From NCBI GenBank assembly GCA_965242865.1, contig CBDETK010000013.1:4224001-4288000 (forward strand): a DNA stretch of 64,000 bases, in the 5' to 3' direction. The translations under genes and the position numbers were made by a program. Under the pieces are notes generated by a model. It ran no database searches and was not told the DNA's origin. It was given only the letters and a program-made list of their open reading frames with translations. Positions within the stretch are counted from its first letter, which is position 1. Each line of letters begins with the position of its first letter. Shown here in pieces: positions 1 to 64,000 of this stretch. Origin of the DNA: Candidatus Latescibacterota bacterium. GTDB lineage: Bacteria; Latescibacterota; UBA2968; UBA8231.

Positions 1-71
1 TGAAATACCCGCTGAGCGCCAGCACGACAGCCTCCTTTTTGATCGCTATAACGAAACCGAGGAAGACGACA

Positions 72-1161
72 ATGGCCACGATTGAGGAACAGTTGGCGAG
101 CGGGCGGCAGCAACTAGAGCGGTTGCGAGGGTATCTTTGACATAAGCGGCAAAAAGGAAGAGCTCGCCGCGCTAGAAAAGCGCATGGCGGGCGCGGACTT
201 TTGGAACGACCGGCGGCAGGCCGAATCCGTCGGCAAGGCGGCGCGCCTCCTCAAGGACACCATCGCGGATTGGGAGACCTTGAACGCGCAGTTGGAGGAC
301 CTAGACCAACTGCATCAGATGGCGGCCGAAGAGGGCGATGCCGAGGCGCGGACCGAGATCGAGGCCGAGGTCGAGGGCGTCATGCAGGGCATTGGCAAAT
401 TGGAGTTCTGCACGATGCTCAACGACGAGGACGACCCCAAGAACGCGATTCTCGTCATTCACTCGGGGGCCGGGGGCACGGACGCGGCCGAATGGGCGTC
501 GATGTTGATGCGCTTGTACATGCGCTGGACCGAGCGCCACGGCATGGAGTGCGCGGTCGTAGAGCTGCAGCCGGCCGAGGAAGCGGGCATCAAGGGCGCG
601 ACCATTGAGATTAAAGGGGATTATGCTTATGGCCACCTCAAGGCCGAGGCCGGCGTCCATCGCTTGGTGCGGCTCTCGCCGTTTGACACCAGTCGCCGCC
701 GGCACACTTCGTTTGCTTCGGTGTTTGTCTATCCAGAGGTCGAAGACGATATCGAGGTGGAGCTCAACGACGAGGACGTCAAGATCGAAACGTACCGCTC
801 CGGGGGTGCGGGGGGCCAACACGTGAACAAAACCGCCTCGGCCGTGCGGGTCACGCATCGGCCCACCGGCATTGTCGTCCAGTGCCAAAACGAGCGCTCG
901 CAGTTCAAGAACAAAGCCACTGCGTTTAAGGTGCTGAAGTCGCGCCTGTACCAGCACTTCAAAAACGAACAGAAGCAAAAGCAGCTCGCGGTGGAGAGCA
1001 CCAAAAAGCGCATTGACTTTGGCTCGCAGATCCGCTCCTACGTGTTCCATCCGTACACCATCGTCAAGGACCACCGCACCGCTTGCGAAACGGCCAATGC
1101 CCAAGCGGTAATGGACGGCGACATCGACCGATTCATTCGGGCCTATTTGACCGAGGGATAA
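72..1161 (+). CDS. prfB: Peptide chain release factor 2, translated through a programmed +1 frameshift
   Basis: ATG at 72 reads 22 codons to CTT-TGA-C (135-141). The +1 frame (GAC at 139) joins ORF 184..1161, which has the SPF tripeptide (RLSPFD) and GGQ motif (GAGGQHVN). Confidence 0.97.
128..141 (+). promoter_or_regulatory. RF2 autoregulatory +1 frameshift cassette (internal SD-like AGGG, TAT spacer, CTT TGA C)
   Basis: AGGGTATCTTTGAC matches the canonical prfB shift site, and the frame arithmetic is consistent. Confidence 0.95.
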
Positions 1162-1163
1162 CC

Positions 1164-2429
1164 GTGAGCATTGCCTTGTTTGTCGCCGGCCGCTACCTGC
1201 GCTCCAAGCAGCGCGAGGGATTCTTCTCGGTTATCGCGTACATGGCCGTCGGTGGGGTTATTTTGGGAGTAGCGGCTTTGGTGATCATCCTCTCGGTGAC
1301 CAATGGGTTTGCCGGCGAAGTCAAAAATCGCCTGATCGGCATGAACGCCCATGTCAACGTGCGCCGCTTTGACGGCGGCCCCATCGCCGGCTGGAACGCG
1401 CTGCTCCAGCAGGTGACCGGGGCGGTCGGGGTCGTGGGCGCGGCCCCGGTCGTGGACGCCAAGGTCATTATTGCCTCCCAGCTCGACTTGGGCCGGGTCG
1501 ATGGCATTCCCGTGTGGGGCATTGATCCGGCGACTTTTCCCGCTGTCTCCGACCTGACCGAACACCTGCGCTACGCCGATCCCAAAGGGCAGCTGCGCCT
1601 CGGGTTGCTCGCCGAGCTCGACAAGCGGGGGATTGTCCTCGGCGAGTACTTGGCGCGGCGCTTGCACGTGGGGCCGGGGTCTGAGGTGCTGCTGATGACG
1701 GTGCAAAATCTCGACGTAGAAGCCGCTGTGATGGACGGCTTCGCGCCGCGTCCTTGGTCCTTTTTCGTGACCGATCACTTTGAAAGCGGCATGTACCAGT
1801 ACGACGACAACTATGCTTTTATTTTGTTAGAGGACGCCCAGCGTATGCTCGAATTGGGCGATGCGATTACCGACATTCACATCCGCGTCCAAGACATCTA
1901 CCAAGCACCTGAGATCCGCGCCCTCCTAGCCGAGGAGTTGGGCTATCCCTACCAAGTGCGCGATTGGACCCAGCTTTTTCCCGAGTTCTTCCGCTGGATT
2001 GAGTTGGAAAAATGGGCGATCTTCCTCGCGCTGAGCCTCATCGTGCTGGTCGCGGCCTTTAACATCATGTCGATCTTGGTCATGTCGGTGCTGATCAAGA
2101 CGCCCGAGATCGGCATCTTGCGGACGATAGGTTGCACCGTGGGCGAGATTTATCGCATTTTTATTTATCAGGGCTTGGTCATTGGCGGCATCGGCACTGT
2201 ATTGGGCTGCTTGATCGGCTTCGCGCTCTGCTGGGCCCAACAGCACTTTGCCCTGATTTCCATTCCCGGGGACATGTACTTCATCAGCTCGTTGCCCGTG
2301 GACATGGACGTTGTGGATTTCGCACTGGTGGCGGCAATCAGCATGGTCATCTGCTTGGCGACGTCGATTTATCCAGCGCGCAAGGCCGCTGGGTTAATGC
2401 CCGTAGAAGCTATTCGATATATAATGTAA
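1164..2429 (+). CDS. lolC: Lipoprotein-releasing ABC transporter permease (LolC/LolE family)
   Basis: GTG at 1164 just after the prfB stop. RYLRSK...GVILGVAALVIILSVTNGF N-terminus, MacB-like periplasmic domain, VAAFNI, EIGILRTIG and YPARKAA motifs. Confidence 0.9.
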   Translation: MSIALFVAGRYLRSKQREGFFSVIAYMAVGGVILGVAALVIILSVTNGFAGEVKNRLIGMNAHVNVRRFDGGPIAGWNALLQQVTGAVGVVGAAPVVDAKVIIASQLDLGRVDGIPVWGIDPATFPAVSDLTEHLRYADPKGQLRLGLLAELDKRGIVLGEYLARRLHVGPGSEVLLMTVQNLDVEAAVMDGFAPRPWSFFVTDHFESGMYQYDDNYAFILLEDAQRMLELGDAITDIHIRVQDIYQAPEIRALLAEELGYPYQVRDWTQLFPEFFRWIELEKWAIFLALSLIVLVAAFNIMSILVMSVLIKTPEIGILRTIGCTVGEIYRIFIYQGLVIGGIGTVLGCLIGFALCWAQQHFALISIPGDMYFISSLPVDMDVVDFALVAAISMVICLATSIYPARKAAGLMPVEAIRYIM

Positions 2430-3121
2430 TGGTACAAAAAGCCGACATCATCCTTGAAGCGTGCGGTTTGCGCAAGGTATTCAACACCGGCGGCGAGGGC
2501 TTGGAAGTGCTCAAGGGCGTGGACTTAGTGGTGCGGGCGGGCGAATTGGTCGCGGTGATGGGCGAGTCTGGAGTGGGCAAGAGCACCTTGCTGCACCTGT
2601 TGGGGACGCTCGACCTGCCGACGGCCGGCCAGTTGCGGATCGCGGGCACGGACGTGCTCAATCTCGGGGATCAGGCCCTGTCGCGCTTTCGCAATCGGCA
2701 CATTGGCTTTGTATTCCAATTTCACTACCTGCTGCCGGAATTTACCGCGTTGGAAAACGTCTTGCTGCCGGCGCGGGTCGCTGGCGTCGATCGCCGCCGG
2801 GAGGTCCTCGAGCTGATGGATTTCGTCGGCCTAGCAGACCGCTTGCACCACCGGCCCGGGGCGCTGTCCGGCGGCGAGTGCCAGCGGGTGGCCATGGTGC
2901 GAGCGCTGGCCACCCAGCCCTTGGTCGTGCTGGCCGACGAGCCATCGGGCAATCTCGACGAGCGGGCCAGCGAGTCATTGCACGAGCTGCTCGCCGAGTT
3001 GGCGCGGGAGCGCGGGCAGGCTTTTGTGGTGATGACGCACGACCGCAAATTGGCCCAGAGCATGGATCGCCGGGGGCGCATAGAAGCAGGTGTATTGTAC
3101 ATGGAAGGCGGCGCGCCATGA
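2429..3121 (+). CDS. lolD: Lipoprotein-releasing ABC transporter ATP-binding protein
   Basis: ATG overlaps the lolC stop (TAATG). Walker A GESGVGKST, GFVFQFHYLLPEFTALENV LolD motif, LSGGE signature, ADEPSGNLD. Confidence 0.92.
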   Translation: MVQKADIILEACGLRKVFNTGGEGLEVLKGVDLVVRAGELVAVMGESGVGKSTLLHLLGTLDLPTAGQLRIAGTDVLNLGDQALSRFRNRHIGFVFQFHYLLPEFTALENVLLPARVAGVDRRREVLELMDFVGLADRLHHRPGALSGGECQRVAMVRALATQPLVVLADEPSGNLDERASESLHELLAELARERGQAFVVMTHDRKLAQSMDRRGRIEAGVLYMEGGAP

Positions 3122-3618
3122 AATGCGGAGTGTGCGCCCAGCGCGAAGCCGTAGTGGCCTATACTCATATCGTTGACGACGTCAAACAGACGCTCTTGCT
3201 CTGCCAAGAGTGCGCGGGCAAAAAAAATATCAAGGTGCAGGTGACCCCGGCGGTCCCGGTCAAAGAAGTGCCGGTGCTGGTGAAGGAGGTCAAGATAGAA
3301 TTGGCCAAGTTGGCCAGTGCCGAAGGCGACGGGGGAGCGCGCTGTCCAACGTGTGCGATGAGCTACGAGGAGTTCAAGAAAATTGGGCGTCTCGGTTGCT
3401 CGCATTGCTACGAAGCCTTCGCCCCCCAGCTAGCGCGCCTGCTCAAGCGGATTCACGGCGACGACAAGCACCGGGGCAAGGGGCCGATGGAAGTGGCCCA
3501 ACGCGCGGCCGACGAACTGGAGCACTTGCGCGAAAAGCTGACCCAAGCCGTAGCAGAGGAAGCCTTTGAAAAGGCCGCTCAACTCAGGGACCGCATCCGC
3601 GTCCTCGAGGGAAAATAG
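3118..3618 (+). CDS. mcsA: McsA, Zn-finger and UvrB/C-motif activator of McsB
   Basis: ATGA overlap with lolD. Four CxxC motifs (CGVC, CQEC, CPTC, CSHC), GRLGCxxCY, HxGKxP and a C-terminal EAFEKAAQLRD UVR motif. Confidence 0.92.
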   Translation: MKCGVCAQREAVVAYTHIVDDVKQTLLLCQECAGKKNIKVQVTPAVPVKEVPVLVKEVKIELAKLASAEGDGGARCPTCAMSYEEFKKIGRLGCSHCYEAFAPQLARLLKRIHGDDKHRGKGPMEVAQRAADELEHLREKLTQAVAEEAFEKAAQLRDRIRVLEGK

Positions 3619-3620
3619 CT

Positions 3621-4685
3621 GTGAACATCGAGGAGCTCGTTTACAATGCGGCTAGCTGGCTCAGCGGCGAAGGGGATGCCGACGGCATGGTCGTTAGCTG
3701 TCGCGCCCGCCTCGCCCGCAACCTCGCCGCGTGGCCGTTCGCGCCCAAGACCACGCTCGAAGACCAAAAGAAAATCATTGAACAGGTCCTGAGTGCCTCC
3801 CAAAAGTGCCGCCAGATGCGCGATGCGTCCTTTTTCCAAATGAACGCCCTGCCGGCCAACCAGCGTCAGTTGCTGGTGGAGCGCCACCTGATCAGTCCGG
3901 CGCTGGCCAAGAGCAAGGGCCAGCGCGGCGTCCTGTTCAATGCCGATGAATCGCTCAGCGTGATGATCAACGAGGAGGACCACCTCCGCTTGCAGGCCAT
4001 CTTGCCGGGTTTGCAAACGCATGCGGCGTGGCAGCGGGTCGATGCGCTTGACGACGCGCTTAGGAGCGAGTTGGAGTGGGCGCAATCCGAGCACTGGGGC
4101 TTTTTGACGGCCTGCCCGACCAATACGGGGACGGGCTTGCGCCTATCGGTGCTCATCCACCTGCCGGCTTTAGTCCTAACCGAGGATATGGAGCGGGTGA
4201 TGCGCGGCTTGACCCGGATGACTTTTGCGGTGCGCGGTTTCTACGGGGAAGGCACCAATGCGGTCGGCAACCTATTTCAGATATCCAACCAAGTCACCTT
4301 GGGCGTCCCCGAAGGGGAGATCGTCGAGAAGCTCTCGGCGGTGACCCAACAGATCATGGGCCACGAACGGGAGGCGCAGGCCGCCCTGCTGGCCGACGCA
4401 TCGGCGCAAGTGGAGGACAAGGTTTGGCGAGCTTATGGGATCTTGCGACATGCGCGCGTATTGAGTGGTCAGGAGTTTATGAATTTGCTCTCGGCCGTGC
4501 GTTTGGGGTGTAGTTTGGGGCTGATCGATGGCTTGCCGCTTGGCTTTATCAACCAGTTAATGATCATTACCCAGCCCTCGCATTTGCAGGCCGAGTCCCG
4601 CACGGATCTCTCGCCGGCCGACCGCGATGTGCGCCGCGCCGAACGGGTGAGGCGGTGCTGGGCCGAACAGGGGCGTTCACCTTGA
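3621..4685 (+). CDS. mcsB: Protein-arginine kinase McsB
   Basis: RARLARN, LVERHLIS, INEEDHLR, LTACPTNTGTGLR and FQISNQVTLG phosphagen-kinase motifs; sits between mcsA and clpC. Confidence 0.95.
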   Translation: MNIEELVYNAASWLSGEGDADGMVVSCRARLARNLAAWPFAPKTTLEDQKKIIEQVLSASQKCRQMRDASFFQMNALPANQRQLLVERHLISPALAKSKGQRGVLFNADESLSVMINEEDHLRLQAILPGLQTHAAWQRVDALDDALRSELEWAQSEHWGFLTACPTNTGTGLRLSVLIHLPALVLTEDMERVMRGLTRMTFAVRGFYGEGTNAVGNLFQISNQVTLGVPEGEIVEKLSAVTQQIMGHEREAQAALLADASAQVEDKVWRAYGILRHARVLSGQEFMNLLSAVRLGCSLGLIDGLPLGFINQLMIITQPSHLQAESRTDLSPADRDVRRAERVRRCWAEQGRSP

Positions 4686-4710
4686 CAACAATTTGCTCGT
4701 TTGATAGGTT
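4682..4710 (+). promoter_or_regulatory. Putative sigma70 promoter for clpC-bamA
   Basis: TTGACA (4682-4687), 17 bp spacer, TAGGTT (4705-4710), in an AT-rich intergenic region. Confidence 0.55.
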
Positions 4711-4819
4711 CAAAATCGAAAGTGAGCTAGCAAGTATAGTGCTCGATTCAATGCACGCTCCCCGAATTGTCGAGAATCAACCTTCCCTACTACACAGGCG
4801 GATTGTGGAGGACTTTTAG

Positions 4820-7282
4820 ATGAACAACATGTTCACCGAAAATGTAAAACAGGTAATGAAGCTAGCACGCGAGGAGTCTGCGCGCTTGGGGCACAACTAC
4901 ATTGGCACTGAGCATCTGCTGTTGGGCATTATCAAGGACGGCAAGGGCAAGGCCGTAGCCGTGCTGACGAACTTGGGGTTGAGCTTGGAGACGGTCAAGC
5001 AATCGGTGGAGGATTACGTGACCACCTCGGGCGGCACCATGACCATTGGCGAAGTGCCCTATACTCCGCGTGCCAAACAGATCCTCGAAGTAGCGGCCAA
5101 CGAGGCCAAGGAGATGAAGACGCAGTTCATCGACGTCGAACACCTGCTCTTGGCCCTCCTCAAGGACAAGGAGGGGGTGGCCGCGCAGATTTTGGCCGCT
5201 TTTGGCGTCGATTACAAAACGGCCATGGAAGAGACCTTGGCCGTGCTCGAAGGCAAGACCACCGGCCGCAAAGAAAAGGGCAAGAAGAGCAAGACGCCTT
5301 TCCTCGATCACTTTGGCCGCGACCTGACCGAGTTGGCACGCGAGGGCAAGCTCGATCCGGTGATTGGCCGCCAGAAGGAGATCGAGCGCGTCACGCAAGT
5401 GCTGAGTCGCCGCAAGAAGAACAATCCCATTCTCATCGGCGACCCAGGGGTCGGCAAGACCGCCATTGTCGAAGGGCTGGCCCAGCGCATCATTGAAAAG
5501 CGCGTGCCCCAGATCCTCCTCGACAAGCGCTTGGTCACCCTCGACATGGGCGGCGTGGTCGCCGGCACCAAGTACCGGGGCCAGTTTGAAGAGCGCATTA
5601 AGGCGGTGATGAACGAGCTCCAGCAAAACTCCGAAGTCATCATTTTCATTGACGAGCTGCACACCATTGTTGGCGCGGGCAGCGCCGAGGGCACGTTGGA
5701 CGCTTCCAACATGTTCAAGCCGGCTTTGGCGCGCGGCGAATTGCAGTGCATTGGGGCGACCACCCTCGACGAGTACCGCAAGCACATCGAAAAGGACGGA
5801 GCTCTTGAACGGCGTTTTCAGAGCATCATGGTTGATCCGCCCTCGGTTGAGGACACCATTGAGATCGTCAAGGGGTTGCGCTCCAGCTACGAGAGCCACC
5901 ATCACGTGGAGTTTGCCGATGATGTCGTCGCGTACGCCGTGCGCCAAGCCGACCGCTATATAAGCGACCGCTACCTGCCCGACAAAGCCATTGATGTGAT
6001 CGACGAGACAGGCTCGCGCGTCCACCTCGCTCGGCTCAGCCCGCCGGAAGAGATCGGCCGGATCGAAGCCGAGATCCAGGAGATAAACCGCCAAAAAAAC
6101 GAGGCGTCCGAGCGCCAAGATTTTGAGGACGCGGCCGTGTTGCGCGACAAGGCACTCCACTTGAACGAGCAGCTCCAAAGCAAACGCCAAGTGTGGGAGG
6201 AATCGGTCCGCGACGAAGTGGTTGAGGTGACCACCGACGACATTGCTGAAGTCATCGCGGGTATGACCGGCATCCCAATCTCGCGGCTGGCCAAGACCGA
6301 GACCGAGCGTCTGCTGGCCATGGAAGAGGCCCTCACCAAGAACATCGTCGGTCAGCAGCAGGCGGTCGCGGCGGTTGCGCGGGCCATCCGACGCAGTCGG
6401 GCGGGCCTACAGGATCCCAAGCGGCCCATTGGCTCGTTTATCTTTCTCGGCCCGACCGGGGTGGGCAAGACCGAGTTGGCCAAGCGGCTAGCCGAATTTC
6501 TCTTTGACGACGCGGATGCGTTGATTTCGGTTGACATGTCCGAGTACATGGAGAAATTCGCGGTGTCGCGCCTGATTGGCGCCCCTCCGGGCTACGTGGG
6601 TTTTGACGAGGGAGGGCAGCTCACCGAGCGCGTGCGCCGCCGCCCCTATTCAGTGGTGCTGCTAGACGAAGTAGAGAAAGCCCATCCCGATGTCTTTAAC
6701 ATCCTGTTGCAGATTTTCGACGAGGGACGCCTCACCGATAGCACGGGCCGCAAGGTAGATTTCTGCAACACCGTGCTGATTATGACGTCTAACGCCGGGA
6801 GTCGGGATGTGGGTACGGGCGGTGTGTTGGGCTTTCAAAAGTCCGATTCCGACTCGCGGTACGCGCTGATGGAGGGCAAGATCAACGACGCCCTGAAAAA
6901 GACCTTCAATCCCGAATTCCTCAATCGCATTGATGACACCATCATTTTTCACGCGCTCGACAAAGAGCACATCGCCGCCATCATAGACATTCGCTTGGAG
7001 GAATTCAAGGCGCGGTTGGCTTTACAGGACATCCAAGTGCGCGTTACGCCCGGCGCCAAAACGCTGCTCGCCGACAAGGGGTTTGATCAGGCGTATGGTG
7101 CGCGCTACTTGGAGCGGACCATCCAGAAGATGCTCGAAGATCCGCTGGCCGAGGAGATGCTCCAAGGCCGCTTTGGCGAGGGCAGTCGCATTCGCGTCAC
7201 TAAAAAAGGCGAGGAACTAGTGTTCGACGAGGAGCGTCGAGTGGGCGGAGGGGTAAAGAAGAAGCGCGCCACCACGAGCTAA
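4820..7282 (+). CDS. clpC: ATP-dependent Clp protease ATP-binding subunit ClpC
   Basis: Double Clp-N repeat, two AAA+ domains ([16 protein letters not shown]), short UVR-type middle domain and a LGF ClpP-docking loop. Confidence 0.96.
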
Positions 7283-7283
7283 T

Positions 7284-9668
7284 ATGAACAGTTTCCGCAC
7301 CATACTTTTTGCCGTCGTCTCTGTGGGGTTGATGGCGAGCGCGGCCGAGGCCCAGAAGGTGGTCTCGATTGACGTGCAGGGTGAGCTGCGCAAGGTGGCC
7401 AAGTCGCTGATCCTGACCACGGTGGGCTTGGAGCCTGGGGTCGAGTTGTCGCAAGAGAACGTGCAGCAGGCGGTGCGCGACCTCCAAGGGCTCAACGTCT
7501 TTGAGGATATCCAGATCTGGGGCGATCCCGGCCCCGAGGGCATCAACCTGATCATCATGGTTGAAGAGTACCCGGCCTTAGAGGGCTTGCAGTTCAAGGG
7601 GCATAAAAACCTCAAAGAGAAGGACTTTAAGGAAGCGCTGAGTTTGGTCACCGGTCAGGTTATCGCGCCGCGGGATGTGGTGCGGGGCGAGCAGAAAATC
7701 CTCGACCTGTATCGCGAGAAGGGCTATCTGCGCGCCGAAGTCAAAGGCCAGACCTTCGCCGGCGCGGAAGCGGGCGAAGTCTTCCTCCAGTACGACATCA
7801 ACGAGGGGTCCAAGGTGCAGATCAAGCAAATCCGCTTGGTCCAGCACCACGCCGACGGCACGGTGATCGACAGCCAACAGCTGCCGGCGCGCAGTCCCCG
7901 GCGTCCCCAAAAATGGGAGGGCCGAGGGCCAGAACCGCGCCGCTTGGTGTCGTTGATGGAGACCAAGGAGAAGCGCTGGTGGCGCAAGGGCGAGTTCAGC
8001 GGCGATGCGTACGAGGAGGACAAGCAAAAGCTGCTGGCGTACTATCGCAGTCTGGGGTTTCAGCAGGCCGCCATCGTGCGCGACAGCGTCTATTACGACT
8101 CGACGCGGCGGCACTTGTTCATCGACGTGGAAATTGACGAGGGGTTGCAGTACCGGTTGGGGCAAGTCGCTTGGGAAGGCAACGCGCTCTTTGGTGCCGA
8201 CGAATTGGTGGAGAAGCTGGACCTGCAAGAGGGGATGGTATATGGGCGGGCGGGCCCCGAGCTCGCGGACTTGGTGCGCTTTGTCTATTACGAGAAGGGC
8301 TACTTGGATACGCGCGTGGTGCCGCAGGAGACCATTCGCAACGACTCGATTGACGTGTCGTTTCAGGTGTTTGAAGGCCAACCGTGGACGATTCGCAAGG
8401 TCGCGATTGCCGGCAATACCAAGACGCGGGAGAAGGTGATTCGGCGCGAGATCGAATTGCGTCCGGGCGATATTTACCAGCAGAATCTCGTCCAAGAAAG
8501 TCAGCGGCGCATCGTTCTGTTGAACTTCTTCAAAGATGTGCAAATCCAGCCTCAATACAGCTCAGGCGAGGGGGAGCGGCTGGTAGATATGGTATTTAAC
8601 GTCGATGAGCGGCCAACCGGCTCCGCGTCTGTGGGGGCGGGATATTCAGACCGCGACAAGATGGTCGGCCAGATCGGGTTGCAGATTCCCAATTTCCGCG
8701 GGATGGGCCAGAGCCTCGACTTTAACTGGGAGTTCGGCACCCGGCGCGATCAGTTCCTAGTCGGTTTTACCGAGCCTTGGCTTTTTGACACCCCGACTAG
8801 TTTGTCGGCCCGCGCCTATACGCAAAACATCCAGTACTACGACTACCGGCAGGGCAATCGCAATTCGATTCTGTGGAAATCCAATCGCAAGTCGATCAAT
8901 GTGCGGGTGGGGCGGCGGCTGAAAAAGCCGGCCAATTCCAGCCTTTCGCTCGGCTATCGCCTTTATAGCCAAGGCTATTCGGACTTTGACAACGATACAT
9001 TTGCGCGTGATTCCCGCCGCTTTGAAGATCGGCTTACGAGCCGCTTTGAGTTGAGCTATACGCGCGATACGCGCGATCGGGCCGAGTTCCCGACCAAGGG
9101 CACGGTTTTTAGCTACACTCCATCGGTCGCCACCTCGATCGTGGCCGGCGATGTAGATTTCCACAACCACGAAGTGAATTTCAATTACTATCGGCCGAGT
9201 TGGTGGAAATTCGTCTGGAGCTTGGAGACCAAAGTCGCGGTGATAGATGGTTTCTCCAATTGGGACGACGACCACATTTCGTACTATGACCTGTTTACGC
9301 CGGGCGGTATTGATTACTGGGACGGACAGGTCCGGGGCTATCCCGACTACTCCTTGGGTCCGAAGAGGGACGACGGAATTTCCCTCGGCGGCCGCTCGAT
9401 GATGGTGCTGAACCTAGAGTACCGCTTTCCCATAGCCGAGCAGCAAGTGTACGGCATCCTCTTCGCCGATGCGGGCAACGCATGGAGGACGATTCCCGAT
9501 CTCAATCCCCTAGACCTCCGGCGCTCGCTGGGCTTTGGTTTTCGCGTCCAGACCCCGATGCTGGGGATGATCGGCTTTGACTTCGGCTATGGTTTTGACC
9601 GCAAGGAGGTCGATGGGGCACCGGCTGGCTGGAAGACGCACTTCCAGTTTGGGCCGCAGTTTTACTAG
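7284..9668 (+). CDS. bamA: Outer-membrane protein assembly factor BamA
   Basis: Signal peptide, POTRA repeats (GNTKTREKVIRRE), FTEPWLFD, VRGY loop-6 motif and a C-terminal HFQFG beta-strand. Confidence 0.95.
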   Translation: MNSFRTILFAVVSVGLMASAAEAQKVVSIDVQGELRKVAKSLILTTVGLEPGVELSQENVQQAVRDLQGLNVFEDIQIWGDPGPEGINLIIMVEEYPALEGLQFKGHKNLKEKDFKEALSLVTGQVIAPRDVVRGEQKILDLYREKGYLRAEVKGQTFAGAEAGEVFLQYDINEGSKVQIKQIRLVQHHADGTVIDSQQLPARSPRRPQKWEGRGPEPRRLVSLMETKEKRWWRKGEFSGDAYEEDKQKLLAYYRSLGFQQAAIVRDSVYYDSTRRHLFIDVEIDEGLQYRLGQVAWEGNALFGADELVEKLDLQEGMVYGRAGPELADLVRFVYYEKGYLDTRVVPQETIRNDSIDVSFQVFEGQPWTIRKVAIAGNTKTREKVIRREIELRPGDIYQQNLVQESQRRIVLLNFFKDVQIQPQYSSGEGERLVDMVFNVDERPTGSASVGAGYSDRDKMVGQIGLQIPNFRGMGQSLDFNWEFGTRRDQFLVGFTEPWLFDTPTSLSARAYTQNIQYYDYRQGNRNSILWKSNRKSINVRVGRRLKKPANSSLSLGYRLYSQGYSDFDNDTFARDSRRFEDRLTSRFELSYTRDTRDRAEFPTKGTVFSYTPSVATSIVAGDVDFHNHEVNFNYYRPSWWKFVWSLETKVAVIDGFSNWDDDHISYYDLFTPGGIDYWDGQVRGYPDYSLGPKRDDGISLGGRSMMVLNLEYRFPIAEQQVYGILFADAGNAWRTIPDLNPLDLRRSLGFGFRVQTPMLGMIGFDFGYGFDRKEVDGAPAGWKTHFQFGPQFY

Positions 9669-9695
9669 TCCCCGATTGCAGGGGCAAAAGACGGA

Positions 9696-9730
9696 GCCCA
9701 AGGTGTCCCCCGGCATCTTGGGCCTTCTTG
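9696..9730 (+). terminator. Stem-loop after bamA (possible terminator or processing site)
   Basis: GCCCAAGGTG...CATCTTGGGC inverted repeat followed by a weak pyrimidine tail. Confidence 0.4.
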
Positions 9731-9819
9731 TGTCCAGTTTCACAAATGTATGCCAAGTCGTATCTTATGAGTAAAGAAAACAGCGAGTTATACAGACTCA
9801 ATCATAAAGAGGAGTATCT

Positions 9820-10353
9820 ATGAGACGCGCCCTATTGTTCGCCTTCGTCGCGGCCTGTTGCGCCACGAGTGCCTCGGCTCAGCTAAAATTAGGCTATATC
9901 GATTCAGAAGTGCTCAAAGAGCGCCTGCCCGAATTCCGGGATGCGCAGCGCACGTTGGACCAGTTACGCCAAGACTACGAGAACCAAGCCAAGGACCGCG
10001 AGGCCAAGTTGCTCAAGTTTCAGGAGGACTTTCAGCGGCAGGAGCTGCTGATGAGCGAGGCCCGCAAGGCGGAAATGCAGGTCGAATTCGAGGCGAAAGT
10101 TCAGCAGTTGCAGCAGTTTACCCAAGAGAAATTTGGCCCCGAAGGCGAGTTGATGCGCAAGAACATCGAGCTTTCCGAGCCGATCTTCAAAAAAATCAAC
10201 GATGCCATTCAGGGCATGGCCGAGGAAGAGAACTACGACTTCATTTTCGACGCCGCGGCGCCGTCCAGCGGTTTGGTCTTTGCCAAGGAGCAGTACGATC
10301 TAACCGACCAGTTACTGGAACTGATGGAGAAGGAAAAGGAAGAGCAGGAGTGA
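9820..10353 (+). CDS. skp: Periplasmic chaperone Skp/OmpH
   Basis: Signal peptide, KLGYID N-terminal strand, coiled coil, YDFIFD and DLTDQLL C-terminus; follows bamA; SD GAGGAG. Confidence 0.92.
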
Positions 10354-10787
10354 ACTTAACGGAGATTCTCGAGCTGTTGCCGCACCGCTATCCGCTGCTG
10401 CTCATCGACCGCGTCCTCGAATTGGAGCCTGGGGAACGCATTGTGGCCTTGAAGAACGTGACGGCCAACGAATCGTTTTTCCAAGGGCATTTTCCCGGGT
10501 ATCCGGTCATGCCCGGCGTGCTGATCGTCGAGGCCTTGGCGCAAGCCGGTTGCGCCATGATGCTGCGCGGCGTAGAAAATCCTGAATCCAAGGTGCCCTT
10601 TTTCGCCGGAATAGATCGCTGCAGGTTCCGCCGCCCGGTCGTGCCGGGGGACCAGCTGCGACTGGAGCTAAAGGTGCTCAGGCAGCGGGGCGGCTCTTGC
10701 AAGCTGCATGGGCGAGCGCTGGTGGGCGAGGAAGTGGCGGCCGAAGCGGAGATTATGGCAGTATTGGGGGAGCGGGAAGGCCGGTGA
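10350..10787 (+). CDS. fabZ: 3-hydroxyacyl-ACP dehydratase
   Basis: GTGA overlap with skp. [12 protein letters not shown] and [20 protein letters not shown] motifs. Confidence 0.95.
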
Positions 10788-10797
10788 GGGACGCCTG

Positions 10798-11721
10798 ATG
10801 GATCGCCTGTATCACGTCCTCGAAGCGCAGCAATTCGACCGAGAGTTGCTCAACGCTGTTTTCTCCACAGCCCAAGAGATGGAGCAAGTAGTTCAGCACT
10901 ACGGCTCCAATATTCTCAATCGCCGGGTCATGGCCACGCTGTTCTACGAGCCGAGTACGCGGACGCGGCTGTCCTTTGAATCGGCGATGACGCGGTTGGG
11001 CGGGGCCGTCATTACAACCGAGAGCGCCCAGGAATTCTCTTCCGCGGCCAAGGGGGAGACCCTTGAGGACACCATTCGCATCGTCGCCGGGTACTCGGAC
11101 GTGATCGTGTTGCGTCACTACGAAAGCGGCGCGAGCAACCGCGCTGCTGCTGTGGCTGGCATCCCGGTGATCAATGCTGGCGACGGAGCCGGGCAACACC
11201 CGACGCAAGCCCTATTGGACCTGTTTACCATCCAGCGCGAGCTCGGACGCCTCAAAAAAATTACCATTGCGCTGGTGGGCGATCTGGCCCATGGACGGAC
11301 GGTGCGTTCCCTGTGCTACCTGTTGGCCAAGTACGAGGGCGTCAAGATGTACTTTGCCGCGCCTGAGATCGTGCGAATGAAGGACGACATAAAGGAGTAT
11401 TTGCAGCGGCACCAGGTCCCTTTCGAGGAGGTGGACGACCTGCACGAGGTGGCGAGGCAGGCCGATGTGGTCTATCAGACGCGCATCCAAAAGGAGCGCT
11501 TTGGCGACCGCACCAGAGAATACGAGCAGGCGCGGGGCAAGTACATTGTCGATCGCTCGGTGATGGACTGCATGCCGGAGCACGCTGTTGTCATGCACCC
11601 ACTGCCGCGGGTTGACGAGATTGACCCGGAAGTGGATGCGGATCCGCGGGCGGCCTATTTTCGCCAAGCTCACAACGGGCTTTACGTGCGCATGGCCCTT
11701 TTGCGGATGATCCTCGCTTGA
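10798..11721 (+). CDS. pyrB: Aspartate carbamoyltransferase catalytic subunit
   Basis: FYEPSTRTRLSF, KGETLEDT, HPTQALLD, RIQKER and HPLPR motifs. Confidence 0.96.
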   Translation: MDRLYHVLEAQQFDRELLNAVFSTAQEMEQVVQHYGSNILNRRVMATLFYEPSTRTRLSFESAMTRLGGAVITTESAQEFSSAAKGETLEDTIRIVAGYSDVIVLRHYESGASNRAAAVAGIPVINAGDGAGQHPTQALLDLFTIQRELGRLKKITIALVGDLAHGRTVRSLCYLLAKYEGVKMYFAAPEIVRMKDDIKEYLQRHQVPFEEVDDLHEVARQADVVYQTRIQKERFGDRTREYEQARGKYIVDRSVMDCMPEHAVVMHPLPRVDEIDPEVDADPRAAYFRQAHNGLYVRMALLRMILA

Positions 11722-11783
11722 CCTTAGTGGTGCCGCCCGATATATTGCCGCCAACCGCTTCTTATTTTGAGGAGGATACCCAG

Positions 11784-11900
11784 ATGGGGTCGAGTAAAGG
11801 CAGAATGAGGGATAAGGAATTGAGGAGTCGGCGCCAGCGGCGCAAAAAGCGCTTGAAGCAACGCGCTCAGGAGGCTAAGCAGGCGCCGCGGAAGCGATAA
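11784..11900 (+). CDS. 38-aa highly basic small protein (resembles DUF6800-type peptides)
   Basis: Strong SD GAGGAGG 8 nt upstream of ATG 11784; MGSSKGRMRDKELRSRRQRRKKRLKQRAQEAKQAPRKR; followed by an intrinsic terminator. Confidence 0.7.
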   Translation: MGSSKGRMRDKELRSRRQRRKKRLKQRAQEAKQAPRKR

Positions 11901-11912
11901 ATAGCGAAAGAG

Positions 11913-11940
11913 AGCCGACAGAAGGACTGTCGGCTTTTTT
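11913..11940 (+). terminator. Rho-independent terminator
   Basis: AGCCGACAG-aagga-CTGTCGGCT perfect stem followed by a T-run. Confidence 0.85.
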
Positions 11941-11953
11941 GTCTGGAGGAACA

Positions 11954-12916
11954 ATGGAAAGGGGCCTGCGCGTCGCCATCGCCGGTGCCAGCGGCATCGG
12001 CAAGCATCACGCCAAGTGGTTCCACCGCGCCGGAGCGCAAGTCGTTGGCTTTTTGGGCCGCAGCCGGGAACGTGTGGCTGCCACAGAAGGCGTTCTACGC
12101 GATATTTTTCCCTTTTCGGGCCGAGGCTATTGGGACTTGGACCAGTTGCTGACCAAAGAAGCCCCGGATGTGGTTGATGTTTGTTTGCCAAACGAAGCCC
12201 ATTTCGACTGCGTCAAATGCGCGCTCGAGCGGGGTTGTCACGTCCTCTGTGAAAAGCCCTTAGTCTGGCATTCGGATGGGGCCGAGCAGACGCGGATGCA
12301 GGCTCGGGTCTTGGTCGATTTGGCGAGGCAAACCAATTTGCACTTGGGCGTTTGTACTCAATACGCTGCCGCGCTGCTCTACTACCGGCAGTTATACGAA
12401 AAGGCCCGGGGGCCGCTCGCTACCATAGAATCCTTTTACGCGGAAATGGAGACCTTGGCCCGGGGGCGTCGCCGCTGCGCCGCGGAGGTGTGGATCGACA
12501 TGGCCCCCCATCCTTTGAGCATGCTCTTGGCTTGGATGCCAGACGGGGTCATTGAGCCGGCGTCGCTAGAAGTGGCGTCCGGGAGGGGGGAAGTGCAGGC
12601 CTGTTTTAGTTTTGCCGCCTCGACCGGAAGTTGCCGTTGCGAAATCATCGTCCGCGACCTGCACGAGGGCCAGCCCCTGCGGCGATTCGGCGTCAATGGC
12701 TTTTTAGTTGATTGCACGGGGCGGTCGGCCCCCGACGGGACCTATTGCTCGGTACTCAGCACCGGCGAATCAGAGCTAGTCGGCGATGATTTTATGTCGC
12801 TGCTTATCGCCCGGTTTGCTGAGGCGGCAACACAGCCCACCCTAGGGCCGCTTGTATCCGGCGAAGTCGGGTTGCGCAATCTCGAACTGCAGCTACAAGT
12901 TCTGCAGAACGCCTAA
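11954..12916 (+). CDS. Gfo/Idh/MocA-family NAD(P)-dependent oxidoreductase
   Basis: SD GGAGG before ATG 11954; VAIAGASGIG Rossmann motif, HVLCEKP and WIDMAPH motifs. Confidence 0.85.
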   Translation: MERGLRVAIAGASGIGKHHAKWFHRAGAQVVGFLGRSRERVAATEGVLRDIFPFSGRGYWDLDQLLTKEAPDVVDVCLPNEAHFDCVKCALERGCHVLCEKPLVWHSDGAEQTRMQARVLVDLARQTNLHLGVCTQYAAALLYYRQLYEKARGPLATIESFYAEMETLARGRRRCAAEVWIDMAPHPLSMLLAWMPDGVIEPASLEVASGRGEVQACFSFAASTGSCRCEIIVRDLHEGQPLRRFGVNGFLVDCTGRSAPDGTYCSVLSTGESELVGDDFMSLLIARFAEAATQPTLGPLVSGEVGLRNLELQLQVLQNA

Positions 12917-12997
12917 GAGCAAGCGCGGGCTCAGACCGCAACGACGAGCTTAACTGCCGTCCCGGACCTACTGCCCGATAACTGCAGGAGACGCAGA

Positions 12998-14236
12998 ATG
13001 GGAATTCCAGAGCACAATGTAGAAGACCAATTCGCAGCGTTAGCTGACATGCTCTCAAGTCAAGGGATAGAAGTAGAAGCGGTCAAAGCCAAGCTCAAAG
13101 CCCAAGCGATAGAGACGCCCTCTTGGGGATATGGCAATTCTGGGACGCGCTTTGGCGTTTTCAAGCAGCCCGGTGCCGCCCGCGACGTTCACGAGCGGCT
13201 TTCCGACGCGGCCCAGGTGCATAAAATGACCGGTGTCTGTCCCGGCGTGGCTTTGCACATCCCTTGGGATAAAGTGGATGACTACGATGCCCTGCGACAA
13301 GAAGCGACGGAATTGGGTTTGTGCATTGGGGCAATCAATCCCAATGTCTTCCAAGAGCCTGAATACAAATTGGGCAGTTTCGGCCATCGGGACCCGGCTG
13401 TGCGTCGCAAAGCACTCGATCATGTACATGAGTGCATAGAGATCATGCAGCAGACCGGGTCCACGGTACTGAGCCTTTGGTTTGCCGACGGTACGAACTA
13501 CCCGGGCCAAGACGATATCATCGAACGCAAGCGGCGGTTTGAGGAATGCCTGAGTGAGACTCACGCCATGCTGCCCGAAGGGGCACGGATGCTCATTGAA
13601 TACAAGTTCTTTGAGCCGGCATTTTACCACACTGACATTGCCGACTGGGGTATGGCGCTAAATTTTGCCATTAAGGCTGGGACGAAGGCCGAAGTGCTGG
13701 TTGATCTAGGGCATCATCCCCTCTCGACCAATATTGAGCATCTCGTGGCCCTGCTCCTCGACGAGGGTCGAATGGGAGGGTTTCACTTCAACAATCGCAA
13801 ATACGCCGATGACGATGTGACGACCGGGTCGGTCAACCTCTATGAGGTCTTCCTGATTTACCACGAGATCCTCAACGCTGAGCGGCGCGGTGCCGCAACG
13901 GCTAATATTGCTTACATGATTGACCAAAGCCACCTTATCAAGCCCAAAGTTGAGGCGATGATCCAGTCAGTGCTCAATATCCAGACAGCCTATGCCCGTG
14001 CATTGCTGGTTGACCGCATGGCACTAGCTGAGGCACAGGCGGAGGACGACGCAGTGGGATGCGAAGAAATTTTGCGCAATGCCTATGACACTGATGTGCG
14101 ATCCTTGTTGGCGGTTGTGCGCCAAGAACTAGGGGCCGAAGCCGACCCCCTAGGTGCCTATCGTCGTAGCGGTTACTTTGAGCACATTGCCCTAGAAAGG
14201 CAAGGCGAATTGAAGGGAGCCGCTAGCTGGGGTTGA
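12998..14236 (+). CDS. rhaI: L-rhamnose isomerase (RhaI / xylose-isomerase-like TIM barrel)
   Basis: [54 protein letters not shown] and MIDQSH motifs. Confidence 0.9.
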
Positions 14237-14300
14237 TTTGATATGGGAGGGTTGTATTGTATCGATACTGTCTTTAGTGCCGATATTTTGTTTTCTTCTC

Positions 14301-14329
14301 TTGACAGAGAGGGAATTGGAGAATAATTT
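14301..14329 (+). promoter_or_regulatory. rrn promoter (sigma70-like)
   Basis: T-rich UP-like tract, TTGACA, 17 bp, TAATTT, about 130 bp upstream of the 16S gene. Confidence 0.65.
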
Positions 14330-14366
14330 TAATAGTTACGAGTTACGCTCGATACCTGAGCGATAT

Positions 14367-14379
14367 TGATCTTTGAAAA
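14367..14379 (+). promoter_or_regulatory. boxA antitermination site in the rrn leader
   Basis: TGATCTTTGAAAA resembles boxA; it is immediately followed by the 5' arm of the 16S processing stem. Confidence 0.7.
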
Positions 14380-14453
14380 TCGAATAACGTACATGAGGGT
14401 CCAGCGTTGAAGAGCTTGGATTTTCAGAATCAAAAAGTAGTAATCAAATTTTT

Positions 14454-16017
<1,564 letters not shown>

Positions 16018-16107
16018 GATTATTGGGAGTTTAGGCTCCTGACATTATCCGCCTAGGTCAATAGTTTTTACTTTTCGACCTCCCCTCATGTGCGTTATTC
16101 GATTTTC

Positions 16108-16184
<77 letters not shown>

Positions 16185-16195
16185 TTCAGGCTTTT

Positions 16196-16208
16196 TGCTC
16201 TTTGACAA
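16196..16208 (+). promoter_or_regulatory. boxA in the 16S-23S spacer
   Basis: TGCTCTTTGACAA, immediately before the 5' arm of the 23S processing stem. Confidence 0.8.
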
Positions 16209-16325
16209 TCGAATACAGGTTCACATCAGTTAATTATCAAGGTTTACCGAGTGGAAGTGCTTTATGTGCTTACTGCTCGATACACCGTGATGCACACCTC
16301 TAGTAGTGTTGTGACAGTGATTTTT

Positions 16326-19349
<3,024 letters not shown>

Positions 19350-19428
19350 ATTATTGTCGCAGCAGTACTGGAGTTTTGCATCGCTTTTGGTGTGGGCCTG
19401 TATTCGGTTGTTGAAGAGAATTTGAGTT

Positions 19429-19545
19429 TTCCGGTGGTCATAGCGGAGGGGAAACACCTCTTCCCATTCCGAACAGAGCCGTTAAGCCCTCTTGCGCCGA
19501 TGGTACTGCTGGGGTCGCCTAGTGGGAGAGTAGGACGCCGCCGGA
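19429..19545 (+). rRNA. rrf: 5S ribosomal RNA
   Basis: TCCGGTGG...CCGCCGGA terminal stem, CCCATTCCGAAC, GCCGATGGTACT and GGGAGAGTAGG. Confidence 0.97.
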
Positions 19546-19560
19546 TTTTTTGTTGTGTTG

Positions 19561-19590
19561 AAGCCCATCCCTTCAGGGGTGGGCTTTTTT
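19561..19590 (+). terminator. rrn operon terminator
   Basis: AAGCCCATCCC-ttca-GGGGTGGGCTT followed by a T-run. Confidence 0.88.
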
Positions 19591-19669
19591 GTGTCTTTAT
19601 GGAAATACCTTGACAACGCTAAGGCGGCCCAATTAATTAAGCACTTCTCTTAATTCAGGAGGGGTCAAA

Positions 19670-21739
19670 TTGAGCGAACAAACGAGGAATTTTTCACTGT
19701 GTGGGCATAGCGGCGCGGGTAAAACAGCGCTGTCGGAGGCAATGTTATTCAACATGGGCGTCGTAAACCGCTTGGGACGCATTGACGAGGGGACGACGAC
19801 ATCAGATTGCGATTCGGCCGAGATTGAGCGTCAGATTTCGCTAAAGGTCTCTTTGTTAAATGGCCACTGGCGGGATCACCACCTCAACATAATTGATACG
19901 CCGGGCTATGCAGATTTTATCTCCGAGGCCAAGGCGGCACTGCGCGTGTCCGACGCGGCAGTCGCTGTCGTTGATTCGGTTACCGGAGTAGAGATTGGCA
20001 CCGAGCGGACTTGGAATTTCGCGGCCGATTACGATTTGCCCCGGGTACTATTCATCAACAAGATGGACCGCGCCGATGCGGACGCCGACCAAGCCCTAGA
20101 AATGGTTCAAGAGCGTTTCGGACGCCAAGTCGTGCCTTTGCAAATGGCGGTAAACCCCACTGAGGGATTCAACCATATCGTCGATCTGATTACCATGAGA
20201 GGCTATGCGTACCAAGATGGCAAAGCCACTGAGGGAGACATACCTGCCGAGGTCCAGAGTCGCGCCGAAGAGTTGCGCGAGCAACTGGTAGAATCCATCG
20301 CCGAGACCGACGAAACATTGATGGAGAAGTATTTTAGCGAAGGCGAATTGACCACAGAAGATATGGTAGCGGGCCTGCGCCAAGCCGTGTTACGGCTCGA
20401 AATTTTTCCGGTCTTTTTCGGCGATGCGTACAACAATGTCGGCATTGACCGGCTGCTAGACGCCTTGGTGCAATACGGGCCGTCGCCGGCCGAAGCAGCA
20501 GGACTCAGGTTCCAAAATGGCGAGGAACAAGAGGTTGAGCTCGCAGGGGCCGCTGCCGCGCCCTTGGCTGCTCTGGTGTTCAAGACCTTGGCTGAACAGC
20601 ACGTAGGTGAGCTTTCTCTGCTGCGCCTCTTCTCTGGAGCGATCAAGCCCGGAGACGAAGTAGCCAACTCAAGCAATCGAACCACCGAGCGCATTGGTCA
20701 AATCTATCACCTCAACGGCAACAGGCGGACCGAAGTCGAAAGTGCCGAGGCTGGCGATATCGTCGCCCTAGTCAAACTCAAGGACACCCATACGACCGAT
20801 ACGCTTTGCGCCAAGGGCGAGTCGCTACAACTGCCGGGCATTGAATTCCCCGAGCCGCTAATTCGCGTGGCTATTCACGCCAAGGAGCAGGGCGGTGAGG
20901 ACCGCGTTGCAACCGGGCTTTCTCAGTTGCACGAGGAAGACCCGAGCTTCATCCTGAAATACGATGGCGAGGTCCGCCAAACGATCCTCCTTACCCAAGG
21001 CGAGTTGCATCTGGAAACGATCATTAGTCGCCTGAAAAAGCGCTTTAACGTGGAGATTGACATGGCGGTGCCGCGGATTCCTTATCGAGAAACGATCCGC
21101 GGCAACGCTGATGCGCAATACCGGCACAAGAAGCAGTCGGGCGGACGGGGGCAGTTTGGCGAAGTGTTTCTTCGCATTGCTCCCAAGAGGCGCGGTGAAG
21201 GTTTTGAGTTTCTCAACGAGGTCGTCGGCGGCAATATCCCGAGTAACTTCATCCCTGCGGTAGAAAAGGGCGTCGTCGAGACGCTGGGCCAAGGGCCAGT
21301 GGCCGGCTACCAAGTTATTGATGTGGCTGTTACCGTATACGACGGTAAGCACCACCCGGTAGATTCGGACGAAGTTTCTTTTAAGCTGGCCGGTTCCCAC
21401 GCCTTCAAGGACGCCTTCCTCAAAGCCAAACCGATCCTGCTAGAACCGATTTATCAGCTAGAGATTACAGTGCCCGAGGAATTTATGGGAGACGTAATGG
21501 GCGATCTCTCGTCGCGGCGGGGGCGGATTAGCGGTATGGACGTAGCTGGCCATTTCCAAGTCATCCACGCCGAAGCTCCTTTGGCCGAGATAGACCGTTA
21601 CGCCACGTTGCTGCGCTCAATGACGCAGGGCAAGGGGTTCCACGCGCAGCGATTCGACCGCTACGAGGACGTACCTGGGGACATCATGGCTAAAATCGTC
21701 GAGAATTCGCAGAAAGACAAAGGCAAAGAAGCAGCGTAA
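19670..21739 (+). CDS. Elongation factor G paralogue (EF-G2/FusA2 type)
   Basis: GHSGAGKT, DTPG and NKMD motifs and domain IV KKQSGGRGQFG; effector motif is RQISL rather than canonical RGITI; TTG start with SD AGGAGG; not in an rpsL-rpsG-tuf context. Confidence 0.9.
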   Translation: MSEQTRNFSLCGHSGAGKTALSEAMLFNMGVVNRLGRIDEGTTTSDCDSAEIERQISLKVSLLNGHWRDHHLNIIDTPGYADFISEAKAALRVSDAAVAVVDSVTGVEIGTERTWNFAADYDLPRVLFINKMDRADADADQALEMVQERFGRQVVPLQMAVNPTEGFNHIVDLITMRGYAYQDGKATEGDIPAEVQSRAEELREQLVESIAETDETLMEKYFSEGELTTEDMVAGLRQAVLRLEIFPVFFGDAYNNVGIDRLLDALVQYGPSPAEAAGLRFQNGEEQEVELAGAAAAPLAALVFKTLAEQHVGELSLLRLFSGAIKPGDEVANSSNRTTERIGQIYHLNGNRRTEVESAEAGDIVALVKLKDTHTTDTLCAKGESLQLPGIEFPEPLIRVAIHAKEQGGEDRVATGLSQLHEEDPSFILKYDGEVRQTILLTQGELHLETIISRLKKRFNVEIDMAVPRIPYRETIRGNADAQYRHKKQSGGRGQFGEVFLRIAPKRRGEGFEFLNEVVGGNIPSNFIPAVEKGVVETLGQGPVAGYQVIDVAVTVYDGKHHPVDSDEVSFKLAGSHAFKDAFLKAKPILLEPIYQLEITVPEEFMGDVMGDLSSRRGRISGMDVAGHFQVIHAEAPLAEIDRYATLLRSMTQGKGFHAQRFDRYEDVPGDIMAKIVENSQKDKGKEAA

Positions 21740-21762
21740 GCGACTTGCTGTTACTCGTTGTG

Positions 21763-21802
21763 AAGGGCGGTCGGCCAAGCGGTCGGCGGCCCTTTGTTTT
21801 TT
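21763..21802 (+). terminator. Probable Rho-independent terminator
   Basis: AAGGGCGGTCGGCC-aagc-GGTCGGCGGCCCTTT imperfect stem followed by T-tracts. Confidence 0.6.
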
Positions 21803-21921
21803 GGGTTGCGTGGGTTTTTTTATCTTAATATCGTCATTAGAAACCAGCCCGTTTGCCCCGAGCCATGCTTCTGCTTTGAGCAGTGGGGGCGAGTGCGGCG
21901 ATTGACGAGGAGACAAAGCCG

Positions 21922-22680
21922 ATGTCCGGCCACTCCAAATGGAGTACAATCAAGCGCAAAAAAGGTGCTAACGACGCCAAGCGCGGCAAGGTCTTTACAA
22001 AGCTGATCCGCGAGCTTTCAGTGGCTGCCCGCAGCGGCGGCGATGAGGCGACCAACCCCAGTCTGCGCACGGCAGTCCAGAATGCCAAAGCGGCCAATAT
22101 GCCCGCGGCAACAATTGAGCGCGCCATACGCCGCGGCACGGGCGACGAGCCGGGGGTGATATACGAGGAGGGCCTCTTTGAAGGCTATGGCCCCGGTGGG
22201 GTGGCCATCATGGTCGAAACCCTGTCGGACAACCGCAACCGCACGGTTTCCGAAATCCGCCACGTATTCACCAAATACAACGGCAACCTCGCCGAGAGTG
22301 GAGCGGTCGCTTGGATGTTTGAACACAAGGGCCTTATCGAAGTAGATAAGGCCGCTGTTTCCGAAGACGACCTCCTATTGGCAGTCGTAGATGCGGGGGG
22401 CGAGGACATGCAGGACGGCGGCCAAGTCCACGAAGTAATGACCCCGGTTGCCGGCTTGGAGCCGGTTAAAAAGGCACTGGAGGACAGCGGCATTGCCTTG
22501 GCCCAAGCGACATTGGCTTGGCTGCCCAAAAGCGAAAATGTGCTCGAAGTACGAGGCGAAGAGGCCGAGAAAATCATTCGCCTCATTGAGGCGTTGGAAG
22601 ATATAGATGACGTACAGAAGGTTTTTTCCAATTTCGATCTCCAAGAAGACGAGCTCGAAAAACTTATAGCTCAGGCCTAG
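21922..22680 (+). CDS. yebC: YebC/PmpR family protein
   Basis: MSGHSKW N-terminus, EGYGPGG, DNRNRT and DDVQKVFSN; sits upstream of ruvC. Confidence 0.96.
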   Translation: MSGHSKWSTIKRKKGANDAKRGKVFTKLIRELSVAARSGGDEATNPSLRTAVQNAKAANMPAATIERAIRRGTGDEPGVIYEEGLFEGYGPGGVAIMVETLSDNRNRTVSEIRHVFTKYNGNLAESGAVAWMFEHKGLIEVDKAAVSEDDLLLAVVDAGGEDMQDGGQVHEVMTPVAGLEPVKKALEDSGIALAQATLAWLPKSENVLEVRGEEAEKIIRLIEALEDIDDVQKVFSNFDLQEDELEKLIAQA

Positions 22681-22692
22681 GGAGGCTTCGCT

Positions 22693-23232
22693 TTGCTCGT
22701 CCTTGGCGTAGATCCTAGCAGCACGAGCACTGGCTACGGCTTGGTCGAATACAGCAAGCGCAAGGCCCGCTATGTTGCCTGTGGCTGTATCCGCCCTCGG
22801 GACAGTGAGTTTGAGGATCGGCTGGTTTACATGTTTGACGAGATGACGCGGCTCATCCGCGAATACGCCCCAGACGAGGGCGCGCTCGAAACCACCTTCT
22901 TCGGCAAAGACGCCAAAGCGGTGGCCAAGCTGGGCCAAGCGAGAGGGGCCTTGATCATCGCCATGCGCAAAGCCGGCTTGTCCATTGCCGACTACGCGCC
23001 GACGATGGTTAAAAGATCGGTGACCGGGAATGGCCAAGCCACCAAGCAACAGGTCCAGTTCATGGTAGCCCGCACCTTGGGTCTGAAAGAACGGCCCAAG
23101 CCCTTTGATGCGTCAGACGCCTTGGCCATCGCGCTATGCCACACTCAGCAGTCCGGCCGGGTTTTATGCGAGGGCCGAGGGCAGCGCAAGCCCGAGGTAG
23201 AAGCCTTGCTCAGCCGCATGGTCCGGCGTTAG
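22693..23232 (+). CDS. ruvC: Holliday junction resolvase
   Basis: VLGVDP, LGQARG, VTGNGQATKQQV and DASDALAIALCH motifs. Confidence 0.95.
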   Translation: MLVLGVDPSSTSTGYGLVEYSKRKARYVACGCIRPRDSEFEDRLVYMFDEMTRLIREYAPDEGALETTFFGKDAKAVAKLGQARGALIIAMRKAGLSIADYAPTMVKRSVTGNGQATKQQVQFMVARTLGLKERPKPFDASDALAIALCHTQQSGRVLCEGRGQRKPEVEALLSRMVRR

Positions 23233-23239
23233 GTAAATC

Positions 23240-23830
23240 GTGATAACCCATCTGCGCGGAACACTCCAGTCTAAATCACCGACCCATGCCGTCGTCGACG
23301 TTGGGGGCGTGGGGTATGGCTTGGCCATATCCCTGATAACTTTTGACCAACTCCCCCAAGCCTCTGAGGCGGTCCATTTATCTACCTATCTCCACGTGCG
23401 CGAAGACCGCATGGAGCTTTTTGGCTTTGCCGATGAGGAAGAGCGGGCGGTCTTCGAGTTGCTGATCGGGGTTTCGGGCATCGGCCCTCACTCGGCGTTG
23501 ACCGTGCTGTCGGGCATGACCCTGCGCGATTTGCAGGAGGCCATCTTACAGGAGCGCGTAGCCGAATTGACGGCGATCAAGGGCATTGGTCGCAAGACTG
23601 CGGAACGCTTGGTGCTCGACCTAAAGGACAAGATCCGCGTGAGTGTCCCGGCGGCTGGCGAAGCGCCCTTGGAGGCCAAACCCGACGCGAGCGAGGAGAC
23701 GGCAAAGGCACTGATGTCGTTGGGATACGCCGCGCCTGCTGCTCGCCAAGCGGTGCGCAAGGCCGTCGAAAAGCACGGCACGGACCTCAGTGTGGCACAG
23801 CTAATCAGACTGGCTCTCAGGGAGCGCTGA
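23240..23830 (+). CDS. ruvA: Holliday junction branch-migration protein
   Basis: VGGVGY, HVRED, VSGIGP, KGIGRKTAERL and ALMSLGY motifs. Confidence 0.96.
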   Translation: MITHLRGTLQSKSPTHAVVDVGGVGYGLAISLITFDQLPQASEAVHLSTYLHVREDRMELFGFADEEERAVFELLIGVSGIGPHSALTVLSGMTLRDLQEAILQERVAELTAIKGIGRKTAERLVLDLKDKIRVSVPAAGEAPLEAKPDASEETAKALMSLGYAAPAARQAVRKAVEKHGTDLSVAQLIRLALRER

Positions 23831-23840
23831 AAGCTCGGCT

Positions 23841-24866
23841 ATGGACCATCGCCCCATCGATCCTCGCAGCGGAGACGACGACCTTCAGTTCGACAATACG
23901 CTGCGTCCCCAGTCTCTTGCCGAGATGCTGGGTCAAGACAAGACCAAGCAGCAGCTAGGCATTGCCATTAAAGCCGCTCGGCAGCGCGGCGAAGCCATGG
24001 ATCACGTGCTGCTATACGGTCCGCCGGGTCTGGGCAAGACCACGCTTGCTTATGTGGTCGCCAAAGAGCTCGGCGTTGAAATCTATCCCACTTCAGGGCC
24101 GTTGCTCGAGCGTCCGAGCGACTTGGCTGGCATGCTCACCACCATGGAGCCCCGCGACGTGCTCTTTATCGACGAGGTTCACCGCGTCAACCGCGTGGTT
24201 GAGGAATACCTGTACTCGGCGATGGAGGACTTCAAAATTGACATCATCATCGACCAAGGCCCGGCGGCCCGCTCGGTCAGCGTACCGCTGGAGCCTTTCA
24301 CCCTAATCGGGGCCACGACGCGCCAGGGCTTATTGACCTCGCCGATGCGGGCGCGCTTTGGGCTCACCGCCCACCTCGACTACTACTCGGTCGCCGAGCT
24401 CGCCGCGATTGTCAAGCGCGACGCTCGGTTGCTGAGTTTATCGGTCTCCGAGTCGGGCGCGATGGAAATTGCCCGTCGCTCTCGCGGCACAGCGCGGATT
24501 GCCAAGCGCTTGCTGCGCCGAGCGCGCGATTTTGCCCAAGTGAAAGGCGAAGGCGCGATCGACGCCGAAGTGGTGCAAAAGGCACTCGTCATCGAAGATG
24601 TCGATGAGATGGGGCTCGACAAAATGGATATTGCGTTGCTGCGGGCCATTATTGAAAAATTCAACGGCGGCCCGGTCGGCCTGAGCAATTTAGCGGCCAC
24701 AATCGGCGAGGAGGCCGAGACCATCGAGGAAGTGGCCGAGCCTTATTTGATCAAGGAAGGGTTTGTTAAGCGCACCCCCAAGGGCCGCATGGCCATGCCG
24801 CGAGCTTGGGAACGCCTCGGCCTCAAGCCACCGCCCAGCTCCGGCGAGCAGTTGGGGCTGCTATGA
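23841..24866 (+). CDS. ruvB: Holliday junction branch-migration DNA helicase
   Basis: GPPGLGKTT, FIDEVHR, LYSAMEDF, GATTR, GGPVG and RTPKGR motifs. Confidence 0.97.
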   Translation: MDHRPIDPRSGDDDLQFDNTLRPQSLAEMLGQDKTKQQLGIAIKAARQRGEAMDHVLLYGPPGLGKTTLAYVVAKELGVEIYPTSGPLLERPSDLAGMLTTMEPRDVLFIDEVHRVNRVVEEYLYSAMEDFKIDIIIDQGPAARSVSVPLEPFTLIGATTRQGLLTSPMRARFGLTAHLDYYSVAELAAIVKRDARLLSLSVSESGAMEIARRSRGTARIAKRLLRRARDFAQVKGEGAIDAEVVQKALVIEDVDEMGLDKMDIALLRAIIEKFNGGPVGLSNLAATIGEEAETIEEVAEPYLIKEGFVKRTPKGRMAMPRAWERLGLKPPPSSGEQLGLL

Positions 24867-25561
24867 GCGCGTCCGGCCGCGACGCGATTCTGGCGTTGGA
24901 CACGGCCACCGAGGTCGGTAGCGTGGCACTCTGCACGGTAGGCGGGATCGTCGTCAGCCGCTATTTCAATGTGGGATTGCAACATTCACAGTGGCTGTTC
25001 GGGGAGGTGGAAGCCGCACTAGAGGCCGCAGACATGGCGGTCGGGGCCGTGCGGGCCATAGCGGTCGCGATTGGGCCGGGGTCGTTTACCGGGCTGCGGA
25101 TCGGGCTGAGCGCAGCGAAGGGCTTGTGTTTAGCCGTGGCCAAGGACCTAGTGGTCGTTTCAACGCTCGAAGCACTCGCTGCTCGCCTGCCCTTTGCTCG
25201 CCTGCCCGTCTGTGCGGTCCTCGACGCACGCCGGCGCGAGGTCTATGCCGCTCTCTACGACACGACGACCGGCGTTCCAGTCGAATTAGCACCGCCCCGG
25301 GCCATCGCGCCCGCGCAGTTGGCCCAAGAGCGCGCCGGCGCAGCGACGATTTACACCGGTGCCGGCGCCACGGCCTATCGCGAGCTATTGGCGGACCACT
25401 CGGCCGCGCAATTCGCGCCCCTACCCTGCGCCCGCCCCCACGCCGAGACGATTGCTTGGCTGGCGTGGTCCAAGCTGGCGAAGGGCCAGACTGCGGACTT
25501 GGATTCAGTCGAACCCGCGTACTTGCGCTCGCCCGACGCTCGTCCTCTAGCGCGGGCATGA
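24863..25561 (+). CDS. tsaB: t6A biosynthesis protein TsaB
   Basis: ATGA overlap with ruvB; ILALDTAT, GPGSFTGLRIG, DARRREVY and EPAYLR motifs. Confidence 0.94.
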   Translation: MSASGRDAILALDTATEVGSVALCTVGGIVVSRYFNVGLQHSQWLFGEVEAALEAADMAVGAVRAIAVAIGPGSFTGLRIGLSAAKGLCLAVAKDLVVVSTLEALAARLPFARLPVCAVLDARRREVYAALYDTTTGVPVELAPPRAIAPAQLAQERAGAATIYTGAGATAYRELLADHSAAQFAPLPCARPHAETIAWLAWSKLAKGQTADLDSVEPAYLRSPDARPLARA

Positions 25562-26013
25562 GCGGCGAGCACCGCTTCGTTCCGCTCGCGCCGATCCACT
25601 TACATCGCTTGATGGAGATTGAGCAACGCTCTTTTGCCAATCCGTGGAGCGAGGCTGACTTTTGCTATTTACTTGCCGACAGAGCGGCCCTGTGTTTGGG
25701 GGTTTTGCACCGCGGCGAGCTGGTCGGCTACGCGCTCGGCTATCTCGCCGGCCGCGATTTTCACCTCGCCAACCTCGCGGTGGAGCCGGCGTGTCGGAAT
25801 CGGGGCTGGGCTGGGCAGTTGTTGGGGCGGATATTGCGCTTGGCCGCAGCGCAGGGCGCTCGTTGTTGCGCGCTCGAAGTGCGTGCGGCAAATCAGGCCG
25901 CCCGGGCGCTCTATCGCAAGGCGGGGTTCCGGGTCGTAGGGCGGCGGCCGGCGTACTACCGAGCACCGCCGGACGACGCCATCCTAATGGAATGCAACAT
26001 AGAGATTTTGTAA
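25558..26013 (+). CDS. rimI: Ribosomal-protein-alanine N-acetyltransferase
   Basis: ATGA overlap with tsaB; F..PWS, NLAV, LEVRAAN..A..LY...GF and RPAYY...DAILM motifs. Confidence 0.9.
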   Translation: MSGEHRFVPLAPIHLHRLMEIEQRSFANPWSEADFCYLLADRAALCLGVLHRGELVGYALGYLAGRDFHLANLAVEPACRNRGWAGQLLGRILRLAAAQGARCCALEVRAANQAARALYRKAGFRVVGRRPAYYRAPPDDAILMECNIEIL

Positions 26014-26075
26014 TTTATTTATTATACTCTTAACCCCTGCAAAGCTCATATAGTAAACAGTAGAAGAGGGACGCG

Positions 26076-27185
26076 ATGGCCGAAGTAATTCTGAAGAATG
26101 TCCGCAAGGTGTACGACAAAGATGTGGTGGCGGTAGAAAACGCCAATATCGAGATCAAGGACCGCGAATTCGTGGTGCTAGTCGGCCCTTCGGGCTGTGG
26201 CAAGTCCACGACGCTGCGGATGATTGCCGGGCTCGAAGAAATCACGGCCGGCGAGATTTCAATAGACGGGACGGTCGTCAACGATGTGCCCCCCAAAGAC
26301 CGCGACATCGCCATGGTCTTCCAAAACTACGCCCTCTATCCTCACATGAACGTCTATCAAAACATGGCCTTTGGGCTCAAGCTGCGGAAATATCCCAAAG
26401 ACGAGATTGAGGCGCGGGTGCAAGAAGCGGCCGATATACTCGGCATCCAAGACTTGCTAGAGCGCAAGCCCAAAGCGCTTTCGGGCGGCCAGCGCCAGCG
26501 CGTGGCGGTGGGGCGCGCCATCGTCCGCAAGCCCAAGGTATTCCTCTTTGACGAACCGCTCTCCAACCTCGACGCGAAGCTACGGGTGCAGATGCGCACC
26601 GAGATCAGTAAATTGCACACCCGCCTAGAGGCCACCATGGTGTACGTGACGCACGACCAAGTCGAGGCCATGACCATGGGAGACCGCATTGTGGTCATGC
26701 GCGATGGCCTAATCCAGCAGATCGACAAGCCTCTCCACCTCTACAACAAACCCGTCAACCAGTTCGTCGCCGGCTTTATCGGCAGCCCCTCCATGAACTT
26801 CATCCGCGGCAAGCTGGCCGCCAACGGCAGCGGTCTGGTCTTTGACGAAGGCAGTATGCAGCTCGCCCTGCCCACCGCCCGCGGCGACCAGCTAGGCCGC
26901 TACTTGGGTCGGGAAGTGACGTTGGGCATCCGCCCGGAAGACATCCACGACCCAGATACCATTGGTCGCAATGTCGAGACGGTCGAAATTGCGGCCAAAG
27001 TCGAAGTGGTCGAACCCATGGGCAACGAAGTGTTCCTCAACCTAACCACCGGCAAAACCGCTTTTGTCGCCCGCGTGGATCCGCTCCACATGCCGCAGGT
27101 CGATCAAACGGTGCGGTTGGCTGTCGAGATAGACAAAGCCCACTTTTTTGCGCTGGACAACCAAGAGAGTCTGTTGCAGAAATAG
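26076..27185 (+). CDS. Carbohydrate ABC transporter ATPase (MalK/MsmX/UgpC family), stand-alone
   Basis: GPSGCGKST, MVFQNYALYPHM, LSGGQRQR, DEPLSNLDAKLR and a C-terminal TOBE region (LGIRPED). Confidence 0.93.
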   Translation: MAEVILKNVRKVYDKDVVAVENANIEIKDREFVVLVGPSGCGKSTTLRMIAGLEEITAGEISIDGTVVNDVPPKDRDIAMVFQNYALYPHMNVYQNMAFGLKLRKYPKDEIEARVQEAADILGIQDLLERKPKALSGGQRQRVAVGRAIVRKPKVFLFDEPLSNLDAKLRVQMRTEISKLHTRLEATMVYVTHDQVEAMTMGDRIVVMRDGLIQQIDKPLHLYNKPVNQFVAGFIGSPSMNFIRGKLAANGSGLVFDEGSMQLALPTARGDQLGRYLGREVTLGIRPEDIHDPDTIGRNVETVEIAAKVEVVEPMGNEVFLNLTTGKTAFVARVDPLHMPQVDQTVRLAVEIDKAHFFALDNQESLLQK

Positions 27186-27193
27186 GAATTGGC

Positions 27194-28336
27194 TTGCACG
27201 GCACGAGCGGCACCCCGCACTCCGGGGAGTTTAGCGGTCTGGCTCGTCGAGATCGGGCTGGGGCCGTGGCCGCAGCGTGGCTCGAATCGGGCCGCATTCC
27301 CCACGCGGTTCTCATCTGCGGCCCCGAGGGCATCGGCAAACGGAGCTTTGCGATCGCGTGGGCGCAAGCCCTGTTATGCACTGGTAGCGGCCCTGCGGCC
27401 TGCAACCGCTGCCCGAGCTGCCGCAAGATCGCCTCGTTCATGCACCCCGACCTCCACACCGCATTGCCGCGCCCGCCGCGCCGCGAAGACAAGCAAAAGC
27501 CTGCGCTGGCGGACTTGCGCGAATTCGTAGTGGAGTACGTCCGCGGCGCGCCCGCCGCGCTGCCCAGCAATGCCAATATCGCGGTTGATCACCTGCGCCA
27601 GTTGCAAAAAGAATTGGCGTTTGCGCCGACCGAATCGCCGCGCAAAGTCGGCCTGATCTTCGCGGCCGAGCGGATGCTCCCGGCCGGCGCCAATTCGCTG
27701 CTCAAGCTGTTGGAAGAGCCACCGGCCCGGGCCGTTGTCGTGCTGGTTTCGGCAGCGCCCAAGCGCCTCCTGCCCACCGTGCTCTCGCGCTGTCAGCGCA
27801 TGATTTTGAGTCCCTTAGATCCCGCGACCTTGCGGGCGCAGCTCGAACAGGAGGGCATAGCCGAGGACCGCTTAGAGCTTGCCGTGCGCATGGGCGCGGG
27901 TTCATTGCAGCAGGCCAAAGAGGTGGCGGCTGGGGAGTTCGACGGAACGCGGCGGTTGGTCGAGTCGTTTCTCACCGGCGGCTCAGAGCAACGCGACGAG
28001 GTGTATTGGAGCGTCCTCGAGGAATTGGGGCGAGACCGGGGCCAGCTAGAGCGTTTTTTGCAAGTCTGCGGCCTGTATCTGCGCGATCTCTTCCTGCTGG
28101 CGCACGGCCACGCCGCGTCGGTCGTCCAAGTCGATCGGCGTCCTTACCTAGAAAACCTGCTAGAGAAAATAGACGCGGCCCAAGCGGCCTTGGAAATCGA
28201 CCGCGCGGCCGCGACCTTGGGGCACAACGCCAACCCGCAGTTGGTGCTGACCGACCTGTGGCGCGGCTTGCGCCGCCCAGGCTCCGCGCGGACGCCGCCG
28301 CCCGACCCCAGCTCGGCGAGGATGCGGCGTTGGTAA
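27194..28336 (+). CDS. holB: DNA polymerase III subunit delta'
   Basis: HAVLICGPEGIGK, C..C..C zinc motif, HPD, NSLLKLLEEPP and LLPTVLSRC. Start codon uncertain. Confidence 0.88.
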   Translation: MHGTSGTPHSGEFSGLARRDRAGAVAAAWLESGRIPHAVLICGPEGIGKRSFAIAWAQALLCTGSGPAACNRCPSCRKIASFMHPDLHTALPRPPRREDKQKPALADLREFVVEYVRGAPAALPSNANIAVDHLRQLQKELAFAPTESPRKVGLIFAAERMLPAGANSLLKLLEEPPARAVVVLVSAAPKRLLPTVLSRCQRMILSPLDPATLRAQLEQEGIAEDRLELAVRMGAGSLQQAKEVAAGEFDGTRRLVESFLTGGSEQRDEVYWSVLEELGRDRGQLERFLQVCGLYLRDLFLLAHGHAASVVQVDRRPYLENLLEKIDAAQAALEIDRAAATLGHNANPQLVLTDLWRGLRRPGSARTPPPDPSSARMRRW

Positions 28337-28338
28337 AT

Positions 28339-29157
28339 GTGCATCGACCGCGGCCGCGCTTTGCCCAGCACTTCCTCGTCGCCCGAGAAGTTATAGAGGC
28401 CATGGCGGGGCTGGTGCGCCCGGCCGCCGGCGAGGTGGTCGTCGAGATCGGCCCGGGTCGAGGGGCGTTGACCGAGGGGCTGCTCTCCTTGGTGGATCGC
28501 CTCGTGGCCGTAGAAATCGACCGCGACTTGGCGGCCTTGCTGCGGGCGCGCCCAGACGCGAGTAGGCTAGACCTGATCGAAGGAGATATTCTACACGTCG
28601 ATCTTGGGGAGGTCTTGCGGGCGGCGGGCGGCGGGCGGCTGCTGATCGTCGGCAATCTTCCCTACAACATCACCGCTCCGCTGCTCTTTCACCTCCTCGC
28701 CCACGCCGATTGCATCAGCCGGGCCATCGTCATGGTCCAACGCGAAGTGGCTCAGCGTTTAGCCGCCGGTCCCGGCTCAAAGGAGTACAGCCTGTTGTCG
28801 GTATTGGTGGCCCTGCGCGCCCAAGTGGAAACGCGCTTGCAGGTGGGACGCGCTTGCTTCCGCCCCGTACCGGCGGTGGATTCGTCCGTAGTTGAGTTGC
28901 GCTTTGCTCCCCAGCTCCGCTACCCAGTAGAGGACGTGAACGAGTTAGACCGCTTGGTGCGCCGAGCCTTTGGCCAGCGGCGCAAGATGCTGCGCAATTC
29001 GCTCCTCGGCCTCCATCCCGGCGGTGGGCGGCCTTGGCTCGAAGCGGTGGGCCAACAGGCCGGCATCGAACTAACGCGCCGCCCGGAGGAATTGTCGATA
29101 GAGGAATTCATCCGGCTGAGCGACGCCTGCTCGCGCTTAAAAAGGGAAAGACCGTGA
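28339..29157 (+). CDS. rsmA: 16S rRNA dimethyladenosine transferase
   Basis: GTG at 28339; FAQHFL, EIGPGRGALT, VGNLPYNIT, MVQREVA, F.P.P.VDS and FGQRRKMLRNSL motifs. Confidence 0.94.
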   Translation: MHRPRPRFAQHFLVAREVIEAMAGLVRPAAGEVVVEIGPGRGALTEGLLSLVDRLVAVEIDRDLAALLRARPDASRLDLIEGDILHVDLGEVLRAAGGGRLLIVGNLPYNITAPLLFHLLAHADCISRAIVMVQREVAQRLAAGPGSKEYSLLSVLVALRAQVETRLQVGRACFRPVPAVDSSVVELRFAPQLRYPVEDVNELDRLVRRAFGQRRKMLRNSLLGLHPGGGRPWLEAVGQQAGIELTRRPEELSIEEFIRLSDACSRLKRERP

Positions 29158-31130
29158 AGCCGGTCTCGGTCTTGTGGCAGGTGGGTTGGCTCGTCTCGGC
29201 GGCGTGGACAGCGGTCGATGCCCAGCAGTACTCGCTCAACTTCAGCCGGTCCAGCAGCCGAACCTCTTGGAACCACCGCTTGCCGAGCTGGAACTACTCG
29301 ACGCCCGTGCGTTTTTCAGCGGTCGGGGACTCGACTTCCAAACTGACGATTACCGCATCGGCGAACATGGGGTTTACCCTCGACGACCGCAGCGGCGGCA
29401 AGAGTTGGCAGGACAATGCCTCGGGCCGAACTTCGATCAACTATCCCATTCTCGGGCCAAAGGCCACCATCAGCCTCGGCGCCTCCATGAGTACGCGCAA
29501 CGTGACGCTCCAGAAGCAGAGGACGCGCAGCCAGTCCTTTAACTTTGGGTTTAGGTCCAAGCCGTTGAGCAGCGGCCCGTTCAAGAGCCTGAGCGCCAAC
29601 CTAACCCCGAGCCTAATCTCCGCCACCCGCGCCACCCGCGCCAATCTCGACAGCACCATCCGGGAAACCGGAATTCGCTACAATGCTTCGCTGAGGGTTT
29701 CACCCGACATCGAGATTGCCGGCAAAAAACTGAGCAACTCGATTTCGCTGAGCAAAACGGACGACACGCTCGAGCACAACAAAAATCGCAGCGATCGACT
29801 GAGCGGCAACGTGAGCTATACCTTTCCCGGGGACATACGCATCGGCCTGAGCATGTCCGAGAATCGCTCGCAGCGCGGCCTCCCGCGCCGCGTCATCAGC
29901 GAGGAGGTGGTCGGGGAAACCGCGTTGCGCGATACCGTAGTCAGTGCCGAGTTATCGCAAACGCGCGGCACCAGCCTATCCTCCAACGTGGAGTTCGACC
30001 TAGGGCGATTCAAGATCAAAAACCGCGCCTCTTACAGTCAGAACGAGCAGACCAACACGGCCAACGCGGCCCAAGACTTAAACAACCGCTTCTTCGGCAA
30101 GGACCGCCTCAGCGAGAACTTTAGCTGGGACGCATCCCTTTCGGGCAAGTTGGTCGAGAAGCTGGTCCTCACCGCCAACGTGCGCTTCAAAGGCAGCGAC
30201 GTGCGCCGGCTGGCGGTGCGGGTGCTCGACACCAGCCGCTGCGCCAGCGAGTTCACGCGCTCGGCGGACGGAACGTGCCGCGATCCAACCTCGGACCTGA
30301 CCGACCGCAACCTCTTTCTCAACGGCTCGCTCAACTGGCCCCTATCCGATGCCCACTCCCTGCGGCTGACGACCTTTGGCGATATCAAACGCTCGGAAAA
30401 CCCAGGGCGCCCCGATCAGGACCGCGACACCTTTAACCACAGCATTTCCCTCAGCTACAACGGCACCCTGCGCTCGGGAACCAAGGTGCGCGTCGATCTC
30501 AAAAACAGCTTTTTGCACCGCGTGAACCTGCACGCCACCCGCGCCGGGAACAACTCGCGCAACCGCGACCTCTCGCTCAATATCGGCACCAATTACGAGC
30601 GCTTGGGGGCGTCCTTTTCGCACCGATTCAGCGTTTCCGCCAAGCGCACTATTTTCGATTTCGACCGCCAGGTCAATCGCCGCGAGTCGTCGCGCAAAAG
30701 CAAAATCCGCCGCGGCTGGAGCATGTCGCACACGCTCCAGCGCAAGATCGCGGCCGCCCTTTCGCTCAACGGCCGCTACGAATACTCGGCCGACGATGAC
30801 GGCACCTTGATTTTGGAAAACGGAGCTCAGATCGTCGAAGAGGAAAACGCCCGCTACACCCTCCGCTTCGGCATGACCTACTCGCCCAGTGCCTCCTACT
30901 CGGCCGGCGCGAGCTACACCTACAAGCTGGCCCGCCAGTGGGATTACGACTACTCCGCGCTCGACCAGCCGCGCTCCCTCAACCGCCGCAATAGGCACCG
31001 GACCCTGTCGGCGAACTTCAACTACAACCCGGTCGGCAGCAACAACAAGCTCAACCTCCGCGGCAGCCGCAATCACCAGCGCAGCGGCACGTTTGACAGC
31101 TTCACGGTGACCTATACGCGCTCGCTGTAA
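29154..31130 (+). CDS. Uncharacterised exported protein, probable large outer-membrane beta-barrel
   Basis: GTGA overlap with rsmA; signal peptide ending AVDA; Ser/Asn/Arg-rich with many alternating amphipathic strands; ends FTVTYTRSL. Confidence 0.7.
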   Translation: MKPVSVLWQVGWLVSAAWTAVDAQQYSLNFSRSSSRTSWNHRLPSWNYSTPVRFSAVGDSTSKLTITASANMGFTLDDRSGGKSWQDNASGRTSINYPILGPKATISLGASMSTRNVTLQKQRTRSQSFNFGFRSKPLSSGPFKSLSANLTPSLISATRATRANLDSTIRETGIRYNASLRVSPDIEIAGKKLSNSISLSKTDDTLEHNKNRSDRLSGNVSYTFPGDIRIGLSMSENRSQRGLPRRVISEEVVGETALRDTVVSAELSQTRGTSLSSNVEFDLGRFKIKNRASYSQNEQTNTANAAQDLNNRFFGKDRLSENFSWDASLSGKLVEKLVLTANVRFKGSDVRRLAVRVLDTSRCASEFTRSADGTCRDPTSDLTDRNLFLNGSLNWPLSDAHSLRLTTFGDIKRSENPGRPDQDRDTFNHSISLSYNGTLRSGTKVRVDLKNSFLHRVNLHATRAGNNSRNRDLSLNIGTNYERLGASFSHRFSVSAKRTIFDFDRQVNRRESSRKSKIRRGWSMSHTLQRKIAAALSLNGRYEYSADDDGTLILENGAQIVEEENARYTLRFGMTYSPSASYSAGASYTYKLARQWDYDYSALDQPRSLNRRNRHRTLSANFNYNPVGSNNKLNLRGSRNHQRSGTFDSFTVTYTRSL

Positions 31131-31205
31131 TAGCTCAACACTGGTAACAACTTCGCAGTGGTGTTACCTTAATGACTCGCTTACTTGCCCAAGGAGATTT
31201 TCTGC

Positions 31206-32126
31206 ATGCCCCTACCCAAATGCGATAAAATTTGGTTCAATGGCCAATTGGTTGATTGGGACGACGCCAAAATTCACGTGCTCTCCCATGTAGTACACTA
31301 CGGCTCGAGCGTCTTTGAAGGCATTCGCTGTTACGAGACCGCGAAAGGCTCGGCCGTATTCCGCCTCGACGAGCACGTCAACAGGCTGTTTGATTCCGCC
31401 AAGATCTACCGCATGGAAATTCCCTATACGCCGGCGGAAATCAGCGAGGCCATCCTCGAGACGATTCGCGTCAATCAACTCGCGGCTTGCTATATCCGCC
31501 CGGTCGTCTTCCGCGGCTACGACAACCTCGGCGTCGATCCGATGGGATGCCCGGTGGACGTAGTGATCGCCGTTTGGCAGTGGGGCGAGTACCTCGGGGA
31601 GGCCGCGCTCAAAAACGGCGTTTCGGTCTGCACCTCGTCGTGGAATCGCATGGCACCGAATACGTTTCCGGCCTTGGCCAAGGCCGGCGGCAATTACCTC
31701 AACTCCCAGCTCGTGCGGATTGAAGCCAACATGAACGGCTACGACGAGGGCATTGTCTTGGGAACCGATGGATTGGTGAGCGAGGGCAGCGGCGAGAACC
31801 TCTTCGTCATCAAAAACGGCTCGATCTACACGCCGGCGTCTAATTTCGCCATCCTGCCGGGCGTTACCCGCCACACCGCCATTACCCTGATCCGCGATCT
31901 GGGCATGCGGGTCGAGCAACGCGGTATTCCGCGCGAGTTCCTCTACATCGCCGACGAGGTATTTTTCACGGGCACAGCGGCCGAAATCACCCCGATCCGC
32001 GCCATCGACCAAGTGCCGATCGGCAATGGGAAGTGCGGGCCGATCACCGCGCAAATCCAAAAGGGCTTTTTTGCGGTGGTTCGCGTCGAAGTCGAGGATC
32101 GGCACGGCTGGTTGACATTCGTGTGA
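31206..32126 (+). CDS. ilvE: Branched-chain amino-acid aminotransferase
   Basis: [22 protein letters not shown] (PLP Lys), EGSGEN, ILPGVTR and GTAAEITP motifs; SD AAGGAG. Confidence 0.95.
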
Positions 32127-32148
32127 CGTATAAAGGAAAGAAGAGAAT

Positions 32149-33984
32149 ATGCCTGCTGTTAGAATGTCCGTAGTGGCCGCTTGGTTGGGCCTTTGCGTCG
32201 TCGCCCCGGCCGCGGCCGAGGAAGGGGCGTGGGAGGTGGTGCAGAAAATGCTCATGAGTACCAAGGATATTGTCGTACTCGACGGCACCAAGAAGGTGCC
32301 CCTGCGCTACGAGGGGGAAGCAGAGCCTGCCCACGGCGACTGGATGGTGCGCCACCTGCTGTCCGATCCCGAAAGGCTCAACCCGTACACCTCCAGCGAT
32401 GCCGGTGCCAGCAGGGTGCTGGAGCACATCTTTGAGAGCCTGCTCGACGCCGGTCACGATCCGCCGTACAACCTGCGGGGTCGAGTCGCCAAAGAGTACC
32501 CGGAGGTTTCCGCGGACAAACTCGCGTACACGTTTGAGTTGCGCGACGGGGTTTACTTTTCAGACGGCAAGCCCCTGACGGCCGCGGACGTGGTCTTCAG
32601 CATGAAGGTCATCCACAATCCCCAAGTACTCGCGCCGCATCTGCGCAACTACTACGCCACGGTCCGAGACGTGCAGGTCGTGGAGACCAACAAAATTCGC
32701 TTCCTTTGCCGCGAGCCTTATTTCCGCAACGACTTGATCTTGGGTGGCCTTTCTATCCTGCCCAAACACTTCTACGACCCGGAGGGGCTGATGGACCCAG
32801 TCGAGCTCACCAGCTTGGTCGATGGCTCTTGGGAGGCCGGGCCGCACGCAGACCGGGTCCGGCGCTTTGCCGACCAGTTCAACCAAAACTTCAACCGCCA
32901 AGCCCTCGGGTCCGGGCCGTACCGGATTGAAGACCCAGCGCGCGATTTGGTCACCCAGCAGAAAGTCGTGCTGACGCGGAATGCAAACTACTGGGGGCGG
33001 AATGTGGCAGGGCTGCTGCCGCCCGGGTTTGTCGATAAGGTGGTTTTTAAGATCATCAACAATACGGACGCCGCGTTCATCGAGTTGACCAACGGCCACC
33101 TCGACTACCACAGCTTGCGCCCGCTGGAGTTCCAGAAAAAGAGCTGGTCCGACGACTTTAACCGCCGCTTCCTCAAAGGGGTTAGCTACTCCAGCGGCTA
33201 TGTGTACATCGGGTGGAACAACGACCACCGGATTTTCGGGGATAAGCGGGTGCGCCAAGCCATGACCTACTTGACGGACCGCGAGGGCATGGTGGAGAAC
33301 ATCATGTTCGGCTTGGCCGAGACGGTAGAGGGGCCGATTCACAAATTCCGCCCCGAATACAACCACGACCTCGCGCCGTACCCGTACGACCCCGACCGCG
33401 CCCTCGACCTGCTGGCGGAGGCGGGCTGGGCGGACGCCGACGAGGACGGCATCCTCGACAAGAGCATAGACGGGGAGTTGGTGCCGTTCCGCTTTGAGAT
33501 ATTGGTCAATTCGGGCAACCAGATCCGCAAAGACATCGCCCTAACGGTCCAATACGAACTGCAAGACATCGGCATTGACTGCCGAGTGCGCGAGTTAGAC
33601 TGGTCGATCTTTCTGCAAAAGATCAAGCGCAAAAACTTTGACGCCATGGTGCTGGCCTGGACCGGCAGTTTGCGCTTCGCGCCCGATGGCTACCAGATCT
33701 GGCATTCCTCCCAAGCCGTCGAGAACGGTTCCAACCACGTAGTCTTTGTCAACGACGAAGTGGACCAAATTTTGGAGTCCTATCGCCGCGAGTTCGACGC
33801 GGACCAGCGCACCGCGCTCTACCGCCGCTTTCAGGAGATCCTGCACGAGGAACAGCCGTACACCTTCATGTGGAAGCCGCGCTCGCCCCAAGCCTACAGC
33901 CGCCGCTTCCGCGGCGTCACTTGGTATCCCCCCGGCGTCCGCTTGCAAGACTGGTGGGTCGCGCAGGAAGAGCAGCTATACTAG
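32149..33984 (+). CDS. Oligopeptide/dipeptide ABC transporter substrate-binding protein (SBP family 5)
   Basis: Signal peptide; LNP, F.LRDGV.FSDG.PLTA.DV.FS, GSGPY, DKRVRQA, YDPD.A..LLAEAGW and QEILHEEQPY motifs. Confidence 0.92.
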   Translation: MPAVRMSVVAAWLGLCVVAPAAAEEGAWEVVQKMLMSTKDIVVLDGTKKVPLRYEGEAEPAHGDWMVRHLLSDPERLNPYTSSDAGASRVLEHIFESLLDAGHDPPYNLRGRVAKEYPEVSADKLAYTFELRDGVYFSDGKPLTAADVVFSMKVIHNPQVLAPHLRNYYATVRDVQVVETNKIRFLCREPYFRNDLILGGLSILPKHFYDPEGLMDPVELTSLVDGSWEAGPHADRVRRFADQFNQNFNRQALGSGPYRIEDPARDLVTQQKVVLTRNANYWGRNVAGLLPPGFVDKVVFKIINNTDAAFIELTNGHLDYHSLRPLEFQKKSWSDDFNRRFLKGVSYSSGYVYIGWNNDHRIFGDKRVRQAMTYLTDREGMVENIMFGLAETVEGPIHKFRPEYNHDLAPYPYDPDRALDLLAEAGWADADEDGILDKSIDGELVPFRFEILVNSGNQIRKDIALTVQYELQDIGIDCRVRELDWSIFLQKIKRKNFDAMVLAWTGSLRFAPDGYQIWHSSQAVENGSNHVVFVNDEVDQILESYRREFDADQRTALYRRFQEILHEEQPYTFMWKPRSPQAYSRRFRGVTWYPPGVRLQDWWVAQEEQLY

Positions 33985-33990
33985 CAGCCC

Positions 33991-34407
33991 GTGTCCTGTG
34001 CAGACACCCTCCAGTGGGAGAGCCTCCCCCTGCGCCGGGAGAAGCCAGCCAAGTCCATGCTGTTGGTCGCGCTCATCGTCGCTTCGGCCGCGGCCGCGGC
34101 CATTGGGTTTGAGCATTGGTTTTACGGGCTATTTTCTTTCGGAGCATTGACCGCCTCCCTGTCGCGCTATTTCTTTCCCACGCGCTACGTGCTCAACGGC
34201 GAAGGGGTTCACAGCGAACACCTCGGCCTCAAACGACGCCGGTTTTGGGGGGAATTTCGCCGGGCCGACGAACAGCGGGACGGCATTTTTTTGCGGCCGT
34301 CGGTCCGCCCGGGTCGGCTCGATTCCTTTCGCGGCGTTTTTTTGCGCTTCGATCAAAACCGCGCCGAAGTTGCGCGGTTCGTCCGGTGCCATGTTCCGAA
34401 TCAATAG
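33991..34407 (+). CDS. Small membrane protein (2 TM plus a short beta-rich cytoplasmic domain), unknown function
   Basis: Fills the gap between coupled neighbours; two hydrophobic helices followed by FFPTRY...W..F...LDSFRG. Confidence 0.75.
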   Translation: MSCADTLQWESLPLRREKPAKSMLLVALIVASAAAAAIGFEHWFYGLFSFGALTASLSRYFFPTRYVLNGEGVHSEHLGLKRRRFWGEFRRADEQRDGIFLRPSVRPGRLDSFRGVFLRFDQNRAEVARFVRCHVPNQ

Positions 34408-34729
34408 CTTAAAAGCCCAGTGGCGGCACGCTTTTGCCCTCGAAGACCCAGCGGCGGGTTGGTCTGAGGACGAGCGGGCACTCGTCGAGCGGCTGGCCGA
34501 GTTTATAGTGAGTCGCCGCTTGGGCGCGGCCGCGACCATGGCGTTGGAGGCCGGTCGCCCGCTCAACTTTTTGGGCAGCCAAGCCTTGGTTTTCTTGGCC
34601 CCGTTTGCCACGCTAATTTTTTCGCCCACCGAGTACCAGCACTTTACGCGCATGTTGGAGCGCCGCGAGTGCATAGACTTGCTCGCCGAGGCCATTGCCC
34701 AGCGCGACAGCCAAAAGCCAAAAGCATGA
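34391..34729 (+). CDS. Small helical membrane-associated protein, unknown function
   Basis: Overlaps the upstream ORF and has an ATGA overlap with the next gene; LEAGRPLNFLGSQALVFLAPF hydrophobic segment. Confidence 0.75.
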   Translation: MFRINSLKAQWRHAFALEDPAAGWSEDERALVERLAEFIVSRRLGAAATMALEAGRPLNFLGSQALVFLAPFATLIFSPTEYQHFTRMLERRECIDLLAEAIAQRDSQKPKA

Positions 34730-36507
34730 ATGATCTCAACGTAGTTATCGCCACGGACTGCGGCAGTACCACCACCAAGGCGATCCTCATCGAAAAGAAG
34801 GACGGAGGGTATCGCCAGACCTTTCGCGGCGAGGCCCCCACCACAGTTGAGGCCCCCTTTGAGGACGTCACCCGGGGGGTGCTCAACGCCATTCAAGAGG
34901 TCGAGGAGCTTTCCGGGCGGCAGATCCTCGCGGGCGAGCGGATTATCGCGCCGGCCAACGGCGATGTCGGGGCCGATGTGTACATCTCGACGAGCAGCGC
35001 GGGCGGCGGGTTGCAGATGGTGGTGGCCGGCGTGGTGCTGGCGATGACCGGCGAGAGCGCGCAGCGCTGTGCCTTGGGCGCTGGGGCCATCGTCATGGAC
35101 GCGCTCGCCGCCAACGACGGCCGCTTGCCGCACGAAAAAATAGAGCGCATCCGTCAGTTGCGCCCCGACATGGTGCTGCTGTCGGGCGGCACGGATGGCG
35201 GCACGGTCAGCCACGTGGTTGAATTGGCCGAATTCATCCGCGCGGCCGACCCCAAGCCTCGCTTTGGCGCGGGCTTTAAGCTGCCGGTCATTTTTGCTGG
35301 CAACAAAGACGCGCGCGAGGAGGTTGAAAAGGCGCTGGGGGGGAAGGTGGCCCTGACCGTGACCGAGAATATCCGCCCGGTGCTCGAAGAGGAAAATCTG
35401 GCCCCGGCGCGGCACGTCATTCACGATCTCTTCCTCGAACACGTCATGGCGCAGGCCCCGGGCTACCGCAAGCTGATGGGCTGGACCGGTGCGCCGATTA
35501 GGCCGACGCCCGAGGCCGTAGGCCAGCTCATGCAGACCATTGCCCGCCAGCAGGAAATCAACGTCGTCGGCGTAGATATTGGCGGGGCGACGACCGATGT
35601 GTTCAGCGTCTTTGAGGGCGCGTTCAACCGCACGGTCAGCGCCAACCTCGGCATGTCCTATAGCGTCTCCAACGTGCTGGCCGAGGCCGGCCTCGACCCA
35701 ATCATGCGCTGGGTTCCTTTTGACATTGAGGAGGCCGACCTCCGCGACCGGATTAAAAACAAGATGATCCGGCCGACGACCATCCCCCAGCTCATGCAGG
35801 AGCTGCAAGTCGAGCAAGCCATTGCCCGCGAGGCCCTGCGCTTGGCCTTTGACCAGCACCGGGCGTTGGCGGTGGGATTGAAGGGGGTGCAGAGCAAGCG
35901 CACGCTGGCCGAGGTCTTTGAGCAGGGGGCCACCGGCGAGAGCTTAGTCGAGATGATGACGCTGGACCTGCTAGTCGGCAGCGGCGGCGTGCTCTCCCAC
36001 GCGCCCCGCCGGGCGCAGAGTTGCGCCATGCTCATAGATGCCTTTCAGCCCGAAGGCGTCACCCGCTTGGCAGTCGATAGCATCTTTATGATGCCGCACT
36101 TGGGGGTGCTCGCGACCGTGGACGAGCGGGCCGCGACCGAGGTTTTTGAGCGCGATTGCCTGATCTACTTGGGCACTTGTGTGGCCCCTGTGGGCGCGGG
36201 CAAGGCCGGCGAGGTCTGCCTCCAATACGAAATAGCCCAGCCCAGCGGCAGTCGCACTGGCCAGTTAGAGGTCGGCCAGCTCCAGCGGGTGCCCTTGGCC
36301 GCCGGAGAGGAGGCCGAAGTAGCCCTCCAGCCGGCCCGGCATTGGGATGTGGGGGCCGGCCCGGGGCACGCGCTCCATGCGCGGGTGCGCGGCGGGGTCG
36401 TAGGGCTCGTGTTGGATGGTCGCGGCCGCCCCATCCAGATGGCGACCGACCGCGACCGCTGGCGTCAGGTAAGCGACTGGCAGCGGGCGTTAAACCTATA
36501 CGAGTAG
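34726..36507 (+). CDS. GlmL/MutL (glutamate mutase L)-family ASKHA-fold ATPase with C-terminal extension
   Basis: Phosphate-1 DCGSTTTK, SSAGGGL, LLSGGTDGG, FAGN, ENIRP, PTP, phosphate-2 DIGGATTDV, RTV...LGM and adenosine GSGGVL motifs. No glutamate mutase subunits in the window. Confidence 0.85.
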   Translation: MNDLNVVIATDCGSTTTKAILIEKKDGGYRQTFRGEAPTTVEAPFEDVTRGVLNAIQEVEELSGRQILAGERIIAPANGDVGADVYISTSSAGGGLQMVVAGVVLAMTGESAQRCALGAGAIVMDALAANDGRLPHEKIERIRQLRPDMVLLSGGTDGGTVSHVVELAEFIRAADPKPRFGAGFKLPVIFAGNKDAREEVEKALGGKVALTVTENIRPVLEEENLAPARHVIHDLFLEHVMAQAPGYRKLMGWTGAPIRPTPEAVGQLMQTIARQQEINVVGVDIGGATTDVFSVFEGAFNRTVSANLGMSYSVSNVLAEAGLDPIMRWVPFDIEEADLRDRIKNKMIRPTTIPQLMQELQVEQAIAREALRLAFDQHRALAVGLKGVQSKRTLAEVFEQGATGESLVEMMTLDLLVGSGGVLSHAPRRAQSCAMLIDAFQPEGVTRLAVDSIFMMPHLGVLATVDERAATEVFERDCLIYLGTCVAPVGAGKAGEVCLQYEIAQPSGSRTGQLEVGQLQRVPLAAGEEAEVALQPARHWDVGAGPGHALHARVRGGVVGLVLDGRGRPIQMATDRDRWRQVSDWQRALNLYE

Positions 36508-36510
36508 CTC

Positions 36511-37626
36511 ATGGCCCACGCTTATACCCCGGGACTGCGCGTGACCCAACGCGCCGCCATCTACAAAGAGCGGCGGTTGCCCCTCCAAGGCGAAGTGGTC
36601 GTCGAGCGCGGCCAAGCCGTGCGCCGCGACCAAGTGGTGGCTCGCACCGAGCTGCCGGGCGAGGTGGCGACGCTCAACTTGGTCAACCGCTTGGGCATCG
36701 CGCCGGGCGAACTCGCCGGCTACATGCTCAAAAAAGAAGGCGACCGAGTCCAAGCCGGCGAGCCGCTCGCCGCGACGAGGCCGTTTATTCGGTGGTTCAA
36801 GACCGTAATTGAATCCCCGGTCAGCGGCACCGTCGAAAGCATTTCGCCGGTTACGGGGCAGGTGCTGTTGCGCCAAGCGCCTAAGCCGGTCGAAGTGCTG
36901 GCGTACGTCGATGGGGTCGTAGCCGAGGTTTTTGCCGACGAGGGGGTGCGCGTCGCCGCGCAAGGCGCGTACATACAGGGCATTTTCGGGGTGGGGGGGG
37001 AGTGCTGGGGTGCGCTGCACTTGGCGGTGGATGCCCCGGACGCCCGCGTCGGGCCGCTGGGCCCCGAAGTGGCGGGCAAGATCGCAGTGGTCGGCAGCCT
37101 GATTGGCGCGGAGACCGTAGAGCAGGCCCGGCAGGCTGGGGCCGTGGGGCTGATTGGCGGCGGCCTGCGCGACCGCGACCTCCGCGACCTGCTCGGGCGC
37201 GATTTGGGCGTGGCCATCACCGGGACCGAGCAAATCGGCCTGACCGTGGTGGCGACCGAGGGCTTTGGCCGCATCGCCATGGCCCGCAAGACTTTTGATA
37301 TTCTCCAAGCCTGCGCTGGCATGGATGCGTCGATGGCCGGCGCGACCCAAATCCGCGCCGGCGTGTTGCGGCCGGAAATCATCATTCCCACCGCCGCTGA
37401 CAACGGAGAAGAAGAGGGCCGGCCGGGCGCGGGCGGGTTGCAGGTGGGCGATTTGTTGCGCGTGATTCGGATGCCCTACTTTGGCCGGATCGGCCGCGTC
37501 AAGGACTTGCCGACCGAGTTGTGCGAGGTGGAGTCCGGGGCGCGGGTGCGGGTGTTGGCCGTAGAGTTTGAAGACGGGGAGCAGGCGGTAGTGCCCCGGG
37601 CAAATGTGGAGCTGATCGAGGGATAA
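36511..37626 (+). CDS. Uncharacterised soluble protein with repeated barrel-sandwich-hybrid motifs, an alpha/beta core and a C-terminal KOW/SH3-like domain
   Basis: VERGQAV...VVA, KKEGDRVQAGEPLA and SPVSGTVESI motifs; ATEGFG; LQVGDLLRVIRMPYFGRIGRV. Confidence 0.85.
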   Translation: MAHAYTPGLRVTQRAAIYKERRLPLQGEVVVERGQAVRRDQVVARTELPGEVATLNLVNRLGIAPGELAGYMLKKEGDRVQAGEPLAATRPFIRWFKTVIESPVSGTVESISPVTGQVLLRQAPKPVEVLAYVDGVVAEVFADEGVRVAAQGAYIQGIFGVGGECWGALHLAVDAPDARVGPLGPEVAGKIAVVGSLIGAETVEQARQAGAVGLIGGGLRDRDLRDLLGRDLGVAITGTEQIGLTVVATEGFGRIAMARKTFDILQACAGMDASMAGATQIRAGVLRPEIIIPTAADNGEEEGRPGAGGLQVGDLLRVIRMPYFGRIGRVKDLPTELCEVESGARVRVLAVEFEDGEQAVVPRANVELIEG

Positions 37627-37630
37627 AGGC

Positions 37631-38878
37631 ATGAGAGCAAAAAGCTGGCTCGCTGCATTCGCGTTGGCGTGGCCGTTGGCGAGTGCGGCAGAAAATGCGG
37701 ACCAAGGGCTCGGCACCTTGCTGGTCCATCCTAAGCCGCCGATTGAGGTCCAAGCCTTTGACACCCCCAACGACGACGGGGGCAGCATTACCCTAACTTG
37801 GCCGCGCGACCGCCAGATCAGCGAACATGCGCTGTATCAGGTCGCCATCGCGGACTCGCCCCGCGGGCCTTTTCGCGTCGCGGCCGAGGTCGCGGCCTCG
37901 GGGAATTTGATGTCCGCAGCACCGGCGCTCTTTGGGCACGGGGCCGAGCTGGAAAATTACCATTATGTCAACATCGAGGAATTTGCCGGCGCGGGCGGCA
38001 AGTCTCCGCTAGAAGACGGCAAAACGTATTACTTCCACGTTGATGTGCGGTCCGCCGGGGGCGCGATCCGCGGCAAAGTGATCGTCCACGCCGAGTCGGC
38101 CGGCAATTTTTTCAATCGCGCCAAGGTCAACAATCTGGTGTTGTGCGTCCTGTTCTCAGGGCTTATCATGGGCTACATCGGCATTGCGCGGCGGCGCACG
38201 CTCAAAATTCGCCGCATCGCCGGGCTAGAGGCGCTCGACGAGGCCCTCGGGCGGGCAACCGAGATGGGCAAGCCAGTGCTCTTCATCCACGGCCTGCGCG
38301 ACATGAGCCAAATTTCGACCATTGCCGCAGTCAACATCTTGGGGCGGGTCGCGCGACGCACGGCCGAATACGACACCGCGCTGCGGGTGGTGGCGCCCGA
38401 TCCAGTGGTGATGTCCGTGAGTCAGGAGACCGTGAAAGCCTCGTACATCGAGGCGGGCCGGCCCGATGCCTTCAACCCGGATCACGTCTTCATCGCCGGG
38501 GCCGAGCAGTTTAGCTATGCGGCGGCCGTCGAGGGCATTATGCTCCGCGACCGGCCAGCGGCCCACATTATGATGGGGTATTTCTACGCTGAGTCCCTGC
38601 TGTTGGCCGAAACGGGTTCGACGACCGGGGCGATTCAGATCGCCGGCACCGATGCCTTCACTCAGTTGCCGTTCTTCATTACTACCTGCGACTACACCCT
38701 GCTCGGCGAAGAACTCTACGCCGCCAGTGCCTATCTATCCGGCGAGCCGCGGATGCTGGGCACCCTCAAGGGCCAAGACGCCGGCAAGGCCCTTATTTTG
38801 CTCGTCTTGGCGGTGGGCACGGTCTTGGCAACGGCCGGGCTGTTCCCCCAGCTAACGTACTTCTTCACTCCGCATTGA
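37631..38878 (+). CDS. Membrane protein: signal peptide, FnIII-like domain, TM, DUF6754-like domain, C-terminal TM
   Basis: DTPNDDGGSITLTW FnIII-like start; IRRIAGLEALDEALGRATEMGKPV; QLPFF...CDYTLLGEELYAASAYL. Family name is from recall, not a search. Confidence 0.8.
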   Translation: MRAKSWLAAFALAWPLASAAENADQGLGTLLVHPKPPIEVQAFDTPNDDGGSITLTWPRDRQISEHALYQVAIADSPRGPFRVAAEVAASGNLMSAAPALFGHGAELENYHYVNIEEFAGAGGKSPLEDGKTYYFHVDVRSAGGAIRGKVIVHAESAGNFFNRAKVNNLVLCVLFSGLIMGYIGIARRRTLKIRRIAGLEALDEALGRATEMGKPVLFIHGLRDMSQISTIAAVNILGRVARRTAEYDTALRVVAPDPVVMSVSQETVKASYIEAGRPDAFNPDHVFIAGAEQFSYAAAVEGIMLRDRPAAHIMMGYFYAESLLLAETGSTTGAIQIAGTDAFTQLPFFITTCDYTLLGEELYAASAYLSGEPRMLGTLKGQDAGKALILLVLAVGTVLATAGLFPQLTYFFTPH

Positions 38879-38887
38879 GGAGGGGCC

Positions 38888-39547
38888 ATGCTGTTTTTTA
38901 GCCGCACCTTGCCGCTGGCCGTCGCCTTGGTCTTTGGCCTGCTGGGCATTGCCATCTACTACATACCGCACAGCCATGCCCAGGGCTTTGAGCGCGAGAT
39001 GGCAAAGTGGGTGCGCATCATCGCCGCGTTTGCCTACCTGCTCGGGCTGTACAGCCTGCTCAACCTGCATTGGCAGCGGATCCGCCAGCACGTCGTCGGT
39101 TGGGGCTACAGCTTGGTCGCGATCGCCAGCTTTGTGCTGATGATGGTTTTCGTCGTGTACAACGATGGCCGCGGCCCGTTTGCCGCCCAAGCCGAATCCG
39201 GGGGCTACAACTGGCTCTTCCAATACGTCCACCTGCCCTGTTCGGGCACCATGTTTTCGATCTTGGCCTTTTTCATCGCTTCGGCGGCCTACCGGACCTT
39301 TCGCGCCCGTACGCCCGAGGCCGCGCTGTTGCTGGTCGCGGCGGTGATCGTCATGCTGGGCCGGGTGCCCATTGGCCGGGAGATCTCGGAGTTTTTTCCG
39401 CTGGCGACCGACTGGCTGATGAGCGTACCGAATTTAGCGGCCAAGCGCGGCATTCTGCTCGGGGTGTCGCTCGGGGCCATCGCGACCTCGTTGCGGATCA
39501 TCTTCGGCATTGAGCGTTCGTATTTGGGCGGTGGAGGCGACGAGTGA
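38888..39547 (+). CDS. Uncharacterised integral membrane protein (about 6 TM)
   Basis: SD GAGGAGG; about six hydrophobic segments; FSILAFFIASAAYRTFRAR and AKRGILLG..LG......RIIFGIER motifs. Confidence 0.85.
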   Translation: MLFFSRTLPLAVALVFGLLGIAIYYIPHSHAQGFEREMAKWVRIIAAFAYLLGLYSLLNLHWQRIRQHVVGWGYSLVAIASFVLMMVFVVYNDGRGPFAAQAESGGYNWLFQYVHLPCSGTMFSILAFFIASAAYRTFRARTPEAALLLVAAVIVMLGRVPIGREISEFFPLATDWLMSVPNLAAKRGILLGVSLGAIATSLRIIFGIERSYLGGGGDE

Positions 39548-40362
39548 TCCAGATCGACCGCCGCATTCTCTTTGCCTTGGTGTTTTTAGGAGTGGTCGGG
39601 CCGCTCTTGATTGGGCTCCACCTGCCGGTCACCCCGAGCAAGCAGGTGCGAGCGGCGTACGACCAGTTTGAGCAGCTCGTCCCCGGGCAGGTCGTCTTAG
39701 TCTCCTTCTCCTACGGCGCCAGCACGGCCCCGGAGATGCAGCCCATGGCGCGGGCGATTTTGCGCCATGCGTTTGGCCGCGGGCTCAAGGTCGTCGCCAT
39801 CTGCCTGTGGCCCGAAGCGACCGGCCTCGCCCAAGCGGTGCTCGAGGAGATGGCGGCCGAATTCGATTTGACTTACGGCGTGGAGTACGCCTTTCTGGGC
39901 TACAAGCCCGGGACCTTTAGCGTCATCCTCAACATGGGACACGACGTCCACGGCGCATTTCCGCAGGACAATTGGGGCGCAGGTGTCGGCGAGTTGGAGT
40001 TGATGCGGAGGGTGCGCTCGTTGCGCGATTTCGACCTCGTCTTCGACCTAGGGGCCGGGGATTCGATTGAGTTTTGGTGGATCCCCTTCGGGCAGGAAAA
40101 GTACGGCTTTCCCTTTGCCGCGGGCTGCACCGCGGTCATGGCCCCGGATCTCTACCCATTTCTCGGCTCGGGCCAGCTCGTGGGCTTGCTCGGCGGCTTG
40201 GCTGGCGCGGCCGAATACGAGGTCCTGATTGGCCGCCGCGACGAGGCCAACAAGAGCATGTCCTCCCAGTCGGTCACCCATCTGGTCATTGTCGCCTTTG
40301 TGATTTTTGGCAATATCGCGTACTTCGCCGGTCGGCGGGGCCGCTCGCCGCAGGAGCGCTGA
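39544..40362 (+). CDS. Uncharacterised protein with N- and C-terminal TM helices flanking an alpha/beta domain
   Basis: GTGA overlap; DRRILF-TM, central alpha/beta domain, YPFLGSGQLVGLLGGLAGAAEYE, final TM followed by a basic tail. Confidence 0.85.
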   Translation: MIQIDRRILFALVFLGVVGPLLIGLHLPVTPSKQVRAAYDQFEQLVPGQVVLVSFSYGASTAPEMQPMARAILRHAFGRGLKVVAICLWPEATGLAQAVLEEMAAEFDLTYGVEYAFLGYKPGTFSVILNMGHDVHGAFPQDNWGAGVGELELMRRVRSLRDFDLVFDLGAGDSIEFWWIPFGQEKYGFPFAAGCTAVMAPDLYPFLGSGQLVGLLGGLAGAAEYEVLIGRRDEANKSMSSQSVTHLVIVAFVIFGNIAYFAGRRGRSPQER

Positions 40363-40365
40363 GTC

Positions 40366-41079
40366 GTGCGCGATACGTACGTCTTGTTGGGTTTTGTGCT
40401 GCTGTTTGCGGCCGGCAACATCGCCTTGGTGGCCAGCGGGACCTTGGCGGCCGACTGGACGGGGTTCGGCGTCATGGTCGCGGCCGGCATGACCTTGGCG
40501 CTCTACAGCTTCCTCTACAAGGACAACCCGCTTTTCAAGTTTGCCGAGCACGTCTTCGTCGGCGTGGCCGCGGCGTACATCTTCGGCCAGTACTGGTATC
40601 CGACGATTTACGGCGAGCTCATCGCCGAATGGACCGACCCGGGGAAAGGGGAGACGCCCAATTGGTGGCTGTTGGCCCCGACCGTGCTGGGGCTGTTGAT
40701 GCTGACGCGCTTTTCGCTGCGCTTGGGCTGGCTCAGCCGCTATGCGTTTGCATTTTTCGTCGGCCTCGGGGCCGGCTGGACGATCCCCCGCTATATTTCC
40801 TCCTTCATTCTCGCCCAAATCGAGCCTACATTGCGGCCGCTGACTTGGAGCGTAGAAGGGCTCAATTTGCTGATCGTCCTCGTGGGGGTCGTCGGGGTGT
40901 TGGTTTACTTTTTCTTTTCCGTTGAGCACACCAGCGCGGCGGGCCATATCTCCAAGGTGGGGATCTGGTTTTTGATGGTCTCGTTTGGTGCTTCGTTTGG
41001 TTACACCATTATGGCGAGGGTCTCGCTGTTGATCGGGCGCGTGACCTTTCTCTTAGAGGACTGGCTGCACCTGATGTAA
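40366..41079 (+). CDS. Uncharacterised integral membrane protein (about 7 TM)
   Basis: Hydrophobic throughout; YSFLYKDNPLFKFAEH.FVG, YFFFS and MVSFGASFGYTIMARVSLLIGR motifs. Confidence 0.85.
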   Translation: MRDTYVLLGFVLLFAAGNIALVASGTLAADWTGFGVMVAAGMTLALYSFLYKDNPLFKFAEHVFVGVAAAYIFGQYWYPTIYGELIAEWTDPGKGETPNWWLLAPTVLGLLMLTRFSLRLGWLSRYAFAFFVGLGAGWTIPRYISSFILAQIEPTLRPLTWSVEGLNLLIVLVGVVGVLVYFFFSVEHTSAAGHISKVGIWFLMVSFGASFGYTIMARVSLLIGRVTFLLEDWLHLM

Positions 41080-41112
41080 AGGAGTATCGAGAACCACTCC
41101 ACAGGAGGGATT

Positions 41113-44100
41113 ATGACCAAGTTTGCAGGTGTTTTTTGCGTCCTGCTCGCGCTGAGTGTGGCGCCGGCCGAGGCCAGTACCGGCGGCAAAATCGCCGGGG
41201 TCGTCAAGGATGCCACCACCGGCGATGGGTTGCCCCAAGCCAATGTCGCGGTGGTAGGGACCAAGCTGGGGACCACGGCCGACGAAAAGGGCCGCTTCTT
41301 CATCCTCAACGTGCCGGCCGGCACCTACGCCCTCAAGGCCACGTATATCGGCTATGCGGATTATACCGTCGAAGATGTGCGGGTTTCTACTGACCTGACT
41401 ACGAAGCTCGACATCGACCTGACTTCTGCGGACATCCAAGTCGAGGAAGTCGTCATCCGGGCCGAGCGGCCGATCATCGACAAAAACGCCACCAATGCGG
41501 TGCGGATTGTCGGAGCCGAAGACCTAGAGATTCTGCCGTTTAGAGGCGTCAGCCAAGTCTTGTCCCTGCAAGCGGGCGTGGTTGAAGACGAGGGGGCGTT
41601 GCACATCCGCGGCTCGCGCTCCGACGAAATTGGCTATTACGTCGATGGAGCCAGCGTCCGCAACATAATCACCGGCAGCTTTGCGGTCGGCCTAATTGAC
41701 GAAGCCCTAGAGGAAGTTCAGCTACAGGCTGGCGGCTTCAACGCCGAGTACGGCGGAGCCAACGCCGGCATCGTCTTGCAAGAGCTCCGCACCGGGGGCC
41801 ACGATTGGGACTTTACGATCGTGGCCGAGTCGGACAATTTCACTTCCGACTTTGAGCAGCGGTTCGGCACGTACTCTTATGGCTATTCCAACCAAGTGAT
41901 CACGGCTGGCGGCCCGGTCGCGGGCAACCAAAACATCCGCGCCTTTGTCGCCGGTCAGCGCAGGAGCGTGGACTATCGCCCGACCTACTGGTCGGGGTTT
42001 GAGTTTGAGAATTTGGTGGATACGGGCAATCGCCAAGGGCGCGTCCATTGGGCCGAAGACGAGGAAGGCAATCCCATCCCAGACGAGGTCGAGCGGCTGG
42101 AGGTCAAGCCGGGCAACATCCCGCACACCGGCAGATCGCTCCTCGACTTCAACGGCACCCTGCACTTCAACTACAATCCCATCCTGTTGCGGGTCACGGG
42201 CCTGCATTCCATCGAGGACCGCGAACTCAACATCAACCCCGTCAAAAACATCCTCAACCAAGAACGCCTCAACGAGCGGACGCTTTCTTCTAGCTTGGTC
42301 AACGTAAAGGCCATTCACTTGCTCGACCCGAGCCTGTTCTACGAAATGAATGTCAGTTTCTACAATCAGGGGCGGGAGAGTTTTGACGGGGTGTTCAAAG
42401 AGCGTTGGTGGGTGTACAACGACAGCGTGGCCGTGCAGCGCGCCCTCGAAGGCGGCCCGGAGTACACCCCCTATACGGCCAACGGCTCGATCCCCGAGCC
42501 GTACGACCTGAGCGGGTTTCCGTTCAATCGCCCGGGCTCGCCGACCAATTCTGCAACGGGCAACAGCACGGGTGCTTGGTACGACAAGGAACAGGACCGC
42601 TATTGGGGCTTGGCTGGCAGCATTACCAAGCAGACCGCGGTCCATCAACTCAAGGCCGGCTTCGACTACCAGAGGTGGACGTCGCGCCGCCACGCCATCT
42701 TCAACGGGTCCATTCGCTCGGGCATCGCCGCGACCTACCCCAAGCTAGACGCAGTGTACCAGCGGTACTACCGCGGCGAGCTCGCCGAGGGCGCGATCCT
42801 CAACGCGCTGATCGAAACCGCCGATACCCTGTCCGAAGGCGAGGGGAGCCTCGACGACCTCAGGCGGTTTTTGCGCCGCAGTTCGGGCGACTTTTTTGGC
42901 TACGACGAGTTTGGCCGCTCCATTGAGTCGTCGGGCGACCCCCTGCAAAACCCGCGCGAGCCCGTGGTCGGCTCGGCTTTTGTCCAAGACAAGATCGAAT
43001 ACAACGATCTGATCATCAACGCCGGGTTGCGCTTGGATTACTTTGATGCGGCGAGTTGGCGCTTTGTCGATCAATCGGCGCCGGTGATTGACAAACAGGA
43101 GCGCACCTTGGTGATCGAAAACTCGGCCGGCACCTATATGGAAAAGACGCCGGCCTATACGGAGATCAGCCCGCGCTTGGGCTTTTCGTTCCCAGTGTCG
43201 GATATAACGGTCTTTCACGTGCAGTACGGGCGCTTCTCCCAGATGCCGCGGATGCGCGATATGTTCACCGGCGGGGCGCGGCTGGCAGTGGAGTTGGGGG
43301 GGCAAAACTTCATCCTCACGCCCACGGCCTTTGACATTGAGCCGGTGCGCACGACCCAGTACGAAATTGGCTTTGAGCGTCAGTTTGCGGATTTTGCCTC
43401 GTTTGACGTGACGAGTTTTTACCGCGACATCAAGGGCCAGCTCCAAATCCGGCGGCAAGAGGTGTCGGGCAACGCAGTGGAGGCCGGCTCGTTTACGTAC
43501 TTGCAAAACGGCGACTTCGCCACGACCAAGGGCCTTGAGTTCCAGTTTAAGGTGCGGCGGATCAACCGCCTGCGGGCCGAGTTGAACTACACCCTGTCCG
43601 ACGCGCGCGGCACCGGTTCGACCCTGACCTCGGCGCAATCGGGCGCGGAGAACGACACGGACGTGCCGACGATCATCTCGCCGCTCGACTTCAACCAGAC
43701 GCACCGCGGCGCCCTGTTTTTGGACTATCGCTTTGCCGACAACGAGGAGAACTCGCTCGTCCGCCGCTTGGGGGCCAACCTGCTGGCGCGTTTTGCCAGC
43801 GGCTACAACTTCACGCTGGTAGATGGTTCAATCGGCCAGCGCGGGCCGGAAGAAGGCGGCATTCTCGCCAGCGATGACTCGCGCTCGCGCAAGCCGGTTG
43901 AATCCATCAATCGCTCTACGACGCCTTGGACCTTCCGGGTCGACCTGCGGATCGACAAGGGCTTTTCGCTCTACGGGGTCAATGCCCAGATTTACGCGTA
44001 CGTGCAAAACCTGTTCAACCGCAAGAACGTGATTAACGTGTACGGCCGGACCGGCAGCGACAAGGACGACGGCTTTTTGACGAATCCAGACCTGAGCCAG

Positions 44101-44250
44101 CAGATCGTCGAAGCCAGCGGCGGCTTGCAGTACCAGCAGCTCTACGAGGCGATCAACTTGCTCAACCGCCAGCACTACTGGTCCACCGAAGGCGGCGACA
44201 TTTACGACGCCCCGCGGCAGCTCCGCTTCGGGCTACAATTCGACTTCTAG
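41113..44250 (+). CDS. TonB-dependent receptor with N-terminal carboxypeptidase-regulatory-like domain
   Basis: Signal peptide; G.I.G.V.D..TG..LP.ANV; plug LQAGVV....HIRGSR..E..YYVDG; QDKIEY, NAGLR.DYF, SPRLG.SFP; ends LRFGLQFDF. Confidence 0.92.
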   Translation: MTKFAGVFCVLLALSVAPAEASTGGKIAGVVKDATTGDGLPQANVAVVGTKLGTTADEKGRFFILNVPAGTYALKATYIGYADYTVEDVRVSTDLTTKLDIDLTSADIQVEEVVIRAERPIIDKNATNAVRIVGAEDLEILPFRGVSQVLSLQAGVVEDEGALHIRGSRSDEIGYYVDGASVRNIITGSFAVGLIDEALEEVQLQAGGFNAEYGGANAGIVLQELRTGGHDWDFTIVAESDNFTSDFEQRFGTYSYGYSNQVITAGGPVAGNQNIRAFVAGQRRSVDYRPTYWSGFEFENLVDTGNRQGRVHWAEDEEGNPIPDEVERLEVKPGNIPHTGRSLLDFNGTLHFNYNPILLRVTGLHSIEDRELNINPVKNILNQERLNERTLSSSLVNVKAIHLLDPSLFYEMNVSFYNQGRESFDGVFKERWWVYNDSVAVQRALEGGPEYTPYTANGSIPEPYDLSGFPFNRPGSPTNSATGNSTGAWYDKEQDRYWGLAGSITKQTAVHQLKAGFDYQRWTSRRHAIFNGSIRSGIAATYPKLDAVYQRYYRGELAEGAILNALIETADTLSEGEGSLDDLRRFLRRSSGDFFGYDEFGRSIESSGDPLQNPREPVVGSAFVQDKIEYNDLIINAGLRLDYFDAASWRFVDQSAPVIDKQERTLVIENSAGTYMEKTPAYTEISPRLGFSFPVSDITVFHVQYGRFSQMPRMRDMFTGGARLAVELGGQNFILTPTAFDIEPVRTTQYEIGFERQFADFASFDVTSFYRDIKGQLQIRRQEVSGNAVEAGSFTYLQNGDFATTKGLEFQFKVRRINRLRAELNYTLSDARGTGSTLTSAQSGAENDTDVPTIISPLDFNQTHRGALFLDYRFADNEENSLVRRLGANLLARFASGYNFTLVDGSIGQRGPEEGGILASDDSRSRKPVESINRSTTPWTFRVDLRIDKGFSLYGVNAQIYAYVQNLFNRKNVINVYGRTGSDKDDGFLTNPDLSQQIVEASGGLQYQQLYEAINLLNRQHYWSTEGGDIYDAPRQLRFGLQFDF

Positions 44251-44279
44251 CTAGCCGCTTAAAAGCGAGGAAGCACACC

Positions 44280-47200
44280 ATGCGAAAACTCATTTTTGGA
44301 ATGATAGCGGCGGGGCTGGTGGTCGGCGCGGCCGAGGCGCGCGAGCCGTTTTACGGCCGGGCGGCCAAAGCCCTCCAAGAGAAGGAGGACAAGGACAAGG
44401 TCTCGACCGAGCGGACGCTGCTCAACATCAACAACATGGCCATGTGGATCAAGAGCGATGGTGCGTCGGCTCACAACCCGATCACCGGCGGCGCGGGCGT
44501 GACGTTTCCGCGCTCGACCGACCAAGTCATCTTTCAGGACGGCCTTATTTGGGGCGGGCGGGTCATGGACGGCAATCCACAGGAGGTGCGCGTCGGCGGC
44601 CAGACCTATGCCATTGGCACGGTCCCGGGCGTCATTGAGTCGAAAGGCGTGGCTCAAGACCGCGCTGCGGCGCGCCTGTACCGAATTCGCCGCGACTGGG
44701 CGACCGCGGATTTGCGGCTCGACGCCTCCGAGATCTTCAACAAGGGCCTGAGCGAAGTCTCCGCGGCTAATGAGGATTCCGTGCGCGCCCGATACGAGCG
44801 CGACTGGCTGGAGTGGCCGGCCGAGTTGGGTGCTCCCTTTTACGACAACGACGGAGACGGGCAGTACGACCCCGCGGTGGACGAGCCGGGGTTGGCCAAT
44901 GCCGATCAAGTGATCTGGTTCGCGGTCAACGATTTGGACCCAGGGGCTGTCGCTGGCCTCTACGGCGCCCTGCCGATTGGCATGGAGACGCAGGTGACGC
45001 TGTGGGGGTACGCCCGCACGGACGCGCTGGGCGACGCGATCTTTAAGAAGTACAAGGTCATTTACAAGGGCACCGAGAGTACGCCGGACACGGCGCGCGT
45101 TGAGGACATGTACTTCGCTCAGTGGTCCGATCCGGACTTGGGCGACTTTGGCGACGACTTTGCCGGGGCCGATGTCGATTTGAGCCTCGGGTACGTGTAC
45201 AACTCAATTGACGACGACTCCCATTACGTGGACTTTGGGCTGGCACCGCCGGCCGCGGGCTACGACTTTTTGCAAGGTCCGATTGTGCCGGTGCATGTCC
45301 TTGACGCGGAGGGGAATGTCGCCGTGGATGAAGAAGGCAACCCACTGCTCGACGAGAGCTCGGTGGCGATCTTCAACGACGGGCTGAGGCCCGGGTACAA
45401 AAATTTGCCGATGACTGCGTTTGTGTACTTTGCGGCGGGGTCGTCAGTTGACGACCCGGACTTGCGAGCGTACGACGGAACCTTGCAGTGGTACAACCTG
45501 CTGCAAGGCTTCAAGCCGCAGGCCAACATCGACAAGCCCGTGCCCTACACCAATCCGCTGACCAACGAGGACACCAAGTTCACGCTTGCCGGCGACCCAA
45601 CGCGGGCCACGGGCTGGAACGACGGAGTCCCCTTGCCGGCCGGCGACCGGCGCATCGTAATGGCGACCGGCCCGTTTGAGATGGCGTTGGGCGACACGCA
45701 AGAAGTAGTGGTCGCTCTGCTGGGCGGCATTTCTACCGACCGCCTGCGCAGCGTCTCCAAGCTCAAGTTCACGGACCAGTTCGTGCAGGACGCGTACAAC
45801 AGCTTCTTTGAGGTTCCCAAGCCGCCGGCTCCGCCCAATGTTCGCGTCGTTGAGCTGGATCAGACGATCGTCTTGGACTGGGGCTGGGACGACGAGTCGA
45901 TAAAGGCCGCGGAAGGCGAGGGCTCCCCCGGCTTTGATTTTGAAGGCTACAACGTCTATCAGTTGCCCTCGGCCGAAGCCACGCTTTCCCAAGGGGTCAA
46001 GGTGGCGACCTTTGATATTGAAAACGGCGTGACCGCGATCTTGGGCATTGACCTAGACGACGAGTCGGGTGTGGTGCTCGACGTGCCTCTACAGATCGGT
46101 GCCGACTTTGGGCTCAAGCGCAATATCAAGATCACCCAAGACCGCATCCGCAGCGGTCCGTTGGTCAACGGCCAGCGCTACTACTTTGCGGTGACGGCCT
46201 ACAACCGCGCCACGGCCGGAGGGGCCACCACCACGCTGGAAAGTGCGCCGCAAAACTTGATCTGCGTACCGCAGGAGCCGCCGCCGGGCACTCGCTATTT
46301 CAGCAAGGCCGCCGCCGCGATAGTCGCCGAGCACATTGCCGGTGGCAGCGATGGTGGGGTCGTGGTCACTGTAGTTGATCCGACGAGAACCACCGGGCAC
46401 GACTACGCGATCGAATACGCTGCTGACGCCGACGGCAACACGGTGTGGAATCTGATCGACAAGACTAGCGGTCAGACTCTGTTGGCCGATCAGACCGATC
46501 AGGCTGGCAAGGTCCTCTATGTTGAGGCTGCCGGCATTGAGGTCGCGGTTTCTGGTCCGCCGGCTGGCATGAAGAGTTGGGCCGGGCCGGCCATGCCGTT
46601 TGAGGCTTGGAAGGCTTCGGCTGAAGCGGCCGACTTGACGGGCGATGGCCAGATCGACGCCGCCGATTTCGCACAGGCCGTTGATCACGCCAGCGACACG
46701 CGCTGGTTCACTTGGGCTGGCGGCTCCAATAGCTGGGGTGCCGAAGGCTTCCAAGGCGCGATGACCGGCGATCCCAACCGCCAGTGGTTCGCGCCCACCA
46801 CGGTGACGCCCGATCAATTGCGCACGGTGGAACTGCGCTTTACAGATGTCATAGAAGAAGATGGCGAAGACCAGTACAAGCCGGTTGACCTCAACAACGA
46901 GAACGTCTCCTATGCCTATCGCTACTTGCGGGGGGCTGGAGCGGACCCGCCGGCACTCGCCACCCTGACGACCACGACGAACCCGTGGGACTTTGGCCAG
47001 TACATCATCAATACCGAAGGCCCGGGCGTGTACGTCTATCAAGACCGGCGGCCGATCGCGCTGTCGGCTTGGGATATTGAGAGCGATCCGCCGCGCCGCC
47101 TCGAAGTGGCCTTCCTCGAAAACAACCAACCCGGCGGCTTGGTCAACGGCGCGTACGGACCGCCTTGGTACGATGTGGTGAGCAATATCGCTGGGGCCGG

Positions 47201-47801
47201 ACCACGCGAGTGGCTGTTCATCTTTGATTTGGACTACACGGACCCCAACCAAGGCGAGAACAGCGACATCTTGTTGCGGAACGGTTTGATTCACGATGGA
47301 GGCGAAAACGAGGAATACCTGCCCTTCATGTGGATCATCTTTTCTGAGCGGCGGCGCGAAGACGACTTTCCCTCCAACGGCGACTCCTTCCTGCTCGTCG
47401 CCAACCACGTCAACACCCCAGCCGACCGCTTCGCGTTTACGATCTTAGGGTCGGAAAGCGGCGACGCCTTTCTAGCCGAGGACATCAAAAAGATCAACGT
47501 TTTCCCCAATCCCTACTTAGGGGTCAACACGGCGGAGACCAGCCGCTTTAGCCACTTTGTGACCTTCAGCCACCTGCCGCCCAAGGCGAATATCCGCATC
47601 TTCGACCTGAGCGGAACGCTGGTGCGGACGATTGAGAAAGACGATCCGTCGCAGTTCACGCGCTGGGACCTGCAAAACCACAACGAACTGCCGGTAGCCA
47701 GCGGCATGTACATCGCCCATATCGAGCTGCCGGGGACCGGCATGACCCGCGTCCTCAAGCTGGCCATCATTCAAGAGCAGCAGTTCTTGGAGAATTTCTA
47801 G
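44280..47801 (+). CDS. Large secreted acidic protein with FnIII-like region and C-terminal T9SS type-A / FlgD-Ig-like sorting domain
   Basis: Signal peptide; FEGYNVYQ and YYFAVTAY FnIII strands; C-terminal VFPNPY...IRIFDLSG.LVRTI...WDL.N.....VASGMY...KLAII. Confidence 0.85.
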   Translation: MRKLIFGMIAAGLVVGAAEAREPFYGRAAKALQEKEDKDKVSTERTLLNINNMAMWIKSDGASAHNPITGGAGVTFPRSTDQVIFQDGLIWGGRVMDGNPQEVRVGGQTYAIGTVPGVIESKGVAQDRAAARLYRIRRDWATADLRLDASEIFNKGLSEVSAANEDSVRARYERDWLEWPAELGAPFYDNDGDGQYDPAVDEPGLANADQVIWFAVNDLDPGAVAGLYGALPIGMETQVTLWGYARTDALGDAIFKKYKVIYKGTESTPDTARVEDMYFAQWSDPDLGDFGDDFAGADVDLSLGYVYNSIDDDSHYVDFGLAPPAAGYDFLQGPIVPVHVLDAEGNVAVDEEGNPLLDESSVAIFNDGLRPGYKNLPMTAFVYFAAGSSVDDPDLRAYDGTLQWYNLLQGFKPQANIDKPVPYTNPLTNEDTKFTLAGDPTRATGWNDGVPLPAGDRRIVMATGPFEMALGDTQEVVVALLGGISTDRLRSVSKLKFTDQFVQDAYNSFFEVPKPPAPPNVRVVELDQTIVLDWGWDDESIKAAEGEGSPGFDFEGYNVYQLPSAEATLSQGVKVATFDIENGVTAILGIDLDDESGVVLDVPLQIGADFGLKRNIKITQDRIRSGPLVNGQRYYFAVTAYNRATAGGATTTLESAPQNLICVPQEPPPGTRYFSKAAAAIVAEHIAGGSDGGVVVTVVDPTRTTGHDYAIEYAADADGNTVWNLIDKTSGQTLLADQTDQAGKVLYVEAAGIEVAVSGPPAGMKSWAGPAMPFEAWKASAEAADLTGDGQIDAADFAQAVDHASDTRWFTWAGGSNSWGAEGFQGAMTGDPNRQWFAPTTVTPDQLRTVELRFTDVIEEDGEDQYKPVDLNNENVSYAYRYLRGAGADPPALATLTTTTNPWDFGQYIINTEGPGVYVYQDRRPIALSAWDIESDPPRRLEVAFLENNQPGGLVNGAYGPPWYDVVSNIAGAGPREWLFIFDLDYTDPNQGENSDILLRNGLIHDGGENEEYLPFMWIIFSERRREDDFPSNGDSFLLVANHVNTPADRFAFTILGSESGDAFLAEDIKKINVFPNPYLGVNTAETSRFSHFVTFSHLPPKANIRIFDLSGTLVRTIEKDDPSQFTRWDLQNHNELPVASGMYIAHIELPGTGMTRVLKLAIIQEQQFLENF

Positions 47802-47823
47802 GGGAGCAACAGGAGGCCATTCC

Positions 47824-48852
47824 ATGCTTCGATACAAACTTTGCATCTCGACGATTCTGTTGGTGCTGGGGGCTGGCGTAGCGCACGCCGATGGCTACGA
47901 CCGCGCCGGTACGGCCGCGGCCCCGGAACTGCTGATTCCGGTTGGTGCCCGCGACATGGCCTTGGGCGGTGCCGCGATCGCCACCAGCTCCGGGCTGGAA
48001 GCCTTGCACTGGAACCCGGCCGGGCTGTCCAAGTCCGAAGCCAACGCGGGCATCCTGTTCTCGACGATGTCTTATCTGGCAGCCACCCGCATCAACTATC
48101 TGGCTACCGGCGCCCATTTCGAGAGCGTCGGCTCGCTGGCTTTCGACATCAAGGCCCTGAGCTTAGGCGAAATCCCGGTGACGACCGAGGCCAATCCCGA
48201 CGGCACCGGGGCGACGTTTTCGCCGACGTTCTTCACGCTGGGCCTGACCTTTGCCCGGGAACTGACCGACCGCATTGCCGTCGGCTTCACCGGCCACTAC
48301 ATAGTCAACCGCATCGTCCGGGTCGAGGCCACGGCCGCCTCGCTGAGTGCCGGTCTGCAATACGCCAATTTGGGCGGGATTGCCGGCTTGGACTTGGGCA
48401 TCGCGCTCAAGCACATTGGGACGCGGATGCAGTTTGGCGGTTCCGGCCTGTTGCGTCGCGGCCAGATTGACGGAGTGCGCCGCGGACCCGCTGATTACAA
48501 TGTACAGGCCAGTTCGGCCGACCTGCCCTCGACGTTTGAACTCGGCCTGAGCTACCGCTATATGCCCGCGAGTCTAGGGGCGCTCAACGTGTCCTCGGTC
48601 TTCCGGCACAACAACTTCGCCTACGACCAGTACCGATTGGGGGCCGAGTATCTGGTGAGCGATTTCTTGGCTCTGCGTGCGGGCTTTGATTACGCGCCCA
48701 ATTCGACCGACGACTACATCTACGGCACCAGCTTCGGCTTTGGCTTGAACCTAGCGGCCGGGACGCTCAAAAATTTGCGCGTTGATTACGCCTACACGAC
48801 GGTTGATTACTTCGACGCGCTCAACACCTTTACCTTTCAGTTCGGTTTCTGA
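47824..48852 (+). CDS. PorV/PorQ-family (FadL-like) outer-membrane beta-barrel
   Basis: Signal peptide; L.IPVGAR..ALG, WNPAGL, LP..F.LG, LRAG and DYAY motifs; C-terminal FQFGF. Confidence 0.87.
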   Translation: MLRYKLCISTILLVLGAGVAHADGYDRAGTAAAPELLIPVGARDMALGGAAIATSSGLEALHWNPAGLSKSEANAGILFSTMSYLAATRINYLATGAHFESVGSLAFDIKALSLGEIPVTTEANPDGTGATFSPTFFTLGLTFARELTDRIAVGFTGHYIVNRIVRVEATAASLSAGLQYANLGGIAGLDLGIALKHIGTRMQFGGSGLLRRGQIDGVRRGPADYNVQASSADLPSTFELGLSYRYMPASLGALNVSSVFRHNNFAYDQYRLGAEYLVSDFLALRAGFDYAPNSTDDYIYGTSFGFGLNLAAGTLKNLRVDYAYTTVDYFDALNTFTFQFGF

Positions 48853-48868
48853 CATAAAGGAGATTTTT

Positions 48869-50005
48869 ATGAAATTTGCAGGTTGGCTGGCGGTGCTCGT
48901 CGCGGTCGCTGGATTGGGATGTCAGAGTTCGACCATGACGGCCGCCAAGCTCTATATCAAGCAAGAGGAGCCGCAAAAGGCCCGAGAACAACTCGCCCTA
49001 GTCTTGCAGAGCGAACCCGACAATGCCGAGGCCCACTTCCTCATGGGCCAGCTCTTAGGGGACGAGGGCCGCTACGGCGAAATGGTGGCTCACTTTAATA
49101 GTTCGGCTGCGATCAGCCCCAAGTTTGAGGCCGAAATTGAGCAAACCCGCCGCCTCTACTGGGTGCGCGAGTACAATGCCGGCGTCGGCCATGCCCAAGG
49201 CGAGTCCCCGAACTACGTTTTGGCGCGGCATTCGTTTCACAACGCCACCCTCATCGACGAGGGCGCGCTCGACGCTTGGCGCAACCTCGCGTTTGTCTAT
49301 TACCAGACCGACAGCACGGATGCGGCCATTGCCACGTACCAGCGGATCGCGTCGGCCGCGCCAGAAGACGCCCGCGCCTTTTTCAACTTAGGGTCGCTCT
49401 ACTTGCAAGAGGGACGGCTCAATGAGGCCATCCGCGCCTTGTCGCAGGGGGTCAAGATCGATCCCGAAAACCTCAACGGCCTGACCAATCTCGCCCAAGC
49501 CCAAGCCCAAGCCGAGGACTACGAGAACGCCGAGGCCAATTATCGCAAGATCATTGAGCAAACCCCGGATGATTTCAGGCCCTACTTTAACTTGGGCAAC
49601 CTCTACTGGCAGCAAGAAAAATATGCGGCGGCGAAGCGGGCTTATGAGCAGGTTCTGGCGTTTGAACCGGACGATGGGGGGACGGGGGACGATGGGGATG
49701 GGCGCGACGATGGGGACGGTACAGCGCACGACACGGGTACAGCGCACGACACGGGGGCTGCGGACACGCGCGACACGCACGACACAGGGGTCGTGCGCTA
49801 CGTGGATGCGCGTTACAATCTTGCTATGGTTTATTTGGCTACTGGTGATAGGGATGGGGCGTTGCCGTTTTTGGAGCAGCTCGCCGAGCAAATGCCAGAC
49901 AATGCGCTGGTGTGGATGCACTTGGGCACGGTTTATGCCCACAAGGATTTGGTCGAGAAGAGCGAGGCGGCGTTTGCGCGGGCCGCGGAACTAGAACGGG
50001 AATAA
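48869..50005 (+). CDS. Tetratricopeptide-repeat lipoprotein
   Basis: SD AAGGAG; lipobox AGLG-C; multiple TPRs (A..NLG..Y, P.N..A). Confidence 0.88.
   Translation: MKFAGWLAVLVAVAGLGCQSSTMTAAKLYIKQEEPQKAREQLALVLQSEPDNAEAHFLMGQLLGDEGRYGEMVAHFNSSAAISPKFEAEIEQTRRLYWVREYNAGVGHAQGESPNYVLARHSFHNATLIDEGALDAWRNLAFVYYQTDSTDAAIATYQRIASAAPEDARAFFNLGSLYLQEGRLNEAIRALSQGVKIDPENLNGLTNLAQAQAQAEDYENAEANYRKIIEQTPDDFRPYFNLGNLYWQQEKYAAAKRAYEQVLAFEPDDGGTGDDGDGRDDGDGTAHDTGTAHDTGAADTRDTHDTGVVRYVDARYNLAMVYLATGDRDGALPFLEQLAEQMPDNALVWMHLGTVYAHKDLVEKSEAAFARAAELERE
49670..49790 (+). repeat. In-frame 18-bp-period tandem repeat inside the TPR gene
   Basis: GACGATGGGG at 49670, 49688 and 49706; GGTACAGCGCACGACACG exact at 49718 and 49736; degenerate copies follow. 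Confidence 0.85.
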
Positions 50006-50032
50006 ATCGAATCGCCGGTGCTGTAATCCGCC

Positions 50033-51328
50033 ATGTTGCAGTACACCATTCAGCGCATTCTGCTCGCCATCCCGACGCTCCTCGGCATCACCCTGCTGAC
50101 CTTCCTGATCATGCGTTTGGCGCCCGGCGACCCGGTCGATCTCTTCTTGGGCGGGGCCGCTGGCGGCGAAGGAATCTCCACCGACCGCCAAGCGGACGTG
50201 GAGAAGACGCGCCGGGATTTGCGCCGCCAACTCGGGCTAGACCAACCGCTACACCTCCAGTATTTGCACTGGCTTTCCAGCTTGATCTTGCGCGTGGAGG
50301 ACCTCAGCGCGTTTGACCGCGGGGCCGTGTTGGCCGACGCCGTGCTCGGGGAGCTGCCAGACGCGGCGCGGGCCGAGCTGGCCTCGCTCGAAGGGGCCGA
50401 GCGCAAGGCGCGCTTCTTGGAGCACTTTCGCGGCCGGCGTCCCGAGCGCATCGACGAGCTCGTTGAGTCGCCTTTCTGGCAGAGCCGCCTTTTCTCTCCA
50501 GTCAAAAACTACGCTTATACCGGGTCGGGCTTAGAGCTGGTGCAGACGGAGGGCTGGCGGTTGGTGACCCTGAATTTGGGCCGCTCCTTCAAAGACCAAG
50601 AACCGGTCATCGACCACCTCCTCGACCGGCTGCCGATCACGCTGGAAATCAACCTCATCAGCCTAGTCTTTGCCTACCTAATCGGCGTGCCGCTGGGCAT
50701 CGCGATTGCGGTCAAGCAGAATAGCGCTGTGGACCGCTTGGTCACCACCGGGACCTTCATGCTCTGGTCGATGCCTTCGTTTTGGGTCGGCATGCTGCTG
50801 ATCTTGTTTTTTTGCAACGAGGAGTTCTTTCACTGGTTTCCGGCCTCTGGGATCCAATCCCTAGAAGCGGGGGAAGGCTGGGGATTCTGGCGGCTGTTGA
50901 CCGACCACGCCCACCATTTGGCCCTGCCGATACTGGCTTCGACCTACGCCAGCTTCGCCGGGATCTCTCGTTACATGCGCACCAGCATGCTGGAAAATTT
51001 GCGGCTGGATTACGTGCGCACAGCCCAAGCCAAGGGCTTGCGCTACCGAGTCGTAGTGCTGCGCCACGTGCTGCGTAACTCCCTGATTCCCATCGTTACC
51101 CTGCTGGCCGGGCTTTTGCCGGGGATGATCGCCGGCTCGGTGTTTATCGAGACGATCTTCACCATTCCGGGCATGGGCTTTTTGGCCTTCCAGTCGGTCA
51201 TCGTGCGCGACTATCCCATGGCCATGGCGCTCTTCACCATTGGCTCGGCCCTGTCGCTGGCGGGTATCTTGGTGGCCGATATTCTGCTCAAGGTCGTGGA
51301 CCCGCGCATCGACTTTGCGAGGGTGTAG
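50033..51328 (+). CDS. Oligopeptide ABC transporter permease (OppB/DppB type) with an enlarged periplasmic loop
   Basis: LAPGDP, LGLDQP, NLGRSF, RLPITL, SMPSFW, DYVRTAQAKGL EAA loop, ETIF.IPGMG, RDYP and DPRI motifs. Confidence 0.93.
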   Translation: MLQYTIQRILLAIPTLLGITLLTFLIMRLAPGDPVDLFLGGAAGGEGISTDRQADVEKTRRDLRRQLGLDQPLHLQYLHWLSSLILRVEDLSAFDRGAVLADAVLGELPDAARAELASLEGAERKARFLEHFRGRRPERIDELVESPFWQSRLFSPVKNYAYTGSGLELVQTEGWRLVTLNLGRSFKDQEPVIDHLLDRLPITLEINLISLVFAYLIGVPLGIAIAVKQNSAVDRLVTTGTFMLWSMPSFWVGMLLILFFCNEEFFHWFPASGIQSLEAGEGWGFWRLLTDHAHHLALPILASTYASFAGISRYMRTSMLENLRLDYVRTAQAKGLRYRVVVLRHVLRNSLIPIVTLLAGLLPGMIAGSVFIETIFTIPGMGFLAFQSVIVRDYPMAMALFTIGSALSLAGILVADILLKVVDPRIDFARV

Positions 51329-52372
51329 ATGAGTGCGGAGGGGGTTGCACAAGGGCAGTCCTACCGGCAGGTCGTCTGGAGGCAGTTCAAGAACAACAGA
51401 CCCGCTTTGCTCAGTCTCTTGGGCATCGTCTGGCTGGGACTCGTCGCCTTGAGTGCGGACTTGCTCGCCGGCGACAAGCCGTACTACATGAAGTACAAGG
51501 GCGAGATGTACTTTCCGGCCTTTCGCCAATACGCGGTCTATCTAGGGCTGATGGACTGGCCCGCAGAATTGAAGCGGCGTCGCAACTTCAAAAAGCTCGA
51601 TCTAGACGAAGCCATTTTCCCGCTGGTGCCGTATGCCCCGGGCGAAGTGCGCTTGCGGGAGAAGTACCAGGCCCCCGGAGCCGAGCACTGGCTGGGCACA
51701 GACCGCTTGGGACGCGACGTCCTGTCCGGGCTGATTCACGGTACGCGCTACGCCTTGACCATTGGCCTCGTGGCCGTGGGCATCTCGCTGGCTGTTGGCT
51801 TGGCCTTGGGCGCGTTGGCCGGCTACTTTGGCGGCTGGATCGACTTGGCGCTCTCGCGCCTTTTCGAGCTGTGGGCCGCGATCCCCAGCTTCTTCCTAAT
51901 CCTAACGGTCGCGGCGTTTTTTCCGCCGAGCCTGTTTTTCGTCATGATCATCATCGGCCTTACGAGCTGGGTCGGGATTGCCCGCTTGACGCGCTCGCAG
52001 TTTTTGCAGGTGCGTAGCTACGATTACGTGGCCGCGGCCCGCAGCCTCGGGTACTCAAACCGGCGGATCATGTTCCGCCACATCCTGCCCAACGCCATCG
52101 GCCCGATCTTGATTCCGGCGGCCTTTGGGGTGGCCGGCGCCATCCTCGCCGAGTCGGGACTGAGCTTTTTGGGCGTGGGGATGCCGGCCGAAGCGATCAC
52201 GTGGGGGGCCTTGCTGGCTGGGGCGCGCAGCAATGCGGCTGCTTGGTGGCTGGTGGTCGTGCCGGGCGTGGCCATTTTTGCCACCGTGACCCTGTACAAC
52301 CTGCTCGGCGATGGGTTGCGCGACGCGCTGGACCCCAAGCTGCGCGGCTCAGGGGCTGAGGAAAGCGGGTAG
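51329..52372 (+). CDS. Oligopeptide ABC transporter permease (OppC/DppC type)
   Basis: HWLGTDRLGRD, YVAAARSLG, RHILPN, ESGLSFLG and NLLGDGLRDALDP motifs. Confidence 0.94.
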   Translation: MSAEGVAQGQSYRQVVWRQFKNNRPALLSLLGIVWLGLVALSADLLAGDKPYYMKYKGEMYFPAFRQYAVYLGLMDWPAELKRRRNFKKLDLDEAIFPLVPYAPGEVRLREKYQAPGAEHWLGTDRLGRDVLSGLIHGTRYALTIGLVAVGISLAVGLALGALAGYFGGWIDLALSRLFELWAAIPSFFLILTVAAFFPPSLFFVMIIIGLTSWVGIARLTRSQFLQVRSYDYVAAARSLGYSNRRIMFRHILPNAIGPILIPAAFGVAGAILAESGLSFLGVGMPAEAITWGALLAGARSNAAAWWLVVVPGVAIFATVTLYNLLGDGLRDALDPKLRGSGAEESG

Positions 52373-53620
52373 GGATTCGTTGGCGACGATTTGGTCGAGG
52401 GTCTGCCGCTGGCGCAGCAGGTGGAGCTCGCCGTCGGTGCCGAGCAGGACCTCGCAGGCTTCCGGGAAGGAATTGTAGTTTTTGGCGGCCATGCCCGCGC
52501 AATAGGCCCCGCTGCCGCCGATAAAAACCGCGTCGCCGATGCGCGGCTCGGCGAGGGTGCGTGGGGCCAGCTCTTCGGGGTTGCCCGGGGTTGGCGTGAG
52601 GATATCCCCGCTTTCACAGCAATGACCGGCGATTAGGTACTGGCCTTGGCCGCGCTCTTGGGGCGTGGCCGGGATGACGACGATGGGGTGTTGCGCCCCG
52701 TACAGGCTGGGGCGCAGCCCCTCGGTCATTCCGCTATCGACCTTGATGAAGCAATGCCCCTGCTGGCCGGTGTCGACCACGTCGACGACGCTGCAGACGA
52801 TGGCCCCGGCGTTGCCCACCAAGAAGGTCCCTGGTTCGATTTCGAGATGCAGGTTGCGGCCGTGCTCGCGGGCGAAGCGGTTGAATTCGGCGGCCACCGG
52901 TTGGCCGGCTTGGCGTAAGTCGGTTGACTCTTCGTCGGCCATGCGCCCGATCTTGAAGCCGCCGCCCATATTCACGCACCGGACCTCGGGCAGCTCGGCG
53001 GCCACGCCGAGCGTTAGCCGGGCGCAGTGCTGCCACACCGCGGGGTCGCTGCCCGAGCCGATATGGCTGTGCAAGCCGGTGATGCGCAAGCCGTGGGCCG
53101 CGGCGGTCGTGCTCACTTGCTCTAGGTGTTCGTGCCAGATGCCGAAGCTCGCCGAAGGGCCGCCGGTATTGGTGCGATTGCTGTGCCCCGAGCCTAGGCC
53201 TGGGTTGACGCGCACGGAGACTTCGCGGCCCGGAAAGAGCCGGCCGTAGGCTGCGAGCTGATGCAGGGAACAGGCATTGAAGAGCACGCCTTGGCGCACG
53301 AGGTCTGCTAAATTGTCGGGCAGTTGCTGGGCCGTAATTTGAATTTGGGCCGCGGGGACGCCGGCGCGCATGGCCCGCCGTGCTTCGTAGCCGCTGCTCG
53401 CGTCGATGTGCAGGCCGGCGCGATTGAGAATGCGGATCACGCCGGCGGCCGGGCAGGCTTTCACGGCATAGCGCACGGTCAGACCGTAGGCATTGGGGAA
53501 GGTTAGGGCCGTTTGGGCTTGGGATTCCAAGGTCTTTTGATCATAGACAAAGGAGGGCGTCCCAAACCGGCGTTGGACGGCGCGAACTTGGGCTTCAGAA
53601 AGGAGTGAAAGCCGTTCCAT
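52349..53620 (-). CDS. lysA: Diaminopimelate decarboxylase
   Basis: FGTPSFVYD, YAVKA (PLP Lys), HSHIGSG, NMGGG, EPG, RPSLYG, CCESGD, GAYC and YNS motifs. Confidence 0.9.
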   Translation of the reverse strand: MERLSLLSEAQVRAVQRRFGTPSFVYDQKTLESQAQTALTFPNAYGLTVRYAVKACPAAGVIRILNRAGLHIDASSGYEARRAMRAGVPAAQIQITAQQLPDNLADLVRQGVLFNACSLHQLAAYGRLFPGREVSVRVNPGLGSGHSNRTNTGGPSASFGIWHEHLEQVSTTAAAHGLRITGLHSHIGSGSDPAVWQHCARLTLGVAAELPEVRCVNMGGGFKIGRMADEESTDLRQAGQPVAAEFNRFAREHGRNLHLEIEPGTFLVGNAGAIVCSVVDVVDTGQQGHCFIKVDSGMTEGLRPSLYGAQHPIVVIPATPQERGQGQYLIAGHCCESGDILTPTPGNPEELAPRTLAEPRIGDAVFIGGSGAYCAGMAAKNYNSFPEACEVLLGTDGELHLLRQRQTLDQIVANESLPAFLSP

Positions 53621-53713
53621 TAAATGCCCCTAACTTGATATTTTTCAATAGAATCCGTAGGTTATGAAAGCCTTTTTAGTATCGCTGCCCCAGCCCATTT
53701 TGTCAAGCTCCTG

Positions 53714-55537
53714 ATGGCCACTCACATCCTCGGTATTTCCGCGTTCTACCACGATAGTGCGGCCTGTTTGGTGCGCGACGGCGCGATCGTCGCCGCGGCC
53801 CAAGAGGAGCGATTCTCGCGCATTAAACACGACCCAGAGTTTCCCGCTCGCGCGGTCGCCTACTGCCTGCGAGCGGGCGGTATTGAGGCCAAAGACCTGC
53901 ACTGCGTGGGGTTTTACGACAAACCTTTGCTGACCTTTGAACGCCTGCTAGAGACCCATCTCGGCACGGTGCCGTTGGGCCTTCGCCTCTACTGGAAGAG
54001 CATGAGGGTCTGGCTAGAAAAAAAGTTGTGGATCCCGCAGTTGATTCAAGAGCAGCTAGGCTGCGATGTCCCGGTGCTGTTCGGCGACCATCACGAGTCG
54101 CACGCGGCGTCGGCGTTTTATCCGTCTCCGTACCGAGAAGCGGCCATCGCTACTTTGGACGGGGTGGGCGAGTGGACCACTACGAGCTATGGCTATGGCC
54201 GAGATGCCGAGATTCACACGCTAGCGGACCTCAAGTTTCCCCACTCGCTCGGTCTGTTCTACTCGGCTTTTACCTATTTTGCCGGCTTCAGGGTCAACTC
54301 CGGCGAGTACAAGCTGATGGGGCTGGCCCCTTATGGCGAGCCTAAGTACGTCGATCTCATGCTTAGCGAGATAATTGACCTGAAGGACGACGGCTCTTTC
54401 AAGCTCAATACTCGTTACTTCAACTACCTATCCGGCCTGACGATGACCAGTCGGGCCATGGACGCGCTGTTCGGGCAAGGGCCGCGGCGGCCCGAGACGC
54501 CCCTGACTCAGCGCGAGATGGATATTGCGCGCTCCTGTCAGGTCGTCACCGAGGAGGTCGTGTTGCGCATTGCCCGCACGGCCCACAGAGAAACCCAGCT
54601 CAAAAACTTGTGTCTGGCCGGTGGTGTGGCACTCAATTGCGTCGCCAATGGCCGCATTTTGCGCGAAGGCCCCTTTGAAAACATCTGGGTCCAGCCGGCG
54701 GCCGGCGATGCCGGCGGGGCCTTGGGCGTCGCGCTGGCGCTGTGGTACAATCACTTGGGCCACGAGCGCGTGGCCGACGGCGAAAACGACGCGATGCGGG
54801 CGTCGCTGTTAGGGCCTGAGTACGGGGACGAAGAAATCCGCCAATCCATTGAGCAGCAGGCCGGGGTGGCGTGCAAGCTCGCCGAGGCCGAGTTGCCGGG
54901 GCGCGTGGCCGAGCTCTTGGCTGCGGGCAAGGTCGTCGGCTTTTTTCAGGGGCGGATGGAATTTGGGCCGCGGGCGCTCGGTGCTCGGTCGATTCTCGGC
55001 GACCCGCGCTCGCCGCAGATGCAGTCGGTGATGAACCGCAAGATCAAGTTCCGCGAGAGTTTCCGCCCCTTTGCCCCGACGGTCCTGCGCGAATGCGTCC
55101 ACGAGTTCTTTGAGCTAGATGCCGACTCGCCGTACATGCTGCAAGTGGCCCCCATCAAGGCGGAACGGCAGATTCCCCTGCGTGCGGACCAGCAGCGGCT
55201 GGCTGGCATTGACAAGCTAAAGGTGCCGCGCTCGGATATGCCGGCCGTCACCCACGTCGATTACTCGGCGCGGGTGCAGACGCTGCGCCGGCAAGATCAC
55301 CCGCGCTACTACGACGTGATTCGCGCCTTCGAGAGCCTGACCGGCTATCCAGTGGTCGTCAACACGTCCTTCAACGTGCGCGGCGAACCCATCGTCCAAA
55401 GCCCAGCAGACGCCTATCGCTGCTTCATGCGGACGGAGATGGATTTTTTGGTTATAGGCTCTTATCTCTTGGACAAGAAAGACCAGCCGCCGTGGCCGGA
55501 AGAGCGGGATTGGCAAGAGGAGTTTGAGCTTGACTGA
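53714..55537 (+). CDS. NodU/CmcH/SxtI-family O-carbamoyltransferase
   Basis: YHDSAA, QEERFSR.KHD, HHESHAAS, DGVGE, GEYKLMGLAPYG, GGVALNCVANG, EFGPRALG, RESFRPFAP and NTSFN motifs. Confidence 0.94.
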   Translation: MATHILGISAFYHDSAACLVRDGAIVAAAQEERFSRIKHDPEFPARAVAYCLRAGGIEAKDLHCVGFYDKPLLTFERLLETHLGTVPLGLRLYWKSMRVWLEKKLWIPQLIQEQLGCDVPVLFGDHHESHAASAFYPSPYREAAIATLDGVGEWTTTSYGYGRDAEIHTLADLKFPHSLGLFYSAFTYFAGFRVNSGEYKLMGLAPYGEPKYVDLMLSEIIDLKDDGSFKLNTRYFNYLSGLTMTSRAMDALFGQGPRRPETPLTQREMDIARSCQVVTEEVVLRIARTAHRETQLKNLCLAGGVALNCVANGRILREGPFENIWVQPAAGDAGGALGVALALWYNHLGHERVADGENDAMRASLLGPEYGDEEIRQSIEQQAGVACKLAEAELPGRVAELLAAGKVVGFFQGRMEFGPRALGARSILGDPRSPQMQSVMNRKIKFRESFRPFAPTVLRECVHEFFELDADSPYMLQVAPIKAERQIPLRADQQRLAGIDKLKVPRSDMPAVTHVDYSARVQTLRRQDHPRYYDVIRAFESLTGYPVVVNTSFNVRGEPIVQSPADAYRCFMRTEMDFLVIGSYLLDKKDQPPWPEERDWQEEFELD

Positions 55538-55955
55538 GGCCAAGAGCTACTGGGGAATTGCGGTGCCCAGCCGCGGCGATTTGCGCCGATTCGGAGTCGT
55601 GCTGGCGGCGTTGCTGGCCTTGCTGGGCGGCTATCTGTGGTACGTGGAAGCTCGGGGCCCTGCCCAGCTCGTCCATGCGGTTTCGCTGGTGTTGCTCGGG
55701 GCCGGCGTAGCACTGCCCGTCGCGCTCAAGCCGATTTACTTTCCCTATATGTGGCTGGCGAAGATCGTGGCCTTTGTCAATATCCACCTGCTCTTAGGGT
55801 TGGTGTTCTACACGCTTTTTGCGCTGGTCGGGCTTGGGATGCGCCTGTTGGGGCGCGATCCGCTCGATCGCAAAATCGCCCCCGACGCAAAAAGTTACTG
55901 GCAGCGTCGGGCCTCTTCTTCGTTTCCCCGCGACCATTATCGCAAGCGTTTTTGA
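55530..55955 (+). CDS. SxtJ-family membrane protein
   Basis: TTG 7 nt after GAGGAG, overlapping the carbamoyltransferase stop; LRRFG, P..L.P.Y..YM, GRDPL and SYW motifs. Confidence 0.8.
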   Translation: MTEAKSYWGIAVPSRGDLRRFGVVLAALLALLGGYLWYVEARGPAQLVHAVSLVLLGAGVALPVALKPIYFPYMWLAKIVAFVNIHLLLGLVFYTLFALVGLGMRLLGRDPLDRKIAPDAKSYWQRRASSSFPRDHYRKRF

Positions 55956-56034
55956 AGGGCCCCTAAGCCTTGCTCTTGTTTTGGGCAGCCGTTATATTTA
56001 CCCCCGCTTGGGAGGCCCCTTCAAGCGGCCTCAA

Positions 56035-56520
56035 ATGAATTATACGAAAGAACTTAGCTCATTCGCCCAAGACGATCATTGGATGCGCGAGGCCCTGCGC
56101 GAGGCCGAGCTCGCCGGCCGTCGCGGCGAGGTGCCTGTCGGTGCTGTCGTCGTTGGAGCCGGGCGAGTTTTGGGCCGGGCCGGCAACGCCATTGAAGCGG
56201 CGCAGGATCCCACGGCGCACGCGGAAATGTTGGCCTTGCGCCAAGCCGCAGCCGCGCTGGGGACGCGGCGCTTGTTGGCGACGACGCTCTATGCCACCTT
56301 GGAACCTTGCGCCATGTGCGCCGGGGCTGCGGTGTTGGCCCGAGTGCCGCGGTTGGTCTTCGGGGCCGCCGATCCCAAATCCGGTGCTTGCGGCTCGTTG
56401 CGCAATGTCGCGGAGGATCCGCGGCTCAATCATCGCTGTCAGGTCCGCGGCGGAGTGCTAAAGCAAGAATGTGCCGAGTTGCTCAAGGGCTTTTTTGCGG
56501 CCCTGCGAGCGGCCAAGTAG
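56035..56520 (+). CDS. tadA: tRNA adenosine(34) deaminase
   Basis: D..WM..AL, GEVPVGAV, DPTAHAE, TLEPCAMC, DPKSGACGS, LNH and FF...R motifs. Confidence 0.95.
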   Translation: MNYTKELSSFAQDDHWMREALREAELAGRRGEVPVGAVVVGAGRVLGRAGNAIEAAQDPTAHAEMLALRQAAAALGTRRLLATTLYATLEPCAMCAGAAVLARVPRLVFGAADPKSGACGSLRNVAEDPRLNHRCQVRGGVLKQECAELLKGFFAALRAAK

Positions 56521-56525
56521 ATTGG

Positions 56526-56615
<90 letters not shown>

Positions 56616-56621
56616 TTTTGT

Positions 56622-56712
56622 GGAGAGATGGCCGAGTGGTCGAAGGTGCACGACTGGAAATCGTGTGTAGGGCAATCCCCTACCGTGGGTTCGAATCCCA
56701 CTCTCTCCGCCA
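56622..56712 (+). tRNA. tRNA-Ser(GGA)
   Basis: GGAGAGA/TCTCTCC acceptor, anticodon loop CTGGAAA, long variable arm, GCCA end. Confidence 0.96.
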
Positions 56713-56726
56713 TAATTGATCCGGAT

Positions 56727-56802
56727 GGGGCAGTAGCTCAGCTGGGAGAGCGCCAGGTTCGCAATCTGGAGGTCGTGGGTTCGATCCCCATCTGCTCCAC
56801 CA
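56727..56802 (+). tRNA. tRNA-Ala(CGC)
   Basis: GGGGCAG/CTGCTCC acceptor with the G3:U70 identity pair, anticodon loop TTCGCAA, ACCA end. Confidence 0.95.
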
Positions 56803-56832
56803 TATTTCCCGGGTTTGGTAAATGTAGATTTA

Positions 56833-57103
56833 GGTCGTGCTAGATGGGGAGATAGCGGTGCCCTGTACCCGCAATCCGCTATAGCGGGATTGAATTCCCA
56901 TCCGAGGTTTTTGCACCTCTTGTTCGACCAGAGCAAAGTGGCGTTGAAGACCGGATTCTGCGCAATCAAGAACTTCTGAACCCCGTCAGGACCGGAAGGT
57001 AGCAGCGGTAGGAATGGTCTCTTGGTGTGCCGCAGAGTCGTCCGGTTGGAGCCAACTGGCCCTGGGCAGGCTTGAGGGCGGGATCGAAGATGGGTGCACG
57101 GCC
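56833..57103 (+). ncRNA. ffs: Signal recognition particle RNA, large (Alu-domain-containing) type
   Basis: Helix-8 motif TCAGGACCGGAAGGTAGCAGC; 5' GGTCGTGC pairs with 3' GCACGGCC; 5' region GGGGAGATAGCGGTGCCCTGTACCCGCAATCCGCT resembles the Bacillus scRNA Alu domain; upstream of dnaX. Confidence 0.92.
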
Positions 57104-57150
57104 TTTTAACTTTTTTCTTCCCTTCAGCTTGGCTGGGTCGAGCAACGCAA

Positions 57151-58773
57151 ATGGCCTATCAGGTAACAGCGCGCAAGTGGCGTCCTCGCCAATTCGACGA
57201 AGTCGTCGGGCAGGAGCATATCACTGCCACCTTAAAGAATGCCGTCCATTCCGAGCGCGTCGCGCAGTGCTACCTGTTTTGCGGCCCTCGCGGCGTGGGC
57301 AAGACCACGACCGCGCGGATTCTCGCCAAGGTCCTCAATTGCACCGCCCCCCGCGACGGCAATCCCTGCGAGGCGTGCGATTCCTGCCAGAGCATCGCGG
57401 CCTCCATCAGCATGAACGTGCTGGAAATCGACGGAGCCTCCAACAACGGCATCGATGACATCCGCGAGCTGCGCGAAGTGGTGCGCTACGCCGCGACCGA
57501 AGGCGTCTATAAAATTTACATCATTGACGAAGTTCACATGCTCTCGACCGCGGCCTTCAATGGGCTGCTGAAGACGCTGGAGGAGCCGCCGGAGCACGTG
57601 GTTTTCATCTTCGCCACCACCGAGGTGCAAGCCGTCCCCCAAACCATTCTCTCGCGCTGTCAGCGTTTCAATTTTCGCCGCATCTCAACCGAGCAGATCG
57701 CCGCTCATCTCGCCACCATTGCCCAAGCCGAAGGCATCGCAGTTGAAGAGGGTGCGCTCCACCTGCTGGCTAGCCGGGCAGACGGCGCCTTGCGCGACGC
57801 CGAGAGCCTGCTCGACCAAGTGGTCTCATTTGGGTCGGAGGTGTCGCAGCAAGCCGTGGTTCAGGTGCTGGGGCTCGTCGACCGTGGCCTCTACTTTGAA
57901 CTGCTCGATGCCGTGCGCGAAGCGGCGCCCGCCCAGGTGCTGGCTATCGTCGCCCAGGCCGTTGACGAAGGGGTCGATATTGAGGAGTTCGTCTATGGCC
58001 TAGTTGAGCTTTTGCGCCACCTGCTCTTCGCCAAGATACAGGGCCGGGCCGATGAGCTGGACATGGCCGAAGACGCCCGCCGCCGCTGCGGCGAACTCGC
58101 AGACGCCATGGCCGTTGAGGACCTGCTTCGCATGATGCAGTCGCTCCTCGATTTAGAAGCGGATATAAAGCGCTCGGTACAGCCGCGCTTCCGCGTAGAA
58201 ATCGCCTTGGTGCATCTGGCGCTGATGGGCCGGTCTGTCGATGTGGGCGAGCTGCTGCACCGCTTGCAGTCGCTCGAAGGTGCCGCACCGCGCCCGGCCG
58301 CGCCCTCGTCTCCAAAGGTTCGCCGCGAACCGGCCGCGCCGCCAAGGGTTCGCCGCGAACCGGCTGCGGCCGCGCCTCCGCCTCCCGCCCAGCAGCAAAT
58401 CGCCGCTCCTGCTGAGTCGAGCAATGCCGCTGGTGGTCTGAGCTTTGATCAGGTGCGCACCACTTGGGCCGAGTTAGTCAATGCCGTGCGTGCCGCCCAG
58501 CCATCGCTGGCCAACTTTCTCAATGGGGCGGCCTTAGACAGTCTAGAAGGCCACGTGCTCAGGCTGAGCTTTGGTAATCGCTTTGCCATGAACCAAGTGA
58601 TCAAAAATCGAGAGAGCGTAGAGGGGATCGCCGCGGCGAAGTACGGGCAGCGACTGCGCTTGGAGGCCGTGGTAAAGAAGGGCGATCAGCCGGCCCCGCC
58701 GCCGGCGAGCCAGCCCGAGTCCGACCCCACCTTGCGCTCGGTGCTCGACACGTTTGACGGCGAGTTGGTCTGA
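57151..58773 (+). CDS. dnaX: DNA polymerase III subunit gamma/tau
   Basis: ARKWRP, GPRGVGKTT, EIDGASN, IIDEVHML, LLKTLEEPP, SRCQ and G.LRDA motifs. Confidence 0.96.
   Translation: MAYQVTARKWRPRQFDEVVGQEHITATLKNAVHSERVAQCYLFCGPRGVGKTTTARILAKVLNCTAPRDGNPCEACDSCQSIAASISMNVLEIDGASNNGIDDIRELREVVRYAATEGVYKIYIIDEVHMLSTAAFNGLLKTLEEPPEHVVFIFATTEVQAVPQTILSRCQRFNFRRISTEQIAAHLATIAQAEGIAVEEGALHLLASRADGALRDAESLLDQVVSFGSEVSQQAVVQVLGLVDRGLYFELLDAVREAAPAQVLAIVAQAVDEGVDIEEFVYGLVELLRHLLFAKIQGRADELDMAEDARRRCGELADAMAVEDLLRMMQSLLDLEADIKRSVQPRFRVEIALVHLALMGRSVDVGELLHRLQSLEGAAPRPAAPSSPKVRREPAAPPRVRREPAAAAPPPPAQQQIAAPAESSNAAGGLSFDQVRTTWAELVNAVRAAQPSLANFLNGAALDSLEGHVLRLSFGNRFAMNQVIKNRESVEGIAAAKYGQRLRLEAVVKKGDQPAPPPASQPESDPTLRSVLDTFDGELV
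58312..58371 (+). repeat. 30-bp tandem duplication in the DnaX proline-rich linker
   Basis: CCAAAGGTTCGCCGCGAACCGGCCGCGCCG then CCAAGGGTTCGCCGCGAACCGGCTGCGGCC (PKVRREPAAP / PRVRREPAAA). Confidence 0.85.
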
Positions 58774-58781
58774 AAAACCGC

Positions 58782-59378
58782 ATGGAACCTCTGGCCCTCG
58801 AAGACTTGATCGTCGCGTTTGCCAAGCTGCCCGGCATTGGCCGCAAGACAGCACAGCGCTTGGCGCTCTATGTGGTCAAGAGGCCGCGCGAGGAAGCCGA
58901 GTTGCTCGCCCAGGCCCTCATTGCCGCCAAAGACCAGATCGAGCACTGCACAGCCTGCTATAATTTCACCCAAAAGGGCGAGCCCCTGTGCGAAGTCTGC
59001 CGAGACACCCGGCGCGACCAGCAGTTCCTCTGCGTGGTGGCCGAAGCCAGCGACGTGCTGGCCTTTGAGATGAGTCAGTTTTACTCTGGAGCGTATCACG
59101 TGCTCGGTGGAGTGCTCTCCCCCCAAGACGGAGTGCTGCCCGAAGATTTGCACCTCGAGTCCTTGGTCGAGCGCGTGCGGCAGCAGGGCGTTGAGGAAGT
59201 AATGCTCGCGCTCAACGCCAACGCCGAGGGCGATGCCACCGCTCACTTCATCGCGCAGCAGCTCATGCCGCTGACCAAGGTGTCGAGGCTGGCGCGTGGC
59301 TTGCCGGTGGGCGCGGATTTGGACTTGGCCGACAGCGTCACCCTCTCCCTCGCCTTTGCCGGCCGGTCGTCCCTGTAA
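58782..59378 (+). CDS. recR: Recombination mediator RecR
   Basis: LPGIGRKTAQRLA, C4 zinc finger, YHVLGG.LSP, EGDATA and RLARGLPVG motifs. Confidence 0.96.
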   Translation: MEPLALEDLIVAFAKLPGIGRKTAQRLALYVVKRPREEAELLAQALIAAKDQIEHCTACYNFTQKGEPLCEVCRDTRRDQQFLCVVAEASDVLAFEMSQFYSGAYHVLGGVLSPQDGVLPEDLHLESLVERVRQQGVEEVMLALNANAEGDATAHFIAQQLMPLTKVSRLARGLPVGADLDLADSVTLSLAFAGRSSL

Positions 59379-59385
59379 GGTCGTC

Positions 59386-59988
59386 ATGCACCGGCGCGAT
59401 ATTTTTAACTTGCCCAACGGACTGACCGCGCTCAGGATCGGTTTGACGCCGCTGTTCTTGCTGTTGCTCCTCACCGATACTTGGTACTTGAAAAGCCTAG
59501 CCTTCGTCGTCTTCAGCGCGGCTTCCCTGACCGATTTCTACGACGGCAAGCTAGCCCGTGCCGGCAACCAAGTGACGCCGCTAGGGCGCTTCTTGGATCC
59601 ATTGGCCGACAAGATCTTGGTGACGTCGGCGCTCGTCGCGCTGGCGTTGGATAAGATGGTCAATTTTTGGCTGGTCTTGCCCATCGTCGGGCGCGACATC
59701 CTGATTACGGGCATGCGCCTCTACGGGCTGTACCGGGGCCGCCCCATGGTCACCTCGCGCTTGGCCCAGTGGAAGACCGCGGTCCAGCTTTTCACGGTAA
59801 TTTTCATTCTCTTCGTCATTGGCCTCGAGGAGGCTATGGGGCGTTTTGCCGCAGGTCATCTCTTCTTTCTCGACGACCAGCTAATCCAACTTTTGGCCAA
59901 TGCCTTGCTGGCGGGGGTGCTGCTGCTGACGCTGCTATCGGGGTTTCACTACCTGTTCCGCGCGACCTCTTCCTACAAGGAACCCTAA
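59386..59988 (+). CDS. pgsA: CDP-diacylglycerol--glycerol-3-phosphate 3-phosphatidyltransferase
   Basis: NLPN.LT..RI and TDFYDG.LAR....T.LG.FLDPLADK signature. Confidence 0.93.
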   Translation: MHRRDIFNLPNGLTALRIGLTPLFLLLLLTDTWYLKSLAFVVFSAASLTDFYDGKLARAGNQVTPLGRFLDPLADKILVTSALVALALDKMVNFWLVLPIVGRDILITGMRLYGLYRGRPMVTSRLAQWKTAVQLFTVIFILFVIGLEEAMGRFAAGHLFFLDDQLIQLLANALLAGVLLLTLLSGFHYLFRATSSYKEP

Positions 59989-60013
59989 GCGCGGCGTAGA
60001 GGGCGCGTTTCTT

Positions 60014-60472
60014 CTGAACCGACTGATCGCCACGCTCTTTTTTAGCGGCTATGCCCCAGTGGCCCCCGGTACGGCTGGGACCGCGCTCGTCGCTCTGTTG
60101 TACTGGCTGTTTTTCCTGTTTTTCCCGCCGTTGGGGACGCTGCCGTGGCTGGGGGTGCTTTTGGCCGCTTCGGCCATTGGGGTGCATAGCGCGGGCCGGG
60201 CGGCCCCGGAGTGGGGCAAAGACCCTGGGCAGGTCGTCGTGGACGAGGGGGTGGGCTTTCTCTTTGCAGTGGCATTTTTGCCCCCGAGCGTTGGGATGGC
60301 TATCGCGGGCTTCTTGGTCTTTCGCGCCCTCGATGTGGTCAAGCCGCCCCCGGCGCGCCGGCTAGAAGCCCTGCCCGGCGGGTGGGGCATTGTGGCCGAC
60401 GACGTGGTCGCCGGCCTGTACAGCAACGCGGTCATTCGCTCGTCGTCCTATTTGGTCGAGTGGGCGGGCTAG
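60014..60472 (+). CDS. pgpA: Phosphatidylglycerophosphatase A (probable CTG start)
   Basis: LIAT.F.SGY.P.APGT.G N-terminus, KDP..VV.DE, FR..D..KP and GG.G...DD..AG motifs. Confidence 0.9.
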   Translation: MNRLIATLFFSGYAPVAPGTAGTALVALLYWLFFLFFPPLGTLPWLGVLLAASAIGVHSAGRAAPEWGKDPGQVVVDEGVGFLFAVAFLPPSVGMAIAGFLVFRALDVVKPPPARRLEALPGGWGIVADDVVAGLYSNAVIRSSSYLVEWAG

Positions 60473-60505
60473 ACCGACACCACACTTTCAATTGAGGGGA
60501 TTTCC

Positions 60506-61570
60506 ATGGCAAAAGCGAACGGACACAGCGCAGACCGCAACAAGACCAGAGCGCTGGAACTGGCGATGTCGCAGATCGAAAAGCAGTACGGCAAGGGGTC
60601 GATTATGCGCCTCGGCGACGAGGGGGGGGTGCAAGAGGTGGAGGCGATCCCCACGGGATCGCTGGCGGTCGATGCCGCGCTGGGCATCGGCGGCTTGCCC
60701 AAGGGGCGGATCGTCGAAATATCCGGTCCAGAGGGGGCCGGCAAGACCATGCTCTCGCTGCACGTCATCCGCGAGGCGCAGAAGCAAAACGGCACCGCGG
60801 CCTTTATCGACGCCGAACACGCCCTCGACGTCAGCTTTGCCCGGCGCATTGGCGTCGATGTGGAAAACCTCATCATCTCGCAGCCGGATTCGGGCGAGCA
60901 GGCCCTCGAAATCGTCGATACCTTGGTGCGCAGCGGAGCCTTTGACATCATCGTGGTCGATTCGGTGGCCGCGCTGGTGCCGCAGGCCGAGTTGGAGGGC
61001 GACATGGGTGATTCGCACGTGGGCTTGCACGCGCGGCTCATGTCTCAGGCCCTGCGCAAGCTGGCTGGCTCGATCAACCGCTCGCACACCTGTCTGATCT
61101 TTCTCAACCAGTTGCGCATGAAGATCGGCGTGATGTTCGGCAACCCAGAGACCACCACCGGCGGGCGCGCCCTGCCGTTTTACTCCTCGGTGCGCATCGA
61201 CATCCGCCGCATCGCCCGCGTCAAAAGCGGCGACCTCGATATTGGCAATCGCACCCGGGTCAAGATCGTCAAAAACAAAGTGGCCCCCCCGTTTCGCGAA
61301 GCCGAATTCGACCTGATTTTTCACGGCGACCCAATTGGCATCTCTTGGGAGGGCGACTTGATCGACATCGGCGTTGACAAGGGGCTTATTGCCAAGAGTG
61401 GGGCTTGGTTCTCCTACAATGGCGAGCGATTGGGCCAGGGCCGCGACAACGCCCGAGTCTTTCTGCGCGACAATGCAACCGTGGCCACGGAGATAGAGCA
61501 CAAACTGCGCGTCGAGTTGGGGCTTGAGGTGGCGGTCGGGCGCGACGAGGCCAACAAGGCGGACGAATAG
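60506..61570 (+). CDS. recA: Recombinase RecA (divergent)
   Basis: [54 protein letters not shown] and KNKVAPPF motifs. Confidence 0.97.
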
Positions 61571-62058
61571 TGGACGACCCACGGCAAAAGGCCAAGGACG
61601 CGGCCTATCGCTATCTCAGCTATAGAGCGCGGTCTGTCGCCGAGGTGCGCGACAAGCTAAGGGAGAAGGGCTTTGCCGCCGAAACGGTCGCCGCGACGAT
61701 TGCCGACTTACAGCGCCAGCAGCTCCTCGACGACCGCGAGTTTGCCCGGCGCTGGGTCGAGGCGCGGCTACAGCGGGTCAATGGCGCACGCAAGCTGGCC
61801 CACGATCTCCGGGGCAAAGGCGTGGCCGCCGGCGTAGTGGACGAGGTCCTCGCCGAGTTCGCCCCAATGCTCGCTGCGGGCGAACAGGCGGTCGAGCTGC
61901 TAACCAAGCAGGCTTGGCGCTACCGGGGCTTGACGCCCGACAAAGCCAAGCGTCGGATGCTGGGCTTTTTGGCCCGGCGCGGTTGCGAGGAGGAAATGGC
62001 TAGGGCCGCGGTCGAACAGGTTTGGAAGGAGCTGGAGAATGAAGTCGAGGGAGATTAG
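61570..62058 (+). CDS. recX: Regulatory protein RecX
   Basis: YLSYRARS..E...KL, LDD..FA and FL.RRG motifs; directly follows recA. Confidence 0.9.
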   Translation: MDDPRQKAKDAAYRYLSYRARSVAEVRDKLREKGFAAETVAATIADLQRQQLLDDREFARRWVEARLQRVNGARKLAHDLRGKGVAAGVVDEVLAEFAPMLAAGEQAVELLTKQAWRYRGLTPDKAKRRMLGFLARRGCEEEMARAAVEQVWKELENEVEGD

Positions 62059-64000
62059 AGAGACGTTCCTGCGGTTTTTTGAAGACAAGGGGCACGTGCG
62101 CGTCCCGAGCGCCCCGGTCGTGCCCCAAGACGACCCCACGCTCTATTTCACCAACGCCGGCATGAACCAGTTCAAAGATGTCTTTTTGGGCTTGGGCCGG
62201 CGCGACTACACCCGGGCGGTCGATACGCAGAAGGTCGTGCGGGTCTCGGGCAAGCACAACGACCTCGACGAAGTCGGCTACAGCCCTTGGCACCACACCT
62301 TCTTTGAGATGCTGGGCAACTGGTCCTTTGGCGACTACTTCAAAAAAGAGGCCATTGAGTGGGGTTGGGAGTTGATCACCGAGCACTTTGGCTTGGACAA
62401 GGAGCGGCTGTGGGCCACCGTCTTTGTCGGCGACGACGCGGTGGAAGCCGATGGGGAAGCCGAAGCCCTCTGGTACGAATGCACTGACTTGCGCCCGGGC
62501 CGCGTCGTTCGCCTGCCGGCCAAGGAAAACTTCTGGGAAATGGGCGCGACCGGCCCCTGCGGCCCCTGCTCCGAGATTCACTACTACTGGGGCGATGATT
62601 TAGCCGCGCAGGACCGCCGCATGATCCTCGACGACACGGGCGATCTGGTCGAGATCTGGAACTTGGTGTTCATCCAGTACAACCGCGACGAGACCGGGAC
62701 GCTGCACCCCCTGCCGGAAAAGCACGTGGATACCGGCATGGGCTTTGAGCGGATGTGCAGCCTCCTGCAAGGGACCGCGAGCAACTACGAGACCGATGTC
62801 TTTCAGCCGCTCATCGGGCGCATCGGGGAACTGACGGGCCAAGAGTACAGCGGCGAGCACCGCATCCCCATGCAGGTCGTGGCCGATCACGTGCGCACCC
62901 TCAGCTTTGCCATGGCCGACGGCGTGATGCCCGCCAACGAGGGCCGAGGGTACGTCCTGCGCCGCATCTTGCGCCGCGCCGCGCGCTATGCCCGCCAGCT
63001 CGACCAGCCCGGCCCCTTCATTCACCAGCTCGTCGGCACGTTGAGCGAAACCATGGGCCACGTCTTCCCAGAGGTCGCGGCGCGGAAAGACCACATCGCG
63101 GGAGTCATCCGCGCCGAGGAGGAGAGTTTTGGCAAGACGCTCGACCGCGGCTTGGACATCTTCGCGCGATTCGCCGCGAAGGGGCAGATCACCGGCGCGG
63201 ACGTCTTCCACCTCTACGACACCTACGGCTTTCCCCGGGACCTAACCGAGCTCATGGCCCGCGAACAGGGAATCCCGGTACAAGAGCCGGAGGGATACGA
63301 CCGTGCGCTCGCGGCCCAACGGCAGCGCTCGCGCCAAGCCACCCGCACCCAGTTTAGCGCGACCGAAGGCGTCGGCCATACCTTGGCGGCGGAGCATTCG
63401 CTCTTCGTCGGCTACGACGAGTTGGAGGCAGAAGCGCAGGTCGTACATGCCGAAGGAGACGCCGATGGCCGGGTGCGGCTCGTGCTAGATCGCACCCCTT
63501 TCTACGCCGAGGCCGGGGGCCAAGTCGGCGACCGCGGGCGCATTGAGGGCCAAGGTTTTGTCGTCGAGATCGACGATGTCCAGAAGGGGCGCGGCGGCAT
63601 CGTCCACCAAGGGCGTCTAGTGGAAGGCGAAGCCGAGGCGTTGACCGGTGCCGTGGCGGCCCGCGTCCATCGCCAAGCCCGCATAGACGCCGCACGCAAC
63701 CACACGGCCACCCACTTGTTGCACGAGTCGCTGCGGCGGACGCTCGGCGACCACGTAGGGCAGATGGGTTCGCTGGTCGCGCCAGACCGCTTGCGCTTTG
63801 ACTTTTCGCATTTCGCCGCGGTCGCGCCGGAGCAGTTGCGCGAAATCGAACAGCGAGTCAACGAGCAGATTCGCGCCGATCTAGCGGTGAGCACCTTCCA
63901 AGAAGAGTTGGAAAAAGCCAAAGCCATGGGGGCGCAGGCACTCTTCGGCGAAAAATACGAGGCCCAAGTCCGCGTAGTGCAGATCGGCGACTTCAGCCTA
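62039..64000 (+). CDS. alaS: Alanine--tRNA ligase (truncated by the window end)
   Basis: ATG at 62039: MKSREIRETFLRFF, DPTLYFTNAGMNQFK, HHTFFEMLGNWSFGDYFK, DTGMGFER and NHTATHLLH. Absent from the ORF track because no stop lies within the window. Confidence 0.96.
   Translation, partial: MKSREIRETFLRFFEDKGHVRVPSAPVVPQDDPTLYFTNAGMNQFKDVFLGLGRRDYTRAVDTQKVVRVSGKHNDLDEVGYSPWHHTFFEMLGNWSFGDYFKKEAIEWGWELITEHFGLDKERLWATVFVGDDAVEADGEAEALWYECTDLRPGRVVRLPAKENFWEMGATGPCGPCSEIHYYWGDDLAAQDRRMILDDTGDLVEIWNLVFIQYNRDETGTLHPLPEKHVDTGMGFERMCSLLQGTASNYETDVFQPLIGRIGELTGQEYSGEHRIPMQVVADHVRTLSFAMADGVMPANEGRGYVLRRILRRAARYARQLDQPGPFIHQLVGTLSETMGHVFPEVAARKDHIAGVIRAEEESFGKTLDRGLDIFARFAAKGQITGADVFHLYDTYGFPRDLTELMAREQGIPVQEPEGYDRALAAQRQRSRQATRTQFSATEGVGHTLAAEHSLFVGYDELEAEAQVVHAEGDADGRVRLVLDRTPFYAEAGGQVGDRGRIEGQGFVVEIDDVQKGRGGIVHQGRLVEGEAEALTGAVAARVHRQARIDAARNHTATHLLHESLRRTLGDHVGQMGSLVAPDRLRFDFSHFAAVAPEQLREIEQRVNEQIRADLAVSTFQEELEKAKAMGAQALFGEKYEAQVRVVQIGDFSL

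Follow-up and report, generated by a model that had tools for sequence, protein, structure and literature searches.

Closest described systems

In Table 1 of the mini-review PMC3962082, the small membrane proteins YdgE/YdgF and YdgQ/YdgL are listed as hetero-dimers of antiparallel paralogues. The two proteins compared in our study, a member of Pfam DUF6754 (PF20539) and a protein here named p272, resemble these pairs in being encoded by neighbouring genes, in having an equal number of transmembrane (TM) helices and in showing K+R biases (tails minus domain-side flanks) of opposite sign, with family means of +4.19 for p272 and -4.94 for DUF6754. However, the Ydg pairs have recognisable sequence homology and are almost wholly embedded in the membrane, whereas homology between DUF6754 and p272 is undetectable, each of the two has no more than two TM helices, which flank a soluble domain of about 175 to 200 residues, and the gene of a third protein, m219, lies between them.

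Regulatory or cofactor domains of Rossmann-like fold on membrane transport systems, namely the KTN/RCK domains of K+ transporters and domain III of transhydrogenase, are also among the closest systems. A further Rossmann-like protein, MT0777 of Methanothermobacter (PDB 1kjn), which we take to be the protein called MTH777, is soluble and shares 10% sequence identity with each of the two domains considered here. A search of the PDB with the p272 profile at E ≤ 10 (best E 1.3) did not bring up 1kjn, and a full-text search found no literature on MTH777.

The locus and its gene products

The window, that is, the whole stretch of 64,000 nt that was analysed, belongs to Candidatus Latescibacterota bacterium (GCA_965242865.1, contig CBDETK010000013.1, positions 4,224,001 to 4,288,000, forward strand). 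The preliminary description of this DNA had located open reading frames (ORFs) at 37631 and 39544, and both are present there, in a group of genes that are closely packed or overlapping (Table 1).

TABLE 1 Features of the module locus, in window coordinates
Feature	Coordinates	Strand	Remarks
Two small ORFs (138 aa, 119 aa)	33991..34729	+	One hydrophobic segment each
GlmL/MutL-like actin-fold ATPase	34669..36507	+	PF13941, E 2.3e-126
BSH371, soluble, N-terminal barrel-sandwich-hybrid domain	36511..37626	+	Weak Pfam matches only
DUF6754 protein, 415 aa	37631..38878	+	PF20539
Predicted Sec-type signal peptide, DUF6754 residues 1-20	37631..37690	+	Read from sequence
FN3-like beta-sandwich, predicted periplasmic, DUF6754 residues 41-155	37751..38095	+	
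DUF6754 TM helix 1, residues 163-188	38117..38194	+	Hydropathy peak 168-186; model helix 163-188
Rossmann-like alpha/beta domain, six-stranded, predicted cytoplasmic, DUF6754 residues 197-370	38219..38740	+	
DUF6754 C-terminal TM helix, residues 373-402	38747..38836	+	Hydropathy peak 387-405; model helix 373-402
m219, membrane protein, six hydropathy-predicted TM segments	38888..39547	+	4-base overlap with p272 start
p272, 272 aa	39544..40362	+	Without Pfam or NCBIfam family
p272 TM helix 1, residues 6-23	39559..39612	+	Model helix 6-23; hydropathy peak 8-26
Rossmann-like alpha/beta domain, six-stranded, predicted periplasmic, p272 residues 33-229	39640..40230	+	
p272 C-terminal TM helix, residues 234-266	40243..40341	+	Model helix; then Arg-rich tail
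m237, multi-TM membrane protein, fourth module gene	40366..41079	+	Adjoins p272

The product of ORF 37631 is a clear member of DUF6754 (residues 158-404, E 1.9e-111, 371.7 bits against a cut-off of 27) and the sole match of PF20539 in the whole genome. The family has no described function, and a full-text search for DUF6754 or PF20539 found no literature. Over 66 sequences, reaching down to 38% identity, 35 columns of the family are invariant, a degree of conservation that suggests an important role in the membrane. p272 falls outside DUF6754 and matched no Pfam family at E ≤ 0.01 and no NCBIfam family, yet its own family is large, the profile gathering 4477 clusters at 50% identity (E ≤ 0.001). 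Its partner is a domain of undescribed function, and in Latescibacterota the two are always accompanied by two polytopic membrane proteins.

As regards the other members, m219 gave no Pfam or NCBIfam family above any cut-off and no significant PDB match by profile search, and m237 likewise lacked a match in either family collection, while a profile search of PDB sequences with it uncovered no solved relative. When the profiles of the five module proteins were compared with the PDB, the only significant matches were those of the FN3-like DUF6754 N-terminus with 2uve_A (E 0.0015) and, weakly, of BSH371 with RraA (E 0.0056). In Pfam, BSH371 matched Biotin_lipoyl above the cut-off (E 7.1e-06, 26.2 bits against 22.1) and RnfC_N (E 1.4e-05, 25.5 bits against 25.6) and NQRA_N (E 0.0013, 19.3 bits against 25) below it. 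The NCBIfam GlmL models scored the upstream ATPase under their cut-offs; translation of this protein probably begins at ATG 34726, in an overlap with the stop codon of the ORF before it.

Predicted architecture of the DUF6754 protein and p272

Hydropathy and the AlphaFold2 models (pLDDT 88.6 for the DUF6754 protein; pLDDT 96.8 and pTM 0.92 for p272) give both proteins two TM helices around an alpha/beta domain. In the DUF6754 protein, a predicted signal peptide and an FN3-like sandwich precede the TM helix, the six-stranded alpha/beta domain and the second TM helix, while p272 consists of the last three elements only. The DUF6754 start shows basic residues, a hydrophobic core and then small residues, with a helix at 3-18 and then a linker of low confidence in the model, and the N-terminal beta-sandwich (residues about 31-160) superposes on FN3 domains. 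Not counting the DUF6754 signal peptide, the number of TM helices is two in each protein, and the order common to both models is TM, helix, six strand-helix units, TM. Furthermore, two solved Rossmann-like chains, 1kjn_B and 6zdz_A, can each be superposed on both alpha/beta domains, with the same ranges of the chain covered. A shared architecture of the two proteins is supported at the level of the predicted structures. A place among the NAD(P)-binding Rossmann or DHS-like domains (sirtuin, transhydrogenase dIII), which combine the fold with a nucleotide-binding loop after strand 1, would be tentative. Foldseek returned for p272 weak Rossmann-like matches only, 19 of them at E ≤ 0.001, with p272-length-normalised TM-scores of 0.19-0.36 among those listed; for the whole DUF6754 model, matches to the FN3 domain and multi-domain chains made up most of the list, which was uninformative on the alpha/beta domain. 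In the C-terminal TM helix of p272, His246 is near-invariant and Asn257 invariant.

Conservation of the four-gene module

The presence of both genes in one conserved module is supported by genome loci, by metagenome loci (found with a 10-sequence alignment) and by a sample of the phylum. The syntenic order DUF6754-m219-p272-m237 is held in 80 genome loci and in 40 of the 48 metagenome loci with all four genes. In particular, m219 adjoins p272 in 80/80 genome and 73/78 metagenome loci, and m237 does so in 80/80 and 75/78, respectively. Among 121 genomes of the phylum, p272 occurs in 96 and DUF6754 in 97, with both families in 96; the only genome having DUF6754 without p272 is 67% complete, and its DUF6754 gene lies at a contig end.

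It could be argued that the resemblance of the two proteins is coincidental and that they do not work together, and the lack of sequence similarity between them agrees with such an explanation. Nevertheless, gene order is kept down to about 40% identity, the families co-occur in 96/121 genomes and the whole four-gene module is tandemly duplicated at four metagenome loci (L119, L121, L132 and L154), which makes a coincidence very improbable.

The module does not always have the BSH and GlmL-like genes as partners. BSH371 lies upstream of DUF6754 in 75/80 genome loci and in 19 of the 27 metagenome loci with enough upstream DNA, and the GlmL-like ATPase gene is present in 69/80 genome loci. The small ORFs of 138 and 119 aa occur in 57 and 58 of the 80 genome loci, respectively, and the latter also in 11/78 metagenome loci.

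Membrane orientation

The preliminary description had assigned the two alpha/beta domains to opposite faces of the membrane on the basis of an RRR after TM helix 1 of the DUF6754 protein and, in p272, of a DRR before TM helix 1 and a GRRGR after the last TM helix. All of these motifs are present in the sequences: six K/R occur in the 15 residues after DUF6754 TM helix 1 and four among the last 10 residues of p272, whereas the D-R-R motif ahead of p272 TM helix 1 is conserved, with RR within the first 40 residues in 96/115 family members. Applied to the whole families, the positive-inside rule predicts a cytoplasmic DUF6754 domain (mean bias -4.94; negative in 64/66, zero in 2) and a p272 domain on the outside (mean +4.19; positive in 109/115, zero in 4, negative in 2). 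Since the biases are opposite and consistent across both families, the placement on opposite faces holds as a prediction, and an opposite orientation of the two subunits is supported in this sense. The signal-peptide-like start and the FN3-like domain ahead of TM helix 1 also count for the DUF6754 orientation, and a CARDB insert in the domain of one p272 relative (P0326, E 1.1e-06) counts for the outside placement of p272, as CARDB domains are usually extracytoplasmic.

Some observations point the other way, i.e., to both alpha/beta domains being cytoplasmic, or to the orientation of p272 being otherwise mispredicted, so that the outer face would lack a cap. The usual ligands of Rossmann-like domains are nucleotides, which are absent from the periplasm; the inserts in the domains of two p272 relatives, HEAT repeats in P0356 and DUF2795 in P0300, lean cytoplasmic or are ambiguous; and the window's own p272 has a bias of no more than +1, as its tails contain 6 K/R and its flanks 5. 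However, this arrangement would put two conserved Arg-rich tails outside in 109/115 members of the p272 family, and the conserved D-R-R in 96/115 and the CARDB insert also speak against it, so that we consider it unlikely and retain the outside placement of the p272 domain as the preferred prediction.

Sequence comparison of the two proteins

The likeness of the two proteins had originally been noticed by eye, as a series of matching segments. These segments are real and co-linear, starting at residues 199, 336, 357 and 379 of the 37631 protein and 35, 191, 215 and 239 of the 39544 protein, and they occupy corresponding structural elements (strand 1 and its preceding helix, strand 5 with its helix, strand 6 with its helix, and the C-terminal TM helix), but residue by residue they are no more alike than expected by chance. 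Without gaps, the four pairs reach BLOSUM62 scores of at best -6, 4, 10 and 15, with identities of 1/17, 3/14, 5/13 and 3/20, and global and local alignments of the whole regions stayed within the range of 500 shuffles (z -0.24, -0.93, 0.06 and -0.96). The top BLASTP match between DUF6754 and p272 covered 15 residues, was not co-linear and had an E value of 0.045. Moreover, in profile searches of the genome, p272 (E ≤ 1) and DUF6754 each found their own gene only, and against the module proteins at E ≤ 10, each profile found its own kind only.

The stronger statement, that the domains are remote paralogues, was not borne out: a lack of profile-profile similarity had been set beforehand as refuting it, and five hhalign runs, one of them with secondary structure, gave probabilities of 1.6%, 0.4%, 0.4%, 2.0% and 1.5%. 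Because the Rossmann-like sandwich is very common, identity of fold alone is no proof of common descent. Judged from these comparisons, what the proteins have in common would be their architecture and a very common fold, with common descent neither shown nor excluded.

It is possible to hypothesize, nonetheless, that the two are true remote paralogues, in which an ancestral TM-Rossmann-TM gene was duplicated, one copy was flipped by a shift of its K/R bias, on the pattern of antiparallel paralogue pairs, and the similarity decayed below detection. Such an origin would suit the same TM number, element order and strand count of the models, the structural neighbours in common over the same chain ranges, the K+R biases of opposite sign and the strict co-occurrence in one operon. 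In addition, among 10 family pairs compared with hhalign, DUF6754/p272 scored best, with residues 190-289 aligned on 26-119 (92 columns) co-linearly and in the register originally proposed; its P value of 0.025 is non-significant after 10 comparisons, and the probability is 2%, the other runs giving 0.4-1.6%. The pairwise scores equal to those of shuffled sequences and the restriction of each profile to its own gene and kind also weigh against it. Nor do language-model neighbours link either family to the other, those of p272 falling 30/30 in the unnamed set without Pfam families, consistent with a family of its own, and those of the DUF6754 alpha/beta domain including none usable outside PF20539. 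On balance, we regard remote paralogy as possible but doubtful. If the two were related, the inverted-topology principle would extend to subunits with large soluble domains.

A putative two-faced membrane complex

The reading that we favour, with a probability of about 0.6, is that the DUF6754 protein and p272 are different subunits of one conserved inner-membrane complex, with hairpins predicted to be oppositely inserted. The complex would be made by DUF6754, m219, p272 and m237, often with the cytoplasmic BSH protein and the GlmL-like actin-fold ATPase. The DUF6754 protein and p272 would each form a two-helix membrane hairpin with a six-stranded Rossmann-like domain between the helices. In the former, the FN3-like domain would lie outside and the Rossmann-like domain in the cytoplasm; in the latter, both Arg-rich ends would be cytoplasmic and the Rossmann-like domain would face outward. 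The polytopic m219 and m237 may build the core, within the membrane, of a machine that is transporter-like or relays signals, and on each face of it the hairpin subunits would put a ligand- or partner-binding alpha/beta domain, while the ATPase and the BSH protein may act at the cytoplasmic face. Similar alpha/beta domains held on opposite faces by a pair of hairpins would be an unusual design, and the predicted pair is something specific at which topology mapping and cryo-EM can be directed. Complex prediction for p272 with DUF6754 residues 160-415, m219 and m237 gave scores of 0.72, 0.75 and 0.72; since a control in which DUF6754 was replaced scored higher (0.81), the score is not specific to DUF6754 and speaks neither for nor against binding.

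A more elaborate model would see in the module an ancient duplicated two-gene unit (hairpin plus six-TM protein) with inverted halves, giving a hetero-tetramer of pseudo-two-fold symmetry, capped on either face by a Rossmann-like domain, the p272 cap being exported in a folded state via the D-R-R motif. We consider this model quite improbable, and we know of no described inverted-repeat architecture built from four separate genes with large soluble domains. Compared as inverted paralogues, m219 and m237 gave an hhalign probability of 0.5%. With regard to export, a loose Tat-like pattern (polar-RR-x-hydrophobic-hydrophobic) occurs in 66/115 members of the p272 family and TatC is encoded in the genome; the hydrophobic stretch of p272 TM helix 1 has the strong hydrophobicity of an ordinary TM helix.

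Longer relatives of p272

The 34 longer relatives examined with local profiles correspond to p272 with insertions or with an internal duplication (P0298), and none of them is a fusion of p272 to DUF6754, m219 or m237. Any Pfam match was found in only 4 of the 24 long variants scanned. The Atlas taxa listings for p272 relatives also indicate Chloroflexota and WOR-3.

Gene run and conservation of the module

The DUF6754 protein, p272 and the membrane proteins adjoining the latter, m219 and m237, form a four-gene module within a tight gene run, whose features are listed in the table. The GlmL-like ORF, in which the Pfam match starts at residue 26, is listed from GTG 34669, but its true start is probably ATG 34726, overlapping the stop codon of the preceding 119-aa ORF.

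Features of the window, with tblastn matches among 80 genome loci
Feature	Position	Strand	Description	Loci matched
16S rRNA	14454-16010	+	rRNA operon
tRNA	16108-16181	+	rRNA operon
23S rRNA	16326-19350	+	rRNA operon
5S rRNA	19430-19546	+	rRNA operon
698-aa ORF	29034-31130	+	no Pfam family at E<=0.001
Gene run	33991-41079	+	two small ORFs to m237
Two small ORFs		+	138 and 119 aa; first in run; no Pfam or NCBIfam family
GlmL/MutL-like		+	actin-fold ATPase; PF13941, E 2.3e-126	69/80
BSH371	36511-37626	+	371 aa, soluble; weak barrel-sandwich-hybrid matches	75/80
DUF6754 protein	37631-38878	+	415 aa; clear Pfam DUF6754 member, E 1.9e-111	79/80
m219	38888-39547	+	219 aa; six TM segments predicted by hydropathy; sub-threshold Pfam and NCBIfam matches only	80/80
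p272	39544-40362	+	272 aa; no family matched in Pfam or NCBIfam	80/80
D-R-R of p272	39556-39564	+	residues 5-7
m237	40366-41079	+	237 aa, multi-TM; no family matched in Pfam or NCBIfam	80/80
Downstream genes	41113-48852	+	TonB-dependent-receptor-like protein with CarboxypepD_reg domain, next after m237; 1173-aa ORF, no Pfam family; PorV-like protein

The 80 loci come mostly from Latescibacterota MAGs, and in only 31 of them is the module followed by the TonB-dependent-receptor-like gene. Among 78 distant metagenome loci, where p272 is about 37 to 46% identical to that of the window, 48 carry all four core genes, with the canonical order in 40 and tandem duplications or local permutations in the remaining 8. 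The whole set occurs twice in tandem in L119, L121, L132 and L154 (e.g., L154:939-7600), which singles out the four genes as the evolutionary unit. The second DUF6754 copy is shorter where seen (373 aa in L119, 302 aa in L132 and 298 aa in L154), and in L132 and L154 it almost lacks the region N-terminal to the DUF6754 domain. Furthermore, p272 was found in 96 and DUF6754 in 97 of 121 genomes sampled from the phylum, the two sets being identical except for one 67%-complete genome, with the DUF6754 gene at a contig end. Two genomes, G103 (C1:19998-21631) and G108 (C161:24963-26599), have two adjacent p272 copies beside a single DUF6754 gene.

The upstream gene BSH371 is a frequent but nonobligatory partner, since it precedes the module in 19 of the 27 metagenome loci whose upstream DNA is long enough to tell. 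A Memo-like protein of 415 to 472 aa (PF01875, E 1e-36 to 1e-40) is encoded just downstream of the m237 homologue in 10 of 23 long metagenome loci (L099, L113, L120, L124, L129, L138, L141, L142, L147 and L152; 66 of 137 flank ORFs scanned). The p272 profile matches 4477 clusters at 50% identity, and the Atlas neighbours of p272 list Chloroflexota, WOR-3 and Latescibacterota. A full-text search of one literature library found no mention of DUF6754 or PF20539.

Relationship between DUF6754 and p272

The preliminary description had aligned segments of the two proteins by eye. These are indeed co-linear, starting at residues 199, 336, 357 and 379 of DUF6754 and 35, 191, 215 and 239 of p272, but the identities amount to 1/17, 3/14, 5/13 and 3/20, and the BLOSUM62 global and local scores of the aligned regions lie within those of 500 shuffles (z of -0.24, -0.93, 0.06 and -0.96). 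At the residue level, the likeness is no greater than chance. BLASTP between the two proteins returned a sole match of 15 residues, off the co-linear register (E 0.045).

What stands of the likeness is the architecture. AlphaFold2 predicts both proteins with confidence. The p272 model (pLDDT 96.8, pTM 0.92) comprises a TM helix (6-23), a helix (33-43), six strand-helix units (strands 50-56, 82-87, 115-120, 165-170, 191-195 and 214-217) and a long helix (234-266). The DUF6754 model (pLDDT 88.6) begins with a helix (3-18), a beta-sandwich (41-155) and a TM helix (163-188), followed by a helix (197-212), six strand-helix units (strands 216-220, 251-255, 286-288, 311-315, 335-340 and 355-358) and a helix (373-402). 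The element order is identical in both, and the segments chosen by eye fall on equivalent elements. When each model was searched against about 48,000 PDB representatives, 6zdz_A, sirtuins, KTN/TrkA-N domains and halves of GT-B glycosyltransferases were matched by both; sequence searches returned no solved relative for DUF6754, p272, m219, m237 or BSH371. Conserved polar residues that may make functional or packing contacts are the near-invariant His246 and the invariant Asn257 in the last TM helix of p272 and the invariant Asp383 and Lys386 ahead of the last helix of DUF6754.

The profile comparisons speak against the remote paralogy that had been proposed: they show no profile-profile similarity, an outcome that the preliminary description itself had named as refuting it. 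With alignments of growing depth, hhalign gave probabilities of 1.6% (34 and 35 close homologues), 0.4% (77 and 78 sequences out of the 80 genome loci), 0.4% (66 DUF6754 sequences of 38 to 88% identity versus 115 p272 sequences of 32 to 85%), 2.0% (local alignments plus metagenome members) and 1.5% (the same with AlphaFold secondary structure). The 2.0% alignment (P 0.025; 92 co-linear columns, DUF6754 190-289 on p272 26-119) is the best among ten family pairs and in the register seen by eye, without being significant. Each profile matched only its own gene in the genome of the window and, at E<=10, only its own kind within the set of module proteins. The 30 language-model neighbours of p272 all fall in the unnamed (no-Pfam) set, which fits membership of the p272 family itself; for the DUF6754 domain, no usable neighbour was obtained with PF20539 excluded. 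Paralogy and pseudo-two-fold symmetry are unproven.

Among known systems, antiparallel paralogue pairs of small membrane proteins come closest in concept; YdgE/YdgF and YdgQ/YdgL are listed as such, with their charge biases, in the mini-review PMC3962082. DUF6754 and p272 share with such pairs the equal TM number, the opposite bias and the common operon, but sequence homology was not detected, and we therefore do not file them as an antiparallel paralogue pair, even though they may work like one.

Membrane orientation

The alpha/beta domain of DUF6754 is very probably cytoplasmic, as judged from the signal-peptide-like start, the FN3-like domain ahead of TM1 and the six K/R among the 15 residues that follow this helix. 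The K+R bias, scored across each family as two tails versus two domain-side flanks of 15 residues, averages -4.94 for DUF6754 (64 of 66 sequences negative, 2 zero) and +4.19 for p272 (109 of 115 positive, 4 zero, 2 negative). The opposite bias is therefore a family-wide property; the p272 of the window itself scores only +1. For the p272 domain, we rate the probability of a periplasmic location at about two in three.

Insertions in long p272 relatives (P0241-P0377) concentrate at two sites, one near residue 110 and the other in the stretch that links the domain to the last TM helix. Of 24 such relatives scanned with Pfam, 4 gave any match, and the inserted domains offer mixed hints on orientation: P0326 carries CARDB, a usually extracytoplasmic domain, while the HEAT repeats of P0356 and the DUF2795 of P0300 lean cytoplasmic or ambiguous. 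In P0298, the p272 domain is present twice. The D-R-R motif at the p272 N terminus, followed by hydrophobic residues, is conserved (RR in 96 of 115 members), and TatC is present in the genome; the motif may act as a signal anchor of the Tat type or else as a peptide on which a cytoplasmic partner docks.

Proposed arrangement

Sequences and models together predict the domain layouts, a common fold class, charge biases of opposite sign and the conserved module. The two domains probably lie on opposite faces of the membrane, and the proteins probably belong to a single complex. In the most likely arrangement, the four module proteins would form one inner-membrane complex, with m219 and m237 as the membrane core and DUF6754 and p272 as hairpin subunits that would put one Rossmann-like domain on each face, the inner face being the putative site of action of the cytoplasmic ATPase and the BSH protein. 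We suggest that this uncharacterised, widespread membrane system deserves an experimental look.

Elsewhere in the window, a complete rRNA operon (14454-19546) accounts for the G+C dip there.
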